Assembly (NCBI GenBank): GCA_016187225.1
Contig: JACPKC010000010.1
Span: 3,541 to 67,540 of the forward strand
DNA: 64,000 nucleotides
Origin: Candidatus Berkelbacteria bacterium
GTDB taxonomy: Bacteria; Patescibacteriota; UBA1384; JACPKC01
Reading direction: 5' to 3'
The first letter of the stretch is position 1. Every line of letters starts with the position of its first letter. The translations under genes were made by a program, and so were the position numbers. The notes under the pieces were generated by a model. That model had not been told where the DNA came from, searched no databases, and was given only the letters and a program-made list of their open reading frames with translations. Below, one piece after another: positions 1 through 64,000 of this stretch.

Positions 1-553
1 CATCTTAATGACCTTATTAAGTTGGCTGGTGGCGCGCCGACCGCCGCGTCAGGTTAATCTTTGGTTTCGCCGCTTGCAACTCATTTCCGCCGCCCTTTAT
101 AGTTTGGGTCACGGCGGCAACGACGCTCAAAAAACGATGGGCATTATCGCGAGCCTCCTCGTTTCATCGGGTTATTTACAAGACTTTGCCGTGCCGCTTT
201 GGGTTGTTTTGGCCGCTCACGGAGCGATCGCCTTGGGCACCTTGGCCGGCGGTTGGCGGATCGTTAAAACGATGGGCACGCGGATCGTTAAGCTAACGCC
301 GGTCGGCGGCTTTGCGGCTGAAACCGGCAGCGCCGCTAGTCTCTTTTTAGCGACACACTTGGGCGCGCCGGTCAGCACTACCCACGTCATCACCGGCGCG
401 ATCTCCGGCGTGGGCGCCGCCGCCCGAATTTCCGCCGTCCGTTGGGGCGTCACCTTGCGAATTGTCTGGGCCTGGCTCTTAACGATCCCGTGCGCCGGCC
501 TCATGGCCTTTTTAACTTATGAGATTCTCCGGTTGCTTATCGCCGCGTTTTAA
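1..553 (+). CDS. Inorganic phosphate transporter, PiT family (C-terminal part; the 5' end lies outside the window)
   Basis: The ORF runs off the window start. The GHGGNDAQKTMGII motif and the glycine-rich TM repeat are typical of PitA/PiT permeases. Confidence 0.8.
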   Translation, partial: ILMTLLSWLVARRPPRQVNLWFRRLQLISAALYSLGHGGNDAQKTMGIIASLLVSSGYLQDFAVPLWVVLAAHGAIALGTLAGGWRIVKTMGTRIVKLTPVGGFAAETGSAASLFLATHLGAPVSTTHVITGAISGVGAAARISAVRWGVTLRIVWAWLLTIPCAGLMAFLTYEILRLLIAAF

Positions 554-573
554 AAGAAATAGAAGGAGGACGA

Positions 574-1194
574 ATGGCATTTTTTCCCAAAAATATCGAT
601 TTTTTTGAGCTGTTTGACGCGCAGGCCGAGCAATTGAAGGCGGCGGCGGTTTTACTGCGCGAGGTCGAGCACGTCAAGGATCTCAACGAGCACGCCCGGC
701 GCGTCCGCGAGGTTGAGCACGCCGCCGATCAAATCACCCACAAAATTTTTCAAACCCTCAACCAAACTTTCATCACCCCGATTGATCGGGAAGACATTAT
801 TGCCCTGGCCAGCCGGCTCGACGATGTGATCGACATGATTGATGTGACCGTCAGTCACCTGGCGCTCTATCATGTTTCGCCGCAAACGCGGGAGATCGAG
901 CAGTATCTTAATCTCTTAGATTCGATTATCGAAGAGGTCGGCAAGGCGGTGCCCGAACTCAAACGCGGCTCCAAGGGTCAGCAAACGATCATTAAACAAT
1001 CCGAGATTATCAACTTTATTGAAAACCAAGTCGATCAACATAACCGACGGACGATTGGCGAACTGGTCAATAATAGCCAGGATCCGATCACTGTCATTAA
1101 ACTCAAAGAGGTCTACGAGGATTTGGAGGCGATCGCCGACCGGTGCGAGGACGTGGCCAATATCCTGGAGACGATCGTGGTCAAGAATCAGTGA
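574..1194 (+). CDS. PhoU-like phosphate transport regulator (DUF47 / TIGR00153 family, Pit accessory protein)
   Basis: 206 aa helical protein immediately downstream of pit. The N-terminus FFPKNIDFFELFDAQAEQL and overall pattern resemble YkaA/PhoU-related proteins. An RBS, aaggagga, lies upstream. Confidence 0.7.
   Translation: MAFFPKNIDFFELFDAQAEQLKAAAVLLREVEHVKDLNEHARRVREVEHAADQITHKIFQTLNQTFITPIDREDIIALASRLDDVIDMIDVTVSHLALYHVSPQTREIEQYLNLLDSIIEEVGKAVPELKRGSKGQQTIIKQSEIINFIENQVDQHNRRTIGELVNNSQDPITVIKLKEVYEDLEAIADRCEDVANILETIVVKNQ
1120..1194. repeat. 75-bp direct repeat, copy 1 (the 3' end of the PhoU-like CDS including its stop codon)
   Basis: Identical to 2331-2405 except for one mismatch (g/t at 1125/2336). 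Confidence 0.9.
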
Positions 1195-1229
1195 GCGATG
1201 AGGCAATAGGTCGTAGGCAAGAGGCGGTT

Positions 1230-1523
1230 CTAATGAATCTTGAATTTTTTACCCAAGATTTGCTCTAGGGTTTTAATAGTCAGTTTGACTGAAGGATTGT
1301 TAGTTGAAGAGAGAATAAGCCGCTTACCAAATCTTTCTAAGAACGGCGTCAACACCTCATCGGCCCATGAAGGCGAGAGCGCCTCAACGCCCTCAAAATT
1401 TAAATTTAGGTCATCGTTTTTACCAAGCGTGACGAGATGGGGCGAATAGGCGGCATAGGCCTCTCGACCCGCCTGGCGGGAAGTGAGGACTGCACCAAAT
1501 TTTTTCATTGCGATTTCCATCAA
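1230..1523 (-). CDS. DUF4325 / STAS-like domain protein
   Basis: 97 aa. The sequence pattern is typical of small STAS-like DUF4325 proteins that pair with GHKL ATPases. It is tightly linked to the upstream minus-strand gene, with a 1-nt gap. Confidence 0.5.
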   Translation of the reverse strand: MMEIAMKKFGAVLTSRQAGREAYAAYSPHLVTLGKNDDLNLNFEGVEALSPSWADEVLTPFLERFGKRLILSSTNNPSVKLTIKTLEQILGKKFKIH

Positions 1524-1524
1524 T

Positions 1525-2253
1525 TCACCTAAAAGTTATTTCTGCAACGCAACCGCGAATTTGCATCGGTGACTTTGATAATACCAATTTGGCGTCTTTG
1601 CCCGTTAGGGCCAAGAAGGCATCGCCAGACCAGAATTTGAGATTTGAATTCATTTGCATCATTGCTTGTCGAACAAATTTTAAGCCATTGCCCCGATGTT
1701 CCGGCGCTCGGGCGGTTATAATTTCGGTAAAAGCCACTTTCAAGGCCTCTTGATGCGTCACCAACTGGGGGCGAATTCTTTTGAGAGTGGCCAAGATGCC
1801 AACGCCTCGATCAGCGAGCAAGATCGTCCTTTTGCCTAAGTCGTATGCAAAAAGCGCCCCGGGAATGTCCGGCCAGTTGCCTAAGTTGTGATCGAAAGAA
1901 TTATTGCCGATTTCGCCAGTGACGGCAGTAATCAGCGGGGCATTATGATGCTGTTTCGGATGGATTTGCAGAGCGGCATTCATGCGTTCCAGCCGCGCCT
2001 TGAAAGCGTCGCTCGTTGCGCAGTGCCACTCGGGGATGGGTTCGGTTGGGTCAAGGTCGCTGGCCCAATCGAGCGCGCTTTGCGTCAACCCTTTGGTTTG
2101 TTGTTGCAAATTGGCGAGAGAATAGTACAAACGTCCGCCTGGAGAGATAAAAGTTGCCGACAATGTTCCGGCTTTGTGCCACCGGCGTAAAGTGGCAATC
2201 GAGAGACCAAGGTAGCGCGCCGCTCGCCCAATTGAGAGATAGTTGCTTTTCAT
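1525..2253 (-). CDS. HTH (excisionase/MerR-type) fused to a GHKL-type ATP-binding domain protein
   Basis: The N-terminus YLSIGRAARYLGLSIATLRRWHKAGTL is an excisionase-family HTH. The C-terminus has N-box-like GEIGNNSFDHN and G1-box-like LADRGVGI motifs of histidine-kinase-like ATPases (RsbW-like). Confidence 0.55.
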   Translation of the reverse strand: MKSNYLSIGRAARYLGLSIATLRRWHKAGTLSATFISPGGRLYYSLANLQQQTKGLTQSALDWASDLDPTEPIPEWHCATSDAFKARLERMNAALQIHPKQHHNAPLITAVTGEIGNNSFDHNLGNWPDIPGALFAYDLGKRTILLADRGVGILATLKRIRPQLVTHQEALKVAFTEIITARAPEHRGNGLKFVRQAMMQMNSNLKFWSGDAFLALTGKDAKLVLSKSPMQIRGCVAEITFR

Positions 2254-2330
2254 AATTTGCTTGACCTAAATCTAAAATAAGTATACATTTATATACTTTT
2301 TTGTCAAGTGTATACAATTTATGGAATGGG

Positions 2331-2405
2331 GATTTTGAGGCGATCGCCGACCGGTGCGAGGACGTGGCCAATATCCTGGAGACGATCGTGGTCAAGAATC
2401 AGTGA
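2331..2405. repeat. 75-bp direct repeat, copy 2 (a displaced copy of the PhoU-like gene 3' end)
   Basis: Near-identical to 1120-1194. It lies immediately beyond the 1.1-kb two-gene cassette and is preceded by an AT-rich segment with a near-palindrome, gtatacatttatatac. Confidence 0.9.
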
Positions 2406-2438
2406 TTAATTAGGTAAGTAGCCCTATACCTTTTCGAT

Positions 2439-2462
2439 AAAAAAAAGCGCCCCGAAGGGCGC
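2439..2462 (-). terminator. Rho-independent terminator for the minus-strand gene ending at 2495
   Basis: The stem gcgccc/gggcgc has a cgaa loop. On the minus strand it is followed by a run of 8 T (the complement of the A8 at 2439-2446). Confidence 0.7.
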
Positions 2463-2494
2463 TTGACTTGATATCTCTTACCCTCCACTCGAAC

Positions 2495-3040
2495 CTATAA
2501 CGCAATAAATTCGAGTTCTTGAGGGTGAATCACCCTCATCCCTATCTCCTTGACGGTGAGAGCCTTGGCCCTCATCTCTCTTCGTGAATGGGGATAATTA
2601 CATACCCTCTTTCGATACTCGTGCAGACGAATCTGCGCTAGAAGTATCGGCGAGATGAGGTACAGGCCTGGCGCCCTGGGGTTGTTTTTGGTTTTCAGCC
2701 CCCAACGCAACGGGAAGCCCTTGCCGTTCATGGGGGCATCGGACAGGCGTTTCCAAAACCACCAGTCGATCCCCTTTGCGAACCTTGCGGGCACGTGATC
2801 ACCTCCCAGGATGAAAACGTCGACGTCCTTGTGAGACGCCAGCATCGCGCCGATGTCATTAACGCGACGCTTCCGCTTAATCCAGATCGAGAGCGCTAGT
2901 CCGCCAATGAGTACTCCAGGAATGTTATGCTCCTTGAGGTACTGATCGGCAGCTAATAGACCAGCGACACCTCTCTTTGGATTACCCGGTGACGGAGGTA
3001 GCTGCATTTGGCGGAGCGTGCAAGATAGTCCGATTGCCAT
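2495..3040 (-). CDS. Hypothetical protein, possibly with a minimal nucleotidyltransferase fold
   Basis: 181 aa. The segment GVLIGGLALSIW...DVDVFILG loosely fits the hG[GS]...DxD NTase signature. There is no firm family assignment. Confidence 0.35.
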   Translation of the reverse strand: MAIGLSCTLRQMQLPPSPGNPKRGVAGLLAADQYLKEHNIPGVLIGGLALSIWIKRKRRVNDIGAMLASHKDVDVFILGGDHVPARFAKGIDWWFWKRLSDAPMNGKGFPLRWGLKTKNNPRAPGLYLISPILLAQIRLHEYRKRVCNYPHSRREMRAKALTVKEIGMRVIHPQELEFIAL

Positions 3041-3052
3041 GATCTCTTATCC

Positions 3053-3448
3053 TTACTCACTAGATCCAGACGGGTCTTCATCGAAATACCGCTGTCTAAG
3101 CGACTCCACGAATCGCCCGTTTTCGAGTTGGGCTTTATAGTTAGTAAGCCCTTGGATGTAGGGAGCCATAAGCTCCTCTAGTCCGATCGTGCTTTGCCCA
3201 CCAGACTCCAAAAACACGACCACCTCTCGGAGGATGCGCAATAGCCCGTCTTTATCGGGCTTCAGGCAAGCCGGAATGCCGGGCAATGTTGCGCCGGCAT
3301 TCTCGACAAGTTCGCGAGCTTGCGCCAGCCAACACTTGGCTTCCTCGTAAGCCACTACGATCTGGAGATATCTCCTGATCTCCGCCTCGGCGAAACCGAG
3401 GACTTCGTACTCTTTGACCATTTGGTCTTCTTCTGCGTTTTTTTCCAT
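3053..3448 (-). CDS. Hypothetical alpha-helical protein (possible partner of the adjacent NTase-like protein)
   Basis: 131 aa acidic helical ORF co-oriented with 2495-3040 and separated from it by 12 bp. No recognisable motif. Confidence 0.35.
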   Translation of the reverse strand: MEKNAEEDQMVKEYEVLGFAEAEIRRYLQIVVAYEEAKCWLAQARELVENAGATLPGIPACLKPDKDGLLRILREVVVFLESGGQSTIGLEELMAPYIQGLTNYKAQLENGRFVESLRQRYFDEDPSGSSE

Positions 3449-4088
3449 GAGTCACCTTGATTCTAATCGGCCCTGAAGACTTGCGGGCTGGTATCCAGCC
3501 ACCGATTAGAGAGAGTACTGACACTCCTCATTCTCGAGATGGCATTAGCTATTCATCTAGAAAAGGAGAAGTGTCATTTTTGCTCGTTTTTTTCACTTAC
3601 AAAGAGTTCTCTCGATAAATTCGAGGTCAATCCTCAAGAATTTTCGTCTGACATATCTAATTGTTAGAGGTACAAAAACGAGTAACTGTACCAGATGAGG
3701 GGGGGGTGTCAAGGGGGATTAGTTCAGGTTGAAGTGTCCATCGTGTTGCACCAGCTGCTACTTTTCAACGAACATCCCCCATATTTTAGTCAAGGGAAAT
3801 GTGAATTTAGGCGACCTGTCGTTTATTCGCTTTATTACCGGCACGCTCGCAATGCAACCGAATCGCAACGATGACGGAAGTAAAGATATCGCTAAAGTTC
3901 GTTTGCCGAACTATCCCGAGGTTGAGAACATCCAAGCTCTCAATAGCTGGCTCCCGATTGCGCGCAACATTCAGAAATGCTTCAGCTGCCGTTACTGCAT
4001 CGTGGATAACTACTACAATAAATCGCAAAATAATCAGGAAATTGGGATGCCACCCGCGAATCTCATAGATCAAATTTAATGCGCCCAT

Positions 4089-5090
4089 ATGCATATGGAT
4101 AATGAATATCTTTCATCACCACCATTGCCTGAACCAGGCGTTGAACATGATCAGCCTGCTCGCGTGGCACAAGAAGATTTATTATCTCCTTCGCCGTTAG
4201 AATCGGCTGATTCTAGACACATCTACCAACCGGGCCAGCACGCTTGCCCGGTCAACTGTGCGTACTGCGTCATTACTGAAGTCGAATCGCGCAGAGATTT
4301 GTGGAACAAGAAGACGATCCTGGGCATCAATAAAGCCGCGACGATCCTCAATCCGCCGCCGGATCTAAATGACAAAAAAGCCATTCAGGAATTCTACGAT
4401 TTTCCGGTTGAGCTACTGAAAGGCGATATCGTTGGCTTTAATGCTATCTCGGATCCGTTTTGGCCAAAGTATCAAGATGCATTACAGCATTTTTTAGACA
4501 AAGTCCCGCCAGTGGCCAAGTTGGCAGTCTTCGTCACCAAATGGAATCCATCGGATCGCGTGCTCGATCAACTAGCTGAAATCCCAAATGTTCGCCTGAC
4601 CGTTTCGATTACGGGGCTCGATGGTTTGGAGCGCACAAAAACCACTCACCGATTAAGCGTGTTGCGCCGAGCCAAAAAACGCAATATCCAGACCTTCCCA
4701 ATCGTTCATCCGTATATTGCCGGCATGACAGATTTAAGTTTTTTACCGGAGTTACGGGATGTGGGCTACGACGTGATTGATGTGAAAGGCTTGCGTTATA
4801 ATCCGCAAACCATGAATCGTTGGATGCCGGAAGCGTCGCAACGCGTTTACCAAGGCACGGCCGAACGGGAAATCTTGCCCGAAGATGGCTGGCGAGAACA
4901 AGTTGAAGCGGCCGGTCTGCATTTGATGCCACCACGCGAGTGGTACCGAATTGGCTGGGATAAGCTCACACCCCACCTTGATCAGTCTGAAGCTCAAGAA
5001 CTGACGCAAAAGATTTTTGATCGATCGAATGTGACTTCATCCGATTCAATCCAGGCTGTGTTTGAAGCCGCCGTGAATCGCCGACTCTAA
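4089..5090 (+). CDS. Radical SAM protein (spore-photoproduct-lyase / DNA-photolyase-like family)
   Basis: The CPVNCAYC motif matches the CxxxCxxC 4Fe-4S/SAM signature near the N-terminus. The 333-aa length and the partial TIM-barrel pattern resemble SplB-like proteins. Confidence 0.55.
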   Translation: MHMDNEYLSSPPLPEPGVEHDQPARVAQEDLLSPSPLESADSRHIYQPGQHACPVNCAYCVITEVESRRDLWNKKTILGINKAATILNPPPDLNDKKAIQEFYDFPVELLKGDIVGFNAISDPFWPKYQDALQHFLDKVPPVAKLAVFVTKWNPSDRVLDQLAEIPNVRLTVSITGLDGLERTKTTHRLSVLRRAKKRNIQTFPIVHPYIAGMTDLSFLPELRDVGYDVIDVKGLRYNPQTMNRWMPEASQRVYQGTAEREILPEDGWREQVEAAGLHLMPPREWYRIGWDKLTPHLDQSEAQELTQKIFDRSNVTSSDSIQAVFEAAVNRRL

Positions 5091-5265
5091 CTTGGATAGA
5101 TGAGCGCTTGAAACGTTCGCAGGTGATAGATTATTTGATGGTCTTGTTGTAGCCATGGGACGTTCTGGTTCGGGGCACCATATTGTCGTCAGCCAACTTA
5201 GCTGTCAGGATTGAGCTAGCTTGGCCGCACGGCGGTCAAAATTTAATAACATGAGGTGAGAGCTG

Positions 5266-6657
5266 ATGCTCACACTGGAGAAAACGGTCGGTTTTTTGCC
5301 GATCTATGCCGGGCAGATGGAGCCGGCAAGTTGTAGCCGGGTTTGGCGCGGACCAAAGCCGGTCAATGCGGTGCATCTCATCCATATGGGCAATGTAAAG
5401 GATGTAGCGCGTTTGAACCCCAAGAATCTTAGGATGAAGCAATGGCTTGAAAAGGCCGATGCTCACTGGAATAAACATCACCAGTGGCCATGGTATCTAC
5501 GGGAAGTACTCGACCAACTCGCCTATAAGGCGATCGGTCACATAAAAATGAAAACGCGAGGCATCAGTTCGCAGGCGGTGCTCATTTTTGTGCCATGGCT
5601 GACTAAAGATTTTGAGTTTTCCCGGCACTATAAAACGCATCGCTGTCTGGCGCCACTCCTCAATGATGGGGAGAGTCGGTGTGGCGAGTGCGAGGAATGC
5701 CGATTGTACGATCAGGCCAAAGCGCTCCGCGAGGAAATCTTGGCAGGTATACGGCGCGCTATTAACGCCGCCGCCGAGTATGGAGCGGGATATGTTGGCT
5801 TGGGCGCTTTCACGAGTATCTTCACTGAAAACGGGATACTGGTAGAAAAGGAGTCACCGATTCCGATCACGAGCGGTAGCGACGGCACGGCCTACGGCCT
5901 TCAGCTCTGCATTGAGCGGGCGGCGCGACAGTTGGGTATCTCGCTCAAACGGAGCACGCTGACATTTGTCGGCGCTTCCGGATCGGTTGGTCGGCGTGGC
6001 TGCTTGTTGCTCGCTCGGAGGTTTGGTCGGATCATCCTTTCGGCGCGGAATCGGAGCGGTCTCGAGGGCGTTCGCAAGATGCTTCTCAATAACGGCATCA
6101 AGGAGCGGCGGATTGTTATCGAAACTGACATCAATCGCGCCGTGTCTCAAGCCGATGTGATCGTTTTGGCAACCTCGGCGGAAAGCGCCGCCGAGGTTGC
6201 GCTTGATCATCACGCAATTCGCCCGGGGAGTTTGGTGGCCGACGTGGGCAAGCCGCCTAATTTCGCAACTGACCCCATTGCTTTGGCCCAACTACCGTTT
6301 TTGGTAGTTGACGGAGCGAACATCCGTTTCCCGGGTGAATTTCAGGATGAGTCCTGGAAATTACTCGACCAGGGCGGCCAGAATGCGGTTTGGGGTTGTT
6401 CGGCGGAAACTTTTTTGCGTGGGCTGACTGGCGAGAAGGAAAGTACGTCGGTCGGTTCGCAAAGAAGCATCAAGCCGCTGCTTCAGGTCGTGAGGATGAT
6501 GAAGCGGTACGGCTTTAGAGTGGCGGATTTGCGTTCCGGCGGGTCGCCTATGCCAGTGGCCCGACTGGAAGAGGTGCGGCGAATCCGTCAGCAAGAAAGT
6601 CGCCGGCAAAAAGTCGGCGGCAAGTTTTTTTACCTCATGCCGGCGCGCATGAGGTAG
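5266..6657 (+). CDS. AAR-family (acyl-ACP-reductase-like, shikimate-DH-like Rossmann) oxidoreductase with an extra N-terminal domain
   Basis: The C-terminal 320 aa align by eye to cyanobacterial acyl-ACP reductase. Matching segments are TAYGLQLCIERAARQLGI...TFVGASGSVG, ILSARNRSGL, the conserved Cys context WGCSAETFL, and the C-terminal KRYGF. The N-terminal ~150 aa, with a CGECEEC motif, are unassigned. Confidence 0.5.
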   Translation: MLTLEKTVGFLPIYAGQMEPASCSRVWRGPKPVNAVHLIHMGNVKDVARLNPKNLRMKQWLEKADAHWNKHHQWPWYLREVLDQLAYKAIGHIKMKTRGISSQAVLIFVPWLTKDFEFSRHYKTHRCLAPLLNDGESRCGECEECRLYDQAKALREEILAGIRRAINAAAEYGAGYVGLGAFTSIFTENGILVEKESPIPITSGSDGTAYGLQLCIERAARQLGISLKRSTLTFVGASGSVGRRGCLLLARRFGRIILSARNRSGLEGVRKMLLNNGIKERRIVIETDINRAVSQADVIVLATSAESAAEVALDHHAIRPGSLVADVGKPPNFATDPIALAQLPFLVVDGANIRFPGEFQDESWKLLDQGGQNAVWGCSAETFLRGLTGEKESTSVGSQRSIKPLLQVVRMMKRYGFRVADLRSGGSPMPVARLEEVRRIRQQESRRQKVGGKFFYLMPARMR

Positions 6658-6687
6658 GGTGGGGTCTTCGCCAAGACCCCTTTTTTC
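6658..6687 (+). terminator. Rho-independent terminator
   Basis: The hairpin ggggtctt-cgcc-aagacccc is followed by TTTTTT directly after the stop codon of 5266-6657. Confidence 0.8.
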
Positions 6688-6723
6688 TTGTCTAAAAATC
6701 TTCGAGCGTGTAGCCTAATAAAC

Positions 6724-7023
6724 ATGGACGATCAAACGATCAACAAATTGGCCGTGTTGGCGCGGTTGGAGCTTCAGGCTGAAGAGCGGGCGCGGTTTGC
6801 CGCCAATCTTGCGGAAATTATCGCTTACGTCGAACAACTGAATGAAGTTGACGTGGCCGACGTGGAACCGACCAGTCAGGTGACGGGCCTTTTGAATGTG
6901 TTGCGGGAGGATAAGAGGGATGAGGCAAGAGGAATGAGGAAAAAGGAATTGGAGCAAATGGCGCCGGAGATGAGGGAAGGCTACGTCGTCGTGCCAAGCG
7001 TTCTTAGTCAGCCCGATTTATGA
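6724..7023 (+). CDS. gatC: Asp/Glu-tRNA amidotransferase subunit C
   Basis: Typical GatC sequence (ELQAEERARFAANLAEIIAYVEQLNEVDV). It lies immediately upstream of gatA. The ORF track begins at a TTG at 6688. The ATG at 6724 is the more likely start. Confidence 0.8.
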   Translation: MDDQTINKLAVLARLELQAEERARFAANLAEIIAYVEQLNEVDVADVEPTSQVTGLLNVLREDKRDEARGMRKKELEQMAPEMREGYVVVPSVLSQPDL

Positions 7024-7062
7024 TTAGTAATTTTTGATTGATGATTTTTGATTAAATTCATC

Positions 7063-7090
7063 ATGAACTATGAACCATGAACTATGAACC
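7063..7090. repeat. Tandem heptamer repeat (ATGAACT/ATGAACC) x4 overlapping the gatA start codon
   Basis: Directly visible as atgaactatgaaccatgaactatgaacc. The last unit supplies the gatA ATG at 7084. A related ATGAACTATGAACT occurs at the ftsI start (62761-62774). Confidence 0.85.
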
Positions 7091-8616
7091 TTGCCATTCA
7101 AACAATCACCGAAGCCTCTAAGCTTCTCGAAGAAGGAAAAATCTCGTCGCGCGAATTCACTGAAGAACACCTCGAGCGTATTCGCGAACGCGATGAGAGC
7201 ATTCATGCCTATTTAACCGTTGATCGGGCAGGGGCGTTGGAGGCGGCCAGCAAATCCGATGAGCGGCGAGCCGAGGGTAAGAGCTTGGGGCCGCTCGATG
7301 GCATCCCGATCTCGATTAAAGACGTGATCGTCACCGAAGGGATCGAGACGAGGGCCGCCTCAAAGATGTTGGCGGGGTTTGTGCCGCCCTATGACGCGAC
7401 AGTGGTCGCGCGTCTCAAGGCGGCTGGCGCGGTCATTTTAGGCAAGGTCAACTGCGACGCCTGGGCGCACGGCTCAAGCACTGAAAATTCCGATTTCGGG
7501 CCGAGCAAAAATCCTTGGGATTTGGGTCGGGTGCCGGGCGGCTCCTCGGGTGGTTCGGCTGCGGCCGTGGCCGCGGGGCTGGGCTTGGCCTCGATTGGCA
7601 CCGATACCGGCGGCTCGATCCGCCAACCAGCGGCGCTCTGCGGTGTGACCGGCTTAAAGCCAACGTACGGCCGGTTGAGCCGTTATGGTCTCATCGCGAT
7701 GGCCAGCTCGCTTGATTGCCCCGGGCCACTGGCGCGAAGCGCCGAAGACTGCGCGTTGTTATTTGAAGTCATGGCTGGCCGCGATCTGTTGGATTCCACG
7801 AGTTTGCCCACCTCACCCCTTACCCCTTACGCCTCATCACCTGATCGGCCTTTGGCCGAGTTAAAAATCGGCTTGCCCAAAGAATACTTTGCCGAAGGTC
7901 TTGATTCGCAAGTCGGGGCGGCCGTTAATCAAGCCGTGAAAACGCTCGAAAAGTTGGGTGCCACGATCATTGATGTCAGCTTGCCCCTGACGCCTTACGC
8001 CTTACCCGCTTACTATGTGATTATGCCAGCCGAGGTTTCAAGTAACCTCGCTCGCTACGATGGCTTGCGCTATGGCTATAGTGAAATCCGAAATCCGAAA
8101 TCCGAAATCCGAAACGCCAATGAATTGATTATTAAAAATAGAAGCCTTGGCTTTGGCGCCGAGGCGAAGCGGCGGATTATGATGGGCACTTACGTGCTCT
8201 CTTCTGGCTACTACGACGCTTACTACAAAAAAGCGATGCAAGTTCGCACGCTGATCGTCGAGGATTTTCACCAAGTCTTTGATCAAGTCGACGTTTTGGC
8301 CACGCCAACCAGCCCGATTCCAGCCTGGAAGTTAGGCGAGAAGGTGAACGATCCATTGCAAATGTACCTGGCGGATATCTACACCGTCTCGGCCAATCTG
8401 GCCGGCATTCCCGGCATCTCAATTCCTTGCGGCTTTGTCACATCGTCATCCTTGACCGGAAGCGATAGCGTTCCGGATCGAGGATCTCAACCCCTTCCAA
8501 TTGGCCTTCAACTTCTGGGCAATCAACTAGATGAAGAAAAAATCTTGCGCGTCGCCATTGCCTATCAGCGCGCAACCGATTGGCATTTATATGAACCGAA
8601 ATTCGAAAATTTCTAA
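7084..8616 (+). CDS. gatA: Glutamyl-tRNA(Gln) amidotransferase subunit A (amidase family)
   Basis: The amidase signature GGSSGGSAAAVAAG, the Ser-cisSer-Lys triad context and the 510-aa length fit GatA. It contains low-complexity insertions. Confidence 0.9.
   Translation: MNLAIQTITEASKLLEEGKISSREFTEEHLERIRERDESIHAYLTVDRAGALEAASKSDERRAEGKSLGPLDGIPISIKDVIVTEGIETRAASKMLAGFVPPYDATVVARLKAAGAVILGKVNCDAWAHGSSTENSDFGPSKNPWDLGRVPGGSSGGSAAAVAAGLGLASIGTDTGGSIRQPAALCGVTGLKPTYGRLSRYGLIAMASSLDCPGPLARSAEDCALLFEVMAGRDLLDSTSLPTSPLTPYASSPDRPLAELKIGLPKEYFAEGLDSQVGAAVNQAVKTLEKLGATIIDVSLPLTPYALPAYYVIMPAEVSSNLARYDGLRYGYSEIRNPKSEIRNANELIIKNRSLGFGAEAKRRIMMGTYVLSSGYYDAYYKKAMQVRTLIVEDFHQVFDQVDVLATPTSPIPAWKLGEKVNDPLQMYLADIYTVSANLAGIPGISIPCGFVTSSSLTGSDSVPDRGSQPLPIGLQLLGNQLDEEKILRVAIAYQRATDWHLYEPKFENF
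8083..8115. repeat. Heptanucleotide microsatellite (GAAATCC) of about 4.7 copies inside the gatA CDS
   Basis: The sequence gaaatccgaaatccgaaatccgaaatccgaaac encodes SEIRNPKSEIRN. The unit length is not a multiple of 3. Confidence 0.9.
8533..8586. repeat. Direct repeat copy 1: the native gatA 3' end
   Basis: About 54 bp, gaagaaaaaatcttgcgcgtcgccattgcctatcagcgcgcaaccgattggcat, recurs at 9487-9540 with about 89% identity. Confidence 0.8.
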
Positions 8617-8785
8617 TGAACTTGTTGCATAATTCACTTTTTTGTTATTGCGAGCTACGCGAAGCAATCCCGCCATGGCGGGAGACCGTGGCGATGACAA
8701 ATTTAATTATGAAATGACTTCACTGTGCTATGATTGGAACCTCCTGGGAATAGACCTCCTGAAACACTTTTGATATCGTCAATTT

Positions 8786-9004
8786 ATGCCAACGCCAAAT
8801 TATCGGATCAACGTGTTGCTATCGAAGGATGCGCGAGCAGTGCTCGTGCGATCTGCAAAACGCGATCGAATTCCCACTGCCACTAAAGCCGCGCAACTAC
8901 TTGAACTAGCGTTGGATATTGAAGAGGATGCACTCTTTGATCTAGTTGCGTCCAACCGAGATTCCAAGGCTGTTCGATATTTACGTCATACCGAAGCATG
9001 GTAA
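8786..9004 (+). CDS. Type II antitoxin, ribbon-helix-helix (CopG/RelB/ParD-like)
   Basis: 72 aa. The N-terminal beta-strand RINVLLSKDARAVL followed by helices is typical of RHH antitoxins. A RelE/ParE toxin lies downstream. Confidence 0.6.
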   Translation: MPTPNYRINVLLSKDARAVLVRSAKRDRIPTATKAAQLLELALDIEEDALFDLVASNRDSKAVRYLRHTEAW

Positions 9005-9007
9005 CTA

Positions 9008-9168
9008 TGAACTCATTGCATAATTATGTTGGTAGCTACAACGGTTTCGTGCGGGTTGCACACCGAAAACGGCTCGTCACCGATACGGCAGCATCGTCTC
9101 CTCACCGTTTCCAGCGTTCGCACCGCCCGAATCTATCTCGCTCCTAAAAGAATTATGCAATGAGTTCA
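9008..9168. repeat. 161-bp element bounded by perfect 18-bp inverted repeats (tgaactcattgcataatt / aattatgcaatgagttca), lying between the antitoxin and toxin genes
   Basis: The arms are at 9008-9025 and 9151-9168. A third arm-like copy, tgaacttgttgcataatt, sits at 8617-8634 directly after the gatA stop codon. The internal sequence has further hairpin potential. Confidence 0.75.
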
Positions 9169-9441
9169 ATGTACGACTTGCGCTACCACCCTGACGTGGT
9201 GCGAATCGACATCCCGAAAATTTCAAGTACTTGGCGAGTAAAAATTTGCAAAGCCATTGAACAGCGCTTGGCTACTGAACCAGCACTTTATGGCAAACCA
9301 TTACGGCGATCATTAAAGGGTTATCGAAAACTCCGCGTTAGCGACTATCGTATTGTTTTTCGCATTGAAGGTCGAGTTGTTAAAATTCTAATGATTGCTC
9401 ACAGATCAACTGTCTATGAAGTAATTAAAAAACGGACATAG
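9160..9441 (+). CDS. RelE/ParE-family type II toxin
   Basis: 93 aa. The segment RVSDYRIVFRIEGRVVKILMIAHRSTVY matches the RelE/ParE core. The first ATG lies inside the right IR arm. An alternative start exists at 9169. Confidence 0.7.
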   Translation: MSSMYDLRYHPDVVRIDIPKISSTWRVKICKAIEQRLATEPALYGKPLRRSLKGYRKLRVSDYRIVFRIEGRVVKILMIAHRSTVYEVIKKRT

Positions 9442-9486
9442 GAAACGACAACACCGACGAGGTGGAAGACACGAGGTGTTGCCAAG

Positions 9487-9540
9487 AAGAAAAAATTTTA
9501 CGCGGCGCCATTGCCTATCAGCGCGAAAGCGATTGGCATC
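9487..9540. repeat. Direct repeat copy 2: a degenerate displaced copy of the gatA 3' end
   Basis: The sequence gaagaaaaaattttacgcggcgccattgcctatcagcgcgaaagcgattggcat has about 6 mismatches to 8533-8586. It would encode ...ILRGAIAYQREAIGI followed by a stop. Confidence 0.8.
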
Positions 9541-9612
9541 TAGAATCAGTTCCATATTAACTTGACGCCCACGGAATATGTATCTACATTTTGGTAGACA
9601 CAAAGGAACTAA

Positions 9613-9870
9613 ATGAAGACAAAAATTCAAAAATGGGGCAACAGTTACGCCGTTCGTCTGCCAAAAAAAATCGTCGTCAAGTTGAGCCTCAAGCTTGGCA
9701 GTCCGGTGATGATTGAAGAAGATCGGGGGCAACTGATCGTTAAAAAAGCTCCTCAAGAAAAAGCAGTCACCCACCAAGATTGGGAACAATTCTTGATCCC
9801 AACTGGCAGGAAAAAGAAGAGAAACGTAAGCGATCGTGTCGATGAAATCGTATATGGCGTATCTCGTTGA
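9613..9870 (+). CDS. AbrB/MazE/SpoVT-family small DNA-binding protein (antitoxin-like)
   Basis: The segment IQKWGNSYAVRLPKKIVVKL is the swapped-hairpin AbrB/MazE signature. Its stop codon overlaps the TTG start of the following large ORF. Confidence 0.7.
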   Translation: MKTKIQKWGNSYAVRLPKKIVVKLSLKLGSPVMIEEDRGQLIVKKAPQEKAVTHQDWEQFLIPTGRKKKRNVSDRVDEIVYGVSR

Positions 9871-9944
9871 TAGTTCGGTTTGGATTGCACTATATTTCAA
9901 AAACGATCCGCACTAAGCTTTATAAATACATTGAAGCTATTATT

Positions 9945-12863
9945 ATGTCGAAAGAAATATTTCGTCCAAAAGAGCCAGAAGAACTACAAGAGCAGTTAGG
10001 AAATGCTGAAGCCCAATATGGGGTTCCTCTCTATTCTAGCGAGGCTGAACGAGATCGTATGTTGCGCGCAACGGCTCAAGAGTTAGCAGAAGTGTATCCA
10101 TTAAAGTATCGAGCGTATAAAGCTTCACTTCTAGCCACTCGACGTAACACCGAACCGCCTCTAGAAGTTAGTAGATGGATTGGAGCAATTAATAAAATTG
10201 AACGCTACATTGCCAAATTAGACACCGAATCCAATCTAAAACTACGCGAACATCAACAAGCAGTTTTTGATGATCTCCTTGATTTTTTTGAGGCCGGTTA
10301 TCATTCTGGGTATATCAAACTACCAACCGGCGCGGGCAAGACGGCCATCTTTCTTAAGCTTGCGGAAGTAACAGGGTTAAGAACTTTAATCCTTGTCCCC
10401 TCCGTAGCCCTCGTTGAACAAACCATTGAGAAAATTCAAGAATACCAACTTGGTCTCAATGCTTCTGCGTATTATAGCCACGGAAAAAATTTGTCTGGTC
10501 AAATCGTTGTCTGCACTTACCAGAGTTTTGAGAAGTTTTTGCGTGAAAGCAATGCGCAGAATCAAAAATACGAGCTGATTGTCACTGATGAAGCTCACCG
10601 ATCTCTAACAGACGCAAGGAAAAAGGCCGTCAAAGAACTGACCGACGATAGTGTTGTGATCGCTCTAACGGCAACACCCGATTTCAATGAAAAAAAAACT
10701 GTCCGTAACTCCTATGGAACTTTGATTCACGAAATGACAATCAATGAGGCAATTCTAAGCGGGATTCTTTCAGGCGTTAGATGCGTTTACCTCAAGACCA
10801 AGGTCGATCTTAGCAAAATGCCCGCCACCCCGTCTGGCGACTATCGGGAAGATGAACTCGAGAAAATATTGAACATCACTGCAAGAAACAAGGCCGCTCT
10901 TTCTTTTATCGATCAGCAGGCGTTTCGTGATCAACGAGGGCAACTTAAGCGCACGGTTACTTTTTGCATTTCGATTAATCATGCCGAGAGAATTGCTCAA
11001 ATGGCTCAAGAACGCGGAATTGCGGCCGAAGCAATCCATAGTGAACAAACTCATGAAGAACGCAGCGCGATTCTTAAGCGCTACAGCAACGGTCAGACTC
11101 GCTTACTGGCTACGGTGACAGCGCTCGCCGAGGGGTGGGATGAACCCAAGACGGAGATTATTTTAAACCTCCGTCCGACTCTCTCGGCAGTCTTAGCTGA
11201 ACAACGATTGGGCCGGGGACTTAGAACTAGCCCAGGCAAGCGTGGCGCAATCGTAATCGACGTTTTAGATTTTGACGAAAGTCAAGATTCTCACAGTGCA
11301 GGCAGGCCAATCACCGCGCCTCACATTTTACATGGTAATGTGGTATTTCCACCTGGTTTAGACGATGGCCTATCTGGTCCTGGCGGCACACTGATTCGTA
11401 ATGATTTACCAGACATGGAAGGTGTTGAGGCAATTGTGGGGGAAAGAGACGTATACCAACTTTTTGAACGCCTCCAGGGTTCAGACGCGACCACTGCAGG
11501 TGAGAAAATTTTAAAGACCTTGGAAGATGTTAGGTCGATATTTACTCAAGCTGGTTATAGTAGCGATGATGCTCTAAGAAGACTTGCGGCGCTTTCAAAA
11601 GAAAATTTTTTAAAAACAAATTTTACTTCAAACCGCTTTCAGGGCACGGGACGGAGTCTTCTGCGCCGATATTTTATGGATATACTTGGCAAAACTCCTC
11701 CTTCGCAAATTTTATCGCCTGATCTTCAAGATTTCTTCAAAAATGTTCTTGGGGAACTTCGTAAACATGGTCGCATCTTGAATACGCCTAAGCCTGCGCT
11801 TCTCATACTTTTACGGCGTGCCGCCGGTCAGCCAGTATTCGAGGAAGCGCTCAAGATTCATGCGAATATTGCCCAGTCGAATCAGCAACCGGAACTTGCG
11901 ACACTAGATGAGTTTATGCAAGCTTACGATTTGCCTAAACCAGAAAAGGGTTATACAAGATCAGACTTTTTGCAATTTTTAAAAAATTTCATAAGAGATG
12001 ACGCAAGAAGCGATGGCGAATCGCCCAAAAGAAATCGTAAATTGCTCGATCAAAACCACCGAATCACTATACAGAGACTTATAGATGATCTTACCGCCGA
12101 GGAGAAACAGTCGAAATTGCAAGTAGATGTCTGCCAGATAATACGAGAACATCCATATCTCTTCGGAATGACTCTTGAAGAACTAAAACAATCTGACGCG
12201 CGAGCCAAAGATGGGGCGTTTTCAGTCGGATCACTGCTGAATACTCTCAAGATAAAAAATGATACAGAATTAAGGTCTCTCCTGCGCGTTGGTTTTGATG
12301 CTATAGAAATCAGTCAATTGCGAGATAGAGCCAGAGAATCACTCAAGTTAGATTTTGAAAAGAAAAAATTTTCGCGTTTTATTACGCCAGAACGTTTTTC
12401 GCAGTTAACTTTTTTGCTTTTTGGTCAAGAACTCCCTGGCGAGTCTATCTATACATTCTTTGGGTTACCACGCAACCCAAGTCGTGAACAGTTTATTTCT
12501 CTAATCGATAGCATTATGGATGAGGTCTTTGCTAAACCGTTTTCACCCATGGATCCAGAGATCGTCATTCCTGCTATTAAAGATTCTCTAGGTCAGCAAG
12601 CAGTTTGGCCAAGATTTGAAGATTTGGGGAACGTGCGTTTACGTTCAGGATCAATTGATCCGAATGATGCGTCTTTGCGCACACTCTATGATCTCGTCGA
12701 TCGGTGGAATCTAGCTAGAACGGGCCAGGTAATAGAGCTTACGCGGGATGACTATGAACGATTTAAACGCGTATTCAAAACAGCATTGCCTAGCTTAGGT
12801 GATAAGAAAACTGCTATGGCTGATTTGCTTCGAGCGAGAATGAAGCATAGAGAAGGAAAATGA
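9945..12863 (+). CDS. Superfamily-2 helicase (ResIII / DEAH-type) with a C-terminal domain of about 500 aa of unknown function
   Basis: The helicase motifs are present: motif I LPTGAGKT, motif II TDEAHRS, motif III LTATP and motif VI QRLGRGLR. The ORF track starts at a TTG at 9867. The ATG at 9945 (MSKEIFRPK) is the more likely start. The C-terminal half is helical with no recognisable motif. Confidence 0.7.
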   Translation: MSKEIFRPKEPEELQEQLGNAEAQYGVPLYSSEAERDRMLRATAQELAEVYPLKYRAYKASLLATRRNTEPPLEVSRWIGAINKIERYIAKLDTESNLKLREHQQAVFDDLLDFFEAGYHSGYIKLPTGAGKTAIFLKLAEVTGLRTLILVPSVALVEQTIEKIQEYQLGLNASAYYSHGKNLSGQIVVCTYQSFEKFLRESNAQNQKYELIVTDEAHRSLTDARKKAVKELTDDSVVIALTATPDFNEKKTVRNSYGTLIHEMTINEAILSGILSGVRCVYLKTKVDLSKMPATPSGDYREDELEKILNITARNKAALSFIDQQAFRDQRGQLKRTVTFCISINHAERIAQMAQERGIAAEAIHSEQTHEERSAILKRYSNGQTRLLATVTALAEGWDEPKTEIILNLRPTLSAVLAEQRLGRGLRTSPGKRGAIVIDVLDFDESQDSHSAGRPITAPHILHGNVVFPPGLDDGLSGPGGTLIRNDLPDMEGVEAIVGERDVYQLFERLQGSDATTAGEKILKTLEDVRSIFTQAGYSSDDALRRLAALSKENFLKTNFTSNRFQGTGRSLLRRYFMDILGKTPPSQILSPDLQDFFKNVLGELRKHGRILNTPKPALLILLRRAAGQPVFEEALKIHANIAQSNQQPELATLDEFMQAYDLPKPEKGYTRSDFLQFLKNFIRDDARSDGESPKRNRKLLDQNHRITIQRLIDDLTAEEKQSKLQVDVCQIIREHPYLFGMTLEELKQSDARAKDGAFSVGSLLNTLKIKNDTELRSLLRVGFDAIEISQLRDRARESLKLDFEKKKFSRFITPERFSQLTFLLFGQELPGESIYTFFGLPRNPSREQFISLIDSIMDEVFAKPFSPMDPEIVIPAIKDSLGQQAVWPRFEDLGNVRLRSGSIDPNDASLRTLYDLVDRWNLARTGQVIELTRDDYERFKRVFKTALPSLGDKKTAMADLLRARMKHREGK

Positions 12864-12878
12864 AAGCAATCTTGAACG

Positions 12879-13322
12879 ATGTCTCTTTACCATAAAAAAC
12901 AAGCCGAGCCTTCAATGATCGGCAATATCTTTATTCAACTCGGGCGGGCTCTAGCTGGCTTGTGGCGGTTGATTTTTGGCTCAAAAGCAAAAAAACTCGA
13001 TGCGGCGAGGATGCTCGCCCAATTTGCCGAGATTGAGCGTCTGCTCGATTCGGGCGACTCAATCCACGCCTCGCAGGCGATCGTCCGGGCCGATAGTTTT
13101 TTAGATGCGGTGATGCGCCAAGTCGGCGGGCAAGGCAGTTCATTTGGCGAACGAGTCAGAAGCCTTGAAGCGCGTTTTGAGCGAAGCCTCTATCAGCAAA
13201 TCTGGGAGGCCCACAAGCTGCGCAACTTAATCGCCCATGAACATCCGCAGATTACTGTCGGTCAGGCACGATCAGTGTTACAGACATTTAGAAAAGCAGC
13301 TTCTGTTTTAGGAGCGTTCTAA
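12879..13322 (+). CDS. Hypothetical protein with a HEPN-like Rx4H motif
   Basis: 147 aa. KLRNLIAHEH fits the HEPN R-x4-6-H signature near the C-terminus. There is an N-terminal hydrophobic segment. Confidence 0.4.
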   Translation: MSLYHKKQAEPSMIGNIFIQLGRALAGLWRLIFGSKAKKLDAARMLAQFAEIERLLDSGDSIHASQAIVRADSFLDAVMRQVGGQGSSFGERVRSLEARFERSLYQQIWEAHKLRNLIAHEHPQITVGQARSVLQTFRKAASVLGAF

Positions 13323-13723
13323 TGATGAGTAGCGAAGTAGTAAGTAGCGAAGTAGCAAAGTTTGTTCGAACCGATGGCTTCGAGAGTTTGGTACTTTGGC
13401 AAAAGGCGATGGACCTTGTGACGGAAATTTATCGGTTCAGTGAACACTTTCCAAAAACAGAAGTCTATGGATTGACATCGCAACTACGAAGAGCAGCCAG
13501 TTCAATCCCGGCCAATGTTGCTGAAGGGTACGGTCGGTCATCAATCAAGGAAGAGCAACGCTTTCTTTCGATTGCCTATGGCTCACTCATGGAAGTTGAG
13601 ACCTTCTTAATTTTGGCTCAAAGGCTGGGCTATCTAAACGATCACCAATTTGTCCAACTAAATACGCTTCGTGGAGACGTCGGTAGCTTATTGATTGGTT
13701 ATAGAAGGAGTAAGCAGGAGTAG
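13322..13723 (+). CDS. Four-helix-bundle protein (23S rRNA intervening-sequence protein family, PF05635/TIGR02436-like)
   Basis: The segment LWQKAMDLVTEIYRFSEHFPKTEVYGLTSQLRRAASSIPANVAEGYGR is the family signature. The N-terminus carries a 15-bp tandem duplication at 13329-13358. Confidence 0.7.
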   Translation: MMSSEVVSSEVAKFVRTDGFESLVLWQKAMDLVTEIYRFSEHFPKTEVYGLTSQLRRAASSIPANVAEGYGRSSIKEEQRFLSIAYGSLMEVETFLILAQRLGYLNDHQFVQLNTLRGDVGSLLIGYRRSKQE

Positions 13724-13748
13724 CCTTTGCTACCTGCTACATTGCTAC

Positions 13749-15209
13749 ATGGCTACTATTCAATACGAAGTCACCATTGGCATGGAAATTCATGCCGAGT
13801 TGGCGACCAAGACTAAGATGTTTTGTGGTTGCCTGAACGCGCCGTTTGATTCGCCAGCTGGCGGAGGGCCTAACGCCAATGTCTGCCCAGTCTGTTTGGC
13901 GTTGCCCGGATCATTGCCGGTGATGAACCGACAGGCGATTGAGTGGGCGGTCGATCTTGGTTTTGATCTCGGATCAAAGATCGCCGAATTCACCAAGTGG
14001 GATCGAAAAAATTACTTCTATCCCGATCTGCCGAAAGGCTACCAAATTAGTCAATATGATTTGCCGCTTTTGACCGGCGGGGCGATCGAATTTAAGCTGG
14101 ACAACGAGATCAGAAAAATAAATTTAACCCGAGTCCATTTGGAGGAAGATACTGGCAAATTAGTCCATTCATCGTCGGGTCGCGAGTCGCTGGTCGATTT
14201 CAATCGAGCGGGGGTGCCGCTCTTAGAGTTGGTGACGGAGCCAGAACTTCATTCGGCCGAGGAGGCGAAGAAGCTTTGCCAGACCTATCAATTTATTCTC
14301 CAGCGGCGGGGCATTGCCCGGGCCGATATGGAAAAAGGGGAGATGAGGTGCGAGGCGAATATCTCAATAAGTCAAAAATCAAAAGTCAAAAGTCAAAAAT
14401 TAGGCACCAAGGTCGAAGTAAAAAATCTTAATAGCTTCCGGGCGGTGGAGCGGGCGATTAAGTATGAGGTCGAGAGGCAGATTGAGACCCTTGATGCGGG
14501 TGGGCAGGTTGAGCAAGAGACGCGGGGTTGGGACGACGCCAAACAGCAAACTTATGTTCAACGCAAAAAAGAGACGGCGGCCGACTATCGCTATTTTCCT
14601 GAACCAGACCTGCCGCCGGTGACGCCGGCAAATCTTTGGGATTTAGTTGCCAAAGAGCGCGATGCTTTGCCCTATCCGCATGAAGAGGCGGCCGAGGTGA
14701 TTCATGAATTTGGCTTGCCAGCCGAGGTGGCGGAATTGTTTACGACCAACGCCGAAGCCTTTGCTTATTGGGCGGAGTTGCGCGAGGAGTTGGCCGAACC
14801 GACGACCGAGCAGTTAAAACAACTCCAACTCGCCGCCTCGGTTTATGCCAATCTTGACCTTGCCCGCCAGCTTAATCCCACCCAACTGGTCGAATTGGCC
14901 GGGTTGGTGGTAGTCGGCGCCATTTCTCAATCACAAATCCGCGAGGTAGTGGCGGTTGTTATTGAGCGTGGTCTTGAGCCATCTGAAGTGGTCGATCAAT
15001 TAGGGTTAAAACAAATCAGCGATCAAGGCGAAGTCGAAGCCATTGTCGATCAGGTGCTAGGCGAGCAGTCGGAGGTGGTCGCCAAATACCGCTCGGGCAA
15101 GTCTGAAGTCTACGGCTTTCTCTTTGGCCAAGTGATGCGAGTGTCTAGAGGCAAGGCGAATCCGGCTATCATCGGCGAAATTTTAAAAAGGATGCTAAAG
15201 GAGGGATGA
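13749..15209 (+). CDS. gatB: Asp/Glu-tRNA amidotransferase subunit B
   Basis: MATIQYEVTIGMEIHAELATKTKMFCGC and the PEPDLPP motif are classic GatB. The ORF track includes an upstream extension from 13695. The gene is separated from gatA by about 5 kb. Confidence 0.9.
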   Translation: MATIQYEVTIGMEIHAELATKTKMFCGCLNAPFDSPAGGGPNANVCPVCLALPGSLPVMNRQAIEWAVDLGFDLGSKIAEFTKWDRKNYFYPDLPKGYQISQYDLPLLTGGAIEFKLDNEIRKINLTRVHLEEDTGKLVHSSSGRESLVDFNRAGVPLLELVTEPELHSAEEAKKLCQTYQFILQRRGIARADMEKGEMRCEANISISQKSKVKSQKLGTKVEVKNLNSFRAVERAIKYEVERQIETLDAGGQVEQETRGWDDAKQQTYVQRKKETAADYRYFPEPDLPPVTPANLWDLVAKERDALPYPHEEAAEVIHEFGLPAEVAELFTTNAEAFAYWAELREELAEPTTEQLKQLQLAASVYANLDLARQLNPTQLVELAGLVVVGAISQSQIREVVAVVIERGLEPSEVVDQLGLKQISDQGEVEAIVDQVLGEQSEVVAKYRSGKSEVYGFLFGQVMRVSRGKANPAIIGEILKRMLKEG

Positions 15210-15436
15210 TGTCAAAAGAATATCTGGGGAAGATTATTGAGTTAGTCACCGCCGCCTTTGGCTTGGTAGCGGCATTGGCTTGGAATGCGGCCATCCAAGA
15301 ATTGATTGAACGATTTTATCAGGCTGGCGATACCCTGACGGGCAAATTTATCTATGCCTTAGTAATTACTTTGTTCGCCGTGCTTATCACCATGGTGCTT
15401 GCTCGCATGCACGATCGAATCGGCAAGAAAAAGTAA
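15206..15436 (+). CDS. Small membrane protein (hypothetical, two TM helices)
   Basis: 76 aa with two hydrophobic helices. It overlaps the gatB stop codon. Confidence 0.45.
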   Translation: MMSKEYLGKIIELVTAAFGLVAALAWNAAIQELIERFYQAGDTLTGKFIYALVITLFAVLITMVLARMHDRIGKKK

Positions 15437-15470
15437 TAATTTGCTATACTTAGATGGTAAAGGAGGCTGT

Positions 15471-16691
15471 ATGCCTGCGATTACGTATCTTGACGAAGGT
15501 CCAGAGATTCCACCTGGCACAAATTCAATTCGTACTATCAGACAACATCGCCCGCGCGGCGGTTTCATCGTCCTCTTTTTATTTTTAAGTTTGCTGATGG
15601 GGTTTTTAGGGTCGGTCGCAGGTTTTTTATTGCTCACTAATGATGCCGTTGCGACTAAATTAGGCCTGAATACAGACGCAGGCATCGATCTTGGGTTAGG
15701 TAAGACCGAACGAGTAGTTCTTGAGGAAAGTTCAAAGGTCATTGATTCGGTTGCCAAGGTGAGCCCGGCGGTGGTTTCGATTAGCACAACGCGGAATATT
15801 CAGGATCTATTTGGTCGCATGATTGAACAAAAAGGCGGTGGAACTGGTTTTATCATTACATCGGATGGTTTAATTGTTACCAACAAACATGTCGTCTCGG
15901 AGACGGGCGCGACTTATACAGTTTTCACTTCTGATGGGCGAGATTTTGAGGCTAAAGTTTTGGCTCAAGATCCATTAAACGATCTTGCTGTCGTGAAGAT
16001 TGAAGCGACTGGTTTGCCAGTGGTTGAACTCGGGAGTTCGACTGACCTTAAAATTGGTCAGCATGTGATTGCAATCGGGAATGCCTTGGGCGAATTTAAT
16101 AACTCGGTAACACTTGGTGTTATCTCGGCCAAGGAGCGGCAAATTACTGCCGCTGGCGGGGGCGTTGAAGAAAGTTTAAGCGGTCTCTTGCAGACTGATG
16201 CGGCAATCAATCCTGGTAACTCGGGCGGTCCGCTTGTGAACTTATCCGGTCAAGTCGTGGGCATCAATACTGCCGTTGCGGGTGGGGCCGAGAACATCGG
16301 CTTTGCAATCCCGATCGATGTTGTCAAAAAAGCGATTGAATCGATTAAGGCGACCGGTGAAATTAAACGTCCGATGCTCGGCGTTCGCTATATCCCGGTT
16401 ACTAAGGAATTGGCGAAGGTCAATCAACTGCCAGCCGACTATGGCGTTTGGGTTTTGCCTGGGAGTACGCGAGGCGACGTAGCTGTCTTACCTGGTTCGC
16501 CAGCTGACAAGGCGGGGCTTGAAGAAAACGACATCATCACAGAAATCAATGACCAGCGCGTGGACGAAAATCATACACTAGTTGCTCGCTTGGCTGACTT
16601 CAAGCCAGGTGACAAAGTTACACTGACCGTGATTCAGGCTGGCGAGACGAAGAAAATCGAGGTCACTCTCGGTGAGCTTGAGGCGAATTGA
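15471..16691 (+). CDS. HtrA/DegP-family serine protease with a PDZ domain
   Basis: Trypsin-like motifs are GTGFIITSDGLIVTNKHV, DLAVVKI and GNSGGPLVN. There is a C-terminal PDZ domain. The RBS aaaggagg precedes the ATG at 15471. Confidence 0.85.
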   Translation: MPAITYLDEGPEIPPGTNSIRTIRQHRPRGGFIVLFLFLSLLMGFLGSVAGFLLLTNDAVATKLGLNTDAGIDLGLGKTERVVLEESSKVIDSVAKVSPAVVSISTTRNIQDLFGRMIEQKGGGTGFIITSDGLIVTNKHVVSETGATYTVFTSDGRDFEAKVLAQDPLNDLAVVKIEATGLPVVELGSSTDLKIGQHVIAIGNALGEFNNSVTLGVISAKERQITAAGGGVEESLSGLLQTDAAINPGNSGGPLVNLSGQVVGINTAVAGGAENIGFAIPIDVVKKAIESIKATGEIKRPMLGVRYIPVTKELAKVNQLPADYGVWVLPGSTRGDVAVLPGSPADKAGLEENDIITEINDQRVDENHTLVARLADFKPGDKVTLTVIQAGETKKIEVTLGELEAN

Positions 16692-16714
16692 GTCATTCCG
16701 ATGGCAAGGGTTAG

Positions 16715-17635
16715 TTACTCGATGGCTTCGGGAGATTCATTTTCTAATTCCTGCATAAGTTGATTGATTTTGAGTTCCCGTTCAGCAGTGCGAAGAGCGG
16801 TTATAACTGGCTTGAACTGGCCGCCAAGAACACGTTCAATCATTGAAAAGCTTTTCTGGATTCGGTGATCAGTAATTCTGTCTTGGGGGAAATTATACGT
16901 GCGAATTTTTTCGGAACGGTCACCGGTGCCAATTTGAGTTTTTCGGTCAATTCCAAGGGTTTGTTTTTGTTTTCGTTCTTTGAGCTCAAGGAGGCGAGAG
17001 CGAAGGACGGTGAGCGCTTTTTCCTTATTTTTATATTGTGAACGTTCGTCCTGACAGTTCACAACGATTCCGGTCGGTTGATGAGTGATTCGAACTGCCG
17101 TTTCCACTTTATTCACGTTTTGGCCACCAGCGCCACCCGAACGGTAGGTTTGGATAGTGAGTTCTGTTGGATTGAGATCAATGTCAACCGGTTCTGCGAT
17201 TGGCAGGATAGCCACGGTGACAGTCGAGGTATGAATTCGACCTTGTTTCTCGGTTTGCGGAATTCTTTGAACTCGGTGCACGCCCGATTCAAATTTGAGC
17301 GAATTATACACATCCGCGCCTTGGATTTCTGCGACCAAGGAGCGAAAGCCACCGAGGGGCGTCCGGTTAGAGTCAAGAATAGCTACCTGCCAGCGTTGGG
17401 TTTCGCCGTAGCGTTCGTACATTCTGAAAAGTTCAGCGGCAAAAAGTTCAGCTTCGTCGCCGCCCGTGCCGGCTCTAATTTCAAGGATCACCCCTCGTTC
17501 CTGGTGCGGGTCGGGCGACAGTAAGGCATCTTCGAGCTGACTGATCTCGCTGATCGCAAGTTCGGCCAGCTCGGGGTTACTCTCTTTAAGCGCCCGCGCC
17601 TCTTTGAGTTGTTTCGCCAATTCTTCTCGGTTCAT
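16715..17635 (-). CDS. prfA: Peptide chain release factor 1
   Basis: The GGQ motif sits in [12 protein letters not shown]. The sequence is close to E. coli RF1 across the [11 protein letters not shown]...[10 protein letters not shown] region. The start is set at the internal Met (MNREELAK). Confidence 0.9.
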
Positions 17636-17704
17636 GGCTAAAAGTTTACCAGATAGGAGGAACTTGCAGAAGTGGTTTGAATCTGATACCATCACCCAGA
17701 AATT

Positions 17705-18034
17705 ATGAAGTCAGGAATTCACCCAACCTACTATCCAACTGCCAAGGTTACTTGTAATTGCGGTATGTCTTTTGAAGTTGGCTCGACACAGAGCGAAATT
17801 CGCGTCGAGGTGTGTTCAAATTGCCACCCATTTTATACCGGCAAACAGAATCTGATCGATACTGCTGGTCGAGTCGATAAGTTTGAAGCTCGCCGCAAGC
17901 AAGCTCAAACTTATCAGGCTGAAAAGGCCAAATCCCAGAAAGATTCAGCTCAACCTAAAAGTGAAAAAAAGAGCGGTCGCGATGCTTTGAAGGAACTTCG
18001 TAAAACCGTGCTCCAAAAAGAGGTAATTAAATGA
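17705..18034 (+). CDS. rpmE: 50S ribosomal protein L31 with a Lys-rich C-terminal extension
   Basis: [11 protein letters not shown]...CNCG...[12 protein letters not shown] is the L31 zinc-ribbon signature. Confidence 0.85.
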
Positions 18035-18918
18035 CTACACCTTTGCCGAGCCTGCGCGATCTTGTAGATGCCGGCGCTCACTTTGGTCATCGTCGCTCGC
18101 GCAGTCATCCTAAAGCTCATCCCTATGTGTATGCTATCCGCGATCGCGTGTTGGTTGTGAATCTTGAGAAAACGCTTGAGAAACTTGAAGCGGCGCGAAA
18201 AGCGATTGAACAGTTTGCAAGCGCCCAGAAGAGCCTGCTTTTTGTTGGTACGAAACCTCAAGCTAAGGTCGCTATCAAATTAGCCGCCGAATTTTTAGAT
18301 CAGCCTTATATCACACATCGTTGGTTGGGTGGAATGCTGACGAATTTTGATACCATTCGTCTGAATTTAGGCAAACTCACTCGCTTGGAAGAGGTGGCGG
18401 CTTCGCCGGAATTTGCAGAATTCACCAAAAAAGAGCGAGGTCTTATCGGCAAGCGCATTGAGCGGCTCAATAAAATTTTCGGCGGGCTTAAAAAACTCGA
18501 CAAACTGCCTGATGTCTTGGTCGTGATTGATATTAATGAGGAAGACATCGCTGTCAGAGAAGCGCGGGCAAAAGGTATCCCTGTTATCGCCTTGGTTGAT
18601 ACTAATGCTAATCCCGAATTGGTCACTTACCCAATTCCGGGCAATGACGACTCGCGCAAAACTATTGAAATTATTTTGGGCCAGCTTACGGAGGCCTATC
18701 GGCGTGGTCAATCAAGATCGTTAAAACAGGAAGAAAATACGATTGTTGAATTGACTGAAGAATCTTTGGAACTTTTGCCGCAGTCGTCAGCTGAAATTAA
18801 GACTCGCGCAAAAAAAGCCGTAAAGGCGCAGGCGAAGAAATCAGTTGCCAAAAAGACCGTCGTCAGAAAGACGGTCAGCAAGAAACTAGCAAAGAGCTCA
18901 ACTCCGATCGAAAAATAA
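18031..18918 (+). CDS. rpsB: 30S ribosomal protein S2 with a Lys/Ala-rich C-terminal tail
   Basis: [32 protein letters not shown] matches the S2 N-terminus. tsf follows. Confidence 0.9.
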
Positions 18919-18919
18919 A

Positions 18920-19465
18920 ATGCCAATTTCAGCCGAACAAGTTAAAAAGCTTCGTGAAGTCACGGGCGTGGGGGTAATGGAGGCTAAAAAAGCCTTGGTT
19001 GAGCATCAAGGCGACTTTGAGGCGGCTGTGATCGCTCTCCGCCAGACGGGTGTTTCTAAAGCGGTCGAGAAAACCGATCGAGTTGCCGCCGAGGGGGTAA
19101 TTGGCAGTTATGTTCACACTAATAAACAAGTCGCGGCGTTTTTGTCGCTCAACTGTGAAACTGATTTTGTTGCTCGCACTGATGATTTTCAGCGTCTTGC
19201 TAAAGATATTGCGATGCACATTGCCGCCTTGGCGCCGCGTTATCTTTCTCGAGATTCTATTCCAAACGATCTCCTCGATCGCGACCCATCTCTGCTTGAG
19301 ACAGTTTTGCTTGACCAGCCTTTTGTTAAAGACGAGTCGCAAACGGTTGGCGAACTGATTAAATCATCAATTCACAGGCTCGGCGAGAATATTCAGATTA
19401 CTAACTTTGCCTATTTTGCGGTTAAGGGACCATCAAGTTGCACAGTCAATCCAAAGACCCAATAA
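18920..19465 (+). CDS. tsf: Elongation factor Ts (short form)
   Basis: The UBA-like N-terminus VKKLREVTGVGVMEAKKAL and the conserved EF-Ts core are present. The gene order is the conserved rpsB-tsf-pyrH-frr. Confidence 0.85.
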   Translation: MPISAEQVKKLREVTGVGVMEAKKALVEHQGDFEAAVIALRQTGVSKAVEKTDRVAAEGVIGSYVHTNKQVAAFLSLNCETDFVARTDDFQRLAKDIAMHIAALAPRYLSRDSIPNDLLDRDPSLLETVLLDQPFVKDESQTVGELIKSSIHRLGENIQITNFAYFAVKGPSSCTVNPKTQ

Positions 19466-20175
19466 TAAGAACCTACAGGCGAATTCTACTCAAGATCTCG
19501 GGCGAGATTTTGCGTGGCGAGGCAAGTGAAAGTTTTGATGAGGCAATTCTCGAACGACTTGCGACTGAAACCAAAGAAATTGTCGACGCCGGCCTGGAGC
19601 TGATGATTGTGGTTGGCGGCGGTAACATTTTTCGCCATTCAACTCACGCTCATCACGACATGGATCGCGTCACCGCCGATTACATGGGCATGTTGGCGAC
19701 AATCATTAACGGCCTTGCGCTTCAATCCGCTTTTGAACATGTTGGGCTCAAGACACGAGTTATGTCGGCGATCCGCGCCGAACAGGTTGTTGAACCTTAT
19801 ATTAGGCGGCGGGCAATTCGGCATGTGGAAAAAGGGCGTGTCGTTGTCTTGGTGGCTGGCACCGGCAATCCGTATTTTACGACCGATTCAGCGGCCGTTT
19901 TACGCGCCTCGGAGCTTGGATGCGACATTCTCTTGAAGGGCACAAAAGTTGACGGCATTTATACTCATGATCCAAAAAAAGATCCGACTGCCGAACGTTT
20001 TAACGCCCTCTCGTGTACAGAAGTTATCGAGCGGAAATTGCATGTCATGGATTTGACCGCTTTTACGATGGCGCGCGATAACCAGCTTCCGATCCTTGTT
20101 TTTGATATTCTAACCCCAGGCAATGCGGTGCGAGCGGCCAAGGGCGAGTCGATCGGAACCCTTGTTCAGCCTTAG
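19438..20175 (+). CDS. pyrH: UMP kinase
   Basis: RILLKISGE and VVGGGNIFR are carbamate/aspartokinase-fold motifs of PyrH. The 5' end is uncertain because it overlaps tsf. Confidence 0.85.
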   Translation: MHSQSKDPIIRTYRRILLKISGEILRGEASESFDEAILERLATETKEIVDAGLELMIVVGGGNIFRHSTHAHHDMDRVTADYMGMLATIINGLALQSAFEHVGLKTRVMSAIRAEQVVEPYIRRRAIRHVEKGRVVVLVAGTGNPYFTTDSAAVLRASELGCDILLKGTKVDGIYTHDPKKDPTAERFNALSCTEVIERKLHVMDLTAFTMARDNQLPILVFDILTPGNAVRAAKGESIGTLVQP

Positions 20176-20192
20176 TAGTTTCAAGGAGGAAA

Positions 20193-20741
20193 ATGACAAT
20201 TTCCCAATTGCGTCTGGCGAAAGATCGAATGAAAGAGGTAATTGAAAAATTTAGTGGCGAGCTTGCCGGTATTCACACTGGTCGCGCCAGTACTACCTTG
20301 GTTGAAAAAATTGAAGTTGAAAGTTATGGTCAACGCCTGCCGTTGAAGGCGATTGCAACGATCAACGTTCCTGAACCGACTCAAATCGCAATTGTGCCTT
20401 GGGATAAAGGACAACTCGTTCAAATCGAGGCGGCGATTCGGGAGTCGGATTTGAGTGTGAATCCAACCAATGACGGTCAGGCCGTAAGGATCAATTTTCC
20501 GCCTATGACGCAAGAGCGCCGCGGAGAACTCACTAAACTTGTCAAAAAAATCGGCGAGGAAGCTAAAGTTGCTCTCCGGACCATTCGCCATGATCTCCTT
20601 GAAGAGGTCAAGAAAGACCCCGCGGCGACCGAGGATGACAAATTCAGCGCCATCAAAGACTTCGACAAGTTGGTTGAAGAGCACAATCTCCGCGTCGATC
20701 AGCTAGTTAAAGACAAAGAAGCTCAAATCTTGAAGGTTTAA
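20193..20741 (+). CDS. frr: Ribosome recycling factor
   Basis: The 182-aa length and conserved RRF pattern (LAGIHTGRAS...VNPTNDGQAVRINFP) fit RRF. Confidence 0.9.
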   Translation: MTISQLRLAKDRMKEVIEKFSGELAGIHTGRASTTLVEKIEVESYGQRLPLKAIATINVPEPTQIAIVPWDKGQLVQIEAAIRESDLSVNPTNDGQAVRINFPPMTQERRGELTKLVKKIGEEAKVALRTIRHDLLEEVKKDPAATEDDKFSAIKDFDKLVEEHNLRVDQLVKDKEAQILKV

Positions 20742-20743
20742 CT

Positions 20744-21793
20744 ATGACATTGATCCTCACGATTCTCCTTTTTATTTTGATTTTTGGCATCGTGATTATC
20801 ATTCACGAAGCGGGTCATTTTTTGGTGGCGCGGCGCGAAGGCATGCGCGTTAAAGAATTTGCTTTCGGCTTTCCTCCTCGGATTTTCAGCAAGCGCAAAG
20901 GTCAGACGCGCTACACGTTTAATTCAATCCCATTGGGCGGGTATGTGAGCATTTTAGGTGAAGAAGAGGAGTCGGAGGCAAAAGACAGTTTTAACAAAAA
21001 AAAGCCGATGGCGCGCCTTCGCGTAGTTTTAGCAGGAATTGGGATGAATTTTATTCTAGCTTGGGTTCTTCTTATTCTGTATTTTTGGGTGGCGCCATTT
21101 GGGCCGAAAATTGACGCTGTGGCCGTGGCCAATGTCTATGCCGGTTCGCCAGCCGAGGCGGCTGGTATTAAGATGAATGATTTTATCGTCTCGGCCAACG
21201 GCACGTTACTGACCTCGGATGAGATATTAGGTGAATTTACTCGCGCTCACAGAGGAGAGGCGGTGACTCTGGTTATTCGAAGTCAAGGCAAGGAGAAAGC
21301 TCTAACGGTTCAATTAAGCGCTGACGAAAAAGCGCCACTGGGTGTTGCGATTGCGGATGTGGGTGCTCTCCCGACTATTCCTTGGTATTTGGCGCCTTGG
21401 CATGCTCTCGTCGAGATGTTTAATGTTACGGTCGCGGTACTTGGCTTTCTCGGTCAATTGATTGTCAAAATTTTTGGCGTCTCGACTTCGGCTTCGATCC
21501 AAGCTGTTTCTGGGCCAGTCGGCATCTTCTCTCAACTTAAACAAATTATGATTTTAGGAGCGCCTGCGGTCGTGCACTACGCCGCCTTGATCTCACTCGC
21601 GGTTGGTATTTTTAACCTTCTGCCGATTCCAGCCCTCGACGGCGGCCGTGCCATTTTTCTCTTCTTCGAAAGTATTTTCGGCAAGCGCGCTCTCTCGCAC
21701 GCAACTGAAGCCTGGGTTCACGCCATCGGTTTTTTTGTATTGATTCTCATTATCATTGTTGTCACTTACTTTGATATTCAGCGCTTAGGATAG
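20744..21793 (+). CDS. rseP: RseP-like site-2 protease (M50 zinc metalloprotease with a PDZ domain)
   Basis: The HEAGH zinc motif sits in TM1. There is a PDZ segment and a C-terminal LDGG motif. Confidence 0.8.
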   Translation: MTLILTILLFILIFGIVIIIHEAGHFLVARREGMRVKEFAFGFPPRIFSKRKGQTRYTFNSIPLGGYVSILGEEEESEAKDSFNKKKPMARLRVVLAGIGMNFILAWVLLILYFWVAPFGPKIDAVAVANVYAGSPAEAAGIKMNDFIVSANGTLLTSDEILGEFTRAHRGEAVTLVIRSQGKEKALTVQLSADEKAPLGVAIADVGALPTIPWYLAPWHALVEMFNVTVAVLGFLGQLIVKIFGVSTSASIQAVSGPVGIFSQLKQIMILGAPAVVHYAALISLAVGIFNLLPIPALDGGRAIFLFFESIFGKRALSHATEAWVHAIGFFVLILIIIVVTYFDIQRLG

Positions 21794-21883
21794 TTGCTTG
21801 TGAGTCTGATGGTTTTTCTGCATACTTAAATAGTTGTGTTTTTCAATAATCCTCACGACTAATACAGTTTATAAGGACAATGT

Positions 21884-23134
21884 ATGCGTCAGAAGCAACT
21901 CTTTGGAAAAACTCGTCGCGACATTGCCAAAGAAGAGGTAAGCGCTAACGCTCAATTTTTGACGAGGGGCGGGTTTATCGAGAAAACGGTGGCTGGCGTC
22001 TACAATTTTTTGCCTTTGGGTCTGCGTGTTCTTAAAAATATTCAAGAAATTATCCGTGAAGAGATGAATGCGCTTGGAGCGAATGAGCTTTTGCTCTCAT
22101 CGCTTGCGCCGGTGAGTCTGTGGCGCGAAACCGATCGCTTTGAAAACTACGACGCTCTAATGAAAGCAATTGGCGCCAACCCCGCCTCGCGCGCAATCAA
22201 TGCCACGGCATACATCTTAAACCCGACTCATGAAGAAGTTGTCACTCCTTTAGTTGGGAAATTTATCTCAAGCTATAAAGATTTGCCGCTAGCAGTTTAT
22301 CAGATTCAAACTAAATTCCGTAATGAACCGCGAGCAAAATCAGGTTTATTGCGCGGGCGCGAATTCAGCATGAAGGATCTCTACAGTTTTCATCGCGATG
22401 AGGCTGATTTTGAAAAATACTACACTCGAGTAGCCGAGGCTTATAGGCAAATTTTCACTCGTTGCGGCCTCAAAGCCATTAAAACTGAAGCTTCGGGCGG
22501 CGCGTTCAGCAAATTCTCGCACGAGTTTCAGGTCATCACGCCGAGTGGCGAGGATACTATTTTTTATTGTGAAAATTGCGGTTGGTCGCAAAATCGTGAG
22601 ATTGCGACTCTAAAAGAAGGTGATATGTGTCCGACTTGTCAAAAAACAGTTGCATCGGCTAAAGCGATTGAAGTTGGCAACATTTTCCCTCTCAAGACAC
22701 GTTTCAGCGATGCCTTTGGCCTTGCTTACGCAGACGAGACGGGTAAAAAACAGCCGATTATCATGGGTTGTTACGGCATCGGGCCGAGTCGCGTGATGGG
22801 GGCAATTGTTGAGGTCCACCACGACAAAGAGGGGATTATGTGGCCAGCAAGCGTAGCGCCTTTCCAAGCGCATTTAATTTCTATTCAAGCCGATCTTGAA
22901 GCCGAAAAACTTTATCAGGCGCTTAAAGAGGTGGGCATTGAGATTTTGTATGACGATCGCGATCTTTCGCCCGGTCAAAAGTTTGCCGACGCTGATTTAA
23001 TTGGTCTGCCAGTGCGCTTGATCGTGAGCGCCAAGACATGTGCGACCGACTCTGTTGAATTGAAATTACGGAGCAAATCTAAATCAGAACTCGTCAAACG
23101 AAACGTGCTGGCGCGCAAAATTAAGGAGGGGTAA
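21884..23134 (+). CDS. proS: Prolyl-tRNA synthetase (short form lacking the editing domain)
   Basis: The N-terminus aligns to ProRS (GVYNFLPLGLRVL..., LNPTHEEVVTPL). There is a class II core and a zinc-ribbon insertion CENCGW...CPTCQ. Confidence 0.75.
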   Translation: MRQKQLFGKTRRDIAKEEVSANAQFLTRGGFIEKTVAGVYNFLPLGLRVLKNIQEIIREEMNALGANELLLSSLAPVSLWRETDRFENYDALMKAIGANPASRAINATAYILNPTHEEVVTPLVGKFISSYKDLPLAVYQIQTKFRNEPRAKSGLLRGREFSMKDLYSFHRDEADFEKYYTRVAEAYRQIFTRCGLKAIKTEASGGAFSKFSHEFQVITPSGEDTIFYCENCGWSQNREIATLKEGDMCPTCQKTVASAKAIEVGNIFPLKTRFSDAFGLAYADETGKKQPIIMGCYGIGPSRVMGAIVEVHHDKEGIMWPASVAPFQAHLISIQADLEAEKLYQALKEVGIEILYDDRDLSPGQKFADADLIGLPVRLIVSAKTCATDSVELKLRSKSKSELVKRNVLARKIKEG

Positions 23135-23136
23135 TT

Positions 23137-23922
23137 ATGGCAGAGATGAAAAAACTAGTGATTGGCAACTGGAAAATGAATCCATCGCTTGAAGAAGCGC
23201 GTAAAATTGCTGGCAAATTGCATGAGCGTTTAGCTAAAGAAAAAAATTTGCCAGAAGTAATAATCTGTCCACCTTTGCCATGGCTGATTCCGGTTAAGGA
23301 ATCTTTTTCAAATCATATCCTTTTAGGTGCGCAGAATGCCGTGCCGGGTAAGTTTGGCGCTGAAACGGGCAGTGTTTCTGTTGGCATGCTGAAACCTTAC
23401 ATTCAGTATTTGATTATCGGCCATTCAGAACGCCGATTAAGCGGTCGAGAAACCCACGAAACAATCGCGCTCAAGGTGCGCGATGCTCTTAAACAAGGTG
23501 TCACGCCAGTGGTTTGCGTGGGTGAATTTGTTCCTCTCTATGATAAGCATCGTCGGCGTGGCCGACCGACACGCAAAGAAGCCGAGAGTAATATCTTTAT
23601 GCAACTTCGGCGAGCGCTCAAAAATGTGCCATTGACGGATTTTAGTAAGCTTGTGCTTGCTTATGAGCCAGTTTGGGCAATTGGGACAGGCGAATCAGCG
23701 AGCGCCGAGTACGTTCTGCAGATGGTCAAGCGTTTACGCAAGACCCTTAGTCGCTTGGGTGGCCGCCGTCGCGCCACGCGAGTTCGGATTCTGTATGGCG
23801 GTTCAGTTGATGCTAAAAATGCCGCTGATTACGCCACGACTCCAGGCGTTGATGGCGTGCTGGTCGGCACGGCTTCACTCAAGGCCCCCGAGTTTATGAA
23901 AATAGTTTCAGCGTTTGCTTAG
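23137..23922 (+). CDS. tpiA: Triosephosphate isomerase
   Basis: VIGNWKMN, IIGHSERR and AYEPVWAIGTG are TIM signatures. Confidence 0.9.
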   Translation: MAEMKKLVIGNWKMNPSLEEARKIAGKLHERLAKEKNLPEVIICPPLPWLIPVKESFSNHILLGAQNAVPGKFGAETGSVSVGMLKPYIQYLIIGHSERRLSGRETHETIALKVRDALKQGVTPVVCVGEFVPLYDKHRRRGRPTRKEAESNIFMQLRRALKNVPLTDFSKLVLAYEPVWAIGTGESASAEYVLQMVKRLRKTLSRLGGRRRATRVRILYGGSVDAKNAADYATTPGVDGVLVGTASLKAPEFMKIVSAFA

Positions 23923-23933
23923 GAGGAAAGACT

Positions 23934-24935
23934 ATGCTTCGTGTTGCAATTAACGGTTTTGGGCGAATTGGTCGAGTAGCGGCCAAGATTATGCAAAAGC
24001 ATTCGGAACTTGAACTTGTTGCTGTTAATGATCTGGGGGATGCGGTCACGCTTGCGCATCTCTTGAAATATGACACCGTTTATGGTCGCTACGAAGGCCT
24101 GATATCGGCCAATGACAATATAATTACGATTGATGGCAAGTCGGTCGTCGTTTTGAGTGAAAAAGAACCCGATAAATTACCTTGGGGAGAGTATCAGATT
24201 GATGTGGTTATCGAAGCGACCGGCAAGTTTACGAAGAAAGATGATGCCGCCAAACACTTGCAAGCCGGCGCCAAAGCCGTTGTCATTTCGGCGCCAAGTA
24301 AGGGCGAGAACCCCGCGCCAACTTTTTTGCGCGGTGTCAACGATAATAAGTTAAGCGACGAACAGATAATTAACAACGCTTCATGCACAACTAATTCGAT
24401 CGCGCCCGCAATTCAAGTGCTCGAAGAAGTGTTTGGCGTTGAGCGAGCGTTGATGACAACCGTTCATGGTTACACCTCGACTCAACATATCCAAGATGGC
24501 CCCCATAAAGATCTTCGTCGTGGCCGAGCCGCGGCGGCTAATATTATTCCGACCAGCACCGGCGCGGCAGTCGCTACAACCGAGGCAATCCCGACGCTCA
24601 AAGGACGATTTGATGGTCTAGCTCTCCGAGTGCCAGTTATCAATGGCTCACTTTCAGATATTACCGCAGTCCTGAAGAAAGAGGCGAGCGTTGATGAGGT
24701 GAATGCGGCCTTCATTGCCGCGGCGAGCACCGAGCGTTATCAAGGCGTTTTGACCGTAACCAATGAGCCAATTGTTTCTTCAGATATTATTGGCGATTCG
24801 CACTCTGCAACCATTGATCTCGAACTTACGAGAGTAAATGGCAATCTTGTTAAAGTCTTCGTCTGGTACGACAATGAATTTGGCTATGCCAGCCGTCTCG
24901 TTGAGATGGTGGAAAGATTAGGCGCGCATGACTGA
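23934..24935 (+). CDS. gap: Glyceraldehyde-3-phosphate dehydrogenase
   Basis: The NAD-binding motif INGFGRIGR and the catalytic SCTTN are present. Confidence 0.9.
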   Translation: MLRVAINGFGRIGRVAAKIMQKHSELELVAVNDLGDAVTLAHLLKYDTVYGRYEGLISANDNIITIDGKSVVVLSEKEPDKLPWGEYQIDVVIEATGKFTKKDDAAKHLQAGAKAVVISAPSKGENPAPTFLRGVNDNKLSDEQIINNASCTTNSIAPAIQVLEEVFGVERALMTTVHGYTSTQHIQDGPHKDLRRGRAAAANIIPTSTGAAVATTEAIPTLKGRFDGLALRVPVINGSLSDITAVLKKEASVDEVNAAFIAAASTERYQGVLTVTNEPIVSSDIIGDSHSATIDLELTRVNGNLVKVFVWYDNEFGYASRLVEMVERLGAHD

Positions 24936-25161
24936 AATTGAAATTATTGAGAAACAGTACCAAGCTTTACATGCCTGGTCCGAAGAAGTGCGCTGGCGAT
25001 CAACGGATATAGAGATACTTACATCTTTGGATTGGTTGCCAATGCTCATGGTTGCTAAGGCCGATATGCAAACAATCAAAGATGAAATTTACGAAATAAA
25101 AGTTTTGCGCGATGCACTCCAACGTGATATTGAGCGGATCAGACGTTCGTCAAAATTTTAA
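24928..25161 (+). CDS. Hypothetical small protein
   Basis: 77-aa ORF overlapping the gap stop codon. It is helical and charged with no recognisable family. Confidence 0.3.
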   Translation: MTEIEIIEKQYQALHAWSEEVRWRSTDIEILTSLDWLPMLMVAKADMQTIKDEIYEIKVLRDALQRDIERIRRSSKF

Positions 25162-25173
25162 CGGTCGTAGAAT

Positions 25174-26367
25174 TTATAGATCGCGGTCGAGTATTTCTAG
25201 AGCGGGAAGTTTAAGGCCGGCAAGAAACTCAAGCGTGGCGCCACCACCTGTCGATACAAACGTGAATTGATTAAAATCAACCTTTTGCTCGTCTAAAAAT
25301 CCGATCGTATCTCCGCCGCTCACAATCGTGAGCGCCGACTGGTTATTAGCGATTGAACGTGCTATGTCAAGGCTGGCAAATTTAAATTCTTGCGCGGTTA
25401 AACTTGTGACACCCAGCGTCCCATTCCAAAAAATCGTTTTTGCGCTAGCTAATCTTTCTTTGAACATATCGCGAGTTTTTGAGCCAAGATCCATAGTTTT
25501 TTCATTCTGCCAGACAAAGTCGCTTGGCAGAGCAAATTTGCTTGGGTCGCGTTTATAGAATCCGTTTGCTTTCTCAAGTTGATTGTCGTCTACAGTCGAG
25601 CGTTTAACATTTATGCCTTGAGCTTTGGCAAATGTATTCGCCATTACGCCGCCAAGCAGAAACAAATCAGCCCGATCAAAAAAACGCTCAATTAAAGGCA
25701 ATTTTGTCTCGGTTTTTGCGCCACCAAGCACGAGCATGAACGGGTGTTGAATGCGCGCATTGAGCTTAGAAAGATTCTCAATTTCTTTGGCAAGCTGAAA
25801 ACCGGCGACGATTGGAATGTGTTTGGCCACGCCAACGGTTGAAGCTTCAGCTCGATGCGCCATCGCAAAGGCATCGAAAACGTAAAGATCGCCAAGGCTG
25901 GCGAGGTCAGCCGCAAATAAATCGTCGTTCGCCCCCTCGCGCCAATCAAACCGAATATTTTCGAAGAGATGGAGGCCTTTATCGATAATGTAGGCCGGAA
26001 GAGGGAAGTTCTCGATGAATGTTTCGCCAAGTTTTTCAGGTTGAAGGCCAAGCAAGGTTTTTAGGTGAAGCGCGACCGGTTTCAGGCTTAAACGTGGATT
26101 GCCGGCTTGGATAAGTTCAACGCGTTCTTTAGGGCGCATCACTGGCCGGCCGAGCTTGCTCACAAGTATTATCCTTTTTGCGCCGTGAGTGCGCAGATAT
26201 TCAATTGTTGGCAAGCACGCTCGCATCCGGACATCGCTTGCGAGTTGACCAGTTGGAGTGAGTGGATCATCAAAATCAACCCGCGCCACGACATACTTGC
26301 CTTGAACATCAGTCTCTGAAAGTTGTTTCATCATTAATAATCGTAGCAACCTAGTTGAACTCGTCAA
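25174..26367 (-). CDS. pgk: Phosphoglycerate kinase
   Basis: VVARVDFDDPL...ILVSKLGRP and the C-terminal GGGA...VSTGGGA nucleotide-binding motifs are present. The true start may be the internal Met (MMKQL). Confidence 0.85.
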   Translation of the reverse strand: MTSSTRLLRLLMMKQLSETDVQGKYVVARVDFDDPLTPTGQLASDVRMRACLPTIEYLRTHGAKRIILVSKLGRPVMRPKERVELIQAGNPRLSLKPVALHLKTLLGLQPEKLGETFIENFPLPAYIIDKGLHLFENIRFDWREGANDDLFAADLASLGDLYVFDAFAMAHRAEASTVGVAKHIPIVAGFQLAKEIENLSKLNARIQHPFMLVLGGAKTETKLPLIERFFDRADLFLLGGVMANTFAKAQGINVKRSTVDDNQLEKANGFYKRDPSKFALPSDFVWQNEKTMDLGSKTRDMFKERLASAKTIFWNGTLGVTSLTAQEFKFASLDIARSIANNQSALTIVSGGDTIGFLDEQKVDFNQFTFVSTGGGATLEFLAGLKLPALEILDRDL

Positions 26368-26391
26368 ATCTCCCAGGTATACTTTTTAACT

Positions 26392-27078
26392 ATGACGTCT
26401 TCGGCAGGAAAGTTTCCCCACATCGAGGCAGTCGTGCGGGAGATTGTCCCGCTCGCGACTGATATGAAGGAATTTACATTCGAACGCGCTGACAGAATGC
26501 CGTATGCATTTCGAGCTGGCCAGCACTTTCTTGTTTGGAATGGCAATAAGTATTCGGCCTTTTCGTTGACTTCGTTGCCTCGTGAGACAAGTCGATTTAA
26601 TTTTGCCGTTAAACGTCATGGCGAGCTAACAAGCTACTTACTCGATGAGGTTGCGATTGGCGATAAGGTGACGATCACGTTACCTCAAGGCCGCGGTTTT
26701 GATCCAGAAAAACTTGTTGGCCGCGAACTTTGGTTTATTGCTGGTGGAATCGGGCTCATGGGGCTTTCGGCTCAAATTTTAGAAATCGAAGCCGAGCCTG
26801 AAAGATTTGGTCAGAATCATAAACTTTTTTACGGCCTTAAAGATCGCAGTGAACTTCTTTGGCCCGATCGACTTGAAAGCTGGCGCAAATTTATGACAAT
26901 CGACATTACGGGCGATGGCCGACATCTCTTGGGCGATTTACTTCACGAGGGGATTGAGGGGCACGCTCAAGTCACGGCTCTAATTTGCGGTCCCGCTGTT
27001 TTTTTTCAACCGATTTACCGCCTTTTGGTTAAAATTGGGGTCCTACCCGATTATATTTTGACAAACATTTGGGAGTAG
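26392..27078 (+). CDS. FAD/NAD(P)-binding oxidoreductase (ferredoxin-NADP-reductase-like; PyrK / sulfide-dehydrogenase-like)
   Basis: An RxYS-like FAD motif (RAGQHFLV...YSAFS) and the NAD-binding WFIAGGIGL are present. Confidence 0.55.
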   Translation: MTSSAGKFPHIEAVVREIVPLATDMKEFTFERADRMPYAFRAGQHFLVWNGNKYSAFSLTSLPRETSRFNFAVKRHGELTSYLLDEVAIGDKVTITLPQGRGFDPEKLVGRELWFIAGGIGLMGLSAQILEIEAEPERFGQNHKLFYGLKDRSELLWPDRLESWRKFMTIDITGDGRHLLGDLLHEGIEGHAQVTALICGPAVFFQPIYRLLVKIGVLPDYILTNIWE

Positions 27079-27080
27079 AT

Positions 27081-28283
27081 ATGAGTTCCGTTCAAGTGAC
27101 TAAACATCAAAAAAAACCTCACTCGCGTCACGAATTTACGGTTGAAGTTTCGGCTGTTAAGATGGTTGAATTTTTCGAGCGCGCCTATGAAAAGTTGGCC
27201 GCGACGGTCGAGATTAAGGGTTTTCGTCGTGGTCAGGCGCCAAAACTAATGACAATTCAGCGGATTGGAAGCGAACGTTATTTTCAGACCGCCCTCGATC
27301 TGGCCTTGCCTACCACCTATGTCGAAGCGGCGAAATCACTTAATTTAAGGCCAGTTAGTCCGCCTGAAATTAACATCGTTGGCTATGGCGAGGGCGCCCC
27401 GTTTACCTACGTCGTTGTCGTCGACGTAATTCCTGAAGTTGATCCTGGCAAATACAAAGCAATCAGAGTCAAGCCGCCCAAGAGTAACATTTCAGTCGCT
27501 CAAAAAGAGATTGACGAAGTGCTCGAACGGTTACGCAAACAGCAGGCCAAAGTGGAGCCGGTCGGCCGTCCGGCTCAAAAAGGCGACCGTGTCGAGATCG
27601 ACTACGTGGGCACAGTTGATAACGTGAAGAGGGATGACCTTTCAAGCCAGCATTTTCCACTCATGCTCGGCGAAGGCGTTCTTTCAAAAACATTTGAAAG
27701 TCAATTGATTGGCAAGAAAAAGGGTGAAACCGTGGAATTTGAGGACAAGGTCAATGATCAGAAAGTGCATTTCGCGGTTGTTGTGCATGAAGTTACTGAA
27801 GTAACTTTGCCGGAGCTCACGCCTAAATTTGCCGAGCAGTTCGGTCGTAAAAATGATATCGATCTAAAAGAGGCGATTGAATCGCAATTGAAGGCTGAAA
27901 AGGAAGCGGCCGCTCGCCATGAACTTGAGAATGTTGTTTTAGAAGCAGTGATGAAGGAGGCGAGGCTCGATATACCGAGAAGTCTGGTTGAAGAGGAAAT
28001 TTCGCGTCGGATTGATCAAATCAAACAGCAGTTGGGCACAATGTTTCCAAAGTTTCTCGAGAGAGAAAAAAAGACTGAAACAGAACTCCGCAAGGAGCTT
28101 GTTCCGCAAGCCGAGAGAATAGTTAAAACAGGGTTGATCATGGGTGAAATTGCCAAGCGAGAGGGTTTTGGCACGGATCGCAAGTCAGGCGAAGACGATA
28201 TTGCTCTGCAACGTCGGGTTGTTCATGAGACGCTTAATTTCCTGATTGCCTCGGCAACCGAAATAAAGGCTACTGACAACTAG
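27081..28283 (+). CDS. tig: Trigger factor
   Basis: GFRRGQAPK in the ribosome-binding N-domain, an FKBP-like middle region and a C-terminal helical arm are present. Confidence 0.85.
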   Translation: MSSVQVTKHQKKPHSRHEFTVEVSAVKMVEFFERAYEKLAATVEIKGFRRGQAPKLMTIQRIGSERYFQTALDLALPTTYVEAAKSLNLRPVSPPEINIVGYGEGAPFTYVVVVDVIPEVDPGKYKAIRVKPPKSNISVAQKEIDEVLERLRKQQAKVEPVGRPAQKGDRVEIDYVGTVDNVKRDDLSSQHFPLMLGEGVLSKTFESQLIGKKKGETVEFEDKVNDQKVHFAVVVHEVTEVTLPELTPKFAEQFGRKNDIDLKEAIESQLKAEKEAAARHELENVVLEAVMKEARLDIPRSLVEEEISRRIDQIKQQLGTMFPKFLEREKKTETELRKELVPQAERIVKTGLIMGEIAKREGFGTDRKSGEDDIALQRRVVHETLNFLIASATEIKATDN

Positions 28284-28362
28284 TTGACCGTCTTGATTTT
28301 TGCTTTGGATTAGCTCACACTCACGCCGCATCTTGGATGGAAATGGAAGGGGATTAACAACA

Positions 28363-29127
28363 ATGGAGAAATTTCCGGCGGTTATCTTGGCTGGCGGCGC
28401 CTTTCGGCAGAGGTTTTTTTGGCGTGAAAAGACGCCCAAATGCTTCAAGGAGGTTGGTGGGGCGCCGTTGGTCGCGTACGCTGTAGCGGCGGCGCGCCAT
28501 TCACCACTTGTTAACTCGGTTACTTTGGTTGCCGAGCTCAACGAGTGTTTGCTCGGCAAAAATTGTTTCCGGCAATTTGTCGATAGATTCGTTGAACCGG
28601 GCGCGACAATTATTGGGAGCATGCGGGCTGGTTCGAAGAATTTGGGCCCGGATGAGCCCACGCTCTATCTCTGCGGAGATATGCCAAAAGTTACTGCCGA
28701 AATGGTGACGCGGGTGGTCGAGGTCTGCCAGCGCAAGCCCGAAGCGGATGCCTGGTACATCTACTGCTCGCAAGCGAACGCGAGCCGAGCGATGCCAGCA
28801 TTCCCCCATACCTACGCCCAACTGGCCGAAGGGACGTTCTGCGGGACTGGGGTCGGCATCCTCCGGCCGAAAGTGCTCGCTTCGCCAATCATCGGAGCGC
28901 TCGAAGAGTCACGCAAAAGCGTGCTTGGTTTACTCGGTCAGTTGGGTTCGAATTTTGTGTTTCGGTACTTCTTCGGACCGAAGCCAACCCTTGGCGAGCT
29001 CGAGGCAAGAATGAGTGAGATTTTTGGCTATCGTTTTATTGGTCTCGAGGCGCTTGACGGCGAACTCACGATCGACATCGATACGCCTAAGAAGCTCGAG
29101 CTTGTCCAGCTTGCGCCCGCTTCTTGA
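28363..29127 (+). CDS. NTP-transferase domain protein (MobA-like / CofC-like nucleotidyltransferase)
   Basis: The N-terminal PAVILAGG motif is characteristic of sugar-phosphate and cofactor nucleotidyltransferases. The start is taken at Met22 of the track ORF. Confidence 0.5.
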   Translation: MEKFPAVILAGGAFRQRFFWREKTPKCFKEVGGAPLVAYAVAAARHSPLVNSVTLVAELNECLLGKNCFRQFVDRFVEPGATIIGSMRAGSKNLGPDEPTLYLCGDMPKVTAEMVTRVVEVCQRKPEADAWYIYCSQANASRAMPAFPHTYAQLAEGTFCGTGVGILRPKVLASPIIGALEESRKSVLGLLGQLGSNFVFRYFFGPKPTLGELEARMSEIFGYRFIGLEALDGELTIDIDTPKKLELVQLAPAS

Positions 29128-29152
29128 GCGCCCTTCGGGGCGCCTCTTTTTT
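29128..29152 (+). terminator. Rho-independent terminator
   Basis: The hairpin gcgccc-ttcg-gggcgc is followed by a T-run, directly after the stop codon at 29127. Confidence 0.75.
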
Positions 29153-29205
29153 ATTCTCGCCCGGCAATGTAATATCAAAATGAATCGAAAACAAAGGAGA
29201 TTTCT

Positions 29206-29826
29206 ATGAGCGAACTAAGATCGCAGATTCTTATTCCGACCGTGATTGAAAAATCCCAGTTTGGCGAACGCGCTTATGATATTTACTCGCGTCTTCTCAA
29301 AGAGCGAATCATCTTTGTTAGCGGTACGATCGAAGACTATATGGCGAATTTAATCGTTGCCCAGCTTCTCTTTTTGGAATCCGTCGATCAGAATCGCGAT
29401 ATTCAGCTTTATATCAACTCGCCCGGCGGGTCGGTAACGGCTGGGATGGCGATCTATGACACGATGGAACATATCAAGCCGCCTGTTAGCACGATCTGTG
29501 TCGGCATGGCCGCTTCAATGGGCGCATTTTTGCTCGCCGGCGGCGCCAAAAGCAAACGTTTTGCTCTACCCAATGCGAAGGTGATGATTCATCAGGTCAT
29601 GGGCGGCGCCACTGGCCAGGCAACAGATATTAAGATTCAGGCCGAGGAGATTCTGCGCGTCAAGGCAACGATGAACAAGATTCTTTCAGAAAAAACCGGC
29701 CAGCCAATTGGTAAGATCGAAGAAGATACCGAACGCGATAAATATCTCTCGGCGGCAGAAGCTAAGGCTTACGGCCTCATCGATGATGTGATTGGAGCAG
29801 TGAGTCATGCAGATAAAAAATTGTAG
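29206..29826 (+). CDS. clpP: ATP-dependent Clp protease proteolytic subunit
   Basis: The Ser-His-Asp triad context [14 protein letters not shown] and the [18 protein letters not shown] motif are present. The RBS aaaggag lies upstream. Confidence 0.95.
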
Positions 29827-29876
29827 CCGAACGCGAGATTTTGCTTTAGATTTCGGGTATAGTCCAGAGCAGAAAG

Positions 29877-29897
29877 GATGGTTACGACCATCTTTTT
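29877..29897 (+). terminator. Possible weak terminator after clpP
   Basis: The hairpin gatggt-tacg-accatc is followed by TTTTT. The stem is only 6 bp. Confidence 0.35.
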
Positions 29898-29952
29898 GCT
29901 ATTTAAGGAGGCAGAAGCATTGAGTAGAGATGCAAGATTTGTTCCTGGCGTC

Positions 29953-30435
29953 ATGTTCGATTGGATGGGGACACTTTATGACCCGGAAGCAGAGGAGCTT
30001 TACCCCGGAGTGATCGAGGTTCTCGAGCACCTCAAAGTCGCCTACTACCGTCGGGGGATCGTCTCGATCGTTCGGATCGACATAAAAAAAGAGTGTCTCG
30101 ATCAGATTGAACGAACTGGAGCTTCCAGTTACGTTTCGGATGTTCTGGTTACGCGCGAACGCGACAAATTTTTTGTCTGTAACGAACTCCTCAATCTGTG
30201 GGGCATCGACCCGCAATATCTTTACGTGGTCGATGATCGATGTGCTCCGCGTCGATCACTCCATTGGGGTTCGATCGTTGGCGCCAATCTGGTCTGGATG
30301 CGTCGAGGAAGATATAAAGATGAGATGCCTATAGGTTACGAAGTGACACATGTCATCACCGATATTCGTGAACTGCCGGCAGTGCTCAACTTGCCGCCGA
30401 TTGCCATCTGTCGGCGCAGGAATTCTCTTAACTAA
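29953..30435 (+). CDS. HAD-like hydrolase (degenerate motif I)
   Basis: MFDWMGTLYD resembles HAD motif I (DxDGTL) with the second Asp replaced by Met. The start is uncertain (track ORF from 29878). Confidence 0.35.
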   Translation: MFDWMGTLYDPEAEELYPGVIEVLEHLKVAYYRRGIVSIVRIDIKKECLDQIERTGASSYVSDVLVTRERDKFFVCNELLNLWGIDPQYLYVVDDRCAPRRSLHWGSIVGANLVWMRRGRYKDEMPIGYEVTHVITDIRELPAVLNLPPIAICRRRNSLN

Positions 30436-30487
30436 TGAGGCCGCCGCTCATTTGAGCGGTTCGGCCTCTTCTCTTGTGTCGCAAGTG

Positions 30488-30517
30488 TTGACAGGACGAG
30501 CTTTCATAGCCTATACT
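30488..30517 (+). promoter_or_regulatory. Sigma70-like promoter candidate for the 16S rRNA
   Basis: TTGACA (30488-30493), an 18-bp spacer, then TATACT (30512-30517), about 245 bp upstream of the 16S 5' end. Confidence 0.55.
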
Positions 30518-30761
30518 CGCAGTTAGTGAGGTTCGAATGACCCACGAGGGTTAATAGAAGCAAAAAGCGTATGCAGATTTGCAAACGATGCAACTGCATC
30601 GTTTTTGTTTGTTACAACGGGCTTCGACTTTGAACTTTGATAATTGACGCCAGCATAACTTGGTTTTTGAATTGGTTGAAAAATGAGCCTCGCCGGTTTT
30701 AGACCGGCCGCCACTGCGAGCGTTATCGCAGATATTTGAAGTTTCAAACTTCTCTTTTTGA

Positions 30762-30796
<35 letters not shown>

Positions 30797-31042
30797 TGCG
30801 CCTAACACATGCAAGTCGAGTGGGTTTAGACCCACGGCAGACGGGTGAGTAATGGCAAGGAACGTACCACGAGGTCGGGCATAACCCGCCGAAAGGCGGG
30901 ATAATTCCCGATACGCCTCCGGGTGAAAGTTTTTCGCCTCGTGAGCGGCCTTGCTCCTATCAGCTTGTTGGTAAGGTAACGGCTTACCAAGGCTCTGACG
31001 GGTAGCTGGTCTGAGAGGACGACCAGCCACAATGGCACTGAG

Positions 31043-31074
<32 letters not shown>

Positions 31075-31075
31075 T

Positions 31076-31111
<36 letters not shown>

Positions 31112-31471
31112 GACACCGCGTGGAGGAAGACGGTCTTCGGATTGTAAACTCCTTTTCTCTGAGACGATTATGACGGTACCAGAGGAATAAGCACCGGCTA
31201 ACTACGTGCCAGAAGCCTCGGTGATACGTAGGGTGCAAGCGTTATCCGGAATTATTGGGCGTAAAGAGCTCGTAGGTGGCTTTGTTCGTTCCGTGTTAAA
31301 TCTCCAGGCTCAACTTGGAGGCCGCACGGAAGACAGCAAAGCTCGAGTCCAGCAGGGGTCAGCGGAATTGGCGGTGTAGCAGTGAAATGCGTTGATATCG
31401 CCAGGAACACCGATGGCGAAGGCAGCTGACTAGGCTGGTACTGACACTAAGGAGCGAAAGCGTGGGGAGCG

Positions 31472-31509
<38 letters not shown>

Positions 31510-31580
31510 TTGCTGACTAGGTATTCGAAGTATCGACCCTTTGTGTACCGAAGCTAACGCGTCAAGTCAGCCGCCTGGGA

Positions 31581-31622
<42 letters not shown>

Positions 31623-31623
31623 T

Positions 31624-31661
<38 letters not shown>

Positions 31662-32075
31662 AGCGAGGAACCTTACCAAGATTTGACATCTCCGGAACCC
31701 TGCAGAAACGCGGGGGTGCCCTTCGGGGAGCCGGATGACAGGTGATGCACGGTCGTCGTCAGCTCGTGTCGTGAGATGTACGGTTAAGTCCGCAAACGAG
31801 CGAAACCCTCATCCTGTGTTGTATTTCACGGGAGACTGCCTCGTTCAACGGGGAGGAAGGTGGGGATGACGCCAGATCAGCGTGTCTCTTACATCTTGGG
31901 CGACACACGTGCTACAATGGCGACAACAGCGGGTCGCAAAGCTGTAAAGCAGAGCTAATCCCTTAAATGTCGCCTCAGTTCGGATTGAGGGCTGAAACTC
32001 GCCCTCATGAAGCCGGAATCGCTAGTAAACGCAGATCAGCCATGCTGCGTTGAATACGTTCTCGAGCCTTGTACA

Positions 32076-32618
32076 AAATAGAATGCGCCATTCCTTGTCA
32101 GTGGCGAGTCCGTTCAAATCGGACCTGGCCGCCAGAGACGGTCAGAAGCGAACGCGCAGTCCTGCGGAGCGATCCACAGGGTGAAGGGTGCTAGTAGCAG
32201 TATCCAGCTTGAATTTTATAAACGGCGTGATCGGTGGACGATCCTGCGTACAATTGGAGAAGTCATCTCTGTATTTTTCCGGTCGCGTATTTGGAATCGA
32301 GATGGATGCGAATTGCACTGACAAGACAATGGGAGAGCTTATAGACTCCTCTATGTGTATTCACGTGGGGGTAGATTCATCGTAAGATGGTATCGATGGG
32401 CTATAAGCAGTCTGCAGAGTCCATAGTACCCGGAGTCTCAACAGTTGTTGAGATCGAAGGGGAAGGGACTAATCCAGCCATAAAAGGATGGAGGAACTCA
32501 AACAGTTGTGCGAACAGATTGAGTTCCTTCGGGGCTAGAGCTTCGCTAGGGTACGGGAAAACCGTGTGCCCAGCGGCGACGGAACTCATGGTAGTAATGC
32601 CTGTGCAGTATCCGGGAA
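32076..32618 (+). mobile_element. ORF-less intron-like insertion in the 16S rRNA (after the CCTTGTACA block)
   Basis: About 540 nt separate ...ccttgtaca from ...caccgcccgtcac, which are contiguous in canonical 16S. The boundaries are approximate. Confidence 0.7.
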
Positions 32619-32708
32619 CACCGCCCGTCACGTGAGCCGAGTTGGTAATACCCAAAGTCCCACTTTTGTGGGCCGACGGTAGGATCAGTAAGGAGCACGA
32701 AGTCGTAA

Positions 32709-33430
32709 AATTGTTGCGACCTTGCTAGGTAACCGGCAAGAAAAACCCTGCTGTATCGGTGAAACCCCTCCTCTCTAGTAGAATAAAGATGTGAGGACAA
32801 TACCGAGGGAACCCATGCCTTCAATGGGACTCCGTAGAGACTACACGCAGGCTCCTTTGCAGGAGATTGAATCGTATCTCGTTGGCGCAAGTCACGATGG
32901 TACTTGGAATCAGCGTCACAAGACTTTTCGCTATACACAGCGAGAACGCTCTTGGCTTGAGCTGGTTCAGCGGCTACTCGGTAGCCTGAACAGACGGAGT
33001 TGGCTGTACCGTGAAGGTCAACAACGCACCGTCTGGGCACTAGAAACGACATATTGTCCTTCAGGTGACTCGTGGCACTTATTGCCACATAGTCAAATAG
33101 AATGGATTGGGTACATTCGTGGTTTCTTTGATGCTGAAGGTGGCTTACCGAAGAATGCGACAAGTCGGTTTTATTTACAATTTGTACAGAAGAACCGCAG
33201 GAAGCTCGATATAATTCGCTCGACTTTGGAGGAGTTGGACATCCCATGTGGAGCCCTTCATATACCCAGTAAGCGAGTTGATCCAAATTATTGGCGCTTT
33301 TTCGTCTCGACACGGTCACATCGAAAGTTCGCCGACGTAATTGGATCTTGGCATCCACGCAAGTCGTACATTCTCTCTGGAAGGATGAAGATATAGTCCA
33401 TGCCCTGTAGTAATATTGGGAACACCATGA
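32709..33430 (+). mobile_element. Intron in the 16S rRNA 3' region carrying a LAGLIDADG homing-endonuclease ORF
   Basis: About 720 nt are inserted between gaagtcgtaa and acaaggtatccctagggg. The boundaries are approximate. Confidence 0.75.
32791..33396 (+). CDS. LAGLIDADG homing endonuclease (intron-encoded)
   Basis: The 201-aa ORF lies inside the 16S insertion. The segment IGYIRGFFDAEGG matches the LAGLIDADG motif. Confidence 0.7.
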   Translation: MRTIPREPMPSMGLRRDYTQAPLQEIESYLVGASHDGTWNQRHKTFRYTQRERSWLELVQRLLGSLNRRSWLYREGQQRTVWALETTYCPSGDSWHLLPHSQIEWIGYIRGFFDAEGGLPKNATSRFYLQFVQKNRRKLDIIRSTLEELDIPCGALHIPSKRVDPNYWRFFVSTRSHRKFADVIGSWHPRKSYILSGRMKI

Positions 33431-33569
33431 ACAAGGTATCCCTAGGGGAATCTGGGGATGGATCACCTCCTTTCTAACGGAATTTTGAGAGCTTTGCTCT
33501 CGACCGTAGGTCGGTCTCATTTTTCAACCATTCAGCAACCAAGAGTCGTCCGGAGGGACGATTTTTGGT

Positions 33570-34052
33570 TTGAGGAGATGTGAAGTGAAATTACGCATTC
33601 GAAACGGAACAAAAATTTATTTCAACAGATGGTTCGCGGTAACGATTTTTGGGCTTCTGATTGCAAGTATTGCCATTTGGATTTTATCGAAGCCAAAATC
33701 AGCGATTCAGAGCGAAGTAGTTCAAGCCGCGGCTGAAGCACAAGCCAATATCGCGCGTGTTTTGGCGGCGCATGTTGATTGGACGAGCACCGATTTTCGC
33801 GTTGCCAACCAGGATTCAATCAACTGGCAGAGATGCAAACTCGAAGTCAATGCCGCTCAATTCGACACCGGCTATAGTGTCTTTGTCGATCAAATCAAAA
33901 TCGGTGAAACACTCGCGATTCCGCACGACAGTTTGCAAGCAAAAAACGGTGCGGTTTATAATTATTCAACCAATCCCCCTCACCGCTTTACGATTCGTTG
34001 TCAAAATGCCGACACTCGCATGGGTATCTTTATCGGTTCGGTCGCCCAGTGA
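33570..34052 (+). CDS. Hypothetical membrane-anchored protein (N-terminal TM helix plus an extracytoplasmic domain)
   Basis: 160-aa ORF about 95 bp after the 16S 3' end. It has one N-terminal TM segment, FAVTIFGLLIASIAIWIL. Confidence 0.4.
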   Translation: MRRCEVKLRIRNGTKIYFNRWFAVTIFGLLIASIAIWILSKPKSAIQSEVVQAAAEAQANIARVLAAHVDWTSTDFRVANQDSINWQRCKLEVNAAQFDTGYSVFVDQIKIGETLAIPHDSLQAKNGAVYNYSTNPPHRFTIRCQNADTRMGIFIGSVAQ

Positions 34053-34084
34053 CCCTAACAGGAGGGTGTGCTATTCTGAAAACA

Positions 34085-34486
34085 ATGAACCAAGCTCTCA
34101 AACTTGGCTGGATTAGTGTTCTCGTCTGGTGGTATCAGATTGTGCCTGGGTTGCTTGTGCATCATGCCCGGCTTTTCTTCTTGATGGTGATTGACTATTT
34201 TTCATTTGGTATTCTCGCGAGCACTCTTTTTGAGCCGTGGAAGCGCGATGAGATCTCAACGGAAAACTTAAGTTTGCAAGATAGAATTCAAGTTTTTGGC
34301 CTCAACTTAATCACTCGTTTCTTTGGTTTTCTCATGCGATCGGCCGCTATCACGGCTGGCGTCATCATCCTTCTGGCGTTGGCTTTAGTCGCTTGTTTGG
34401 TTGCCGTCTTTTGGCTTATGGCGCCCTTGCTTGCACTCATTCTCGGCGTCAATGGCATCCTGACCATCCTTGGGGGCGAGCGATGA
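34085..34486 (+). CDS. Hypothetical integral membrane protein (about 4 TM helices)
   Basis: Hydrophobic throughout. Its stop codon overlaps the ATG of the following Clp-like gene (ATGA). Confidence 0.45.
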   Translation: MNQALKLGWISVLVWWYQIVPGLLVHHARLFFLMVIDYFSFGILASTLFEPWKRDEISTENLSLQDRIQVFGLNLITRFFGFLMRSAAITAGVIILLALALVACLVAVFWLMAPLLALILGVNGILTILGGER

Positions 34487-36993
34487 TTCGTTTTGAGGGC
34501 GCGCTTGGCATTGAGCTTGCTCGACTTCAGATTCATCTTGAATCAAAATCGGCTGTTATGCTTCGATCGCTAATTATTGCCGGTGCGAGTTTTGCTCTGT
34601 TATATCTGTGTCTGACGCTTTTTAATCTCATCCCGGTCTGGCCAACTTTGTTTGGTTTCGTTGAACTGGGTTTTGGTATAGGTTTCTTATGGGGAATGCG
34701 CGAACTCTATTTGACTTGGGTATTGCATCACACCTTGCCGTCAGTTGCGCTTGCTCTGCGCACCCAGCACCCTGATTGGTTAACCACGACTAATTTTCTC
34801 GACTACGTTTCACCAGAATTGGGCAGAATTTTTTTACGAGCGCGGACTGAAGCGGGAGTTCAAGTTGATACCTTGATTAAAGCTAGTCTTACCGAACCCG
34901 TGATCAATTCGCTCCTCGCGCGCGCCGGGTTCTTAACGCCGTTAGCCACTGAAACGGAAACTACCTCGGCGCCAAAATTGCCCGAACCGATTACCGCACC
35001 CGATGCTTTACTTGCTTACGCCGCCCAAGAAGCAATTGTGCTCAAGCAGGCAGTGATCGACGTTAATCACTTTCTCTACGTGCTCGCGGAGCATTATCAG
35101 CCGGTTGCCGATCGCTTATTTGCTCACAATCTTGAGCTCAATGATTTAGCCGAAGCGATCGCGTGGTATGAACGCCATCGCCATCGCGTTCAGCGCAGAT
35201 TCTTTTGGGAGCGGGGGAAGGTGGGTATTTATGGCATTGGTCGAGATTGGTCGGCTGGGTACACGCCTACCTTGTCGCACTTCTCGATCGATCTCGCGCG
35301 CTATCTCCAGGATGCAGACTTGCAAACACAGATCGTTGGTCGTGAGCAAGTGATCGATCAGATCGAGCAGATTTTAGCGAGTGAGACGCGCACGAACGTA
35401 CTTTTAGTTGGTCGCGTTGGCGTTGGTAAGCGCACCGTGGTGAATGGGCTCGCGGCGCGAATTGCGTCGGGCGAGGTTTCTCGCAGTTTGGCAAATAAGC
35501 ATGTCCTCGAGCTCGACGTTGCCCAAGTGTTGGCCGGACTTGGAGACAGGGGCGCGATTGAGTTTCGCTTGATGCGCGTTTTACGCGACGCCGAGCGTGC
35601 TGGCAACATCATTTTATTTGTCAATAATATCCACACCCTGCTTTCTTCGGCCTACGGCAAGGTTGGCTCGATTAACGCGGGCGAAGTACTCGCGCCGTTT
35701 TTACGCTCTGGGCGGATTCAGCTTATTGCCGCAACAACGCCAATGGACTATCACGCAATCATTGAAGCCCAGGGCACGGTGAGAGATTCTTTTCGGCGAA
35801 TCGAGGTTCAGGAACCAGCGCCAACCGAGGCGGTGATACTTGCCGAAGATGTGGCTCTTCATCTTGAAGCGCGCCACGGTGTCTTTATTGCTTTGCCGGT
35901 CATCAAAAAGGCGGTTGAGTTTGGCCATCGCTATGTGCAAGGCGCGCCTTTGCCAGAAAGTGCGCTCACGCTTTTGGAGGCGGCGGCAATTCGAGCCTCA
36001 AATGAACAACGTGAATTGGTGACGTTTGAAGATATTGATGTGGTGGTTTCGGAGCAGACACGTGTGCCGGTCGGCGAGGTTCAAATGAGCGAGAAAGCTC
36101 GCCTCTTAAATTTGGAAGATGTTTTACATGATCGCGTGATCGGCCAAGATGAGGCAATTGTGGCGGTGGCAAGCGCCTTGCGCCGAGCGCGGTCTGGCCT
36201 AGGAACCGGCAAACGACCAATTGGCAGTTTCCTTTTTTTGGGGCCGACGGGCGTTGGCAAAACCGAGACGGCGCGCGCCTTGGCGGAAACGTATTTTGGG
36301 AGTGAAAAATCAATGGTGCGCCTCGATATGAGCGAGTTTCAAAGCCCAGCCTCGCTTGCGCGATTGATTGGCGCGCCAACTGAAGCGCAACAGGCGGGGA
36401 GTGGCCAGCTTACAAGCGCGATTAAGGATGCGCCGTTCAGTCTGATCCTTCTCGATGAGGTTGAGAAATCCCATCCAAACATTCTCAACGTGTTTCTGCA
36501 GATCCTCGATGATGGCCGGGTGACTGATGGTCGAGGTGAGACCGTTGATTTCACGAACGCAATCATCATTGCGACTTCGAATGCCGGCTCCGAATTTATT
36601 CGGAGCCACATTCAGGCAGGTGAAAATATGGAACAATTGCGCGACGAACTTTTGAATGCACTTCAGAGCCAAGGTTTATTCAAGCCAGAGTTTCTTAATC
36701 GATTTGACGCAGTGGTCGCCTTCAAACCGCTTTTACCAGATCAATTGATGCAAATAGTTGATTTACAGCTTAAGGGTTTGAATGCGCGTCTGGCAGAGCA
36801 AGATGTGCAAATTTCACTCACCGAGGCGGCTAAAAAACGCTTGGCCGAACTTGGTTATCAGCCGGAATTTGGCGCGCGAGCGTTGCGACGAGTTATGCAA
36901 GATCGAGTTGAAAACATGATTGCCTCGCGCTTGCTGGCCGGTGAAATAAAGCGTGGCCAGACCCTCGCCATCGACGCATCAGATCTTGAATGA
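34483..36993 (+). CDS. Membrane-anchored ClpB/ClpC-like AAA+ ATPase with a degenerate first nucleotide-binding domain
   Basis: The N-terminus has about 3 TM helices. NBD1 aligns to ClpB but has Walker A GRVGVGKRT and Walker B ILFVNNIH, where NN replaces DE. NBD2 is intact, with GPTGVGKTE and LILLDEVEKSHPN. The C-terminal domain is Clp-type. Confidence 0.75.
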   Translation: MIRFEGALGIELARLQIHLESKSAVMLRSLIIAGASFALLYLCLTLFNLIPVWPTLFGFVELGFGIGFLWGMRELYLTWVLHHTLPSVALALRTQHPDWLTTTNFLDYVSPELGRIFLRARTEAGVQVDTLIKASLTEPVINSLLARAGFLTPLATETETTSAPKLPEPITAPDALLAYAAQEAIVLKQAVIDVNHFLYVLAEHYQPVADRLFAHNLELNDLAEAIAWYERHRHRVQRRFFWERGKVGIYGIGRDWSAGYTPTLSHFSIDLARYLQDADLQTQIVGREQVIDQIEQILASETRTNVLLVGRVGVGKRTVVNGLAARIASGEVSRSLANKHVLELDVAQVLAGLGDRGAIEFRLMRVLRDAERAGNIILFVNNIHTLLSSAYGKVGSINAGEVLAPFLRSGRIQLIAATTPMDYHAIIEAQGTVRDSFRRIEVQEPAPTEAVILAEDVALHLEARHGVFIALPVIKKAVEFGHRYVQGAPLPESALTLLEAAAIRASNEQRELVTFEDIDVVVSEQTRVPVGEVQMSEKARLLNLEDVLHDRVIGQDEAIVAVASALRRARSGLGTGKRPIGSFLFLGPTGVGKTETARALAETYFGSEKSMVRLDMSEFQSPASLARLIGAPTEAQQAGSGQLTSAIKDAPFSLILLDEVEKSHPNILNVFLQILDDGRVTDGRGETVDFTNAIIIATSNAGSEFIRSHIQAGENMEQLRDELLNALQSQGLFKPEFLNRFDAVVAFKPLLPDQLMQIVDLQLKGLNARLAEQDVQISLTEAAKKRLAELGYQPEFGARALRRVMQDRVENMIASRLLAGEIKRGQTLAIDASDLE

Positions 36994-37439
36994 TTGACCA
37001 CTCATCTTCATTCTTTCTCTATTACCGTATACAATCATCTCGCAGCCGGAACTCCCCGTTCGATAAAAAATTTTGAGCGGGACGAGGGAGCCCGGACGAG
37101 AGGATTTTTGAGGCAGAAAATTGATCGTTGTACCTCTCATCTGCATCGCCCGCACGTCGGGCCATCGATCAATTTTCTGCCTTCCAGTAAGATTTCGGAG
37201 TTGGTTACGGGGTAAGTAACCATGTGTCTGGCGACTGTCAGACATGCGTGAAGTAGTAGACATCAGGCTATTTCACGCCTCCGATTTTTACCTAGGTCGG
37301 AATGCCGAAATAAGTATGAGTACATGTACATTGCGCTCACGGCATTTCGACCTTTCTCTCGGCCTCGTTCTCGCCACGGGGCCATTTTCTTGTTTACAGA
37401 AGGATTTTCCGCTATAGTTTTTGCGTTTAGGGCGTGTAG

Positions 37440-37516
37440 CTCAGTCGGTTAGAGCGCGTCACTGATAATGACGAGGTCCCAGGTTCGAATCCTGGCACGC
37501 CCACCAAAATCTGACT
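37440..37516 (+). tRNA. tRNA-Ile (anticodon GAU)
   Basis: A cloverleaf can be drawn with acceptor stem gggcgtg/cacgccc and anticodon loop cuGAUaa. The 3' CCA is encoded. This is the typical ITS tRNA. Confidence 0.9.
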
Positions 37517-38311
37517 TTACTCGTCATCCTTCTGGAGTTCGAGGCCGAGGTCGCTGAGAAACTCCTCGATCAGTCGGGCCGAACTCTCTCCGACGCCAAA
37601 CACTTCTCTTAGTGCTTTTGGAGTGTAGGTGTCGGCAAGGACACGGAGAGTCGCATCCGGAGCATTGTTCCAGAGTGGTGGTCTGTTTCTTTCCCAATCT
37701 ATAGATGTTTCACATTGCCTAGGAATTTGAAGAGCAAAGGCGAGTGGGCCAAATATCTTCAGTTTTTTTACGACGTCTAGAATGCTTTCATCCAGCATCT
37801 GAATGTCAGCTTCAGCCGAGTAGAAGTTTGAGGCGGACGGAATTCGTCCGATCTCTACCTTATCCTTTGCTCGATCTCTGAGGTATCTTGATATTCCCGC
37901 ATGCTTTAGTTTGATACCATTGAATACTAATCTTTTTATTCTCCGTAGTCTGCTCACACTCATCCCTTTTATGCGAAGCAGGTCGGTAGCGCTTGTTTCT
38001 AGAAGCTGCTGAATGGTGTAAATGCCACCATCTTGCAGTACTCGGATCATATTTCTTCTGCAAGTATCGGGGTAGCCAGGTAAAGTTGAGTCTTCTAGTA
38101 ACAAGGTTGGTGGAGTTACTTTGTCCCAAGCCACCCTCGCCAGGACAAAAACCACTCCATCTACTCGTTGATTATACTGGATGGTAAAGTAGTGGTCTTC
38201 TGGATTAGCTCCCAGGAACACCTCTATCGCTTTGGATAGATCCTCCACTTCGCCGACTGAAGCTATGACCTCGAACCTTGGCTGGTTGTCAGGGTTACAT
38301 TGAGATTCCAC
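37517..38311 (-). CDS. Hypothetical DNA-binding protein with two helix-hairpin-helix motifs (RNA polymerase alpha-CTD-like)
   Basis: TIQQLLETSATDLLRIKGMSVSRLRRIKRLV and the C-terminal LADTYTPKALREVFGVGESSARLIEEFL resemble HhH motifs. The gene abuts the tRNA-Ile 3' end in convergent orientation. Confidence 0.4.
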   Translation of the reverse strand: MESQCNPDNQPRFEVIASVGEVEDLSKAIEVFLGANPEDHYFTIQYNQRVDGVVFVLARVAWDKVTPPTLLLEDSTLPGYPDTCRRNMIRVLQDGGIYTIQQLLETSATDLLRIKGMSVSRLRRIKRLVFNGIKLKHAGISRYLRDRAKDKVEIGRIPSASNFYSAEADIQMLDESILDVVKKLKIFGPLAFALQIPRQCETSIDWERNRPPLWNNAPDATLRVLADTYTPKALREVFGVGESSARLIEEFLSDLGLELQKDDE

Positions 38312-38420
38312 GTTGATTTCCTCCTATTGAAAAATAATTTTTCAAAGAACTAGTCAATTTATACCAGAAACTCTTCGATTTGTTAACAACTTAGGTAAGA
38401 ACTTACGCTATACTCAAATT

Positions 38421-38894
38421 GTGTTATTGACACCACATATTTTGGTCGGTGCAACTGTTGGCGTCGTTGCCCAAGATCCAGTAGTTGGGTTTCTTGGTGG
38501 AGTTGCGAGCCACTTCGTTTTGGATGCAATTACGCACACCGATCCGGGTACTTGGCACTTCGATGAGCCATTTCCTCAAAAACTCGACGAACGTGATCTG
38601 ACAGTTGGTTTTACCGATGCAGCGGTCGCGTTCTTTAGTTTTCTGCTTTTAGCCGGCGTCGCGCCCCTCGTTGCGCCAGGCCCACTCGCAGGCGCTCTCG
38701 GTGGTTTGTTACCCGATGTGATTGGTCTTGCCCCGCTTTTTATACCTAAACTCGCGACCGTCAAGGGGCTCGACCGTTACTATGCCTTTACTCACCGCAT
38801 TCATCGCACGGCGCCGCCTTCAAAATGGCTACTTGGCATTTTCACGCAAATTATTGTGATAGGATTTGCCGTATGGTACTTGCTCGGCTCATAG
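38421..38894 (+). CDS. Hypothetical membrane protein, possibly related to DUF457 metal-dependent hydrolases
   Basis: 157 aa with a hydrophobic core. SHFVLDAITH loosely resembles the DUF457 His/Asp motif. Confidence 0.35.
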   Translation: MLLTPHILVGATVGVVAQDPVVGFLGGVASHFVLDAITHTDPGTWHFDEPFPQKLDERDLTVGFTDAAVAFFSFLLLAGVAPLVAPGPLAGALGGLLPDVIGLAPLFIPKLATVKGLDRYYAFTHRIHRTAPPSKWLLGIFTQIIVIGFAVWYLLGS

Positions 38895-39124
38895 TATTTA
38901 TGCTAACTTTCGGTGTCGGGCTTGGGTTGATTCGGAGCGCCGAGTGGTGTGTGCGCAATTTCGGCACGATGGACTGGGCGGAAAAACATCTGGGCCCTGG
39001 CGGCAGTTATTCTGCTTGGAAACTTTTTGGGGTGATTACGATTATTCTAGGATTCCTCTACGCAATCGGGCAGTTCAATGTTACGCCACAGGATGCAGGG
39101 ATACTCTCAACTGCGCCTTAACCA

Positions 39125-39200
39125 GGGCCAGTAGCTCATCTGGCAGAGCGCCACATTTGCAATGTGGAGGTACGGGGTTCGAATCCCCGCTGGTCCACCA
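39125..39200 (+). tRNA. tRNA-Ala (anticodon UGC)
   Basis: The acceptor stem gggccag/ctggtcc includes the G3:U70 Ala identity pair. The anticodon loop is uuUGCaa. CCA is encoded. Confidence 0.9.
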
Positions 39201-39291
39201 AAATCTGACTTTCAGAAAATTGACCGGCGCGATTTTTTCTAGAGTTATGATAAGATTATTTCACATTGAAATAACCAGAGAGGAGATATTA

Positions 39292-39510
39292 ATGACTCTT
39301 ACGAAAGAAGATTTAAAAGAACTTCGATCGATTGTGAAAGAAGAAGTATCCAACGGAATTGGAATGACCGAAGGGCGGTTGAATGACAAAATCGAAACTT
39401 CCGAAGGGCGGTTGAATGACAAAATCGAAACTTCCGAAGGGCGGTTGAATGACAAAATCGAAACTTCCGAAGGGCGGTTGAATGACAAAATCGAAACAAA
39501 CTTCTATTGA
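39292..39510 (+). CDS. Small protein with four tandem 11-aa repeats (TSEGRLNDKIE)
   Basis: The track ORF continues upstream to 38866. Met at 39292 follows an RBS-like gagagg, with ATG 10 nt downstream. The repeats are encoded by the 33-bp tandem array. Confidence 0.45.
   Translation: MTLTKEDLKELRSIVKEEVSNGIGMTEGRLNDKIETSEGRLNDKIETSEGRLNDKIETSEGRLNDKIETNFY
39368..39496. repeat. 33-bp tandem repeat of about 3.9 copies (ccgaagggcggttgaatgacaaaatcgaaactt)
   Basis: The copies are perfect except for the last few nt of copy 4. The array lies in the coding frame of 39292-39510. Confidence 0.9.
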
Positions 39511-39805
39511 ACAGTCAAAAAATGAAATCATCTCCATTTTGAGTCGAGAGATTAACGATTTAGCCGAGATTAATCATGCGATCATTGAGCGAGTGGACAA
39601 AATTTCGGAGCTCGAAAAACGGATTATTCGAATTGAGAATAAGGTCGGCATAGCCGGTTGATTTTGATGTGCTCCTCGATATCGCCTCCATAGAACTGAT
39701 ATCGATCTCGAATCTAATGAGTTTAATCGGCTCTTTCATCTCACTTATAATAAACGGGAGGTAAAGAAGAGCCAGAAAATTTATCAACTCCTCAACCCAT
39801 CAGTA

Positions 39806-40027
39806 ATGAGTCGGTTAATTGATGCTCGTTATGAGTTGGGTAAATTTGAACTCCTGTTCCGCGATCGAATCATGCTCATAAGCGTGCCCAACATGCTCGA
39901 TTTAAAATATACTAATTTTAAGAAAAAAATCGAGATCGACCATCGAGATATTACTATCGTACAGGATGAATTGGAAAAGCTACTTCATTATGTGGGTGAC
40001 ATCGTTCCAAAACTTGACCGACCATAA
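39806..40027 (+). CDS. Hypothetical protein
   Basis: 73-aa ORF with no recognisable motif. Confidence 0.25.
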   Translation: MSRLIDARYELGKFELLFRDRIMLISVPNMLDLKYTNFKKKIEIDHRDITIVQDELEKLLHYVGDIVPKLDRP

Positions 40028-40088
40028 ATACTTGACATCCATGAGAGAGAGGTAGGATTCAATTAGAATGAGTTGAATAAGGGGGAAT

Positions 40089-40790
40089 ATGAAAGAAGAG
40101 CAAGGGCTTTGGGGAAAATTACGGTTGCTTTATACGAATCCACGTGAATTCTGGCAGTCAGTCGGTCAAGACCATAACATTCGTACTCCACTTATTTTAT
40201 GGTTCTTCCTATCTCTCCTGCCGATCATTTTGCTGGGCGCGTTCATGCTTACATTGGGTAACGCTGATGCATCTCGCTATTATTCTCTGATTGCGCTCCT
40301 CTTCATTGTTGTGTCCTTTATTGGTTTGTTCATGAATAGCACCGGCCTCTATTTTGGAGCCAAAGCCTTCAATGGCACGGGAAGTTTTACGCAGACTTTG
40401 AAAATCTACGTATATTCCACGCTTGCACCTTTTCTTCCTGCCTTCTTTATTACTCTTTTATTCATATTTTTCCTGTTTTTGATTGATCGGGGGAATGAGT
40501 CTGCTACGTTCTCGCCGCTTGTCGTAGGGACTATGATGCTTATTCCTGCCCTAGGCATCCTCATCTACCAAATCGTACTCATTGTCCGAGGACTCGAGGT
40601 TGTCCATACGCTTTCGAATGGCAAGGCAATCTTAGCCTGGCTCCTTGGATTGGTCTTGACGTCAATAGTGTCCAGTATGGTGGCGCCGGTTGTGGGTATT
40701 CCACTGGCTGGCTTTCTTGCAGATTCGATTGAGTCTTCCTCCACATCTAATCCGGAAACATCCCAACTAGAACAAGAATTCTCAATGTAG
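40089..40790 (+). CDS. Yip1-domain-like integral membrane protein
   Basis: 233 aa with about 5 TM helices. The N-terminal soluble segment followed by a multi-TM core resembles Yip1/YIF1-type proteins. Confidence 0.4.
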   Translation: MKEEQGLWGKLRLLYTNPREFWQSVGQDHNIRTPLILWFFLSLLPIILLGAFMLTLGNADASRYYSLIALLFIVVSFIGLFMNSTGLYFGAKAFNGTGSFTQTLKIYVYSTLAPFLPAFFITLLFIFFLFLIDRGNESATFSPLVVGTMMLIPALGILIYQIVLIVRGLEVVHTLSNGKAILAWLLGLVLTSIVSSMVAPVVGIPLAGFLADSIESSSTSNPETSQLEQEFSM

Positions 40791-40826
40791 GGCTCCTGTG
40801 CTAAACGCTAACTATCAGGCGTAATA

Positions 40827-40860
40827 CAAAACACACCGGCCAGAGCCGGTGTGTTTTGTT
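40827..40860. terminator. Bidirectional rho-independent terminator between convergent genes
   Basis: The hairpin aaaacacaccggc-caga-gccggtgtgtttt has A/T runs on both sides. Confidence 0.7.
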
Positions 40861-40873
40861 GTTGTTTAGTGGA

Positions 40874-41269
40874 TCAGTTGACTGCAAGGATCATGCCCAT
40901 CACTACGAGCGTGAGTAGTTGATTACCATTATTGATTAGCCACAAATCCCATGATCGGTCTTCCCAGGCGGTGTTCATTAAAGAATATGTGGCGACGAAA
41001 CCAAGCCAAATCCAAAATCCAAGCAGGGCGCCCTCGCCAAGCGTATTTGCCTGTTTATATTCGATGAAGTAGGCAAAGATATATGCCGTTATGAATGCCG
41101 CCGCGATACTCGCAACGTAGCTCGCGCTGGCGCCAGAAAGATTACTTTTTTTATTGCCGATCGCCTTCATCCAGGATTCAGTGAAGACTCCATACCAGGT
41201 CGCGCCAATTACAACTGCGGCCGCCGCGGCCATGACGATCGCCCATAGATTGACAGAGACTTCAGACAT
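40874..41269 (-). CDS. DUF1761-like small membrane protein
   Basis: About 130 aa with 4 TM helices and conserved Trp/Gly positions (WMKAIG, FWIWLGFVATY). The start is taken at MSEVSVNLW. Confidence 0.45.
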   Translation of the reverse strand: MSEVSVNLWAIVMAAAAAVVIGATWYGVFTESWMKAIGNKKSNLSGASASYVASIAAAFITAYIFAYFIEYKQANTLGEGALLGFWIWLGFVATYSLMNTAWEDRSWDLWLINNGNQLLTLVVMGMILAVN

Positions 41270-41367
41270 AAAATTTCTCTCCTTCTTCTTTTTAAAGTGT
41301 AAAGAATGAAGAATAAAGAGTAAAGAATACATTTATTACTCGACAAGTTCTGGCTAAGAGTGTCAAA

Positions 41368-42132
41368 ATGCAAATTATGGATTATTCTCGGATTTTTGTT
41401 ACTGGCGCTTCGAGCGGAATTGGCGCCGCGCTGGCGCGCGCGTATGCCCGACCGAATATAATTCTTGGTTTGGCGGCGCGCCGCGTTGAAAAACTTAAAG
41501 CGGTCGCTCAGGACATTCGAGATCGTGGCGCCCAAGCGTATATTTATGAACTCGATATAACGGATATCGATGCAACTGAATGCGTCGCCCAAAAATTTGT
41601 AAAAAGTGCGGGCGGGATTGATTTAGTGATTGCTAATGCCGGCATTGGCGGCTGGGCGCATCCAGTTCAAACCGATCCGAGAAAATTAACTACGATTATC
41701 AACACGAACGTGAACGGGGTTATTAACACGGTCGGGGCGTTTTTGCCGTCAATGGTGGCCGCGCGGCGCGGTCACCTGGCTGTTTTGAGTTCAATCGCCG
41801 GTTTTAGGGGTCTGCCCGGCGGAGTCTATTCGGCTTCAAAGGTTGCCATTCGTTATATGTTGAATGGTTGGCGATTTGATCTCAAGCCTTACAATATCCA
41901 TGTTACAACTCTTTATCCGGGTTTTGTTGAAACCGAGATGACGGGGAGTAAGCGTTGGTATCCATTTTTAATCAGCGCCGATCAGGCGGCGGTTGAAATA
42001 AAACGGGCGATTCAGCAAAAGAAAGCACATTGGGTTTTTCCTTGGCCATGGCGTTTGATCGTGCCGATTTTGCGGATTTTGCCAGGCGTTTTAATTCGCA
42101 GGCCAGTTCGTTCGCTTTCGAACCGTAAATAA
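41368..42132 (+). CDS. Short-chain dehydrogenase/reductase (SDR)
   Basis: The cofactor motif is TGASSGIG. The catalytic motif is YSASKVA (YxxxK). The NAG-like motif is IANAGIG. Confidence 0.85.
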   Translation: MQIMDYSRIFVTGASSGIGAALARAYARPNIILGLAARRVEKLKAVAQDIRDRGAQAYIYELDITDIDATECVAQKFVKSAGGIDLVIANAGIGGWAHPVQTDPRKLTTIINTNVNGVINTVGAFLPSMVAARRGHLAVLSSIAGFRGLPGGVYSASKVAIRYMLNGWRFDLKPYNIHVTTLYPGFVETEMTGSKRWYPFLISADQAAVEIKRAIQQKKAHWVFPWPWRLIVPILRILPGVLIRRPVRSLSNRK

Positions 42133-42146
42133 TTTACAATTATGAT

Positions 42147-42599
42147 ATGCAGATTAAGAGTTCAGCTTTTGAGAATAATGGCTCCATTCCTAGGCAGTAT
42201 ACTTGCCAGGGAGAAAGTTTAAGCCCGCCACTTACAATTAACGATGTGCCAGTTGAGGTGAAAAGTTTAGCTTTGATTATGGAAGATCCAGATGTGCCGC
42301 GTTCAATTCGCCCCGATGGCATGTGGGATCACTGGGTGATTTGGAATGTCGATCCAAAAACAGTTGAAATTTTGGAAGGCATCGAACCCAAAGGAGTGTA
42401 TGGCCAGACAACCTCAAATACTCAAAAATACGTCGGTCCCTGCCCACCAGATCGCGAACATCGCTATTTCTTCAAGCTTTACGCGCTTGATGCTAAATTA
42501 ACTCTCACGCCAGGGAGTTCAAAACGTCAACTTGTCTCGGCGATGCAGGGGCATATCTTGACTACTGCGACCCTGATTGGTCGCTATAAGAAATTTTAG
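42147..42599 (+). CDS. YbhB/YbcL-family phosphatidylethanolamine-binding-like protein (PEBP)
   Basis: The segments DHWVIWNV...GP.PP...HRYFFKLYALD match the bacterial PEBP signature. Confidence 0.8.
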   Translation: MQIKSSAFENNGSIPRQYTCQGESLSPPLTINDVPVEVKSLALIMEDPDVPRSIRPDGMWDHWVIWNVDPKTVEILEGIEPKGVYGQTTSNTQKYVGPCPPDREHRYFFKLYALDAKLTLTPGSSKRQLVSAMQGHILTTATLIGRYKKF

Positions 42600-43537
42600 C
42601 CCAACCGCTTGACAACCCCTCAAAACATCGGTAGAAATATAAATAGGCATGAGTGTTAACCCAACAACTTGGAGGAAACGCGCGGTCTAGGCTCACCACT
42701 TTTTGGTGTTTTTCCGCCGCGGTCGGCGGTTTTTTATGTCCGATGGCCTGCTGTCCTGAAGTAAATATTTCGGAGAGCTGGTGATCAGCCGAACTTTCAC
42801 AATATGGTTCTAAAAGTGAAGTGGCAATCACACCGAGAAAATTATGGGAATCGTATTGAGCAAAGAGCTTCTGCGGTTCTCCGGATACATTAAGGGCGTA
42901 TGGTGGATGCCTTGGGAGAAGAAGCCGACGAAGGACGTAGCGGGCTGCGATAAGCTTCGGGGAGGTGCCGAGCAACCTTTGATCCGAAGATGTCCGAATG
43001 GGGAAACCTTCCTGCTTGAAGAGCAGGAGACGTCAGGTTTGCTCCCCCACAGTAATTCCACCGTCAGATCCAGACACTAACGGATCGTACGACGGTTTTT
43101 AAAGCGGATTCACTGTGGAGGGGCAAACCTGATGTCGGGCACCTGGGGAACTGAAACATCTTAGTACCCAGAGGAAGAGAAAACAAAACACTCTGTTTTG
43201 AGTGAAATTTTATGATGGATTTCAGAATCGGATGTAGGTGTTCGTTTATCACGGATTCCGACCTCCGTTTTCTGTCATCCGTCCTCTGAAATTTGTGATT
43301 CCGCTAGTAGCGGCGAGCGAACGCGGACCAGCCTTGCGACGGGATGGCAAAAATGAATAGCTGAATGCTCCTGGAACGGACAGCCAAAGAGGGTGAGAGA
43401 CCCGTAAGCGAAATTCTTTTTTGTTCTGAACGTTGCCGTTTTGTTCTTTAATTTGAGCAAAATGCAAGTACATCGAGACACGTGAAATCTCGATGGAAGA
43501 CCGGTGGATCATCATCGAAGGCTAAATACTTCTTCTC

Positions 43538-43583
<46 letters not shown>

Positions 43584-45403
43584 AGCCGGGGAGTGAAATA
43601 GCACCTGAAACCGTATGCCTACAAGGAGTCGGAGCTCGAGCTTGCTCGGGTGACGGCGTGCCTTTTGAAGAATGAGCCAACGAGTTTGTCGTCGTGGCCG
43701 GCCTGCCTTTGGCGGGTCTAGGTTAAGGAACGAGAGTTCCGGAGCCACAGCGAAAGCGAGTCTTAACCGGCGATTTAGTCGCGATGACAAGACCCGAAAC
43801 CGGGTGAGCTACCCATGGTCAGGATGAATCTCGTCGAAAGACGAGAGAAGGTCCGAACCCACCAGCCTCGTAAAACTGGGGGATGAACTGTGGGTAGAGG
43901 TGAAACGCCTATCGAACCCGGAGATAGCTGGTTCTCCTCGAAATATATTTAGGTATAGCCTCACGTAGGCGCCTGGGGGTAGAGCACTGATTGGATTTCG
44001 GCGTCGCAAGATGTCGCATCCAGCCAAACTCCGAATACCAGGTTAGCTATTGCGTGGGAGTCAGTCCGTGGGGGCTAAGCTCCACGTGTCAAAAGGGAAA
44101 CAACCCAGACCATCAGCTAAGGTCCCAAAATTCTTTCTAAGTGGAAAAGGATGTGATGAACCAAAGACAACTAGGAGGTTGGCTTAGAAGCAGCCATCCC
44201 TTCAAAGAGTGCGTAACAGCTCACTAGTCGAGGTTTGTCGCGCCGAAAATTTAACGGGGCTCAAGATAGATACCGAAGCTATGGGTCAGCGCTCTGCGCT
44301 GGCGGTAGAGGAGCGTTCGTATTGCAGTGAAGCGGAAGCGTAAGCGACCGTGGAGCGATATGAAGTGCGAATGTTGGCATGAGTAACGAAAAGCAGGCGA
44401 GAACCCTGCTCACCGAATGTCCAAGGTTTCCCGGGCTACGATAATCGACCCGGGGTTAGTCGGTCCTAAGCCTGACCAGCAGGCGATGGATTTCAGGTTG
44501 ATATTCCTGAACTTCCTTTGTTGTACCCACGCGGGACGCTTCTTCAAGCTTCATCACGCTGTATGGTTATGAGTGATGAGGGGAGCGGGAGACGAGAAAA
44601 GCGCGTGACTAATTGGCAAAGGAAACCGTACCGCAATCCAACACAGGTGGACGAGGCGAGGAGCCTAAGGTGAACGAGAGAACCCTCTTAAAGGAACTCG
44701 GCAAAAAAGCGGCTGTAACTTCGGAATAAAGCCTACCTGACGCAAGTCAGGTCGCAGCGAATGTTTGCCAGGCGACTGTTTACCAAAAACACAGGTCTCT
44801 GCAAACCCTTCGGGGGACGTATAGGGGCTGACGCCTGCCCAGTGCTAGAAGGTTACGGGGAGGATTGATTCCAAGTTTACTTGGATGAGGTCTGAACTTA
44901 AGCCCTAGTGAACGGCAGCAGTAACTATAACTGTTCTATGGTAGCGAAATTCCTTGTCAGGTAAATTCTGACCCGCACGAACGGCGTAACGGTCTGGTAA
45001 CTGTCTCTAAGAGGGACTCGGTGAAATTGCACTACCGGTAAAGATGCCGGTTACTTACAGCAAGACGGAAAGACCCCGTGGAGCTTTACTACAGCTTGAT
45101 ATTGGTTCACGTGCTACTTTGTGTAGCGTAAGTGGGAGCGTCACGCGCCAATGAAACACCACTCTTGGTACCGCGTGAATCTAACTCTGTTGGTAGGACC
45201 AACAGAAGACAGTGTCTGGTGGGTAGTTTAACTGGGGCGGTTGCCTCCTAAAAAGTAACGGAGGCGTTCAAAGGTACTCTAATTCCGTATGGAAATCGGA
45301 ATGATAGCGCAATCGCATAAGAGTGCTTGACTGCAAGGCTGACACGCCGAGCAGCTACGAAAGTAGGAGATAGTGAACCGGTCCGCATGTATGACAGTCG
45401 GAC

Positions 45404-45444
<41 letters not shown>

Positions 45445-45485
45445 AGCGCCCAATAGTCCACATAGACGGCGCTGTTTGGCACCTT

Positions 45486-46306
45486 AACATTGGGGTGCTG
45501 CAGGAGTAATTCTGTACCAAAAATGTGGCTTATAACGGTGAACCCCCACTCTTTACAGTGGTACAATGAAGTAAAGAAGGGCGATACCGTGGGAAGTCTG
45601 ACCTCAATCCAACACGCGATTTTGGTAGGAAGTATGCTAGGCGATGGTACACTACGCAAACAAGGCGCAAGAAAGAACGCCTTATTTGAAGTGAACCATT
45701 CAGTCAAGTTTAAAACCTATGTTGATTGGAAGTGGAAACACTTTCAAGAGTATGTTTTAACACCACCAAAATCACGCCTCGGTAAAGGCGTTCGTGTTGC
45801 GTATCGGTTTACGACTCGTAGCCTTCCGATTTTTACCAGTTATTACCGCTGGTTTTACCCAAATCAGAAGAAACAGCTTCCAGATAATATTAAGCTAGAT
45901 GCCAAAGGTTTGGCAGTTTGGTTTATGGATGATGGAACACGATGTCGGAATGCAACCTATTTCAATACCCAGCAGTTTCGCATCGCAGAGCAATGTCTCT
46001 TGCGGCGGCAACTAAAGAAGATTGGAATTAGGTCGACATTAAGTCGAGATAAGCAGTATTGGCGTTTATACGTTGATACTGAAAGCACGAAAAGACTAAT
46101 GCAAATTATTAGCCCTTACGTTTTATCTTGCTTCCAATACAAATTGAGATATGACCCCGTAACGACTGAGTCGAAAGACGAGATTTCGAACGCAAGTTCG
46201 AGATAACACGCCACCTCCTATTTTGTCAGCTAGACATGGCTTAGGCCTCTGTCTAGTAATAGGAAGAAGATATAGTCTGCACCATATGTAAATATGGATT
46301 AAAGTA
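45486..46306 (+). mobile_element. Intron in the 23S rRNA domain V (after GTTTGGCACCT)
   Basis: About 820 nt separate gtttggcacct from cgatgtcggctcatc, which are contiguous in canonical 23S. It contains ORF 45490-46206. Confidence 0.75.
45490..46206 (+). CDS. Double-motif LAGLIDADG homing endonuclease (intron-encoded)
   Basis: Two motifs are present: [10 protein letters not shown] and AVWFMDDGT. The true start is probably an internal codon. Confidence 0.7.
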
Positions 46307-46399
46307 CGATGTCGGCTCATCCTATCCTGGGGCTGAAGCAGGTCCCAAGGGTTTAGTTGTTCACTAATTAAAAGGGTACGCGAGCTGGGTTCAGAACGT

Positions 46400-47170
46400 A
46401 AATTACATTGCGCTCTACTCTTGAAATGGAGTAGGATACGGGTGCACATCGCACACAACCGACCCAACCCGTCGGTTACCGTATCAACATCTGACTAAAA
46501 TCGGTGAAACCCAATCACCAACGACCAAACGTTGGAAAGGGCAATACCGAGGGAAGATCAGGTCGTGACGAACGAAGAGAAAGCCTACATAGCGGGATTT
46601 TTAGATGGTGATGGTTGCATTATGGCGCAGTTGGTTCGTCGAAAAGATTACATTTTTGGCTACCAAGTGCGGACAAGCATTGTCTTTTACCAGAATCAGA
46701 CTCACCAAGAGATCCTTTCTTGGCTCAAATCGATGCTAGATATTGGCTACATCCGTCAGCGGAATGACGGTATGGCTGAATACACCATCGTTGGATTGCG
46801 TGACGTGCGACACATTGTTGCACTGTTGCTTCCGTTCCTTCGTCTCAAACAGGAATTAGCACAACTGATCATTCACTTGATTGATTCGTATCCAGCCACC
46901 ATGACGCCAAACGAACTCGTTCGTCTTGGCAGACTGGTAGATGCGACGGCAGCGTTCTCGTATTCAAAACGACGAACGAATACCGTTGCGACTGTGATCG
47001 ATTTCCTGCACCAACACGATCTTTTCCCCGTAGAGACTTCGACTACTCGCAAGAATGGTAGTCGGGATTCCTCGTAGGCGAGGGATAATACGTCAGCCCC
47101 TCCTTTGGATTATTTCTTCCAAAGAGGGTGAAGATATAGTCCGTGCCACCAGGAATGGTGGAACAACACG
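46400..47170 (+). mobile_element. Second intron in the 23S rRNA domain V (after AGAACGT)
   Basis: About 770 nt separate gggttcagaacgt from cgtgagacagtttggtcc. It contains ORF 46532-47077. Confidence 0.75.
46532..47077 (+). CDS. LAGLIDADG homing endonuclease (intron-encoded)
   Basis: YIAGFLDGDGCI matches the LAGLIDADG motif. The 181-aa ORF lies wholly inside the insertion. Confidence 0.7.
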   Translation: MERAIPREDQVVTNEEKAYIAGFLDGDGCIMAQLVRRKDYIFGYQVRTSIVFYQNQTHQEILSWLKSMLDIGYIRQRNDGMAEYTIVGLRDVRHIVALLLPFLRLKQELAQLIIHLIDSYPATMTPNELVRLGRLVDATAAFSYSKRRTNTVATVIDFLHQHDLFPVETSTTRKNGSRDSS

Positions 47171-47314
47171 CGTGAGACAGTTTGGTCCTCATCTGCTGTG
47201 AGCGTTTTGAAACTTGAGGGGGTCTATTCCCAGTACGAGAGGACCGGAATGGACGGACCGCTGGTGTACGAGTTGTCTCACCCCGAGGCAGTGCTCGGTA
47301 GCTATGTCCGGTTC

Positions 47315-47347
<33 letters not shown>

Positions 47348-47519
47348 GGCCCCAAGATTAGGTTTCTTTAAGACCCGTCGGAGATTACGACGTTGATAGG
47401 CTCGAGGTGGAAGGCGCGTAAGCGTTGGAGCCGTAGAGTACTAATGGTCGCAGTATTCGGAGAACCGCAGAGGTTCGTTGATCGTGGTGATCGCTACTTC
47501 ACATAATTTAGCTAGAGTG

Positions 47520-47637
47520 CTGGTGCCTGGTGCGCGGGGGACACACCCGTTCCCATTCCGAACACGGTAGTTAAGCTCCGTAGCGCTGATGATACTACAG
47601 CCGCAAGGCTGTGGGACAGTAAGTCGGCGCCGGCACT
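47520..47637 (+). rRNA. rrf: 5S rRNA
   Basis: It aligns to 5S consensus (CCGTTCCCATTCCGAACACGG...GTAGCGCTGATGATACT...GTGGGAC). Helix I pairs gcctggtg with caccggc-like 3' sequence. Confidence 0.85.
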
Positions 47638-47650
47638 CTGGCTAGATGAA

Positions 47651-47673
47651 AAAGACGCGTTTGCGTCTTTTTT
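47651..47673 (+). terminator. Rho-independent terminator of the rRNA operon
   Basis: The hairpin aaagacgc-gttt-gcgtcttt is followed by TTT directly after the 5S gene. Confidence 0.8.
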
Positions 47674-47708
47674 GGTATACTAATTTCGTAATCAAAATAA
47701 GGAGGTTT

Positions 47709-47864
47709 ATGCATTGGATCACACTTATCCTCGGTATTTGGGTTTTTATCTCGCCGTGGCTTCTAGGTTTCTCCGACAACGCCGCTGGACTTTGGAGCAA
47801 TATTCTGGCGGGGCTTATTTTGGTCATAGTCTCAATTTATGGACTCTCAAATACGGAGTCATAA
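47709..47864 (+). CDS. SPW-repeat small membrane protein
   Basis: The motif WITLILGIWVFISPWLLGF (W..G.W....SPW) is typical of the SPW repeat family. The RBS aaggagg lies 7 nt upstream of the ATG at 47709. Confidence 0.55.
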   Translation: MHWITLILGIWVFISPWLLGFSDNAAGLWSNILAGLILVIVSIYGLSNTES

Positions 47865-47986
47865 GTAAGTTCTTGGTTCATGCGGGGCGAAGCAACCTGG
47901 TAAGCGTTATCACTGGCTAAAGCCCTCGTGATGTAGTTGAGAGACTACATCTAGGGATTGATGCAATATCTGATACCGTAGACTGA

Positions 47987-49318
47987 ATGCCGATGAGAAT
48001 TATTACTGATTTCCACATCCATTCACGTTTTGCGCGGGCGTGTTCAAAACGATTGACTTTACCAATAATTGCGGCTTGGGCACAGATTAAGGGTATCGAT
48101 CTTGTTGGCACCGCCGATTTTACTCACCCAGTCTGGTTATCGGAGATCAGAAAACAGTTAACAGAAGATGGGGAGGGGATTTACAGACTTCGAGATGAGT
48201 TCAGAGTTGATCTGCCATACGCGGTGAAAGAACCTCGACCGGTGCGATTTACCCTCACGCATGAAATCGCGACGATTTGGAGTCAGAATGGGAAATTGCG
48301 AAGGATGCATACTGTTGTGGTGGCGCCAAATCTTGAGGTTGCGGAAAAATTGACCAAAACTCTTACTCCCCATGGTAAACTCGGCGCTGACGGCCGGCCA
48401 ATTTTAGGCATGAGCGCACGGACCCTGGCCGAATTGGCATGGTCAGTTGATGAACGGATGCTAATAATTCCGGCGCATGCTTGGACGCCATGGTTTGCGG
48501 TTTTTGGCTCACAGTCGGGATTTGATTCACTTGAAGAGTGTTTTGGCGCCGATCTCGTCGATCGAATTCCGGCGATTGAAACGGGGATGAGTTCGAATCC
48601 GGCAATGAATTGGCAACTCTCCGCGCTTGATTCAGTCGCGCTTATTTCTTGTTCCGATGGCCATTCACCAGATAACCTCGGCCGCGAAGCGACGGTTTTC
48701 CATGTCGAAGATGATCTATCCTTTGGCCTCGTTGCTAAAATGATCTGGGAAGCCGCTCCGATCAGACGTCAAAATAATCAAACACACAAATCACAAACCA
48801 TGAATTATCTTGACTATACGATTGAGTTCTTTCCCGAAGAGGGTAAATATCATCACGATGGTCACCGTCTCTGTGGGGTAAACTGGAATCCAGAAGAGCG
48901 CAAACGACACCAAGGTATGTGTACCAGTTGCGGCAAACCTGTCACAGTCGGCGTTCTCTCGAGGATTGATGCCCTGGCTGATCGTCCGCTTGGCTTCAGG
49001 CCCGATGGCGCGCCGCGTTTTCTCTCGATCGTTCCCATTCGCGATATTGCTTCGGCTCTGCTTTTAGTCGGTAAAAAGACCAAAGCAGTCGATAAACTTT
49101 ACACCTCGCTCATAAGCTCGCTTGGCCCGGAGTTTGATGTGCTGCTAGATGCTCCAGTCGAAAAAGTACGCGAGGCAAGTTCGGAGAATTTTGCCGAAAT
49201 TATCGCCGCGATGCGCGCTGGCAACGTCTGCATGCGCCCCGGTTATGATGGAGTTTATGGCGTTTTGGAACTTCCTTCACATCAGCCAAAGCAGACGTCG
49301 TTATTTCAAAAGGCGTAG
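47987..49318 (+). CDS. Endonuclease Q-like PHP-domain protein with a C-terminal zinc finger
   Basis: The N-terminus IITDFHIHSRFARACSKRLTLPIIAAWAQIKGIDLVGTADFTHPVW resembles the EndoQ/TIGR00375 PHP start. The C-terminus has CGVNW...CTSCGKPV Cys pairs. Confidence 0.5.
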   Translation: MPMRIITDFHIHSRFARACSKRLTLPIIAAWAQIKGIDLVGTADFTHPVWLSEIRKQLTEDGEGIYRLRDEFRVDLPYAVKEPRPVRFTLTHEIATIWSQNGKLRRMHTVVVAPNLEVAEKLTKTLTPHGKLGADGRPILGMSARTLAELAWSVDERMLIIPAHAWTPWFAVFGSQSGFDSLEECFGADLVDRIPAIETGMSSNPAMNWQLSALDSVALISCSDGHSPDNLGREATVFHVEDDLSFGLVAKMIWEAAPIRRQNNQTHKSQTMNYLDYTIEFFPEEGKYHHDGHRLCGVNWNPEERKRHQGMCTSCGKPVTVGVLSRIDALADRPLGFRPDGAPRFLSIVPIRDIASALLLVGKKTKAVDKLYTSLISSLGPEFDVLLDAPVEKVREASSENFAEIIAAMRAGNVCMRPGYDGVYGVLELPSHQPKQTSLFQKA

Positions 49319-49321
49319 TCT

Positions 49322-49912
49322 ATGACCGATAAAACTCACCAAATTCTTGGACTCGCGACCGCCACAGTCGGATTTTTTGTGATTCATCCCGATATTGATC
49401 TTACCTGGTCGGTCGCTGGCACTCTTCTCTTTGGTTCGTTTTTTGGCTCGATCTTGCCAGACATCGATCAACCGACATCGAATTTTTGGGATTCAGTGCC
49501 GCTTGGGAAGATCATCAATAGGCCGCTTGCCAAGACGCTTGGTGGTCATCGTAATCTCTCACACTCAATTCTTGGGTTTCTCTTATTTACCTGGATCGTT
49601 GGCTGGTTATTCACGGCGCTCATTCGTCCAGACAGCTTTGTCAGTCAAGTTATTTTCCTCGAAAGTTTCCAACTTGGATTTATTGCGCACCTAATTGCCG
49701 ATTCAGTTACCGTTCAGGGAATCCCGGTTTTTTGGCCATTGGGCGGCAACATGGGTTTTCCGCCTCGACCACTGCATGGAGCGCGTATCCTAACAGGCAA
49801 GTGGTTTGAGAATTTAGTTGTTTTCCCGGTGTCGATTCTTGGTTTTATTTTTCTACTCGCCAATTACTCGAATCGCCTTTGCTTGATTTTGTCAGATTGG
49901 TTATGTCGGTAG
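49322..49912 (+). CDS. DUF457 (YdjM-like) membrane-bound metal-dependent hydrolase
   Basis: The motifs LPDIDQPTS, GGHRNLSHS and HLIADSVTVQGIPVFWP match the YdjM/PF04307 signature. Confidence 0.7.
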   Translation: MTDKTHQILGLATATVGFFVIHPDIDLTWSVAGTLLFGSFFGSILPDIDQPTSNFWDSVPLGKIINRPLAKTLGGHRNLSHSILGFLLFTWIVGWLFTALIRPDSFVSQVIFLESFQLGFIAHLIADSVTVQGIPVFWPLGGNMGFPPRPLHGARILTGKWFENLVVFPVSILGFIFLLANYSNRLCLILSDWLCR

Positions 49913-49919
49913 TGTCGAT

Positions 49920-50804
49920 ATGCCTGAATTACCTGAAGTCGAGATAGTCGCGCGAGGTTTGGCCAAGCGATTAGTCGATCAAACCGTGATCAATGTCCAG
50001 GTGTCGAATCAAAAGAGTTTCCTTGCAGACGCGGCAGATATTCAAAAGCACCTCATTCGCGCGCGCGTCCTATCGGTGAGGCGACGGCAAAAGTTGATTC
50101 TGATTGAATTATCGAACGGCTGGATGTTAGTTATTCATCTTAAAATGACGGGACAATTGATATTTTTATCAAGCAAAAAATCCTTCGTCGGTGGGCATCC
50201 GGAGAAGGTTTACACTCAATCGTTGCCTAACAAACATACGCATGTGGTCATTAATTTCAGCCACGGTATTCTATATTTCAACGATTTGCGCAAATTCGGC
50301 TGGATGCGTCTCTTTACTCGGCGAAAAGAGACGGACAGCAGACATCGGTCGATCGAAGAATTCTTGCAAGCGTTAATGCTCGGGCCAGAGCCACTCGAAG
50401 GAGATTTTACGGTTCAGTGGTTAAAAGATCGGTTGCAGAAGCGACAGATTCCTATCAAGCAAGCATTAATGGATCAAAAAATCGCCGCCGGGGTCGGAAA
50501 TATTTATGCCGACGAAGCTTTGTTTCGAGCTGGCATTCAACCCGAACGGTTGGCAAAATCTTTGAAAATCCAAGAAATCGCAAAATTACATCGAACCATT
50601 CGAGATGTTTTGCGCTTAGGCATTATTCGGGGCGGCACTAGTGTCAATACCTATCTAAATAGCGAGGGCACGCCCGGTAAGATGCAAGCGTACTTAAAAG
50701 TTTATGGGCGTAGAGGGCAAAGGTGTTTCAAATGTAAGCATCTGATTAAACGAATTCGAATTGGTCAACGCTCAACACATTTTTGTCCAGTGTGCCAGAA
50801 ATAA
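49920..50804 (+). CDS. mutM: Formamidopyrimidine-DNA glycosylase (Fpg/Nei family)
   Basis: The N-terminus is MPELPEVE (catalytic Pro2/Glu3). There is an H2TH motif and a C-terminal zinc finger CFKC...CPVCQ. Confidence 0.9.
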   Translation: MPELPEVEIVARGLAKRLVDQTVINVQVSNQKSFLADAADIQKHLIRARVLSVRRRQKLILIELSNGWMLVIHLKMTGQLIFLSSKKSFVGGHPEKVYTQSLPNKHTHVVINFSHGILYFNDLRKFGWMRLFTRRKETDSRHRSIEEFLQALMLGPEPLEGDFTVQWLKDRLQKRQIPIKQALMDQKIAAGVGNIYADEALFRAGIQPERLAKSLKIQEIAKLHRTIRDVLRLGIIRGGTSVNTYLNSEGTPGKMQAYLKVYGRRGQRCFKCKHLIKRIRIGQRSTHFCPVCQK

Positions 50805-50854
50805 TTTGTCATAACTTCCTTGTCTTTTCTCCTGTCAGTCGGTAATCTCAAGAA

Positions 50855-51754
50855 ATGAAACCGACTTTACTTGTCCTGGCGGCAGGTGTTGGCAGTCGTT
50901 ACGGCGGACTTAAACAGCTTGATCTCGTTGGTTCGCTGGGGACAATTATCGATTATTCAGTTTACGATGCCCTGGAGGTTGGTTTTGGCAAAATTGTTTT
51001 TGTAATTAACAAACTTCTGCAAGCGGAATTTGAAACGAAAATCGGCAGGAAATATGCTAAAGTTTGCGAGATTGCGTACGTGCGCCAAGAGCTCACGAGC
51101 GATTTGCTAGTTGGATTCAATCTACCGTCCGCGCGCAGTAAGCCCTGGGGAACGGGACATGCAATTTTAGTTGCCGAAGAGGCGATTCAAGAACCTTTCG
51201 TGGTGGTGAATGCGGATGATTTTTATGGCCGAGAATCTTTTCGGGTGATTGCAAATTTTTTACGTTCGTCGAATGAGTACGGCTTGGTTGGTTTTACGCT
51301 TAAAAACACTCTCTCAAAGCACGGGACAGTCTCACGCGGCATCTGCCGTCTTGATAAAGGTAGTTATCTCACGAACGTGACTGAACTAACTCGGATCGGT
51401 ATTGACGATGATCAAATTTATTATCTCGATGCTTATGATCAGCGCCAGGCGCTGACTGGCCGCGAAACAGTTTCAATGGGAATGTGGGCTTTCCAGCCGA
51501 CAATTTTCAAGCACTTGCGTCAGCAGTTTCTAGAATTTCTTACTGCGCGCGGCCAGGATCTCAAAGCTGAATTTTTTATTCCAACTGTTGTCAGTCGCCT
51601 TATCGAGACCCAGCAAGCTAGAGTGCGGGTTTTGAGCTCCAATTCCAGATGGTTCGGCATGACACTTAAAGAAGATCGAGAAAACGTTCGTCAAACACTT
51701 AACGCCTTAAAGGAGCAATATGAAGATTTCATTCCACAGTCAGGCGCTCGATAA
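50855..51754 (+). CDS. Sugar-phosphate nucleotidyltransferase (NTP-transferase domain)
   Basis: LVLAAGVGSRYGGLKQ is the G-x-G-x-R motif of glucose-1-P nucleotidyltransferase-like enzymes. Confidence 0.6.
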   Translation: MKPTLLVLAAGVGSRYGGLKQLDLVGSLGTIIDYSVYDALEVGFGKIVFVINKLLQAEFETKIGRKYAKVCEIAYVRQELTSDLLVGFNLPSARSKPWGTGHAILVAEEAIQEPFVVVNADDFYGRESFRVIANFLRSSNEYGLVGFTLKNTLSKHGTVSRGICRLDKGSYLTNVTELTRIGIDDDQIYYLDAYDQRQALTGRETVSMGMWAFQPTIFKHLRQQFLEFLTARGQDLKAEFFIPTVVSRLIETQQARVRVLSSNSRWFGMTLKEDRENVRQTLNALKEQYEDFIPQSGAR

Positions 51755-53189
51755 ACTTGCGCTTGAAGCCTTAATTGTACCGCTCGCAGTTGGTGGCGCA
51801 TCTAAAATGCCGGCCGAATTGCAATCTAAAATCCCCCAAACAGCTTTTGCAAGTTTTCAGGGAAAAATTGGTCAGCACGTCGCTATTTTCCCGAATCAAG
51901 GCGTTCTTGAGAGAATTATCTTAGTGGGTTTGGGTGATACTCAAAGCGACATTGCCTTGACTGAACGCTTGCGGCGCTCGGTCGCTTTTGGGACGCGTGA
52001 GAGTCTTAAGTTGTCAGCGAGTAAAATTGGAATCTACCTGCCGGAAACTAATGAGACTGTCCTCTATGAATCCGCGCTAATGCCGATTTTAGCGGCTTAT
52101 AGATATGAAAAACATCGTTCCAAAAAAGAAGATCATAAAGAACTTGAACATCTTGTTTTAATCGGTGACAAGAAGCTTGCCAAGACCCGATCGATTCTTG
52201 AGTGGGTTGCAATTATTGCTGACAGTGTGCGAATTGCGCGCGACCTTGTGAATGCTCCGAGTAATATTATGACACCGAAGAGGCTTGCTCAAGCGGCGCG
52301 AACGATGATGAGTGGCATCAAGCATTGCACAATCGCAACTTGGGGATTGCCTGAACTGATGCGCAAAAAGTTTGGCGCTCTTCTAGCCGTTGCCCAGGGT
52401 TCGGATGAAGAACCTCAACTCATCACTCTGCAATATCAACCGCCAGCCGCGAAGAAAACAGTTGTTTTTGTTGGTAAGGGTGTAACCTTTGACACCGGCG
52501 GCATCAATCTCAAGCCTGAACGCGGGATCGAGGGCATGCAGATGGATATGGCTGGTGGCGCGATTGTACTCACAGCCGTAACTGCAATCGCGAAGCTCAA
52601 GCTCCCAATTCGCGTCATCGCGATCGTACCAGCGACTGAAAACATGCCAAGCGGCGCCGCGCTTAAGCCTGGAGATATAGTGACTACGCTAGCTGGCCTA
52701 ACAATTGAGGTTGCTAATACCGATGCCGAGGGGCGCATGATTTTAGCCGATGCGCTTACTTACGCCGCCGATTTTAAACCCGATCAGATAATCGATTGCG
52801 CCACGCTCACCGGCGCCGCTCTCGTTGCTTTGGGCGAAGAGCAGGCCGCCTTAATCGGCAATAATTCTACGTTCGTTGATCAAATAATAAAGGCGGGTAC
52901 GGTAACTGGAGAAGAGCTGTGTCGTTTGCCGCTCACCGATGATTACCGAGAGCATGTTAAAAGCGAGATCGCTGATGTTAAAAACGTTGGCCGAAAGAGC
53001 AATGCCGGGGTAATTTCAGGGGCGGCGTTTTTAGAAAAATTCGTTCCCAAAGATCTGCCTTGGGCGCATATCGATTTGGCTGGACCGGCCATTCGTTCTT
53101 ACCCTCGCTCCTATGAACCAAAGGGTGGCACGGGCTGGGGAGTCCGTCTCCTGATTGAATATATTCATTCATGCATTTCAGAGGCATAA
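51720..53189 (+). CDS. pepA: Leucyl aminopeptidase (M17 family)
   Basis: The NTDAEGR signature and the catalytic Lys/Asp context (VGKGVTFDTGG) are present. Confidence 0.9.
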   Translation: MKISFHSQALDKLALEALIVPLAVGGASKMPAELQSKIPQTAFASFQGKIGQHVAIFPNQGVLERIILVGLGDTQSDIALTERLRRSVAFGTRESLKLSASKIGIYLPETNETVLYESALMPILAAYRYEKHRSKKEDHKELEHLVLIGDKKLAKTRSILEWVAIIADSVRIARDLVNAPSNIMTPKRLAQAARTMMSGIKHCTIATWGLPELMRKKFGALLAVAQGSDEEPQLITLQYQPPAAKKTVVFVGKGVTFDTGGINLKPERGIEGMQMDMAGGAIVLTAVTAIAKLKLPIRVIAIVPATENMPSGAALKPGDIVTTLAGLTIEVANTDAEGRMILADALTYAADFKPDQIIDCATLTGAALVALGEEQAALIGNNSTFVDQIIKAGTVTGEELCRLPLTDDYREHVKSEIADVKNVGRKSNAGVISGAAFLEKFVPKDLPWAHIDLAGPAIRSYPRSYEPKGGTGWGVRLLIEYIHSCISEA

Positions 53190-53190
53190 A

Positions 53191-53904
53191 ATGCGAATTC
53201 TGCTTATTCAATGTCGGACTGATGCTTCGCAGGCGCATGAACAATACTGTGTGCAAACGCATGCTGGTCAATCAGTTAAAACCTTGACAGTTGTTAATCC
53301 GATTATAGAGCCAGGTTCGGTACAGGCGGCGGGTTTTGATTATGACGCGGTCATTCTGGGCGGTTCGGGCGAGTTCCAGCTTTCACGGCCCACTCCTGAA
53401 CTTGGATGCGCTTTAGATGAACTTTGCCCTATTCTCGACCAAATTTTAGAACGAGAGTTGCCATTTTTAGGTATGTGTTTTGGCCATCAAATTTTAGCTT
53501 GGCACTTAGGTATGCCTGTTGAGGAAAATCACGAAGAATCTCAAATTGGGAGTTTTGAGGTTAGTCTTTCTGAAAATGGTCAAGCTGATCCAATTTTTCA
53601 AGGTATTCCAGCAACTTTCATAGCTCAACATGGGCATAAAGATTGTGTTATGCGACTGCCACTAAATGCAACTCATCTTGCCAGCGGCGCCCGACACTGT
53701 AATGATGGCTATCGCATTGGATCGCGGGCATATGGTTTACAATTTCATCCCGAGCTCACTCTTGACGATCTTATTGAACGACTAAAACTTTATCCGAGTT
53801 ATTTGAAAGGTAAAACTCTTGAAGAAGCCCGCGGAGATTTTCAGGCTTCTCCAGAAGCGCCCAAGGTTCTCAAAAATTTTTTTGCCCTCGCTCGTATTGG
53901 CTAG
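53191..53904 (+). CDS. Class I glutamine amidotransferase-like protein
   Basis: The catalytic Cys context GMCFGHQ and the His/Glu near the C-terminus (LQFHPE) are present. The start is taken at MRILLIQ. Confidence 0.7.
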   Translation: MRILLIQCRTDASQAHEQYCVQTHAGQSVKTLTVVNPIIEPGSVQAAGFDYDAVILGGSGEFQLSRPTPELGCALDELCPILDQILERELPFLGMCFGHQILAWHLGMPVEENHEESQIGSFEVSLSENGQADPIFQGIPATFIAQHGHKDCVMRLPLNATHLASGARHCNDGYRIGSRAYGLQFHPELTLDDLIERLKLYPSYLKGKTLEEARGDFQASPEAPKVLKNFFALARIG

Positions 53905-53934
53905 TGTCAGCAGACGATTAGAGAGGATACACCT

Positions 53935-54678
53935 ATGACCATACTCAAAACTCGTGGCGTTGTGCTCAAGCGTCGGGTTTACGGCGAGGCGGATCGAATT
54001 CTTACTATCCTGACGCCGCGTCTCGGTAAAATTACGGCAATCGCCAAAGGCTCACGTCGGCCAACGAGCAAATTGGTCGGCCATTTAGAATTATTCTATC
54101 TGGTTGATTGGGTGCTCGCTGAAGGTCGAACTTGGTACATTGTTTCCAGCGCTGAAACAGTCGTATCTTTTCAAAACTTGCAAAAAGAGTTGTCCATAAC
54201 GAGTGCGGCTGGCTATATCGCCACACTCATTGATCGAGTTTTACCGGAGGGTGAAACATCGTCCCGACTCTATCATTTAGCAATCGAGACATTCACAACC
54301 TTGACCCGCGCCCATGCCGAGCTGATTCTTCGTCAAACTGAATGGCAAATTTTACTTGCGATTGGCTTACGGCCCGAATTACATCGGTGCAGTCATTGTG
54401 CTCAAGCATTAACACCAACTCATCTCGGTCTATGCCCAACACGAGGCGGTGCGCTGTGTGTGAATTGCCTGATGAGCGAAGCAATCCACATTCCAGTTAC
54501 CGCAACCACACTCAAGCTTTTACGTCTTTTTGAACAGGCGCCAAAAATGCTTGCGCGGCGCCTAGTAGTCCCGAAAGCAATCACTCAAGAGCTTGAGCGG
54601 GTCACTCGCGCTTTCCTAGAACACGCCCTGGAGAAGCCAATCCCATTTCAAGGGTTAATCGCACATGCTAACAATTAA
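53935..54678 (+). CDS. recO: DNA repair protein RecO
   Basis: The N-terminal OB-fold has GVVLKRRVYGEADRILTILT. The C-terminal zinc finger is CSHC...CVNC. Confidence 0.8.
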   Translation: MTILKTRGVVLKRRVYGEADRILTILTPRLGKITAIAKGSRRPTSKLVGHLELFYLVDWVLAEGRTWYIVSSAETVVSFQNLQKELSITSAAGYIATLIDRVLPEGETSSRLYHLAIETFTTLTRAHAELILRQTEWQILLAIGLRPELHRCSHCAQALTPTHLGLCPTRGGALCVNCLMSEAIHIPVTATTLKLLRLFEQAPKMLARRLVVPKAITQELERVTRAFLEHALEKPIPFQGLIAHANN

Positions 54679-55795
54679 CCTCGCCGCTATCCGAGAGAAC
54701 ATTCGGATTTTGAAAACAGCGGCGGCGCCTGCCAAATTCATGGCTGTCGTTAAAAATAATGCCTATGGTCATGGTCTAATCGAGGTCGCTCAAGCGGCGC
54801 TTGAAGCAGGCAGTGATTGGCTCGGCGTGATCCATGTGAGTGAAGGCGTCCAGTTACGCGATACGGGCATCACGGCGCCAATTCTTGTACTCGGCTACGT
54901 GCCGCCCGAAGATATTCCTCACGCAGTTCACTATCGTATCGATATTCCACTCATCAATCTTGAGCACGCGCACAAGGTGCGCTCAAAAATTCCGACTGGC
55001 AAGAAACTTCGCGTGCATCTCAAGATTGAAACCGGGCTCAATCGTTTTGGCGTCACAAGCCTTGAACTCTTGGAGCTCGCTCAATTTATTGGTTTAAGAT
55101 CAGCGCATTCCGGACAAAACTCGGCTTTTAGCCCGATCGGAGTTTATTCACATTTGGCGGCTGTCGAAGAAGTGGCTTTTGGCCATGCTCGGCTTCAACT
55201 TGACAATTTTGATGAACAGACACGTCGCCTCGGCGCGCATAAAAATGGAGACTTATTGCGCCACATTGCCGCTACGGCCGCAATTTTAATGTTGCCAGAA
55301 AGCCATCTCGATTTAGTGCGTTCAGGGATTGGTATTTATGGTCTCTGGCCGTCAGCCGAGATTGCCCGTCGAGTTGACCATCCAACAGCTCGACTTCAAC
55401 CAGCGCTCGAATGGAGCGAGCCGATCGCCGAGCTTAAAAAGGTTCAGGCAAATCAGCCTGTTGGTTACGGTTGTTCGTGGAAACCGATCAAAGATGCGAC
55501 CGTTGCATTAATAGCAATAGGTTATGCTGACGGACTGGATCGGAAGTTTTCTAGCATTGGAGTTGTTGAGGTGCTGGATACAGAGTGTCCAATCGTCGGC
55601 AGAATTTGTACGAACGTGACTTTTATCGACGTTACGCATGTGCCACGGGTAACAGTCGGCGACGAGGTGATTTTATTATCAGCCTCACAAACTTCGCCTG
55701 CTTCTGCGCAGGCACAGGCGGATCGAATTAATACTATTCACTATGAGTTAGTTAGTCGATTGCCAATACACATCCAACGATCGTATATTCAATAA
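54665..55795 (+). CDS. alr: Alanine racemase
   Basis: The PLP-binding VVKNNAYGHG motif and the overall two-domain length fit alanine racemase. Confidence 0.85.
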   Translation: MLTINLAAIRENIRILKTAAAPAKFMAVVKNNAYGHGLIEVAQAALEAGSDWLGVIHVSEGVQLRDTGITAPILVLGYVPPEDIPHAVHYRIDIPLINLEHAHKVRSKIPTGKKLRVHLKIETGLNRFGVTSLELLELAQFIGLRSAHSGQNSAFSPIGVYSHLAAVEEVAFGHARLQLDNFDEQTRRLGAHKNGDLLRHIAATAAILMLPESHLDLVRSGIGIYGLWPSAEIARRVDHPTARLQPALEWSEPIAELKKVQANQPVGYGCSWKPIKDATVALIAIGYADGLDRKFSSIGVVEVLDTECPIVGRICTNVTFIDVTHVPRVTVGDEVILLSASQTSPASAQAQADRINTIHYELVSRLPIHIQRSYIQ

Positions 55796-55798
55796 CTT

Positions 55799-56569
55799 AT
55801 GATCGGAATTTTTGATTCAGGAGTTGGAGGTTTGTTTGTTTTTAAGCGCCTGCAGAGCGCCTTGCCGAAGAATTCTTTTATTTATTTAGCTGATCAGGCT
55901 TTTGCGCCCTATGGCGAGCGAACGCAAAGTGAGATCCAAGCGCGCACAAAAAAGATAGTTGAATTTTTAGTTCATAAAGGCTCGCGGCTGATAGTAATTG
56001 CTTGCAATACAGCCACCCTGAACGCAGTGAACTTCCTCCGCAAAACATTCCCAGTCCTTCCTATCGTTGGTATGGAGCCGGCTGTTAAGCCCGCAACCAA
56101 AAGACATAAAAATATCATCGTTTTGGGTACGAACTCGACGGTACGGAATAGACGCTATCGCACGCTTATTAACCGTTATGCCGCTGGCAAACAAGTTTGG
56201 CACCTGGGCGCGCCAGATTTGGTGCGCCAAGTTGAACGCGGTGAACTCGATGATTTGACCGCGCTCAAGAATATTTTAAGTTCACCAACTCAAGCTGGTG
56301 CGACCGCTTTTGTAGTTGGATGTACTCACTTTTCATTTTTAACTCCGGCTATTCAACGCATCTGCTCAGGCCTTGAAATTTTCGATGGAGCCGAAGGAAC
56401 GGTCGCTGAAGCGGCGCGCCAGGCGATTGCTTTGAATTTGAAAGATCACAAGCCGACCAATCAATTTTTTACGACTGGAGCAAGTAAAAAAGTTTCGTTT
56501 TTGGGGCAAGCCATTAACTTAAACGCTCTTTACCCGTCGCAAGTCACGGGTATACAATGCAAGCAATGA
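55799..56569 (+). CDS. murI: Glutamate racemase
   Basis: The IGIFDSGVGGL start and the ACNTA and GCTH catalytic Cys motifs are present. Confidence 0.9.
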   Translation: MIGIFDSGVGGLFVFKRLQSALPKNSFIYLADQAFAPYGERTQSEIQARTKKIVEFLVHKGSRLIVIACNTATLNAVNFLRKTFPVLPIVGMEPAVKPATKRHKNIIVLGTNSTVRNRRYRTLINRYAAGKQVWHLGAPDLVRQVERGELDDLTALKNILSSPTQAGATAFVVGCTHFSFLTPAIQRICSGLEIFDGAEGTVAEAARQAIALNLKDHKPTNQFFTTGASKKVSFLGQAINLNALYPSQVTGIQCKQ

Positions 56570-57885
56570 CAAAATATTCAGAAAATTTTATGGAGATACT
56601 CGTTTCGCTCGCCAAGCGGCGTGGGTTTGTGTTCCCCTCGGCCGAGATTTACGGCGGTCTTGGAGCTGTCTGGGACTACGGTCCGCTCGGGGCACTTATG
56701 AAGCAAAATTTACGCACTCTTTGGCTCGAGCGGTTTATCTATAGTCGCCAGGATGTTATTCCGATTGAGGCTTCTATTCTTACTAATCGAAAAGTGCTTC
56801 AGGCTTCCGGCCACGAAAAAGGATTTAGCGACTCGCTCGTTGAGTGTCGAATCTGTCACGAACGGTTTCGGTCAGATCACGAGATACCACAGGCAAAAGA
56901 TCACAAGCATGACCTGACTAAAGCAAAGCAGTTCAATATTATGTTTAAGACTTACGCTGGGCCAATCGAGAATGAGGGCAACCTAGTTTATCTAAGACCC
57001 GAAACAGCCCAAGGAATGTTTACTAATTTCAAACTTGTTGCCGATGCTCTCCGTTTGCACCCTCCGTTTGGCATTGCTCAGATTGGCAAAAATTTCCGGA
57101 ATGAAATTACGACCGGTCATTTTATCTTTAGATTGCGTGAACTCGAAATTGCCGAACTTGAGTATTATGTCTTACCTGAAGACGCGGCGCGTTGGAACGA
57201 TGTTTGGGTCAAGGAATGGCAAACTTTTTTTGCCGATCTTGGTTTGAGTGGTGATAAAGTTCGAATTCGAATTCTTGAGGCGGATGAGCGGGCTCACTAT
57301 GCCGCCTCCAATATGGACTTTGAGTATGAATTTCCTTTTGGCTGGGGCGAATTTGCCGGCGTTGCTAATCGAACCGACTACGACTTGAAGAATCATATTG
57401 AGCATTCAGGCAAAGACCTAACCTGGTTTAATGAGGAAGCTAAAGAGAAAATAATTCCTTATGTGATCGAGCCAACACTCGGACTTGATCGCCTTTTGAT
57501 GGCTCTTCTTGTGCAGGGTCTCATGATTTCTGATGGAACCGATGGGCGCGAAGCGGGGGAGATGGTTTTGAAACTCCATCCGCGAGTTGCACCAATCACG
57601 GTCGCAGTCTTTCCGCTTGTCAAAAAGGAAGGGCTGGCGGAGCTTGCGGGTGAAATTGCGATGGAACTTCGCACAAGCAGAATTGGTTATATTCAAACGG
57701 ATGAGTCGGGTTCGATTGGACGACGCTATCGCCGTCAAGATGAAATTGGCACACCATTTTGCGTTACAGTCGATTTTCAAACCAAAGAAGATGGCACTGT
57801 GACGATCCGCCAGCGCGACACACTTAAACAGGAACGCGTTCATCGCACCGAACTCGCTGTTAAACTTAAAGAATCACTTGCATAA
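56557..57885 (+). CDS. glyQS: Glycyl-tRNA synthetase (alpha2 dimeric type)
   Basis: The N-terminus LAKRRGFVFPSAEIYGGLGAVWDYGPLG and the class II motifs fit GlyRS at 442 aa. Confidence 0.9.
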   Translation: MQAMTKYSENFMEILVSLAKRRGFVFPSAEIYGGLGAVWDYGPLGALMKQNLRTLWLERFIYSRQDVIPIEASILTNRKVLQASGHEKGFSDSLVECRICHERFRSDHEIPQAKDHKHDLTKAKQFNIMFKTYAGPIENEGNLVYLRPETAQGMFTNFKLVADALRLHPPFGIAQIGKNFRNEITTGHFIFRLRELEIAELEYYVLPEDAARWNDVWVKEWQTFFADLGLSGDKVRIRILEADERAHYAASNMDFEYEFPFGWGEFAGVANRTDYDLKNHIEHSGKDLTWFNEEAKEKIIPYVIEPTLGLDRLLMALLVQGLMISDGTDGREAGEMVLKLHPRVAPITVAVFPLVKKEGLAELAGEIAMELRTSRIGYIQTDESGSIGRRYRRQDEIGTPFCVTVDFQTKEDGTVTIRQRDTLKQERVHRTELAVKLKESLA

Positions 57886-57978
57886 AAAACCTGGCGGGAG
57901 GATGCGCCAGGCTAAAGAAAGGGTGACTATAAAAAAACTTGTCGAGTGTCTGATGTTGCCTCGACTAATTTTCTACTC

Positions 57979-58563
57979 TCACCATCCGGAGGTCTCGTGT
58001 TCCAGGCACGCGATCTCGCCTTCTTCACAGATTGGCAATCCAGGCTTTTGCCGACCTGCGAGGATCGCATCGAGTTCATCGATGTCGAACGGCGCCGCGA
58101 CGTATCTTTCCAGGATTTTGACCAGGAAATCCTGGAAAGATCGACCATAGTGGGCTTTAATCGGATGCAGATTGAAAGCCCAACAGATGGCCTCGCGAGC
58201 TATTCGTGAAACGCGGCGGTTGCCGACTGTTATCTCGGCGTACAGTCGCAGTCCGCGTTCGAAAAGCTCGCTTCGCTCGTCTGGCGAACATCTTCTGTGC
58301 CGATCGCCAACCAGCAATTGGACGATCTGGTGAACGTTGCCATTTTCGGCAACGTTGGTGGCGTCAAAGCCCGTGGTGCTGACGCCACACTCTTTGAGAA
58401 GCCCGAAGGCTTCTCGGACCTCTGTGACAGGGGTTATTGCCCCCATTCCAAAGATCATATTCAGTTCCTCCGTTCGCTTTTTGCTCGTGAGTGAGCACAA
58501 GCAGTATGATAATATCATAGAAAGACATCGAGATACTGAATATGAAGGAGGGGGATGGGGCAA
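57979..58563 (-). CDS. Hypothetical protein
   Basis: 194-aa minus-strand ORF. The likely start is at the internal MIFGMGAITPV. It is helical. A relation to all-alpha NTP pyrophosphohydrolases is speculative. Confidence 0.3.
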   Translation of the reverse strand: MPHPPPSYSVSRCLSMILSYCLCSLTSKKRTEELNMIFGMGAITPVTEVREAFGLLKECGVSTTGFDATNVAENGNVHQIVQLLVGDRHRRCSPDERSELFERGLRLYAEITVGNRRVSRIAREAICWAFNLHPIKAHYGRSFQDFLVKILERYVAAPFDIDELDAILAGRQKPGLPICEEGEIACLEHETSGW

Positions 58564-60114
58564 TTGAAAACCAGTTCGCCAAACGGCCGACTTTTAATTT
58601 GGGTTTATGCGCTTGGAGCCGGTGTGGCCGCAATGAGCACCCCGGTACTGTTTGTAATTCTGCCGTTTTTAATTCAAGAATTTTCTTTGAACGCAATGGA
58701 CATTGAATGGACACTGGTGGCGCGCACGTTGCCATTTGTTCTGGCATTTCTCGTGGCCGGATCACTCGCCAGGCGATTCTCAATGCGAAACTTGCTGATT
58801 TTAAGCTCAATCTTTATTATATTCGGCTCAATTGCCGCCATTGATGCCTGGGCGCTAACTTCATTACTCGCGGCTCAAATTCTAATTGGCCTTGGAGCCG
58901 GTTTATTTTTGTCAATTAGTCTGACTTTTCTAAAAGCAGTGACTGCTAAAACGCAGTTGGCAAATATGATGCGCATATGGTTTTTAGGCGCTGTCCTTCT
59001 AGCCGCTCTCGGCCCATTGATTGCGGGTTGGTTAATGTTGAAAGGAGAGTGGCCAGCCGTGTTTTGGTTTCAGATTCTCGTTTTTGTTATTACGAGCGGA
59101 GCGCTTTTAAAGCAAGGTGCGATTGAGGAACCCGCAAGCTCAAAAATTGAGATTGATTGGCTAGGCTGGATTCTCCTGGCCTTGATACTTTTCGGTTTAA
59201 GTTTTGCCTCGATTCAACTGCCCAATTTAGGACCTAATAGTTTCTCTGTGCTCTTGGCGCTGACGGCGAGCTTTGTTATAGCAGTTGTTTTTATCTTCGT
59301 TGAATTAGCCGCTCCCGCGCCTCTGATAAACTTAACTCTTTTCAAATCAAGAACGCCTTTAGGCGCCAACGGCGCGAGTCTTTTACTTGCTTCGGCTCTG
59401 GGTATTTTTCTGATTGTTTTGACGCTTGAGCTTGAGCAGGTTCAAAAACTTTCTCCTCCCTTGATCGGTCTCACTCTGGCTTTGCCCGGCTTAAGCGCGT
59501 TGATATTGAGGGGGCCGGCGTATCTAATGACCGATCGTTTAGGCGCTCGACTTCCGCTTTTGGTTGGCGCAATTTTGATGGCCGTGGGTTTTATGGAACT
59601 TGCCCGGATTAGCCTCACTGCTCCTTACCTCTCCGACATCTTGCCAGGTGTAATTCTTTTGGGGTTTGGTTTGCCTTTCGTTCGCGCCTCGCTTAGACAG
59701 TCGGCATTGCAAGTTGAAGAAGAGCAAATTGAACACGCCTCAAGATTGAACGCCGGACTTGGCCACCTGACTTTCTTGATAGTGGCAACTTTTTTCTTGG
59801 GCAACATGATGAGCGCGACTAAGCAGGAACTCGTGCGTGAACTCAATGGCGTGATTTTACTCTCACAGGATCGCATTTCAATCCTAAAAGCGGCGCAGAA
59901 CCTAGAGCCGATCACTTTTTCGGTTTCACTTGATGATTTTGCGCGCCAAGCAATTAAGCAGAGTGTTAAAAATGCCCAGCATTTAGGGCATAAAAAAATG
60001 TTTAATATTGCTTCAGCCTTAGCGTTTGGAGCCGCTTTAATTGCGATCTTTCTTCTGCCAGCGTATAAAACACCGCCGAATCCAAAAAGAAAAGAGGCTT
60101 TAACGCCTCTATGA
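58555..60114 (+). CDS. MFS transporter (14-TM, DHA2-like)
   Basis: Hydropathy shows about 14 TM helices. The loop motifs are typical of the major facilitator superfamily. Confidence 0.75.
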   Translation: MGQLKTSSPNGRLLIWVYALGAGVAAMSTPVLFVILPFLIQEFSLNAMDIEWTLVARTLPFVLAFLVAGSLARRFSMRNLLILSSIFIIFGSIAAIDAWALTSLLAAQILIGLGAGLFLSISLTFLKAVTAKTQLANMMRIWFLGAVLLAALGPLIAGWLMLKGEWPAVFWFQILVFVITSGALLKQGAIEEPASSKIEIDWLGWILLALILFGLSFASIQLPNLGPNSFSVLLALTASFVIAVVFIFVELAAPAPLINLTLFKSRTPLGANGASLLLASALGIFLIVLTLELEQVQKLSPPLIGLTLALPGLSALILRGPAYLMTDRLGARLPLLVGAILMAVGFMELARISLTAPYLSDILPGVILLGFGLPFVRASLRQSALQVEEEQIEHASRLNAGLGHLTFLIVATFFLGNMMSATKQELVRELNGVILLSQDRISILKAAQNLEPITFSVSLDDFARQAIKQSVKNAQHLGHKKMFNIASALAFGAALIAIFLLPAYKTPPNPKRKEALTPL

Positions 60115-60132
60115 GACCTGTTTCAAGGGTCT

Positions 60133-60765
60133 CTATTTCTTGCAACCAAGCTCAAGCGCCTGCCGGAGAACGATTAAGTGGGGTTCGGCCAAAAAAACGT
60201 GGAGCTCGCCACTTATCTCTCTGGGTTTGGGTTCGCCGTGAGCCTTGACCGCCCAATCGTATGAGATTGGCTGATTGATCTTGCGCCAACGCGTGTTGAG
60301 TGCGGGCAAGATCGGTTGCCACGGATCGCGTTTATGATATTTTTTCATCTCATCTAACGCGAGCGCCACGTTCACGAGGATGAGTTCGGAGATAATTCGA
60401 GACTCGAGAAGCGGGAAATCCACTCTTCTCGCCGTCACTCGCCCCAGGAGAAGTTTTTCCTGTTCTCTACAGTAGTAGAGATCACAATACTCTTTGGTAA
60501 CAATCTCCACCTCGAATTCTTCCGACGTGAAGTGATAGGCCGGATGAATGTTGTCGGGAGTGAAATTGATATACACTCCACCCACAAAATCACCCGCCTT
60601 CTCGCGTGTAAGCACAAGGTCAACTGTGACCTCGTACTCATTGTGGCCGCGTCGCCGCCGTTGCCCACTTGCCATTTTAATACCTTCCTCTCGAAGAAAG
60701 TACGGGCATCCTAGGAGAAAATAGAATTGAAAGCAAGAGTAATTGGCCTGTTTGTGGTTTTCCAC
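60133..60765 (-). CDS. Hypothetical protein
   Basis: The track ORF is 210 aa. The likely start is at MASGQRRRRGH. No recognisable family. Confidence 0.3.
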   Translation of the reverse strand: MENHKQANYSCFQFYFLLGCPYFLREEGIKMASGQRRRRGHNEYEVTVDLVLTREKAGDFVGGVYINFTPDNIHPAYHFTSEEFEVEIVTKEYCDLYYCREQEKLLLGRVTARRVDFPLLESRIISELILVNVALALDEMKKYHKRDPWQPILPALNTRWRKINQPISYDWAVKAHGEPKPREISGELHVFLAEPHLIVLRQALELGCKK

Positions 60766-60796
60766 TTGTTACTTCTGACCCCAAAAGGTATTGTCA

Positions 60797-60852
60797 GTGG
60801 TGTCGCGTGGGGAGATGTGGAAAAAAGTGGGGAAAACATAAAAATCTGTGGA
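60797..60852 (+). promoter_or_regulatory. Array of GTGG(G) direct repeats with 10-bp spacing upstream of mraZ (MraZ-box-like operator)
   Basis: GTGG occurs at 60797, 60807, 60817 and 60827 at exact 10-bp phasing, and again at 60848. The array ends about 16 bp before the mraZ ATG. Confidence 0.6.
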
Positions 60853-60867
60853 AAACTGAAAGATACC

Positions 60868-61284
60868 ATGTTTGTCGGCGAGTACACCCACACACTTGAT
60901 CCCAAAGGTCGCCTCGCGATCCCTTACCGCCTGCGTCGCGAACTGGAAGAGGGTGCCTTTATAACTCGAGGCATCGACGGTTGCTTAGCGCTTTACACGC
61001 GTCACGAATGGGAAAAAATAGCTGACAAAATTTCTAATTTGCCATTCTCCGACTCTAAAGCGCGGCGTTTCTCACGTTTTTTTCTTGCTGGCGCGGCTGA
61101 AGTCGAATTCGATAAACAGGGTCGCGTTCTTCTGCCCGGGTATCTGCGTGAATTTGCTCAATTGAAAACAGAAGTCGTGATTGCGGGTGTTTATACCCGA
61201 ATTGAGATTTGGAGTAAAACGACTTGGGAGCAACAAAAAACAGAGCTTACGCCGGAAGAAGATCTAAAAGGCCTGGCAATTTGA
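60868..61284 (+). CDS. mraZ: Transcriptional regulator MraZ
   Basis: MFVGEYTHTLDPKGRLAIP and a second DxxGR repeat (DKQGRVLLP) are present. It is the first gene of the cell-division cluster. Confidence 0.9.
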   Translation: MFVGEYTHTLDPKGRLAIPYRLRRELEEGAFITRGIDGCLALYTRHEWEKIADKISNLPFSDSKARRFSRFFLAGAAEVEFDKQGRVLLPGYLREFAQLKTEVVIAGVYTRIEIWSKTTWEQQKTELTPEEDLKGLAI

Positions 61285-61466
61285 GGAAAATTGGTGAGGG
61301 AGGCATTAACTCTTTCACCCCGTCTTCCTCAAGGGGCAGTTAAAAGGAGGGGTGCCTGATCCAAGTTACAACTGATTTGGGTTGGGTCCGGGCGCGCTGG
61401 CGTCCCAGTTTCGGAGGGGAAATTAGGACGCCGCGTTCCGGCACATGAAAGCAGAATACGTCTATT

Positions 61467-62405
61467 ATGCGCCCGCTTACACATATCCCCGTCCTTGGTT
61501 CTGAAGTCGTCGCAAGTCTTAAGTTGTTGCCCGGAGACGAGGCGATCGACGCCACGCTGGGCTTGGGGGGACACGCGTCCCTGATCCTTAAAAATATTGG
61601 TCCGCACGGCAGACTATTAGGGATTGAGCGTTCGGCAAAAGGTTTGGTGAGCGCACGCATTAACCTTAAAGAATTTGACTCGCAAATTAATCTTGTTCAA
61701 GGCGATTTTCGCGATCTCGAGGCGATTGCTCGAGATCATGGTTACACCGAAGTCGCAGGCGTTCTTTTTGATCTGGGGTTGGCTTCATGGCAAATCGATA
61801 CGGGTGAGCAAGGCGTAAGTTTTCAAGTTGATACCTTGCTAGATATGCGGCTCACGCCGTTTACTCCCCATGATTTTACTTCCAGCGATAGTGACCCAAA
61901 TAAATGGACCGGAAACGCGGCGCTCGCACGGACTGTGAGAGCTTGGCGCTTCCGGTCGGCGCACGAATTTATTAATTCAGCGTCGGCGGGAGAAATTTCC
62001 AATGTGTTGCGGAGCTTTGGCGATATTCATATTGCTCGGCGCTTAACTGAAAGAATTGTCTCGGGGCGCGCGCAGACGCCGGTTGAGCGCACCAGTGATT
62101 TAGTTGCGCTGATTGGCAGTTCAACTCCACGTTTGTTGGCCTTGGTTTTTCAGGCACTTCGAATTCTTGTGAACGATGAGTTCGGTGCCCTCGTGGCTGG
62201 CGTTCGTGGTGGTTGGCGAGTGGTAAAATCCGGCGGTCGGTTGGCAGTGATCAGTTTTCAAAGCGAGGAGGATCGGCTCGTAAAACGAATTTTACGCTCA
62301 CTTGATGGAGCTGGCCGAATTCTGCGCCTGCAGCCGTTACCAGCCGAGGTTAACTTAAACCCCCGCGCGCGCAGTAGTACGCTTCGGGTCATTGAAAGAA
62401 AGTAG
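61467..62405 (+). CDS. rsmH: 16S rRNA (cytosine1402-N4)-methyltransferase
   Basis: HIPVLGSEVV...DATLGLGGHA is the RsmH/MraW SAM-binding start. Confidence 0.9.
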   Translation: MRPLTHIPVLGSEVVASLKLLPGDEAIDATLGLGGHASLILKNIGPHGRLLGIERSAKGLVSARINLKEFDSQINLVQGDFRDLEAIARDHGYTEVAGVLFDLGLASWQIDTGEQGVSFQVDTLLDMRLTPFTPHDFTSSDSDPNKWTGNAALARTVRAWRFRSAHEFINSASAGEISNVLRSFGDIHIARRLTERIVSGRAQTPVERTSDLVALIGSSTPRLLALVFQALRILVNDEFGALVAGVRGGWRVVKSGGRLAVISFQSEEDRLVKRILRSLDGAGRILRLQPLPAEVNLNPRARSSTLRVIERK

Positions 62406-62412
62406 GAGGCAA

Positions 62413-62757
62413 ATGGGGCATACGATTCCACTTACAACAAACGGCAAATATACCGAGGGCGTTCGAAAACGCACTCTCGAAAGAACGGTCCAGCTCGGGC
62501 CAGTAAGTTTGCGTATTTTAACAATTGCTTCACTGGCGAGCTTGCTTTTATTTTACCTTGCCCAAACGACGCAAAGCGCCACTCGATCTTACGAGGTTCA
62601 GGCTTTGGAGCAGAAAAAACAAGAATTGCTCGATGAGGTAGAGCGTCTTGATCTTGAATCTCAACGTCTCCAATCACTCGGCAGTATTCAGCAAGGGCTT
62701 GGCGATGAGCTGAAAAAAGATTTTGAAACTGCCGGAGAACTTAAGGTTGTTGAATAG
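62413..62757 (+). CDS. ftsL: FtsL-like cell division protein
   Basis: Small bitopic protein with one TM helix (ILTIASLASLLLFYL) followed by a coiled coil. It sits between rsmH and ftsI as in dcw clusters. Confidence 0.6.
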   Translation: MGHTIPLTTNGKYTEGVRKRTLERTVQLGPVSLRILTIASLASLLLFYLAQTTQSATRSYEVQALEQKKQELLDEVERLDLESQRLQSLGSIQQGLGDELKKDFETAGELKVVE

Positions 62758-62760
62758 TTC

Positions 62761-64000
62761 ATATGAACTATGAACTGTCGGCTCATTCCCCGCACATTGT
62801 CAGGCAACGCCTCAATATTCTTGTCGGTGGTGTCATACTGATTGCCGCTCTCATTTCTTGGCGACTCTTGCAAAAGGGTGTTATTGAGCATCCACTCTAT
62901 GCCGCTCAAGCTGAAAATCAATATGAGATCTCAAAAGAGCTTCCAAGTCGGCGCGGAACTATTTATGCTCAAGACTATGAACTTGGCCGCCGCGTTCCAA
63001 TGGCTTCTACGGAGGAGCGTTTCGATATTTCGGTTGTGCCCCGGAATGTCAAAGATAAACCTGCCGCCGCTCAAATTTTAGCCACCATTTTTAATCTTGA
63101 GAAAGAAGAGGTGTTGACAGCCATTAGCAACGAGCGTCTTTATCTGCCGCCGCTTGTCCGAGGTGTTCCAAAAGAAAAACGCGATGAAATTGTGAGCCAA
63201 GGTTTTGCTGGTCTTTTGGTAGAAAAGCGCCATGAGCGAGTTTACCCGGAAAATCAATTGGCGGCGCAATTGCTTGGTTTTGTGAATCGAGAAGGCGCTG
63301 GTAATTACGGGATCGAAGGTTATTACGATCGCGAGCTTAGAGGTGTTTCAGGGTCGGTGGTGGGTGAAAAGGATACTCTGGGGCGAATTATCTCGACGCT
63401 TCAAAAAGTTGCTCCCGAAGACGGAATTGATGTCGAGTTGACTCTTGATCACAATGTTCAATTTGCAGTTGAGGAACGCCTCTATCGCGGTGTTGAAGAA
63501 TCCGGGGCGTCGGGTGGACAAGTTGTGATTATGAATCCGACGTCTGGTGAAATTATCGCCCTCGGTGGAACGCCGTCATTTGATCCGAATAAGTTTTCCG
63601 AGTTTGCTAGTCAACCTGATCGGTTTCGTAACCCGGTAATTGGCACAACGTATGAACCCGGTTCGATTTTCAAACCACTTATTATGGCTTCAGCAATCGA
63701 CCTCGGCAAAGTCGAACCCGATACAACGGAAACTTTCAACAAGTCAGTTACGGTCCAAGGTTATGAGATCCACACCGCTCTCGACAAAGCCTATGGTAAC
63801 GAAACCATGACCCAGGTTTTGGAAAATTCCGATAATGTAGGCATGGTTTGGGTGTCAGGCAAAATGAGTAATGAAGAATTAAGAAATAAACTGACAAGTT
63901 TTGGGATTGATGAAAAAACCGGCATTGATCTAGCTGGTGAGGATGCGGGCTTGCTATTAGCTTTGCCTCTTTGGAGGGAGATTCATCGCGCTACAATCGC
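62761..64000 (+). CDS. ftsI: Penicillin-binding protein FtsI/PBP2-like transpeptidase (3' end outside the window)
   Basis: Reading frame 1 from the ATG at 62761 translates without stops to the window end. It contains an N-terminal TM segment, a PBP dimerisation region, and the transpeptidase motifs SIFK (SxxK) and SDN (in ENSDNVG). It is absent from the ORF track because it does not terminate within the window. Confidence 0.8.

Follow-up and report, generated by a model that had tools for sequence, protein, structure and literature searches.

[quoted passage not shown] We addressed this question within a 64,000-nt stretch of its genome, hereafter the window. The interval between the two genes (33476-42882, 9407 nt) carries twelve protein ORFs on both strands together with tRNA-Ile-GAU and tRNA-Ala-UGC, as the initial annotation had proposed in describing a gene-packed spacer of about 9.4 kb that retains its two tRNAs roughly 1.6 kb apart; we measured 1619 nt between them, both on the + strand. 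The RNA genes follow the order 16S, tRNA-Ile, tRNA-Ala, 23S and 5S on one shared strand, with a 23S-5S gap of ~63 nt, and 10 of the 12 protein genes are co-oriented with all five, the remaining two being antisense. The RNA genes and their insertions are:

30755-33475, + strand: 16S rRNA gene, with two insertions
~32076-32618: first 16S insertion, group-II-like, without ORF
~32709-33431: second 16S insertion, group I intron with a LAGLIDADG_3 ORF (32791-33396)
37430-37506, + strand: tRNA-Ile (GAT)
39125-39200, + strand: tRNA-Ala (TGC)
42883-47455, + strand: 23S rRNA gene, with two group-I-like introns
~45485-46306: first 23S intron, group-I-like, with a LAGLIDADG_2 ORF (45490-46206)
~46400-47170: second 23S intron, group-I-like, with a LAGLIDADG_1 ORF (46532-47077)
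47519-47635, + strand: 5S rRNA, followed by a terminator at ~47653-47672

The 16S 3' end was placed at ~33475 because the 3' end motif GGATCACCTCCTT occupies 33460-33472, and the 23S 5' end (42883) was taken from Rfam. The Rfam 3' ends (32119 for 16S, 45532 for 23S) were rejected as misplaced because of the insertions in both genes, past which intron-free relatives align contiguously: the three 16S exons are contiguous in alignment to the intron-free 16S of relatives L045 and L055, and the 23S exons to relative L052. L055 and L052, joined through a 1043-nt identical overlap, form JBMNRW010000002.1, a relative whose 16S is 90% identical to that of the window. The same 15-nt trailer occurs after tRNA-Ile and after tRNA-Ala, and the motif CAGAAAATTGAyCG occurs three times.

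The protein genes of the spacer are:

33585-34052, + strand: TM1, membrane protein of 155 aa, with homologues in relatives L044, L045, L046 and L055
34049-34486, + strand: TM2, membrane protein of 145 aa, its stop overlapping the start of the next gene
34483-36993, + strand: 836-aa double AAA+ ATPase of the Clp/Hsp100 type, bearing a membrane segment at its N-terminus
37517-38311, - strand: lineage-specific gene of 264 aa, with a weak HhH assignment
38421-38894, + strand: TM3, membrane protein of 157 aa, with invariant His and Asp residues
38873-39121, + strand: TM4, small membrane protein, its stop codon 3 nt 5' of tRNA-Ala
39292-39661, + strand: coiled-coil repeat gene, 3.9 copies of a 33-nt tandem repeat
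39806-40027, + strand: ORF of 73 aa, low in G+C (0.38)
40089-40790, + strand: Yip1-domain membrane protein (Pfam, 2.5e-17)
40874-41269, - strand: DUF1761 protein (7.7e-29)
41368-42132, + strand: SDR (short-chain dehydrogenase/reductase; 2.8e-44)
42147-42599, + strand: PEBP / YbhB-YbcL family protein (2.1e-38)

Family matches confirmed the labels first given to the Yip1, DUF1761, SDR and PEBP proteins, at the values listed, and to the Clp-like ATPase (Pfam AAA_2, 4e-49; ClpB_D2-small, 2e-24). The latter is named ATP-dependent Clp protease ATP-binding subunit by NCBI, and in NCBIfam it scores far under the equivalog cut-offs of ClpB and ClpA. The HhH label of the 264-aa gene, by contrast, is weak, its HHH_5 score of 22.7 bits lying under the Pfam cut-off (27). 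For this gene PHROG and NCBIfam gave no match, and zero homologues were found in the 55 relative loci compared. TM1, without Pfam match, starts ~16 nt 3' of the 16S terminator; TM2 stands directly 5' of the Clp-like gene in ~25 loci; and TM3 lies between the two tRNAs in relatives as well. No link between TM3 and YdjM was found by hhalign. Identity of 100% ties TM3, the Clp-like ATPase and the endonuclease-Q homologue to proteins encoded on a 320,597-bp MAG contig of Candidatus Berkelbacteria. The distance from the TM4 stop to tRNA-Ala ranges, in five Berkelbacteria relatives, from a 10 nt overlap up to 26 nt upstream. In the window the coiled-coil repeat gene carries a frameshift (39494-39497) leading to a stop at 39510; without the 4 nt AAAC, as in Logan contig L040, the ORF is open to 39661.

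Whether such a locus can still be one operon depends on the signals along it:

30488-30517, + strand: 16S promoter-like site, TTGACA-18-TATACT, 11 of 12 consensus matches
30583-30604, + strand: 16S leader hairpin and T-run, ~95 nt 3' of the promoter-like site
30632-30648, + strand: boxA-like motif GAACTTTGATAATTGAC of the 16S leader
33515-33531, + strand: trailer strand of the 16S processing stem, pairing with leader 30672-30690
33538-33569, + strand: putative intrinsic terminator after 16S, a 14-bp hairpin (-21.5 kcal/mol) and T-run
37361-37383, + strand: terminator-like hairpin (-13.8 kcal/mol) closing the predicted TM1-TM2-Clp operon
37390-37418, + strand: tRNA-Ile promoter-like site, TTGTTT-17-TATAGT, ending 11 nt 5' of the tRNA
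40826-40859, either strand: perfect 15-bp inverted repeat (-26.2 kcal/mol) between convergent genes, a putative bidirectional terminator
42609-42637, + strand: 23S promoter-like site, TTGACA-17-TAGAAA
42714-42729, + strand: 23S leader hairpin and T6, ~105 nt 3' of the promoter-like site
42791-42807, + strand: boxA-like motif GAACTTTCACAATATGG of the 23S leader
42867-42887 with 47453-47473: 23S processing stem

A promoter scan of the whole region returned 14 sites against 19.8 expected from shuffles, i.e. no excess; each promoter and terminator assignment is an argument from consensus or from conservation. Upstream of 16S, L055 and L045 carry the -35 block GGTGTTGACAG unchanged, the promoter-like site lies 276-289 nt from the gene in 3/3 genomes (these two and the window), and the leader hairpin is kept in both relatives as AACGATGC....GCATCGTTTTT. 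The motif GAACTTTGATAATTGAC has the counterparts GCTTGAAAAC in L055 and GTTGAAAAT in L045, and GAACTTTCACAATATGG of the 23S leader corresponds to CCTTGAAAAGC at the aligned position of L052; we take both leader motifs to resemble boxA. A GC hairpin with T-run stands at the equivalent position 3' of 16S in 6/6 Berkelbacteria, whose 16S trailers all keep the motif CAACCATTGAGCAACCAA, and GC hairpins with T7 equivalent to 37361-37383 occur in L048, L050 and L044. Before tRNA-Ile, the alignment of six Berkelbacteria places a terminator ahead of a -10 element that reads TATAnT in all (TATACT in five, TATAGT in the window), with CCCGTTGA as the -35 in three relatives. Upstream of 23S, L052 holds TTGACA-17-TACGAT at the aligned position; TTGACA-17-TAnnAn is thus present in 2/2 genomes having that region, behind unrelated upstream genes, a comparison of only two genomes in which the -10 of the window (TAGAAA) is poor. 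Finally, the leader and trailer of each rRNA pair specifically: the 16S duplex reaches -71.2 kcal/mol (shuffles -44.7 +/- 5.0) and the 23S duplex -59.5 kcal/mol (shuffles -33.4 +/- 3.9), with z ~ -5 and -7 for the cognate pairs, while non-cognate pairs stay near background. Read by eye against L052, the 23S stem shows one compensatory and two wobble changes.

The initial annotation had also placed internal terminators in the spacer at two points. The one between the convergent genes stands. The other (42705-42730) more likely belongs to the 23S leader than acts as an insulating terminator, because its hairpin lies 3' of the TTGACA site kept in L052, where it is itself retained as GCCGC....GCGGTTTTT, and mirrors the hairpin of the 16S leader. 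A hairpin with T-run thus follows both rRNA promoter-like sites, and efficient termination at these leader hairpins would call for a revision of the promoter assignments or of the model of separate units.

The locus most likely comprises several transcription units, because promoter-like sites kept in relatives stand at 16S, tRNA-Ile and 23S-5S, both rRNAs have their own stems, and terminators follow 16S and 5S. Coordinates, synteny, the conservation of these elements and the cognate pairing of the rRNA flanks are observed directly, while promoter firing, terminator efficiency and RNA processing are inferred. The first unit would run from promoter and leader through 16S and its processing stem to the intrinsic terminator; the second would consist of TM1-TM2-Clp, with overlapping stop and start codons and a terminator at its end; the third would start at the promoter before tRNA-Ile; the fourth would be TM3-TM4-tRNA-Ala, whose mRNA must presumably release the tRNA from its 3' end, since the tRNA starts 3 nt past the TM4 stop; the fifth would hold the cargo genes, including one antisense gene and the strong bidirectional terminator; and the sixth would join its own promoter and leader to 23S, 5S and a terminator. 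Between the 16S terminator and TM1 no promoter can be made out, the sole candidates (33670 and 33933) lying inside TM1, and TM1-TM2-Clp may for this reason need read-through of that terminator; some read-through into TM1, i.e. partial co-transcription, is plausible.

This gap is also a point in favor of one long rrn operon, in which Nus/boxA-type antitermination would read past the hairpins and RNase III, RNase P and RNase Z would cut the precursor. The co-orientation of the five RNA genes with most protein genes, the ancestral order and the boxA-like motifs of both leaders fit such a transcript, and canonical spacers hold 23S leader elements too, so that boxA and stem alone do not prove a separate promoter. 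However, a single transcript would have to cross two antisense genes, the perfect GC-rich 15-bp bidirectional terminator and the intrinsic terminators kept after 16S and after Clp, and promoter-like elements that relatives share stand directly 5' of tRNA-Ile and of the 23S leader. Furthermore, the 18.7- and 26.3-kb spacers of relatives encode two-component systems and a surface protein of 2,500 aa, for which expression at rRNA level is unlikely. We therefore regard a single operon as improbable; the separate transcription of 16S and 23S suggested at the outset is favored by the sequence.

How the genes came to lie there is best read from relatives. JBMNRW010000002.1 has the order tig, clpP, 16S, TM1, TM2, Clp, tRNA-Ile, TM3, TM4, tRNA-Ala, [13.7 kb], 23S, 5S, EndoQ, YdjM, Fpg: its outer flanks are those of the window, its spacer measures 18.7 kb, and the genes of the 13.7 kb differ, the linkage of tRNA-Ala to 23S being compared in this one relative. 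The series 16S, TM2, Clp, tRNA-Ile, TM3, TM4, tRNA-Ala, intact or rearranged, recurs in >15 Patescibacteria loci (Clp identity 37-59%, 16S identity 76-92%), and TM2 with the Clp-like gene and TM3 with TM4 hold equivalent positions in Patescibacteria whose 16S is 76-81% identical. Judged from this synteny, the half from 16S to tRNA-Ala is an old block common to distant Patescibacteria, which two old insertions probably produced, one of TM2 and the membrane-anchored Clp-like AAA+ ATPase after 16S, the other of TM3 and TM4 between the tRNAs. The half from tRNA-Ala to 23S is, by the same comparison, a variable cargo zone differing among close relatives; lineage specificity is suggested only for this cargo and for the - strand gene (37517-38311).

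The spacer might instead stem from recent, repeated invasion of this genome alone by mobile DNA. The 264-aa gene, the repeat gene, the 73-aa ORF, Yip1 and PEBP indeed lack counterparts in the relatives compared, a high A+T content marks the repeat gene and the 73-aa ORF (z -2.5 to -3.2), and the shared tRNA trailers and the threefold motif could be recombination scars. Against this, ~5.7 of the 9.4 kb belong to the block found across Patescibacteria classes, and DUF1761 and SDR also lie 3' of tRNA-Ala in relatives (DUF1761 homologues in L044 and L050, adjoined by an SDR homologue in L044). Moreover, the G+C of spacer genes is mostly native (z within +/-1.1), Pfam searches of all 12 returned no transposase or integrase family, and no meaningful phage-family match came from the five compared with PHROGs, which makes such an origin very unlikely. 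Of the repeated invasion of the ancestral spacer envisaged in the initial annotation, the intercalation of genes at several points stands, but much of the insertion is apparently ancient and inherited.

An assembly artifact, with the 16S contig wrongly joined to a 23S contig from another organism or another part of the genome, is hardly credible: rRNA and tRNA genes are classic points of breakage and mis-joining in metagenomes, and the contigs of the second assembly do end at both tRNAs, with 39226-39470 uncovered, but both rRNA junctions recur at 100% identity in Logan contigs, the joins between Clp, tRNA-Ile, TM3, TM4 and tRNA-Ala are repeated in many relatives, a 107-kb contig of a relative links both outer flanks across an 18.7-kb 16S-23S spacer, and neither G+C nor the monotonic GC skew shows a break across the region. 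Since the independent assemblies SRR12113424 and SRR12113420 match most of the region at 99.9-100% identity (31999-37466, 37457-39225, 39471-42923 and 41635-43006), the spacer is no mis-join; the join across 39226-39470 rests on the single MAG assembly, and the contigs meeting at tRNA-Ile share 10 nt (37457-37466). The two findings that the initial annotation would have counted against itself, mis-joined contigs and relatives with unlinked genes, unrelated flanks and no spacer tRNAs, thus did not emerge, and the comparison it called for showed flanks and tRNAs retained.

Comparable arrangements exist elsewhere. In Borrelia burgdorferi, which has a small genome, 16S and 23S-5S lie kilobases apart on one strand, with tRNA-Ala, tRNA-Ile and protein genes between them and separate transcripts; it belongs to another phylum, and unlike the window has other intervening genes, a tandemly duplicated 23S-5S and rRNA genes without introns. 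Helicobacter pylori transcribes 16S apart from 23S-5S, the mechanism proposed here, although its rRNA genes are scattered round the chromosome and the case is experimentally shown, whereas those of the window are collinear in one locus and their transcription is read from sequence. The Borrelia rrs-rrl pair is cited as decoupled by Lui et al. (2021, PMC8172020), and Iost et al. (2019, PMC6582327) treat the maturation of atypical rRNA precursors in H. pylori, the usual case being RNase III cleavage of the stems flanking 16S and 23S.

Within Patescibacteria, unlinked rRNA genes are common (Brewer et al., bioRxiv 10.1101/705046; ISME J 2020). That survey shares with our case a 16S-23S distance >1,500 bp, in a group found predominantly unlinked and for a trait that is phylogenetically conserved, but addresses distance only, whereas gene content, spacer tRNAs and flank collinearity are considered here. 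Lui et al. (PMC8172020, S1 Table) list 27/34 closed CPR genomes (~80%) as unlinked, among them a UBA1384 (Berkelbacteria) genome whose 16S-23S and 23S-5S gaps measure 26,291 and 60 bp, respectively, and the class closest to our locus is type D, "unlinked by distance"; in the passages and table consulted, these authors give categories and distances without gene content, synteny conservation or promoter/terminator analysis. With these data, the 9.4 kb of the window is the shortest of three Berkelbacteria values (9.4, 18.7 and 26.3 kb). Microgenomates bacterium Ch65 (CP047901) has a single cluster of 16S, trnI-GAU, two protein genes, trnA-UGC, 23S and 5S (Kadnikov et al. 2020, PMC7143001); it resembles the window, compared by position, in the two genes between its spacer tRNAs, and in a LAGLIDADG intron in 23S, but no genes are reported between its 16S and trnI, nor in the trnA-23S interval.

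The locus is thus a further example of an arrangement already described for CPR bacteria. We are fairly confident in reading it as a dispersed, vertically inherited rRNA cluster of Berkelbacteria that keeps the ancestral order around intercalated genes and is most likely no longer one operon.

The 16S, 23S and 5S rRNA genes of the Berkelbacteria window all lie on the + strand, separated by a 16S-23S spacer of 9,407 nt (33476-42882) that agrees with the 9.4 kb first estimated. Rfam placed the SSU rRNA start at 30755, the LSU rRNA start at 42883, the 5S at 47519-47635, and two tRNAs, which ARAGORN resolved as tRNA-Ile(GAT) (37430-37506, +) and tRNA-Ala(TGC) (39125-39200, +), the two spacer tRNAs first described as about 1.6 kb apart and found at a distance of 1,619 nt. 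The Rfam ends of the 16S (32119) and 23S (45532) were wrong, both genes being interrupted by introns that make these coordinates misleading, and were replaced through motif searches and alignment to intron-free relatives, in which the exons of the window align head to tail, thereby fixing the exon boundaries of both genes. The 23S ends at about 47455, leaving a gap of about 63 nt before the 5S (47519), and the anti-Shine-Dalgarno end of the 16S, GGATCACCTCCTT, lies at 33460-33472. The interrupted rRNA genes comprise the following segments, the exons being read from the sequence:

ending at 32075, + strand: 16S exon 1, which ends at TGTACA
about 32076-32618: 16S insertion 1, 543 nt, matched by two group II intron D1-D4 models (32163-32468)
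32619 to about 32708, + strand: 16S exon 2, from CACCGCCCGTC to AAGTCGTAA
about 32709-33431: 16S insertion 2, a group I intron (Intron_gpI match at 32697-33420, 43 bits) that carries a LAGLIDADG_3 ORF (32791-33396)
about 33432 to 33475, + strand: 16S exon 3, from CAAGGTA
within the 23S: two group-I-like insertions with LAGLIDADG_2 and LAGLIDADG_1 ORFs, Intron_gpI match at 46390-47162

The first 16S insertion (32076-32618), located at about E. coli position 1395, contained neither an ORF nor a full intron in Rfam and ORF searches, and fits the "group-II-like" 16S insertions of CPR bacteria catalogued by Tsurumaki et al. 2024 (PMC11270868). LAGLIDADG_3 ORFs were found only in 16S genes in that catalogue, which the window matches on both features. 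Large 16S and 23S insertions are known in CPR/Patescibacteria (Brown et al. 2015, as cited in PMC8172020; PMC11270868), often group-I-like with LAGLIDADG ORFs and in some 16S group-II-like; those of the window are of this type, while its relatives are devoid of them.

The spacer holds twelve ORFs distributed on both strands, in line with the dozen or more that had been announced:

33585-34052, + strand: membrane protein TM1
34049-34486, + strand: membrane protein TM2
34483-36993, + strand: Clp/Hsp100-type double AAA+ ATPase (Clp) with an N-terminal membrane segment
37517-38311, - strand: 264-aa gene
38421-38894, + strand: membrane protein TM3
38873-39121, + strand: membrane protein TM4
39368-39497 (position of a perfect 33-nt tandem repeat): coiled-coil gene
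39806-40027: 73-aa ORF
40089-40790: Yip1
40874-41269, - strand: DUF1761
41368-42132, + strand: SDR
42147-42599: PEBP/YbhB-type protein

The TM1, TM2 and Clp-like ATPase genes have overlapping stop and start codons. Most labels of the initial annotation (Clp-like, repeat, Yip1, DUF1761, SDR and PEBP) were retained, but the HhH identity given to the 37517-38311 (-) gene is weak, since Pfam HHH_5 reached only 22.7 bits over a single 35-residue stretch (E = 1.4e-4), below its cut-off of 27. The Clp-like protein fell below the NCBIfam equivalog cut-offs for ClpB (TIGR03346, 539 vs 1232 bits) and ClpA (TIGR02639, 491 vs 993), so that this divergent double AAA+ ATPase of Clp/Hsp100 type is certified as neither ClpB nor ClpA; no IGF/VGF-type ClpP-docking tripeptide was seen in it by eye. 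The assignment of TM3 to a divergent YdjM (PF04307) or Zn-phospholipase-C-like hydrolase was rejected, with Pfam E-values of 0.03-0.7 (YdjM 0.72) and an hhalign probability of 1.2% against the window's own YdjM protein. Genes for trigger factor (27069-28283) and ClpP (29206-29826) stand just upstream of the 16S and the Clp-like gene just downstream, an order (tig, clpP, 16S ... Clp) also observed in L002, L045 and L055, so that the 16S sits within something resembling a tig-clpP-clp ATPase neighbourhood. The ATPase was considered as a possible partner of ClpP in a split tig-clpP-clpX-type cluster, a reading that neither its sequence, in which no docking tripeptide was seen, nor its NCBIfam scores favour.

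The TM3 protein, the Clp-like ATPase and the product of the gene after the 5S each match, with 100% identity, proteins of a Candidatus Berkelbacteria MAG encoded on a contig of 320,597 bp. A mis-join of two contigs, which would have made the spacer an artefact, was weighed against Logan assemblies produced independently from two sequencing runs. These matched the window at 31999-37466, 37457-39225, 39471-42923 and 41635-43006 with 99.9-100% identity, thus reproducing both the 16S/TM1 and PEBP/23S junctions; cover by a second assembly is absent only at 39226-39470, and the contigs meeting at tRNA-Ile share no more than 10 nt. Four nucleotides, AAAC (39494-39497), at the end of the tandem repeat are absent from the Logan contig, where the coiled-coil gene extends to 39661, as against a stop at 39510 in the window. 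The earlier stop is therefore a frameshift, either an assembly error or a true polymorphism.

Unlinked rRNA genes, defined as lying more than 1,500 bp apart, are common and phylogenetically conserved in Patescibacteria (Brewer et al., 10.1101/705046), and the 9,407 bp of the window lie well beyond this limit. According to Lui et al. 2021 (PMC8172020), 16S and 23S were unlinked in 27 of 34 closed CPR genomes, and a class "unlinked by distance" is described with intervening opposite-strand genes, proteins and tRNAs being noted in the spacers. In this class, type D, all rRNA genes share a strand but are separated by over 2,000 bp and by genes of opposite orientation, so that one promoter cannot serve both, and 23S and 5S stay adjacent. 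The same arrangement is found here, with 16S, 23S and 5S on the + strand, two - strand genes (37517-38311 and 40874-41269) in the spacer, and the 5S adjacent to the 23S; a UBA1384 (Berkelbacteria) genome in S1 Table of the same source has a 16S-23S distance of 26,291 bp and a 23S-5S distance of 60 bp. A comparable order (16S, trnI, two protein genes, trnA, 23S, 5S) was reported in the Microgenomates genome Ch65 (Kadnikov et al., PMC7143001). Cumulative GC skew rises near-monotonically over 1-64000 and almost all long ORFs are on the + strand, a strand bias of the kind reported for Ch65 (PMC7143001). The canonical order of 16S, tRNA-Ile/tRNA-Ala, 23S and 5S on one strand is preserved, but a canonical operon has a short spacer (hundreds of nt) free of protein genes and of internal promoters or terminators, whereas 9.4 kb, 12 ORFs, terminator-like hairpins and promoter-like sites conserved in relatives are found here. 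The window thus bears the defining features of the published unlinked categories but does not conform to those of a canonical operon; the split-rRNA locus is real and was correctly described, yet it adds one more case to a CPR trait already documented.

The content of the spacer was compared with that of relatives. A scan with the Clp-like protein across GTDB species representatives and JGI metagenomes, with loci annotated by blastn, tblastn, ARAGORN and Rfam, returned 39 loci, all at 35-46% identity except for a single 256-residue fragment at 59%; no 23S was found within 10 kb in the loci from these scans. The order 16S, TM2, Clp, tRNA-Ile, TM3, TM4, tRNA-Ala was recovered in L014/L016, L018 and L024, and with tRNA-Ala inverted in L003 and L023. 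L002 is rearranged (16S, tRNA-Ile, TM3, TM4, TM2, Clp, tRNA-Ala), as are L001, L009 and L022, some with inverted tRNAs. Because the 16S genes of these block-bearing loci are only 76-81% identical to that of the window, the 16S-proximal half of the spacer is old.

In a second Patescibacteria group (L008, L029-L034, L036, L038 and L039), the Clp-like gene occurs without rRNA nearby and is preceded by tRNA-Arg(CCG) and a homologue of endonuclease Q (EndoQ). As an EndoQ family gene (47987-49318) follows the 5S in the window, Clp and EndoQ are neighbours in either layout, a hint of how rearrangement affected the rRNA cluster and both genes. The Clp-like gene of L009 (10001-13231) matches as two pieces about 1.2 kb apart, and four loci (L030, L032, L034 and L039) show a similar interruption of about 1.2 kb in the EndoQ gene; inteins or introns within protein genes could account for these splits.

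Close relatives, which only exact-protein look-ups with homologues of TM3, EndoQ and Clp brought to light, have 16S genes 89-92% identical to that of the window and, where contigs are long enough, the order 16S, (TM1), TM2, Clp, tRNA-Ile, TM3, TM4, tRNA-Ala, with tig and clpP upstream of the 16S in L045 and L055. No 23S was found within 6.5-9.7 kb downstream of tRNA-Ala in the close-relative contigs reaching that far, and four other loci (L051-L054) show the other half of the locus, 23S and/or 5S with SPW, endonuclease Q and YdjM behind them; the window likewise has a 51-aa SPW-repeat membrane protein gene (47710-47865) between 5S and endonuclease Q, in the same place as in L051-L054. The two halves are joined in L055 and L052, parts of the same 107-kb contig overlapping by 1,043 identical bases. 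Once merged, they read tig, clpP, 16S, TM1, TM2, Clp, tRNA-Ile, TM3, TM4, tRNA-Ala, 13.7 kb, 23S, 5S, EndoQ, YdjM, Fpg, with a spacer of 18.7 kb and both outer flanks collinear with the window. The comparison of rrn organisation that had been proposed therefore returned a relative with common flanks and retained spacer tRNAs. Its 13.7 kb encode a methyltransferase, a FeeM-like acyltransferase, a histidine kinase, a response regulator and a 2,536-aa surface protein, while downstream of tRNA-Ala L044 carries DUF1761 (-) and SDR (+) as in the window, and DUF1761 in L050 and SDR in L048 are placed further downstream. The rrn cluster is thus inherited with a conserved 16S-proximal half, and the tRNA-Ala-to-23S interval is a gene-turnover zone; much of the repeated invasion initially proposed for the spacer is old, and only the cargo of this interval and the 37517-38311 (-) gene look lineage-specific.

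A mobile-element origin of the lineage-specific genes was unsupported, as none of the twelve spacer ORFs matched transposase or integrase families (Pfam) and the five checked had no meaningful PHROG match. The G+C content of most spacer genes lies within about 1 SD of that of 35 other window genes, only the coiled-coil repeat gene and the 73-aa ORF being AT-rich. The 37517-38311 (-) gene, without counterpart in any relative fetched, stands between tRNA-Ile and TM3. In most close relatives these two are direct neighbours; in L048 a single additional gene intervenes, and TM3 is duplicated in tandem (5524-6487, a pair of 158-aa copies), with TM4 and tRNA-Ala next. Both tRNAs of the window are followed by an identical trailer, CCA plus AAATCTGACTTT (37504-37518 and 39198-39212), found in none of nine relatives checked. 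A CAGAAAATTGAyCG motif occurs at 37114-37127, 37166-37179 and 39213-39226, the last copy following the tRNA-Ala trailer, and also forms a 20-nt inverted repeat (37111-37130/37163-37182) in the unusually long Clp-to-tRNA-Ile intergenic region. These repeats may be a trace left by the rearrangement through which the - strand gene arrived.

Candidate signals divide the locus into several units, the 16S-proximal ones being delimited by:

30488-30517, + strand: 16S promoter-like site, TTGACA-18-TATACT, with a -35 block invariant in L055 and L045
30583-30604, + strand: conserved 16S leader hairpin with T-run
33538-33569, + strand: 16S terminator, a 14-bp hairpin with T-run
37361-37383, + strand: terminator-like hairpin after TM1-TM2-Clp, with counterparts in relatives

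The 16S leader contains a CTTTGAnAA motif, which we take to resemble the boxA antitermination element, and its positions 30672-30690 pair with the trailer (33515-33531) at -71.2 kcal/mol (shuffles, -44.7 ± 5.0), while duplex energies of non-cognate pairs of leader and trailer remain near background. The trailer stem strand and terminator are kept in 6/6 Berkelbacteria trailers. Judged from sequence and conservation, the 16S would form a unit with its own promoter, leader, processing stem and terminator. TM1 starts about 16 nt past the T-run of this terminator, and no promoter was found upstream of TM1 in the window, the only candidates (33670 and 33933) lying inside the gene; TTGAC elements follow the 16S terminator in three relatives (L055, L045 and L044). 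Partial read-through from the 16S into TM1-TM2-Clp may occur, and this unit would end at its own terminator-like hairpin.

Downstream, tRNA-Ile would have its own promoter-led unit. A -10 element lies 11-14 nt before it in 6/6 genomes (TATACT in five, TATAGT in the window), and three relatives have CCCGTTGA at -35 and three a hairpin with T-run after the tRNA. TATACT is also found just upstream of TM3 in the window, L055 and L045, a sigma-70-type -35 element having been sought for this promoter and not found. The TM4 stop codon lies 3 nt before tRNA-Ala in the window, and in five close relatives its position ranges from a 10-nt overlap with the tRNA to 26 nt ahead of it, leaving no room for a promoter, so that tRNA-Ala would have to be excised from the mRNA. 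TM3-TM4-tRNA-Ala would then constitute one unit, the tRNA being cut from its 3' end. The cargo between tRNA-Ala and 23S includes an antisense gene and the internal terminator annotated at 40827-40860, observed as a perfect 15-bp bidirectional hairpin (40826-40859, -26 kcal/mol).

The 23S-5S pair would be a separate unit with its own promoter-like site, leader, processing stem and terminator, the last found after the 5S. In the two genomes compared for this leader (window and L052), TTGACA-17-TAGAAA (42609-42637) aligns with TTGACA-17-TACGAT although the upstream genes are unrelated, and the hairpin is followed by GAACTTTCACAAT in the window and by CCTTGAAAAGC in L052. The processing stem (42867-42887/47453-47473) reaches -59.5 kcal/mol, against -33.4 ± 3.9 for shuffles, with one compensatory and two wobble changes relative to L052 (read by eye). 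The second internal terminator, annotated at 42705-42730, is indeed a hairpin with T6 (42714-42729). However, it lies about 105 nt downstream of the promoter-like site, mirroring the 16S leader, and therefore probably belongs to the 23S transcript itself, so that a role as leader element (boxB-like or attenuator) is more likely than one as a barrier insulating the 23S from upstream read-through.

Both rRNA leader hairpins stand about 95-105 nt after a TTGACA promoter-like site and about 150 nt before the mature rRNA. Hairpin and T-run are kept in close relatives (L055, L045 and L052) and in the more distant L013, and were not detected in L014/L016 or L009; they could serve for attenuation or be boxB-like. 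When the two rRNA leaders were aligned directly with MAFFT, a hint of a shared ACTTTCA motif emerged, the alignment being otherwise uninformative. Overall, the sequence evidence argues against a single 16S-through-5S primary transcript. A bolder reading, which we consider unlikely, makes TM2-Clp and TM3-TM4 stable rrn residents from before the split of several Patescibacteria classes, kept there because their expression would be wired into rRNA/tRNA transcription and processing. Read-through of the 16S terminator would feed the Clp-like operon, the TM3-TM4 mRNA would be, through its 3' end, the obligatory source of mature tRNA-Ala, and the matched promoter/hairpin-T-run/boxA-like leaders would be paired attenuators that balance both unlinked rRNAs without co-transcription.

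As the basic phenomenon is already published, the value of these results is incremental. As far as the literature searched shows, four additions are new, although unsurprising to a specialist: the collinear Berkelbacteria spacer series (9.4, 18.7 and 26.3 kb) between constant flanks, the early date of the TM2-Clp and TM3-TM4 insertions, the conserved candidate promoters, leaders and terminators of each unit, and the tight mRNA-tRNA-Ala junction. In practice, such organisms would probably escape long-read 16S-ITS-23S amplicon methods, and the introns lead rRNA finders to report wrong gene ends. In the textbook view, bacteria balance their two ribosomal subunits by transcribing 16S and 23S together, a means that CPR bacteria, with a single rRNA copy and very small genomes, have largely abandoned. 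With the same flanks and spacer tRNAs kept across increasing gaps, the window and its relatives form a graded series that may show an operon coming apart step by step and, together with the conserved candidate promoters, leader hairpins and terminators, provide a convenient test site for the coordination of unlinked rRNA genes.

Follow-up and report, generated by a model that had tools for sequence, protein, structure and literature searches.

A Patescibacteria family of predicted membrane-anchored Clp/Hsp100 ATPases with a small membrane partner, encoded behind the 16S rRNA gene in Candidatus Berkelbacteria

The gene cluster and its surroundings

The window (the whole stretch of DNA that was analysed, 64,000 nucleotides from Candidatus Berkelbacteria) carries a gene cluster that begins approximately 110 nt after the 3' end of the 16S rRNA gene. 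Its elements are as follows.

33430..33476, + strand: last exon and 3' end (..GGATCACCTCCTTTCT) of the 16S rRNA gene, located by blastn against the uninterrupted 16S gene of locus L001
33585..34052, + strand: orfA, first gene after the 16S rRNA gene; 155 aa, one N-terminal transmembrane (TM) helix and a Cys-containing extracytoplasmic domain
34085..34486, + strand: orfB, 133-aa membrane protein (AF2, HMM)
34483..36993, + strand: ATPase gene; 836 aa, membrane-anchored Clp/Hsp100 ATPase, overlapping orfB by ATGA
37361..37383, + strand: weak terminator-like hairpin from a consensus scan (8 bp, 6 GC, then a T-run), between the ATPase stop codon and tRNA-Ile
37430..37506, + strand: tRNA-Ile(GAT), the downstream boundary of the cluster inside the rRNA operon

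Because the 16S gene carries two insertions, its 3' end lies at approximately 33476 and not at 32119, and the placement of the ATPase gene directly after the 16S gene in a first-pass annotation of the sequence was confirmed. The same annotation described an ATGA overlap and co-transcription with a small membrane protein; the overlap is read in the sequence, where the ATG of the ATPase gene shares 4 nt with the TGA of orfB (..GCGATGATT..), and supports translational coupling of the two genes. The gene order at tRNA-Ile is identical in L001, L003, and L011. Homologues of orfA occupy the same position in L001 and L003 (36–40% identity), while orfA has no Pfam match and was not found beside the ATPase–orfB pair outside close Berkelbacteria relatives; whether it is part of the ATPase–orfB system is uncertain. 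The hairpin is a weak call because the number of such sites was not above shuffled expectation, and the promoter scan likewise gave counts not exceeding that expectation, so that transcription of the cluster together with the 16S gene is no more than a possibility.

A ClpP gene, which had been annotated about 5 kb upstream of the ATPase gene, indeed lies at 29206–29826, at a distance of 4.7 kb. Together, tig and clpP span 4.7–7 kb upstream, and their order is kept in L001 and L003. Within the window, neither a clpX gene after clpP nor, by tblastn, any other AAA+ gene related to either nucleotide-binding domain (NBD1 or NBD2) was found.

A Candidatus Berkelbacteria protein with the generic annotation of a Clp ATP-binding subunit matches the ATPase at 100% identity. 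Two assemblies, a Berkelbacteria MAG at NCBI and an independent one from Logan, contain the identical protein, so the motif substitutions described below are not assembly errors. A wrong start codon was also excluded, given that the homologues all start with MIRLxG and that an upstream TTG start would overlap orfB. A pseudogene or decaying paralogue was excluded on the basis of invariant NBD2 motifs and a family of more than 1000 members.

Domain layout and motifs of the ATPase

The Pfam domain order, AAA, AAA_lid_9, AAA_2, and ClpB_D2-small, is that of class-1 Clp/Hsp100 proteins. In agreement with the first-pass annotation, both NBDs align with ClpB and ClpC (T. thermophilus ClpB, E 3e-141; B. 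subtilis ClpC, E 2e-138; matches to PDB sequences). Foldseek matched the structural model to ClpC/ClpB at E 3e-53, with ClpC proteins as the best matches. No peptidase domain was detected by Pfam, and the FtsH-type architecture of a single AAA module plus M41 was not matched. We thus assign the protein, from its alignments and predicted fold, to the class-1 Clp/Hsp100 ATPases as a membrane-tethered paralogue with the double-ring ClpB/ClpC fold. The following features were located in its gene.

34546..34731, + strand: TM hairpin, aa 22–46 and 54–83, with an uncharged 5-residue loop between (Kyte–Doolittle, AF2, charge count)
34735..35190, + strand: putative divergent double Clp_N-like N-domain, aa ~85–236, with a disordered linker at 149–172 (hhalign, AF2 helices)
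35200..35274, + strand: family-specific aromatic linker FFWERGKVGIYGIGRDWSAGYTPTL, aa 240–264, from the N-domain to NBD1
35269..36003, + strand: NBD1, catalytically degenerate by motif comparison
35410-35436, + strand: NBD1 Walker A, GRVGVGKRT (canonical GEPGVGKTA)
35530-35562, + strand: NBD1 pore loop, LAGLGDRGAIE, Tyr missing
35611-35634, + strand: NBD1 Walker B, ILFVNNIH (canonical ILFIDELH)
35779-35805, + strand: NBD1 Arg-finger site, VRDSFRRIE, both Arg fingers gone
36100..36717, + strand: NBD2 large subdomain, ATPase motifs all kept
36241-36264, + strand: NBD2 Walker A
36370-36408, + strand: NBD2 pore loop GAPTEAQQAGSGQ, no Tyr
36442-36465, + strand: NBD2 Walker B, LILLDEVE
36571-36582, + strand: NBD2 sensor 1
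36691-36708, + strand: NBD2 Arg finger, FLNRFD
36736..36969, + strand: ClpB_D2-small domain (Pfam PF10431, E 1.9e-24)
36871-36891, + strand: sensor 2, GARALRR, inside ClpB_D2-small

TM segments were called by hydropathy and AF2 only. The AF2 model (pLDDT 83) places helices at residues 22–46 and 54–83, matching the Kyte–Doolittle peaks, whereas the helix at residues 8–20 is charged and amphipathic. The N-terminal TM region of the earlier reading was therefore retained, but with two helices and not about three. The idea that these helices replace the usual N-domain probably does not hold: the region that follows aligned in register with canonical ClpB N-domains in an hhalign profile–profile comparison of the family (probability 94.7%, E 6e-8), while Pfam Clp_N went undetected in this ATPase and was sub-threshold in homologues (17.2 bits versus 20.7). 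By the profile comparison, the TM hairpin would be an addition ahead of a divergent Clp N-domain, which is probably kept. In the linker, F241, G251, W256, G259, and Y260 are invariant in A1; the linker also occurs in members fused to orfB and is missing from canonical Clp proteins.

As had been noted, a long M-domain coiled coil is missing. Residues 505 and 508 of the ATPase bridge ClpB 394 to 509 and ClpC 402 to 466, so that approximately 115 ClpB residues have no counterpart, and the AF2 model contains no coiled coil. The M-domain is required for DnaK coupling.

The degeneracy of NBD1, first recognized from a Walker A of GVGKRT and a Walker B with NN, was borne out and extended to the Arg fingers and the pore tyrosine. 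Walker A retains its Lys, while the Mg-ligand Thr is replaced by Arg; the pore-loop AKYRG is replaced by LGDRG; and both Arg fingers are lost (RR to DS). NBD2 had been called intact, which is true of Walker A and B, sensor 1, the Arg finger, and sensor 2, the last three being invariant, but not of the pore loop, where GAPTEAQQAGSGQ stands in place of the canonical GAPPGYVGYEEGGQ and PTEAQQAG occupies the GYVG position. These motifs predict that normal ATP hydrolysis by NBD1 is precluded and that NBD2 is the single catalytically competent ring, as proposed initially for a membrane-tethered paralogue; NBD1, with its Walker A Lys, may still bind nucleotide.

The annotation had suggested a partnership with ClpP and a search for the IGF/LGF loop. 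No ClpP-docking [LIV]G[FL] loop was found in NBD2, and the only such strings, LGF62 and IGF66, lie inside TM2. The loop is deleted as in ClpB, whereas every ClpA/ClpC-type sequence compared carries it, which speaks against the partnership.

The membrane partner and the family across Patescibacteria

OrfB begins with a helical domain that carries the motifs WWY (aa 15–17), FS and TLFxPWKRD (aa 38–56) and ends in a C-terminal TM hairpin (aa ~87–129). Its AF2 model (pLDDT 92.5) shows no AAA-like fold. It belongs to no Pfam family, and Pfam searches with 50 homologues gave scattered chance matches only. A word-indexed homology search returned orfB itself only, so an exhaustive HMMER search was needed; this yielded 427 cluster representatives (50% identity) at E<=1e-3. 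An orfB HMM match lies directly upstream of the ATPase gene in 15–16 of 17 family loci, and in P0020, P0201, P0218, P0238, P0244, P0250, and P0268 orfB is fused to the N-terminus of the ATPase. Split and fused forms alike have approximately 4 TM segments per protomer. This near-constant adjacency or fusion marks orfB as a predicted obligate membrane partner of the ATPase. What had looked like a single-genome oddity is thus a Patescibacteria-wide family with such a partner.

A Saccharimonadia-type profile alone retrieved 1013 ATPase matches at E<=1e-60, and among the matches listed the family extends across Patescibacteria (Berkelbacteria, Saccharimonadia, Parcubacteria, and others). In a neighbor-joining tree built from numpy-computed distances, the clade was separated by a bipartition with 100/100 bootstrap support, and its distance from ClpB (1.20) exceeded that between ClpB and ClpC (0.72). 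Motifs were compared between 39 clade members and 15 canonical proteins and then in 119 further members. An aromatic pore-loop residue was present in neither ring of any member (0/39 and 0/119). The TM hairpin is conserved among clade members; the further members included 118 with an N-terminal hydrophobic segment and none with KYRG or GY[VI]G. The NBD1 Arg fingers are missing throughout the clade, and the Walker A Thr and Walker B Asp-Glu are also lost in the sub-clade of the Berkelbacteria ATPase. Inside this sub-clade, members show fair conservation of the NBD2 pore loop (PTEAQ), a hint that the loop may still make contact with something, whereas the clade at large shows variation there.

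The Berkelbacteria ATPase displays all traits of the proposed family: the TM hairpin, orfB directly upstream or fused, pore loops without aromatic residues, an NBD1 devoid of Arg fingers, intact NBD2 ATPase motifs, and the GxGRDWxxGYTP linker. Judged by tree and motifs, the clade is a large, hitherto undescribed Patescibacteria branch of class-1 Clp/Hsp100 ATPases; in the searchable literature, we found no published account of a TM-anchored Hsp100 family devoid of pore tyrosines. In present annotations its genes escape notice, going by the names 'ClpC' or 'AAA family ATPase'. Two of the loci, L018 and L019, bear 'Gammaproteobacteria' labels, as given in the records and unverified.

A candidate pair exists in Southlakia epibionticum, in which SEML1_0700, an AAA ATPase of 860 aa, is accompanied by the overlapping 127-aa SEML1_0701 (PMC10633639, Table S1/S2). 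The two genes share the Tn-seq calls NE/NE/GD, and the organism also has a separate canonical ClpC, SEML1_0512, with which ClpP coexists (PMC10633639). From architecture and gene order, SEML1_0700/0701 are probably orthologous to the ATPase–orfB pair. A full-text search of that paper found no description of the ATPase family, and no hit named Southlakia appeared in the Saccharimonadia-type profile search.

Comparison with known machines and possible mechanisms

The ATPase most resembles ClpB/Hsp104 in its class-1 double AAA+ fold, ClpB_D2-small domain, missing ClpP loop, and approximately 50% identity in NBD2; T. thermophilus ClpB gave the top sequence score, and TIGR03346 was the best NCBIfam match. 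However, it differs from ClpB in the lack of the M-domain coiled coil and the KYRG/GYVG tyrosines, the inactive NBD1, the TM hairpin, and the obligate membrane partner, and it falls below the ClpB equivalog cut-offs (TIGR03346, 539 bits versus 1232; NF008118, 458 versus 1417). With ClpA it shares a continuous NBD1–NBD2 alignment without an M-domain (ATPase 258–831 versus ClpA 163–736), and with ClpA and ClpC possibly a double N-domain, the best Foldseek matches being ClpC; unlike them, it is membrane-anchored and has no pore tyrosines, no ClpP-docking loop, and no counterpart of the ClpC UVR/M-domain. Its scores are also below the cut-offs for ClpA (TIGR02639, 491 bits versus 993) and ClpV/TssH (TIGR03345, 422 versus 885).

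Clp/Hsp100 machines are the textbook case of protein threading by pore-loop tyrosines, and both of their rings are normally active. A division of labor between an assembly ring and a working ring is known from NSF D2 and PEX1/PEX6 D1, which belong to a different AAA+ clade (type-II). Since some working AAA+ rings, such as p97 D1 and NSF D2, have no aromatic pore loops, the loss of the tyrosines makes canonical threading unlikely while translocation is still possible. [quoted passage not shown]

The best explanation, to which we give about an even chance of being right, is a two-component ATPase–orfB membrane machine driven by NBD2, operating without ClpP or DnaK and without canonical threading. 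The ATPase would hexamerize like its relatives, with TM hairpins that keep the N-domain/NBD1 face pressed to the membrane from the cytoplasm. The orfB hairpin would pack beside that of the ATPase, giving the approximately four TM segments per protomer, and the cytosolic WWY/TLFxPWKRD domain of orfB would adjoin the N-domain and the aromatic GRDW..GYTP linker. NBD1 would be a static ring for assembly, leaving NBD2 to be the sole motor, whose ATP hydrolysis would be passed to the membrane module or a membrane-associated client for remodelling, extraction, or gating. Tyrosine-based hand-over-hand threading would not be used, nor would DnaK coupling or ClpP.

Other readings start from other parts of this evidence. 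FtsH and Msp1/ATAD1 likewise have an N-terminal TM anchor that sets the ring entrance at the cytoplasmic membrane face, and a conventional tethered unfoldase or extractase of this kind would pull membrane proteins into the pore via non-aromatic loops and hand them to a protease or release them for refolding. The complete motor of NBD2, its moderately conserved loop in the sub-clade, and the conserved neighborhood with tig and clpP fit such a protein. We nevertheless consider it unlikely: an aromatic or hydrophobic pore-loop residue occurs in 0/158 members in either ring, the wider clade shows variation in the loop sequence, and there is neither a ClpP loop nor a peptidase domain. Moreover, FtsH and Msp1/ATAD1 are single classic-clade AAA rings with aromatic loops, plus the M41 peptidase in FtsH, whereas the ATPase has two Hsp100-type rings and neither of these attributes. 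That the ATPase might be the ClpP partner of this genome, substituting for ClpX downstream of tig–clpP, is hardly credible. The conserved upstream position of tig and clpP and the missing clpX would suit this role, but the docking loop kept by all ClpA/ClpC-type comparators is deleted, and Southlakia has a canonical ClpC and ClpP beside its probable orthologue.

Torsin is related to Hsp100 NBD2, membrane-associated, devoid of aromatic pore loops, and dependent on a small membrane partner, LAP1/LULL1 (PMC5425593, PMC4358337). The ATPase is similar in its membrane association, missing aromatic loops, and small membrane partner, but Torsin is single-ring and luminal with a partner-supplied Arg finger, whereas the ATPase has two rings with an Arg finger of its own in NBD2, and the fold of orfB is not AAA-like. 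A nucleotide-dependent switch or scaffold, comparable to Torsin with LAP1 or to plant SMAX1, in which NBD2 regulates orfB or a cell-envelope enzyme and is not a motor, would account for the loss of pore loops in both rings, the dead NBD1, and the obligate partner. It is also in line with the mild fitness effect alone of the probable Saccharibacteria orthologue and with a GT4 (MraY/WecA-like) gene that is the next gene downstream in L014, L018, and L019 and lies in the vicinity in L005. Such envelope-gene neighbors occur in just 4 of ~19 loci, however, and the invariant NBD2 Arg finger, sensor 1, and sensor 2 point to selection for full hydrolysis cycles; we therefore regard a pure switch as rather improbable. 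In PTEX, HSP101 is an Hsp100 docked on the membrane pore EXP2 (PMC7355975). In that system, HSP101 itself is soluble, retains both M-domain and pore tyrosines, and relies on a different protein for the pore. A comparable translocon motor, in which the 24 TM helices of six ATPase–orfB units form a channel coaxial with the AAA+ pore for polymer transport, would fit the approximately four TM segments that each protomer has, whether split or fused, the double-ring pore lined by polar and acidic residues instead of tyrosines, and the restriction of the family to Patescibacteria among the matches listed. It is a long shot, as the loops within the hairpins are just 5 residues long and cargo or secretion genes are not consistently linked. 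Patescibacteria are largely host-dependent, and a new Patescibacteria-specific ATP-driven translocon or lipid/polymer extractor, with an approximately 24-TM ring coaxial with the polar, acidic-loop double AAA+ pore and acting on non-canonical cargo such as host-derived material, would be similarly far-fetched.

The branch is conserved over a very large radiation of tiny genomes, yet it has lost the tyrosines of both rings, switched one ring off, and gained an anchor and an obligate partner. This leaves two possibilities: that double AAA+ rings are able to do useful work in some other way, or that a membrane process of Patescibacteria has so far gone unrecognised. With a probable orthologous pair in the genetically tractable Southlakia epibionticum, this question is directly testable.

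Domain architecture of the membrane-anchored Hsp100 protein

The ATPase gene and the ORF that precedes it, designated as orfB, are located as follows:

34483-36993, + strand: ATPase ORF, 836 aa
34085 (NCBI start), + strand: orfB, 133 aa, directly upstream of the ATPase ORF

As noted in the first-pass annotation, the ATG of the ATPase ORF overlaps the TGA of this small membrane-protein gene (..GCGATGATT..). The start at 34483 was favored over an upstream TTG because all full-length homologs open with MIRLxG. The protein is identical to one from a Candidatus Berkelbacteria MAG and is also present in an independent Logan assembly; this places the organism in the Patescibacteria (CPR) and rules out assembly errors as the source of the unusual residues.

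Alignment with ClpB and ClpC across both nucleotide-binding domains (NBD1 and NBD2), as originally claimed, was upheld by phmmer against PDB sequences: both domains were covered in the matches to T. thermophilus ClpB (E 3e-141) and B. subtilis ClpC (E 2e-138). Pfam detected AAA, AAA_lid_9, AAA_2, and ClpB_D2-small, and the AlphaFold model (pLDDT 83) resembles ClpC and ClpB structures (Foldseek E 3e-53). The reported degeneration of NBD1 (GVGKRT, and NN for DE) was also evident in the alignment and proved to extend further. Walker A is GRVGVGKRT instead of the canonical GEPGVGKTA, with the Lys retained and the Mg-ligand Thr replaced by Arg, and Walker B is ILFVNNIH instead of ILFIDELH; the Arg-finger pair RR is replaced by DS and the pore loop AKYRG by LGDRG, which lacks the Tyr. 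The NBD2 motifs GPTGVGKT (Walker A), LLDEVE (Walker B), TSN (sensor 1), FLNRFD (Arg finger), and GARALRR (sensor 2) are all preserved, whereas the pore loop of this domain is GAPTEAQQAGSGQ as opposed to GAPPGYVGYEEGGQ in ClpB. The description of NBD2 as intact thus holds for the ATPase motifs and not for the pore loop. Judging from these motifs, NBD1 is predicted to be hydrolysis-incompetent and NBD2 complete, in line with the single competent ring envisaged earlier. The long M-domain coiled coil is indeed absent, residues 505 to 508 spanning ClpB 394 to 509. The ClpP-docking [LIV]G[FL] segment of ClpA/ClpC-type proteins is deleted in the motif alignment, as it is in ClpB, and the LGF and IGF strings of the protein occur only within TM2.

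The N-terminus required revision. Instead of about three transmembrane (TM) helices, AF2 and the Kyte-Doolittle maxima agree on two long hydrophobic helices (H22-46 and H54-83) joined by a 5-residue uncharged loop, and the helix preceding them is charged and amphipathic; the N-terminus is therefore modeled as a TM hairpin. Nor do these helices appear to stand in place of the N-domain. Although Pfam Clp_N was below threshold on this region, the family profile (residues ~85-245) and the N-domains of canonical ClpB aligned in register (hhalign probability 94.7%, E 6e-8), which argues that the N-domain is retained behind the hairpin. A family-specific aromatic motif, FFWERGxVGxxGIGRDWxxGYTPTL, in which F, G, W, G, and Y are invariant, joins the N-domain to NBD1.

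The protein family and its partner gene

The protein is not an oddity of one genome. Seventeen full-length homologs show 48-59% identity, the layout is common to more distant ones as well, and a Saccharimonadia-type profile yielded 1013 matches at E<=1e-60. When 39 family members were compared with 15 canonical ClpB/ClpC/ClpA sequences, the N-terminal hydrophobic hairpin and all NBD2 catalytic motifs were found in 39/39, while KYRG, GY[VI]G, the NBD1 Arg fingers, and the ClpP loop were each missing from 39/39. The canonical sequences showed the opposite state for the hairpin, pore loops, and NBD1 Arg fingers (15/15); the ClpP loop was present in all ClpA/ClpC-type comparators and absent from ClpB. 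Among the best 119 of the 1013 profile matches, all but one (118) carry the N-terminal hydrophobic segment, and a pore tyrosine motif occurs in none. Because NBD1 of the Saccharimonadia-type branch retains GK[TS] and DE or DD, Walker A/B decay (GK[KR]T; DN, NN, or KD) is confined to the Berkelbacteria-type sub-clade, within which it has gone furthest in the window protein (KR plus NN).

In a neighbor-joining tree of both NBDs, the family separated from canonical proteins in 100/100 bootstraps, and its distance from ClpB (1.20) exceeded that between ClpB and ClpC (0.72). NCBIfam scores were less than half of each equivalog cut-off. Public databases already list family sequences as 'ClpC' or 'AAA family ATPase', both generic names; neither a membrane-anchored Hsp100 lacking pore tyrosines nor the orfB family was found described in full-text searches of the literature. 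We conclude that these proteins constitute an Hsp100 subfamily of their own, with a new partner, and that they probably work differently from their relatives. Two typical members lie on contigs recorded as 'uncultured Gammaproteobacteria' (L018, with a weak orfB match, and L019, with none detected). These are probably mislabeled Patescibacteria bins; if the labels are correct, the family extends beyond CPR.

In the orfB product, an N-terminal helical region bearing conserved WWY, FS, and TLFxPWKRD precedes a TM hairpin; the protein matches no Pfam family. Its first helix carries charged residues throughout the family, which speaks for a cytosolic or peripheral helix rather than a TM one. An exhaustive phmmer search gave 427 cluster representatives at 50% identity, mostly of 120-135 aa; several of 800-900 aa, as well as protein P0020, carry the orfB domain fused N-terminally to an ATPase of the type described here. 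In 15-16 of the 17 family loci whose upstream region is intact, the orfB HMM matched the ORF immediately 5' of the ATPase gene; among the matches listed, these loci belong to Berkelbacteria, Saccharimonadia, Parcubacteria, and unclassified Patescibacteria. Given this adjacency, the translational coupling, and the repeated fusion, a physical complex of the two proteins is very likely. No other neighbor is general across the family loci. A Glycos_transf_4 (GT4, MraY/WecA-like) gene lies directly 3' of the ATPase gene in L014 (8051-9100), L018 (8026-9075), and L019 (8050-9075), and nearby in L005 (4182-5231), which hints weakly at a connection with the cell envelope.

The pair is present in Saccharimonadia loci (L015, L020, and L023). 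In the Saccharibacterium Southlakia epibionticum, SEML1_0700 ('AAA family ATPase', 860 aa) contains AAA_2 (544-706) and ClpB_D2-small (713-792) but no Clp_N; a hypothetical gene of 127 aa, SEML1_0701, overlaps it on the upstream side (PMC10633639). Architecture and gene order make their orthology to the ATPase gene and orfB probable. Their Tn-seq calls were alike (NE, NE, GD), with read counts dropping from 4124 to 1638 and from 258 to 51, respectively; canonical ClpC (SEML1_0512, with two Clp_N and a UVR domain) and ClpP (SEML1_0493), encoded in the same genome, were non-essential (PMC10633639). If the orthology is true, the cells can do without the system in laboratory co-culture but gain fitness from it, and both genes of the pair behave alike.

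Possible modes of action

The reading we favor, with about an even chance of being right, is a two-component ATP-driven membrane machine in which the NBD2 cycle acts on the membrane module or a membrane-associated client. As judged from known Hsp100 hexamers, the N-terminal anchor would force the N-domain/NBD1 face towards the membrane, and NBD2 would be the sole motor. NSF D2 and PEX1/6 D1 are rings acting in static assembly, and NBD1 may play a similar part.

The initial proposal of a disaggregase or unfoldase is open to doubt: a DnaK-coupled disaggregase does not fit because the M-domain is missing, and canonical polypeptide threading is unlikely because the aromatic pore loops are missing. 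A non-canonical extractase, which would still thread, is a doubtful alternative to the membrane machine, and a Torsin-like nucleotide switch or scaffold is slightly more so; a motor of a coaxial translocon seems improbable. ClpP is encoded upstream (29206-29826), as the first-pass annotation stated, and joint action with the ATPase had been suggested. However, the docking loop is deleted, so the ATPase is not a ClpP driver, and we consider such a partnership highly improbable.

Location within the rRNA operon

The region upstream of the ATPase gene encodes PGK, trigger factor, NTP-transferase, ClpP, and a small hydrolase-like ORF, followed by 16S rRNA. The Rfam 16S span (30755-32119) ends too early, as the gene is interrupted by two insertions; comparison with the uninterrupted 16S of the related locus L001 gave the following exons, listed with the insertions and orfA:

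30755-32075, 32618-32708, and 33430-~33476: 16S rRNA exons
32076-32617: insertion 1, ~542 nt, with a group-II-intron D1-D4 match at 32372-32468 (Rfam, 39.9 bits vs gathering score 35)
32709-33429: insertion 2, ~721 nt, containing a LAGLIDADG ORF (32791-33396)
33585-34052, + strand: orfA, the gene before orfB

With the 16S 3' end at ~33476, orfA begins ~110 nt past the mature 16S. The placement of the ATPase cluster after 16S was confirmed, the order being 16S, orfA, orfB, ATPase, tRNA-Ile, a minus-strand ORF (37517-38311), a membrane ORF, and tRNA-Ala. L001 and L003, with ATPases 56% and 53% identical, respectively, have the same order without the minus-strand ORF; this 264-aa ORF, with a weak helix-hairpin-helix match, is therefore probably an insertion in the window genome. 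A distant Berkelbacteria genome (16S 79% identical) has 16S, a 271-aa ORF, orfB, ATPase, and, further on, tRNA-Ile, and 16S is also directly upstream in L008. Outside Berkelbacteria, the pair is not within the rRNA operon in the loci compared. In scans bearing on co-transcription with 16S, promoter- and terminator-like sites were no more numerous than expected from shuffled sequence.

The 16S-to-tRNA-Ala part is syntenic among Berkelbacteria with 16S only 79-90% identical (L001, L003, and L011). In close relatives, orfA always lies between 16S and orfB (L001 7091-7537; L003 7077-7541); its product, a small protein for which Pfam has no family, combines a single TM helix with conserved Cys (RCKLEV, FTIRCQ) and may be a third component of the system. 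The conserved membrane ORF between the two tRNA genes (38421-38894) encodes 157 aa. Just 3' of tRNA-Ala is a perfect 33-nt tandem repeat (39368-39497; 3.9 copies, 100% match), one frame of which encodes EGRLNDKIETS repeats, and the interval from tRNA-Ala to 23S contains Yip1, DUF1761, SDR, and PEBP genes (rRNA-operon region 33476-42883). The 23S match covers 2650 nt of the 2925-position model, and two further ORFs are placed between the Rfam-reported 23S end (45532) and 5S (47519):

45490-46206: LAGLIDADG endonuclease ORF (PF03161, E 3e-36)
46532-47077: LAGLIDADG endonuclease ORF (PF00961, E 7e-12)

The 23S gene is probably also split by endonuclease-bearing insertions.
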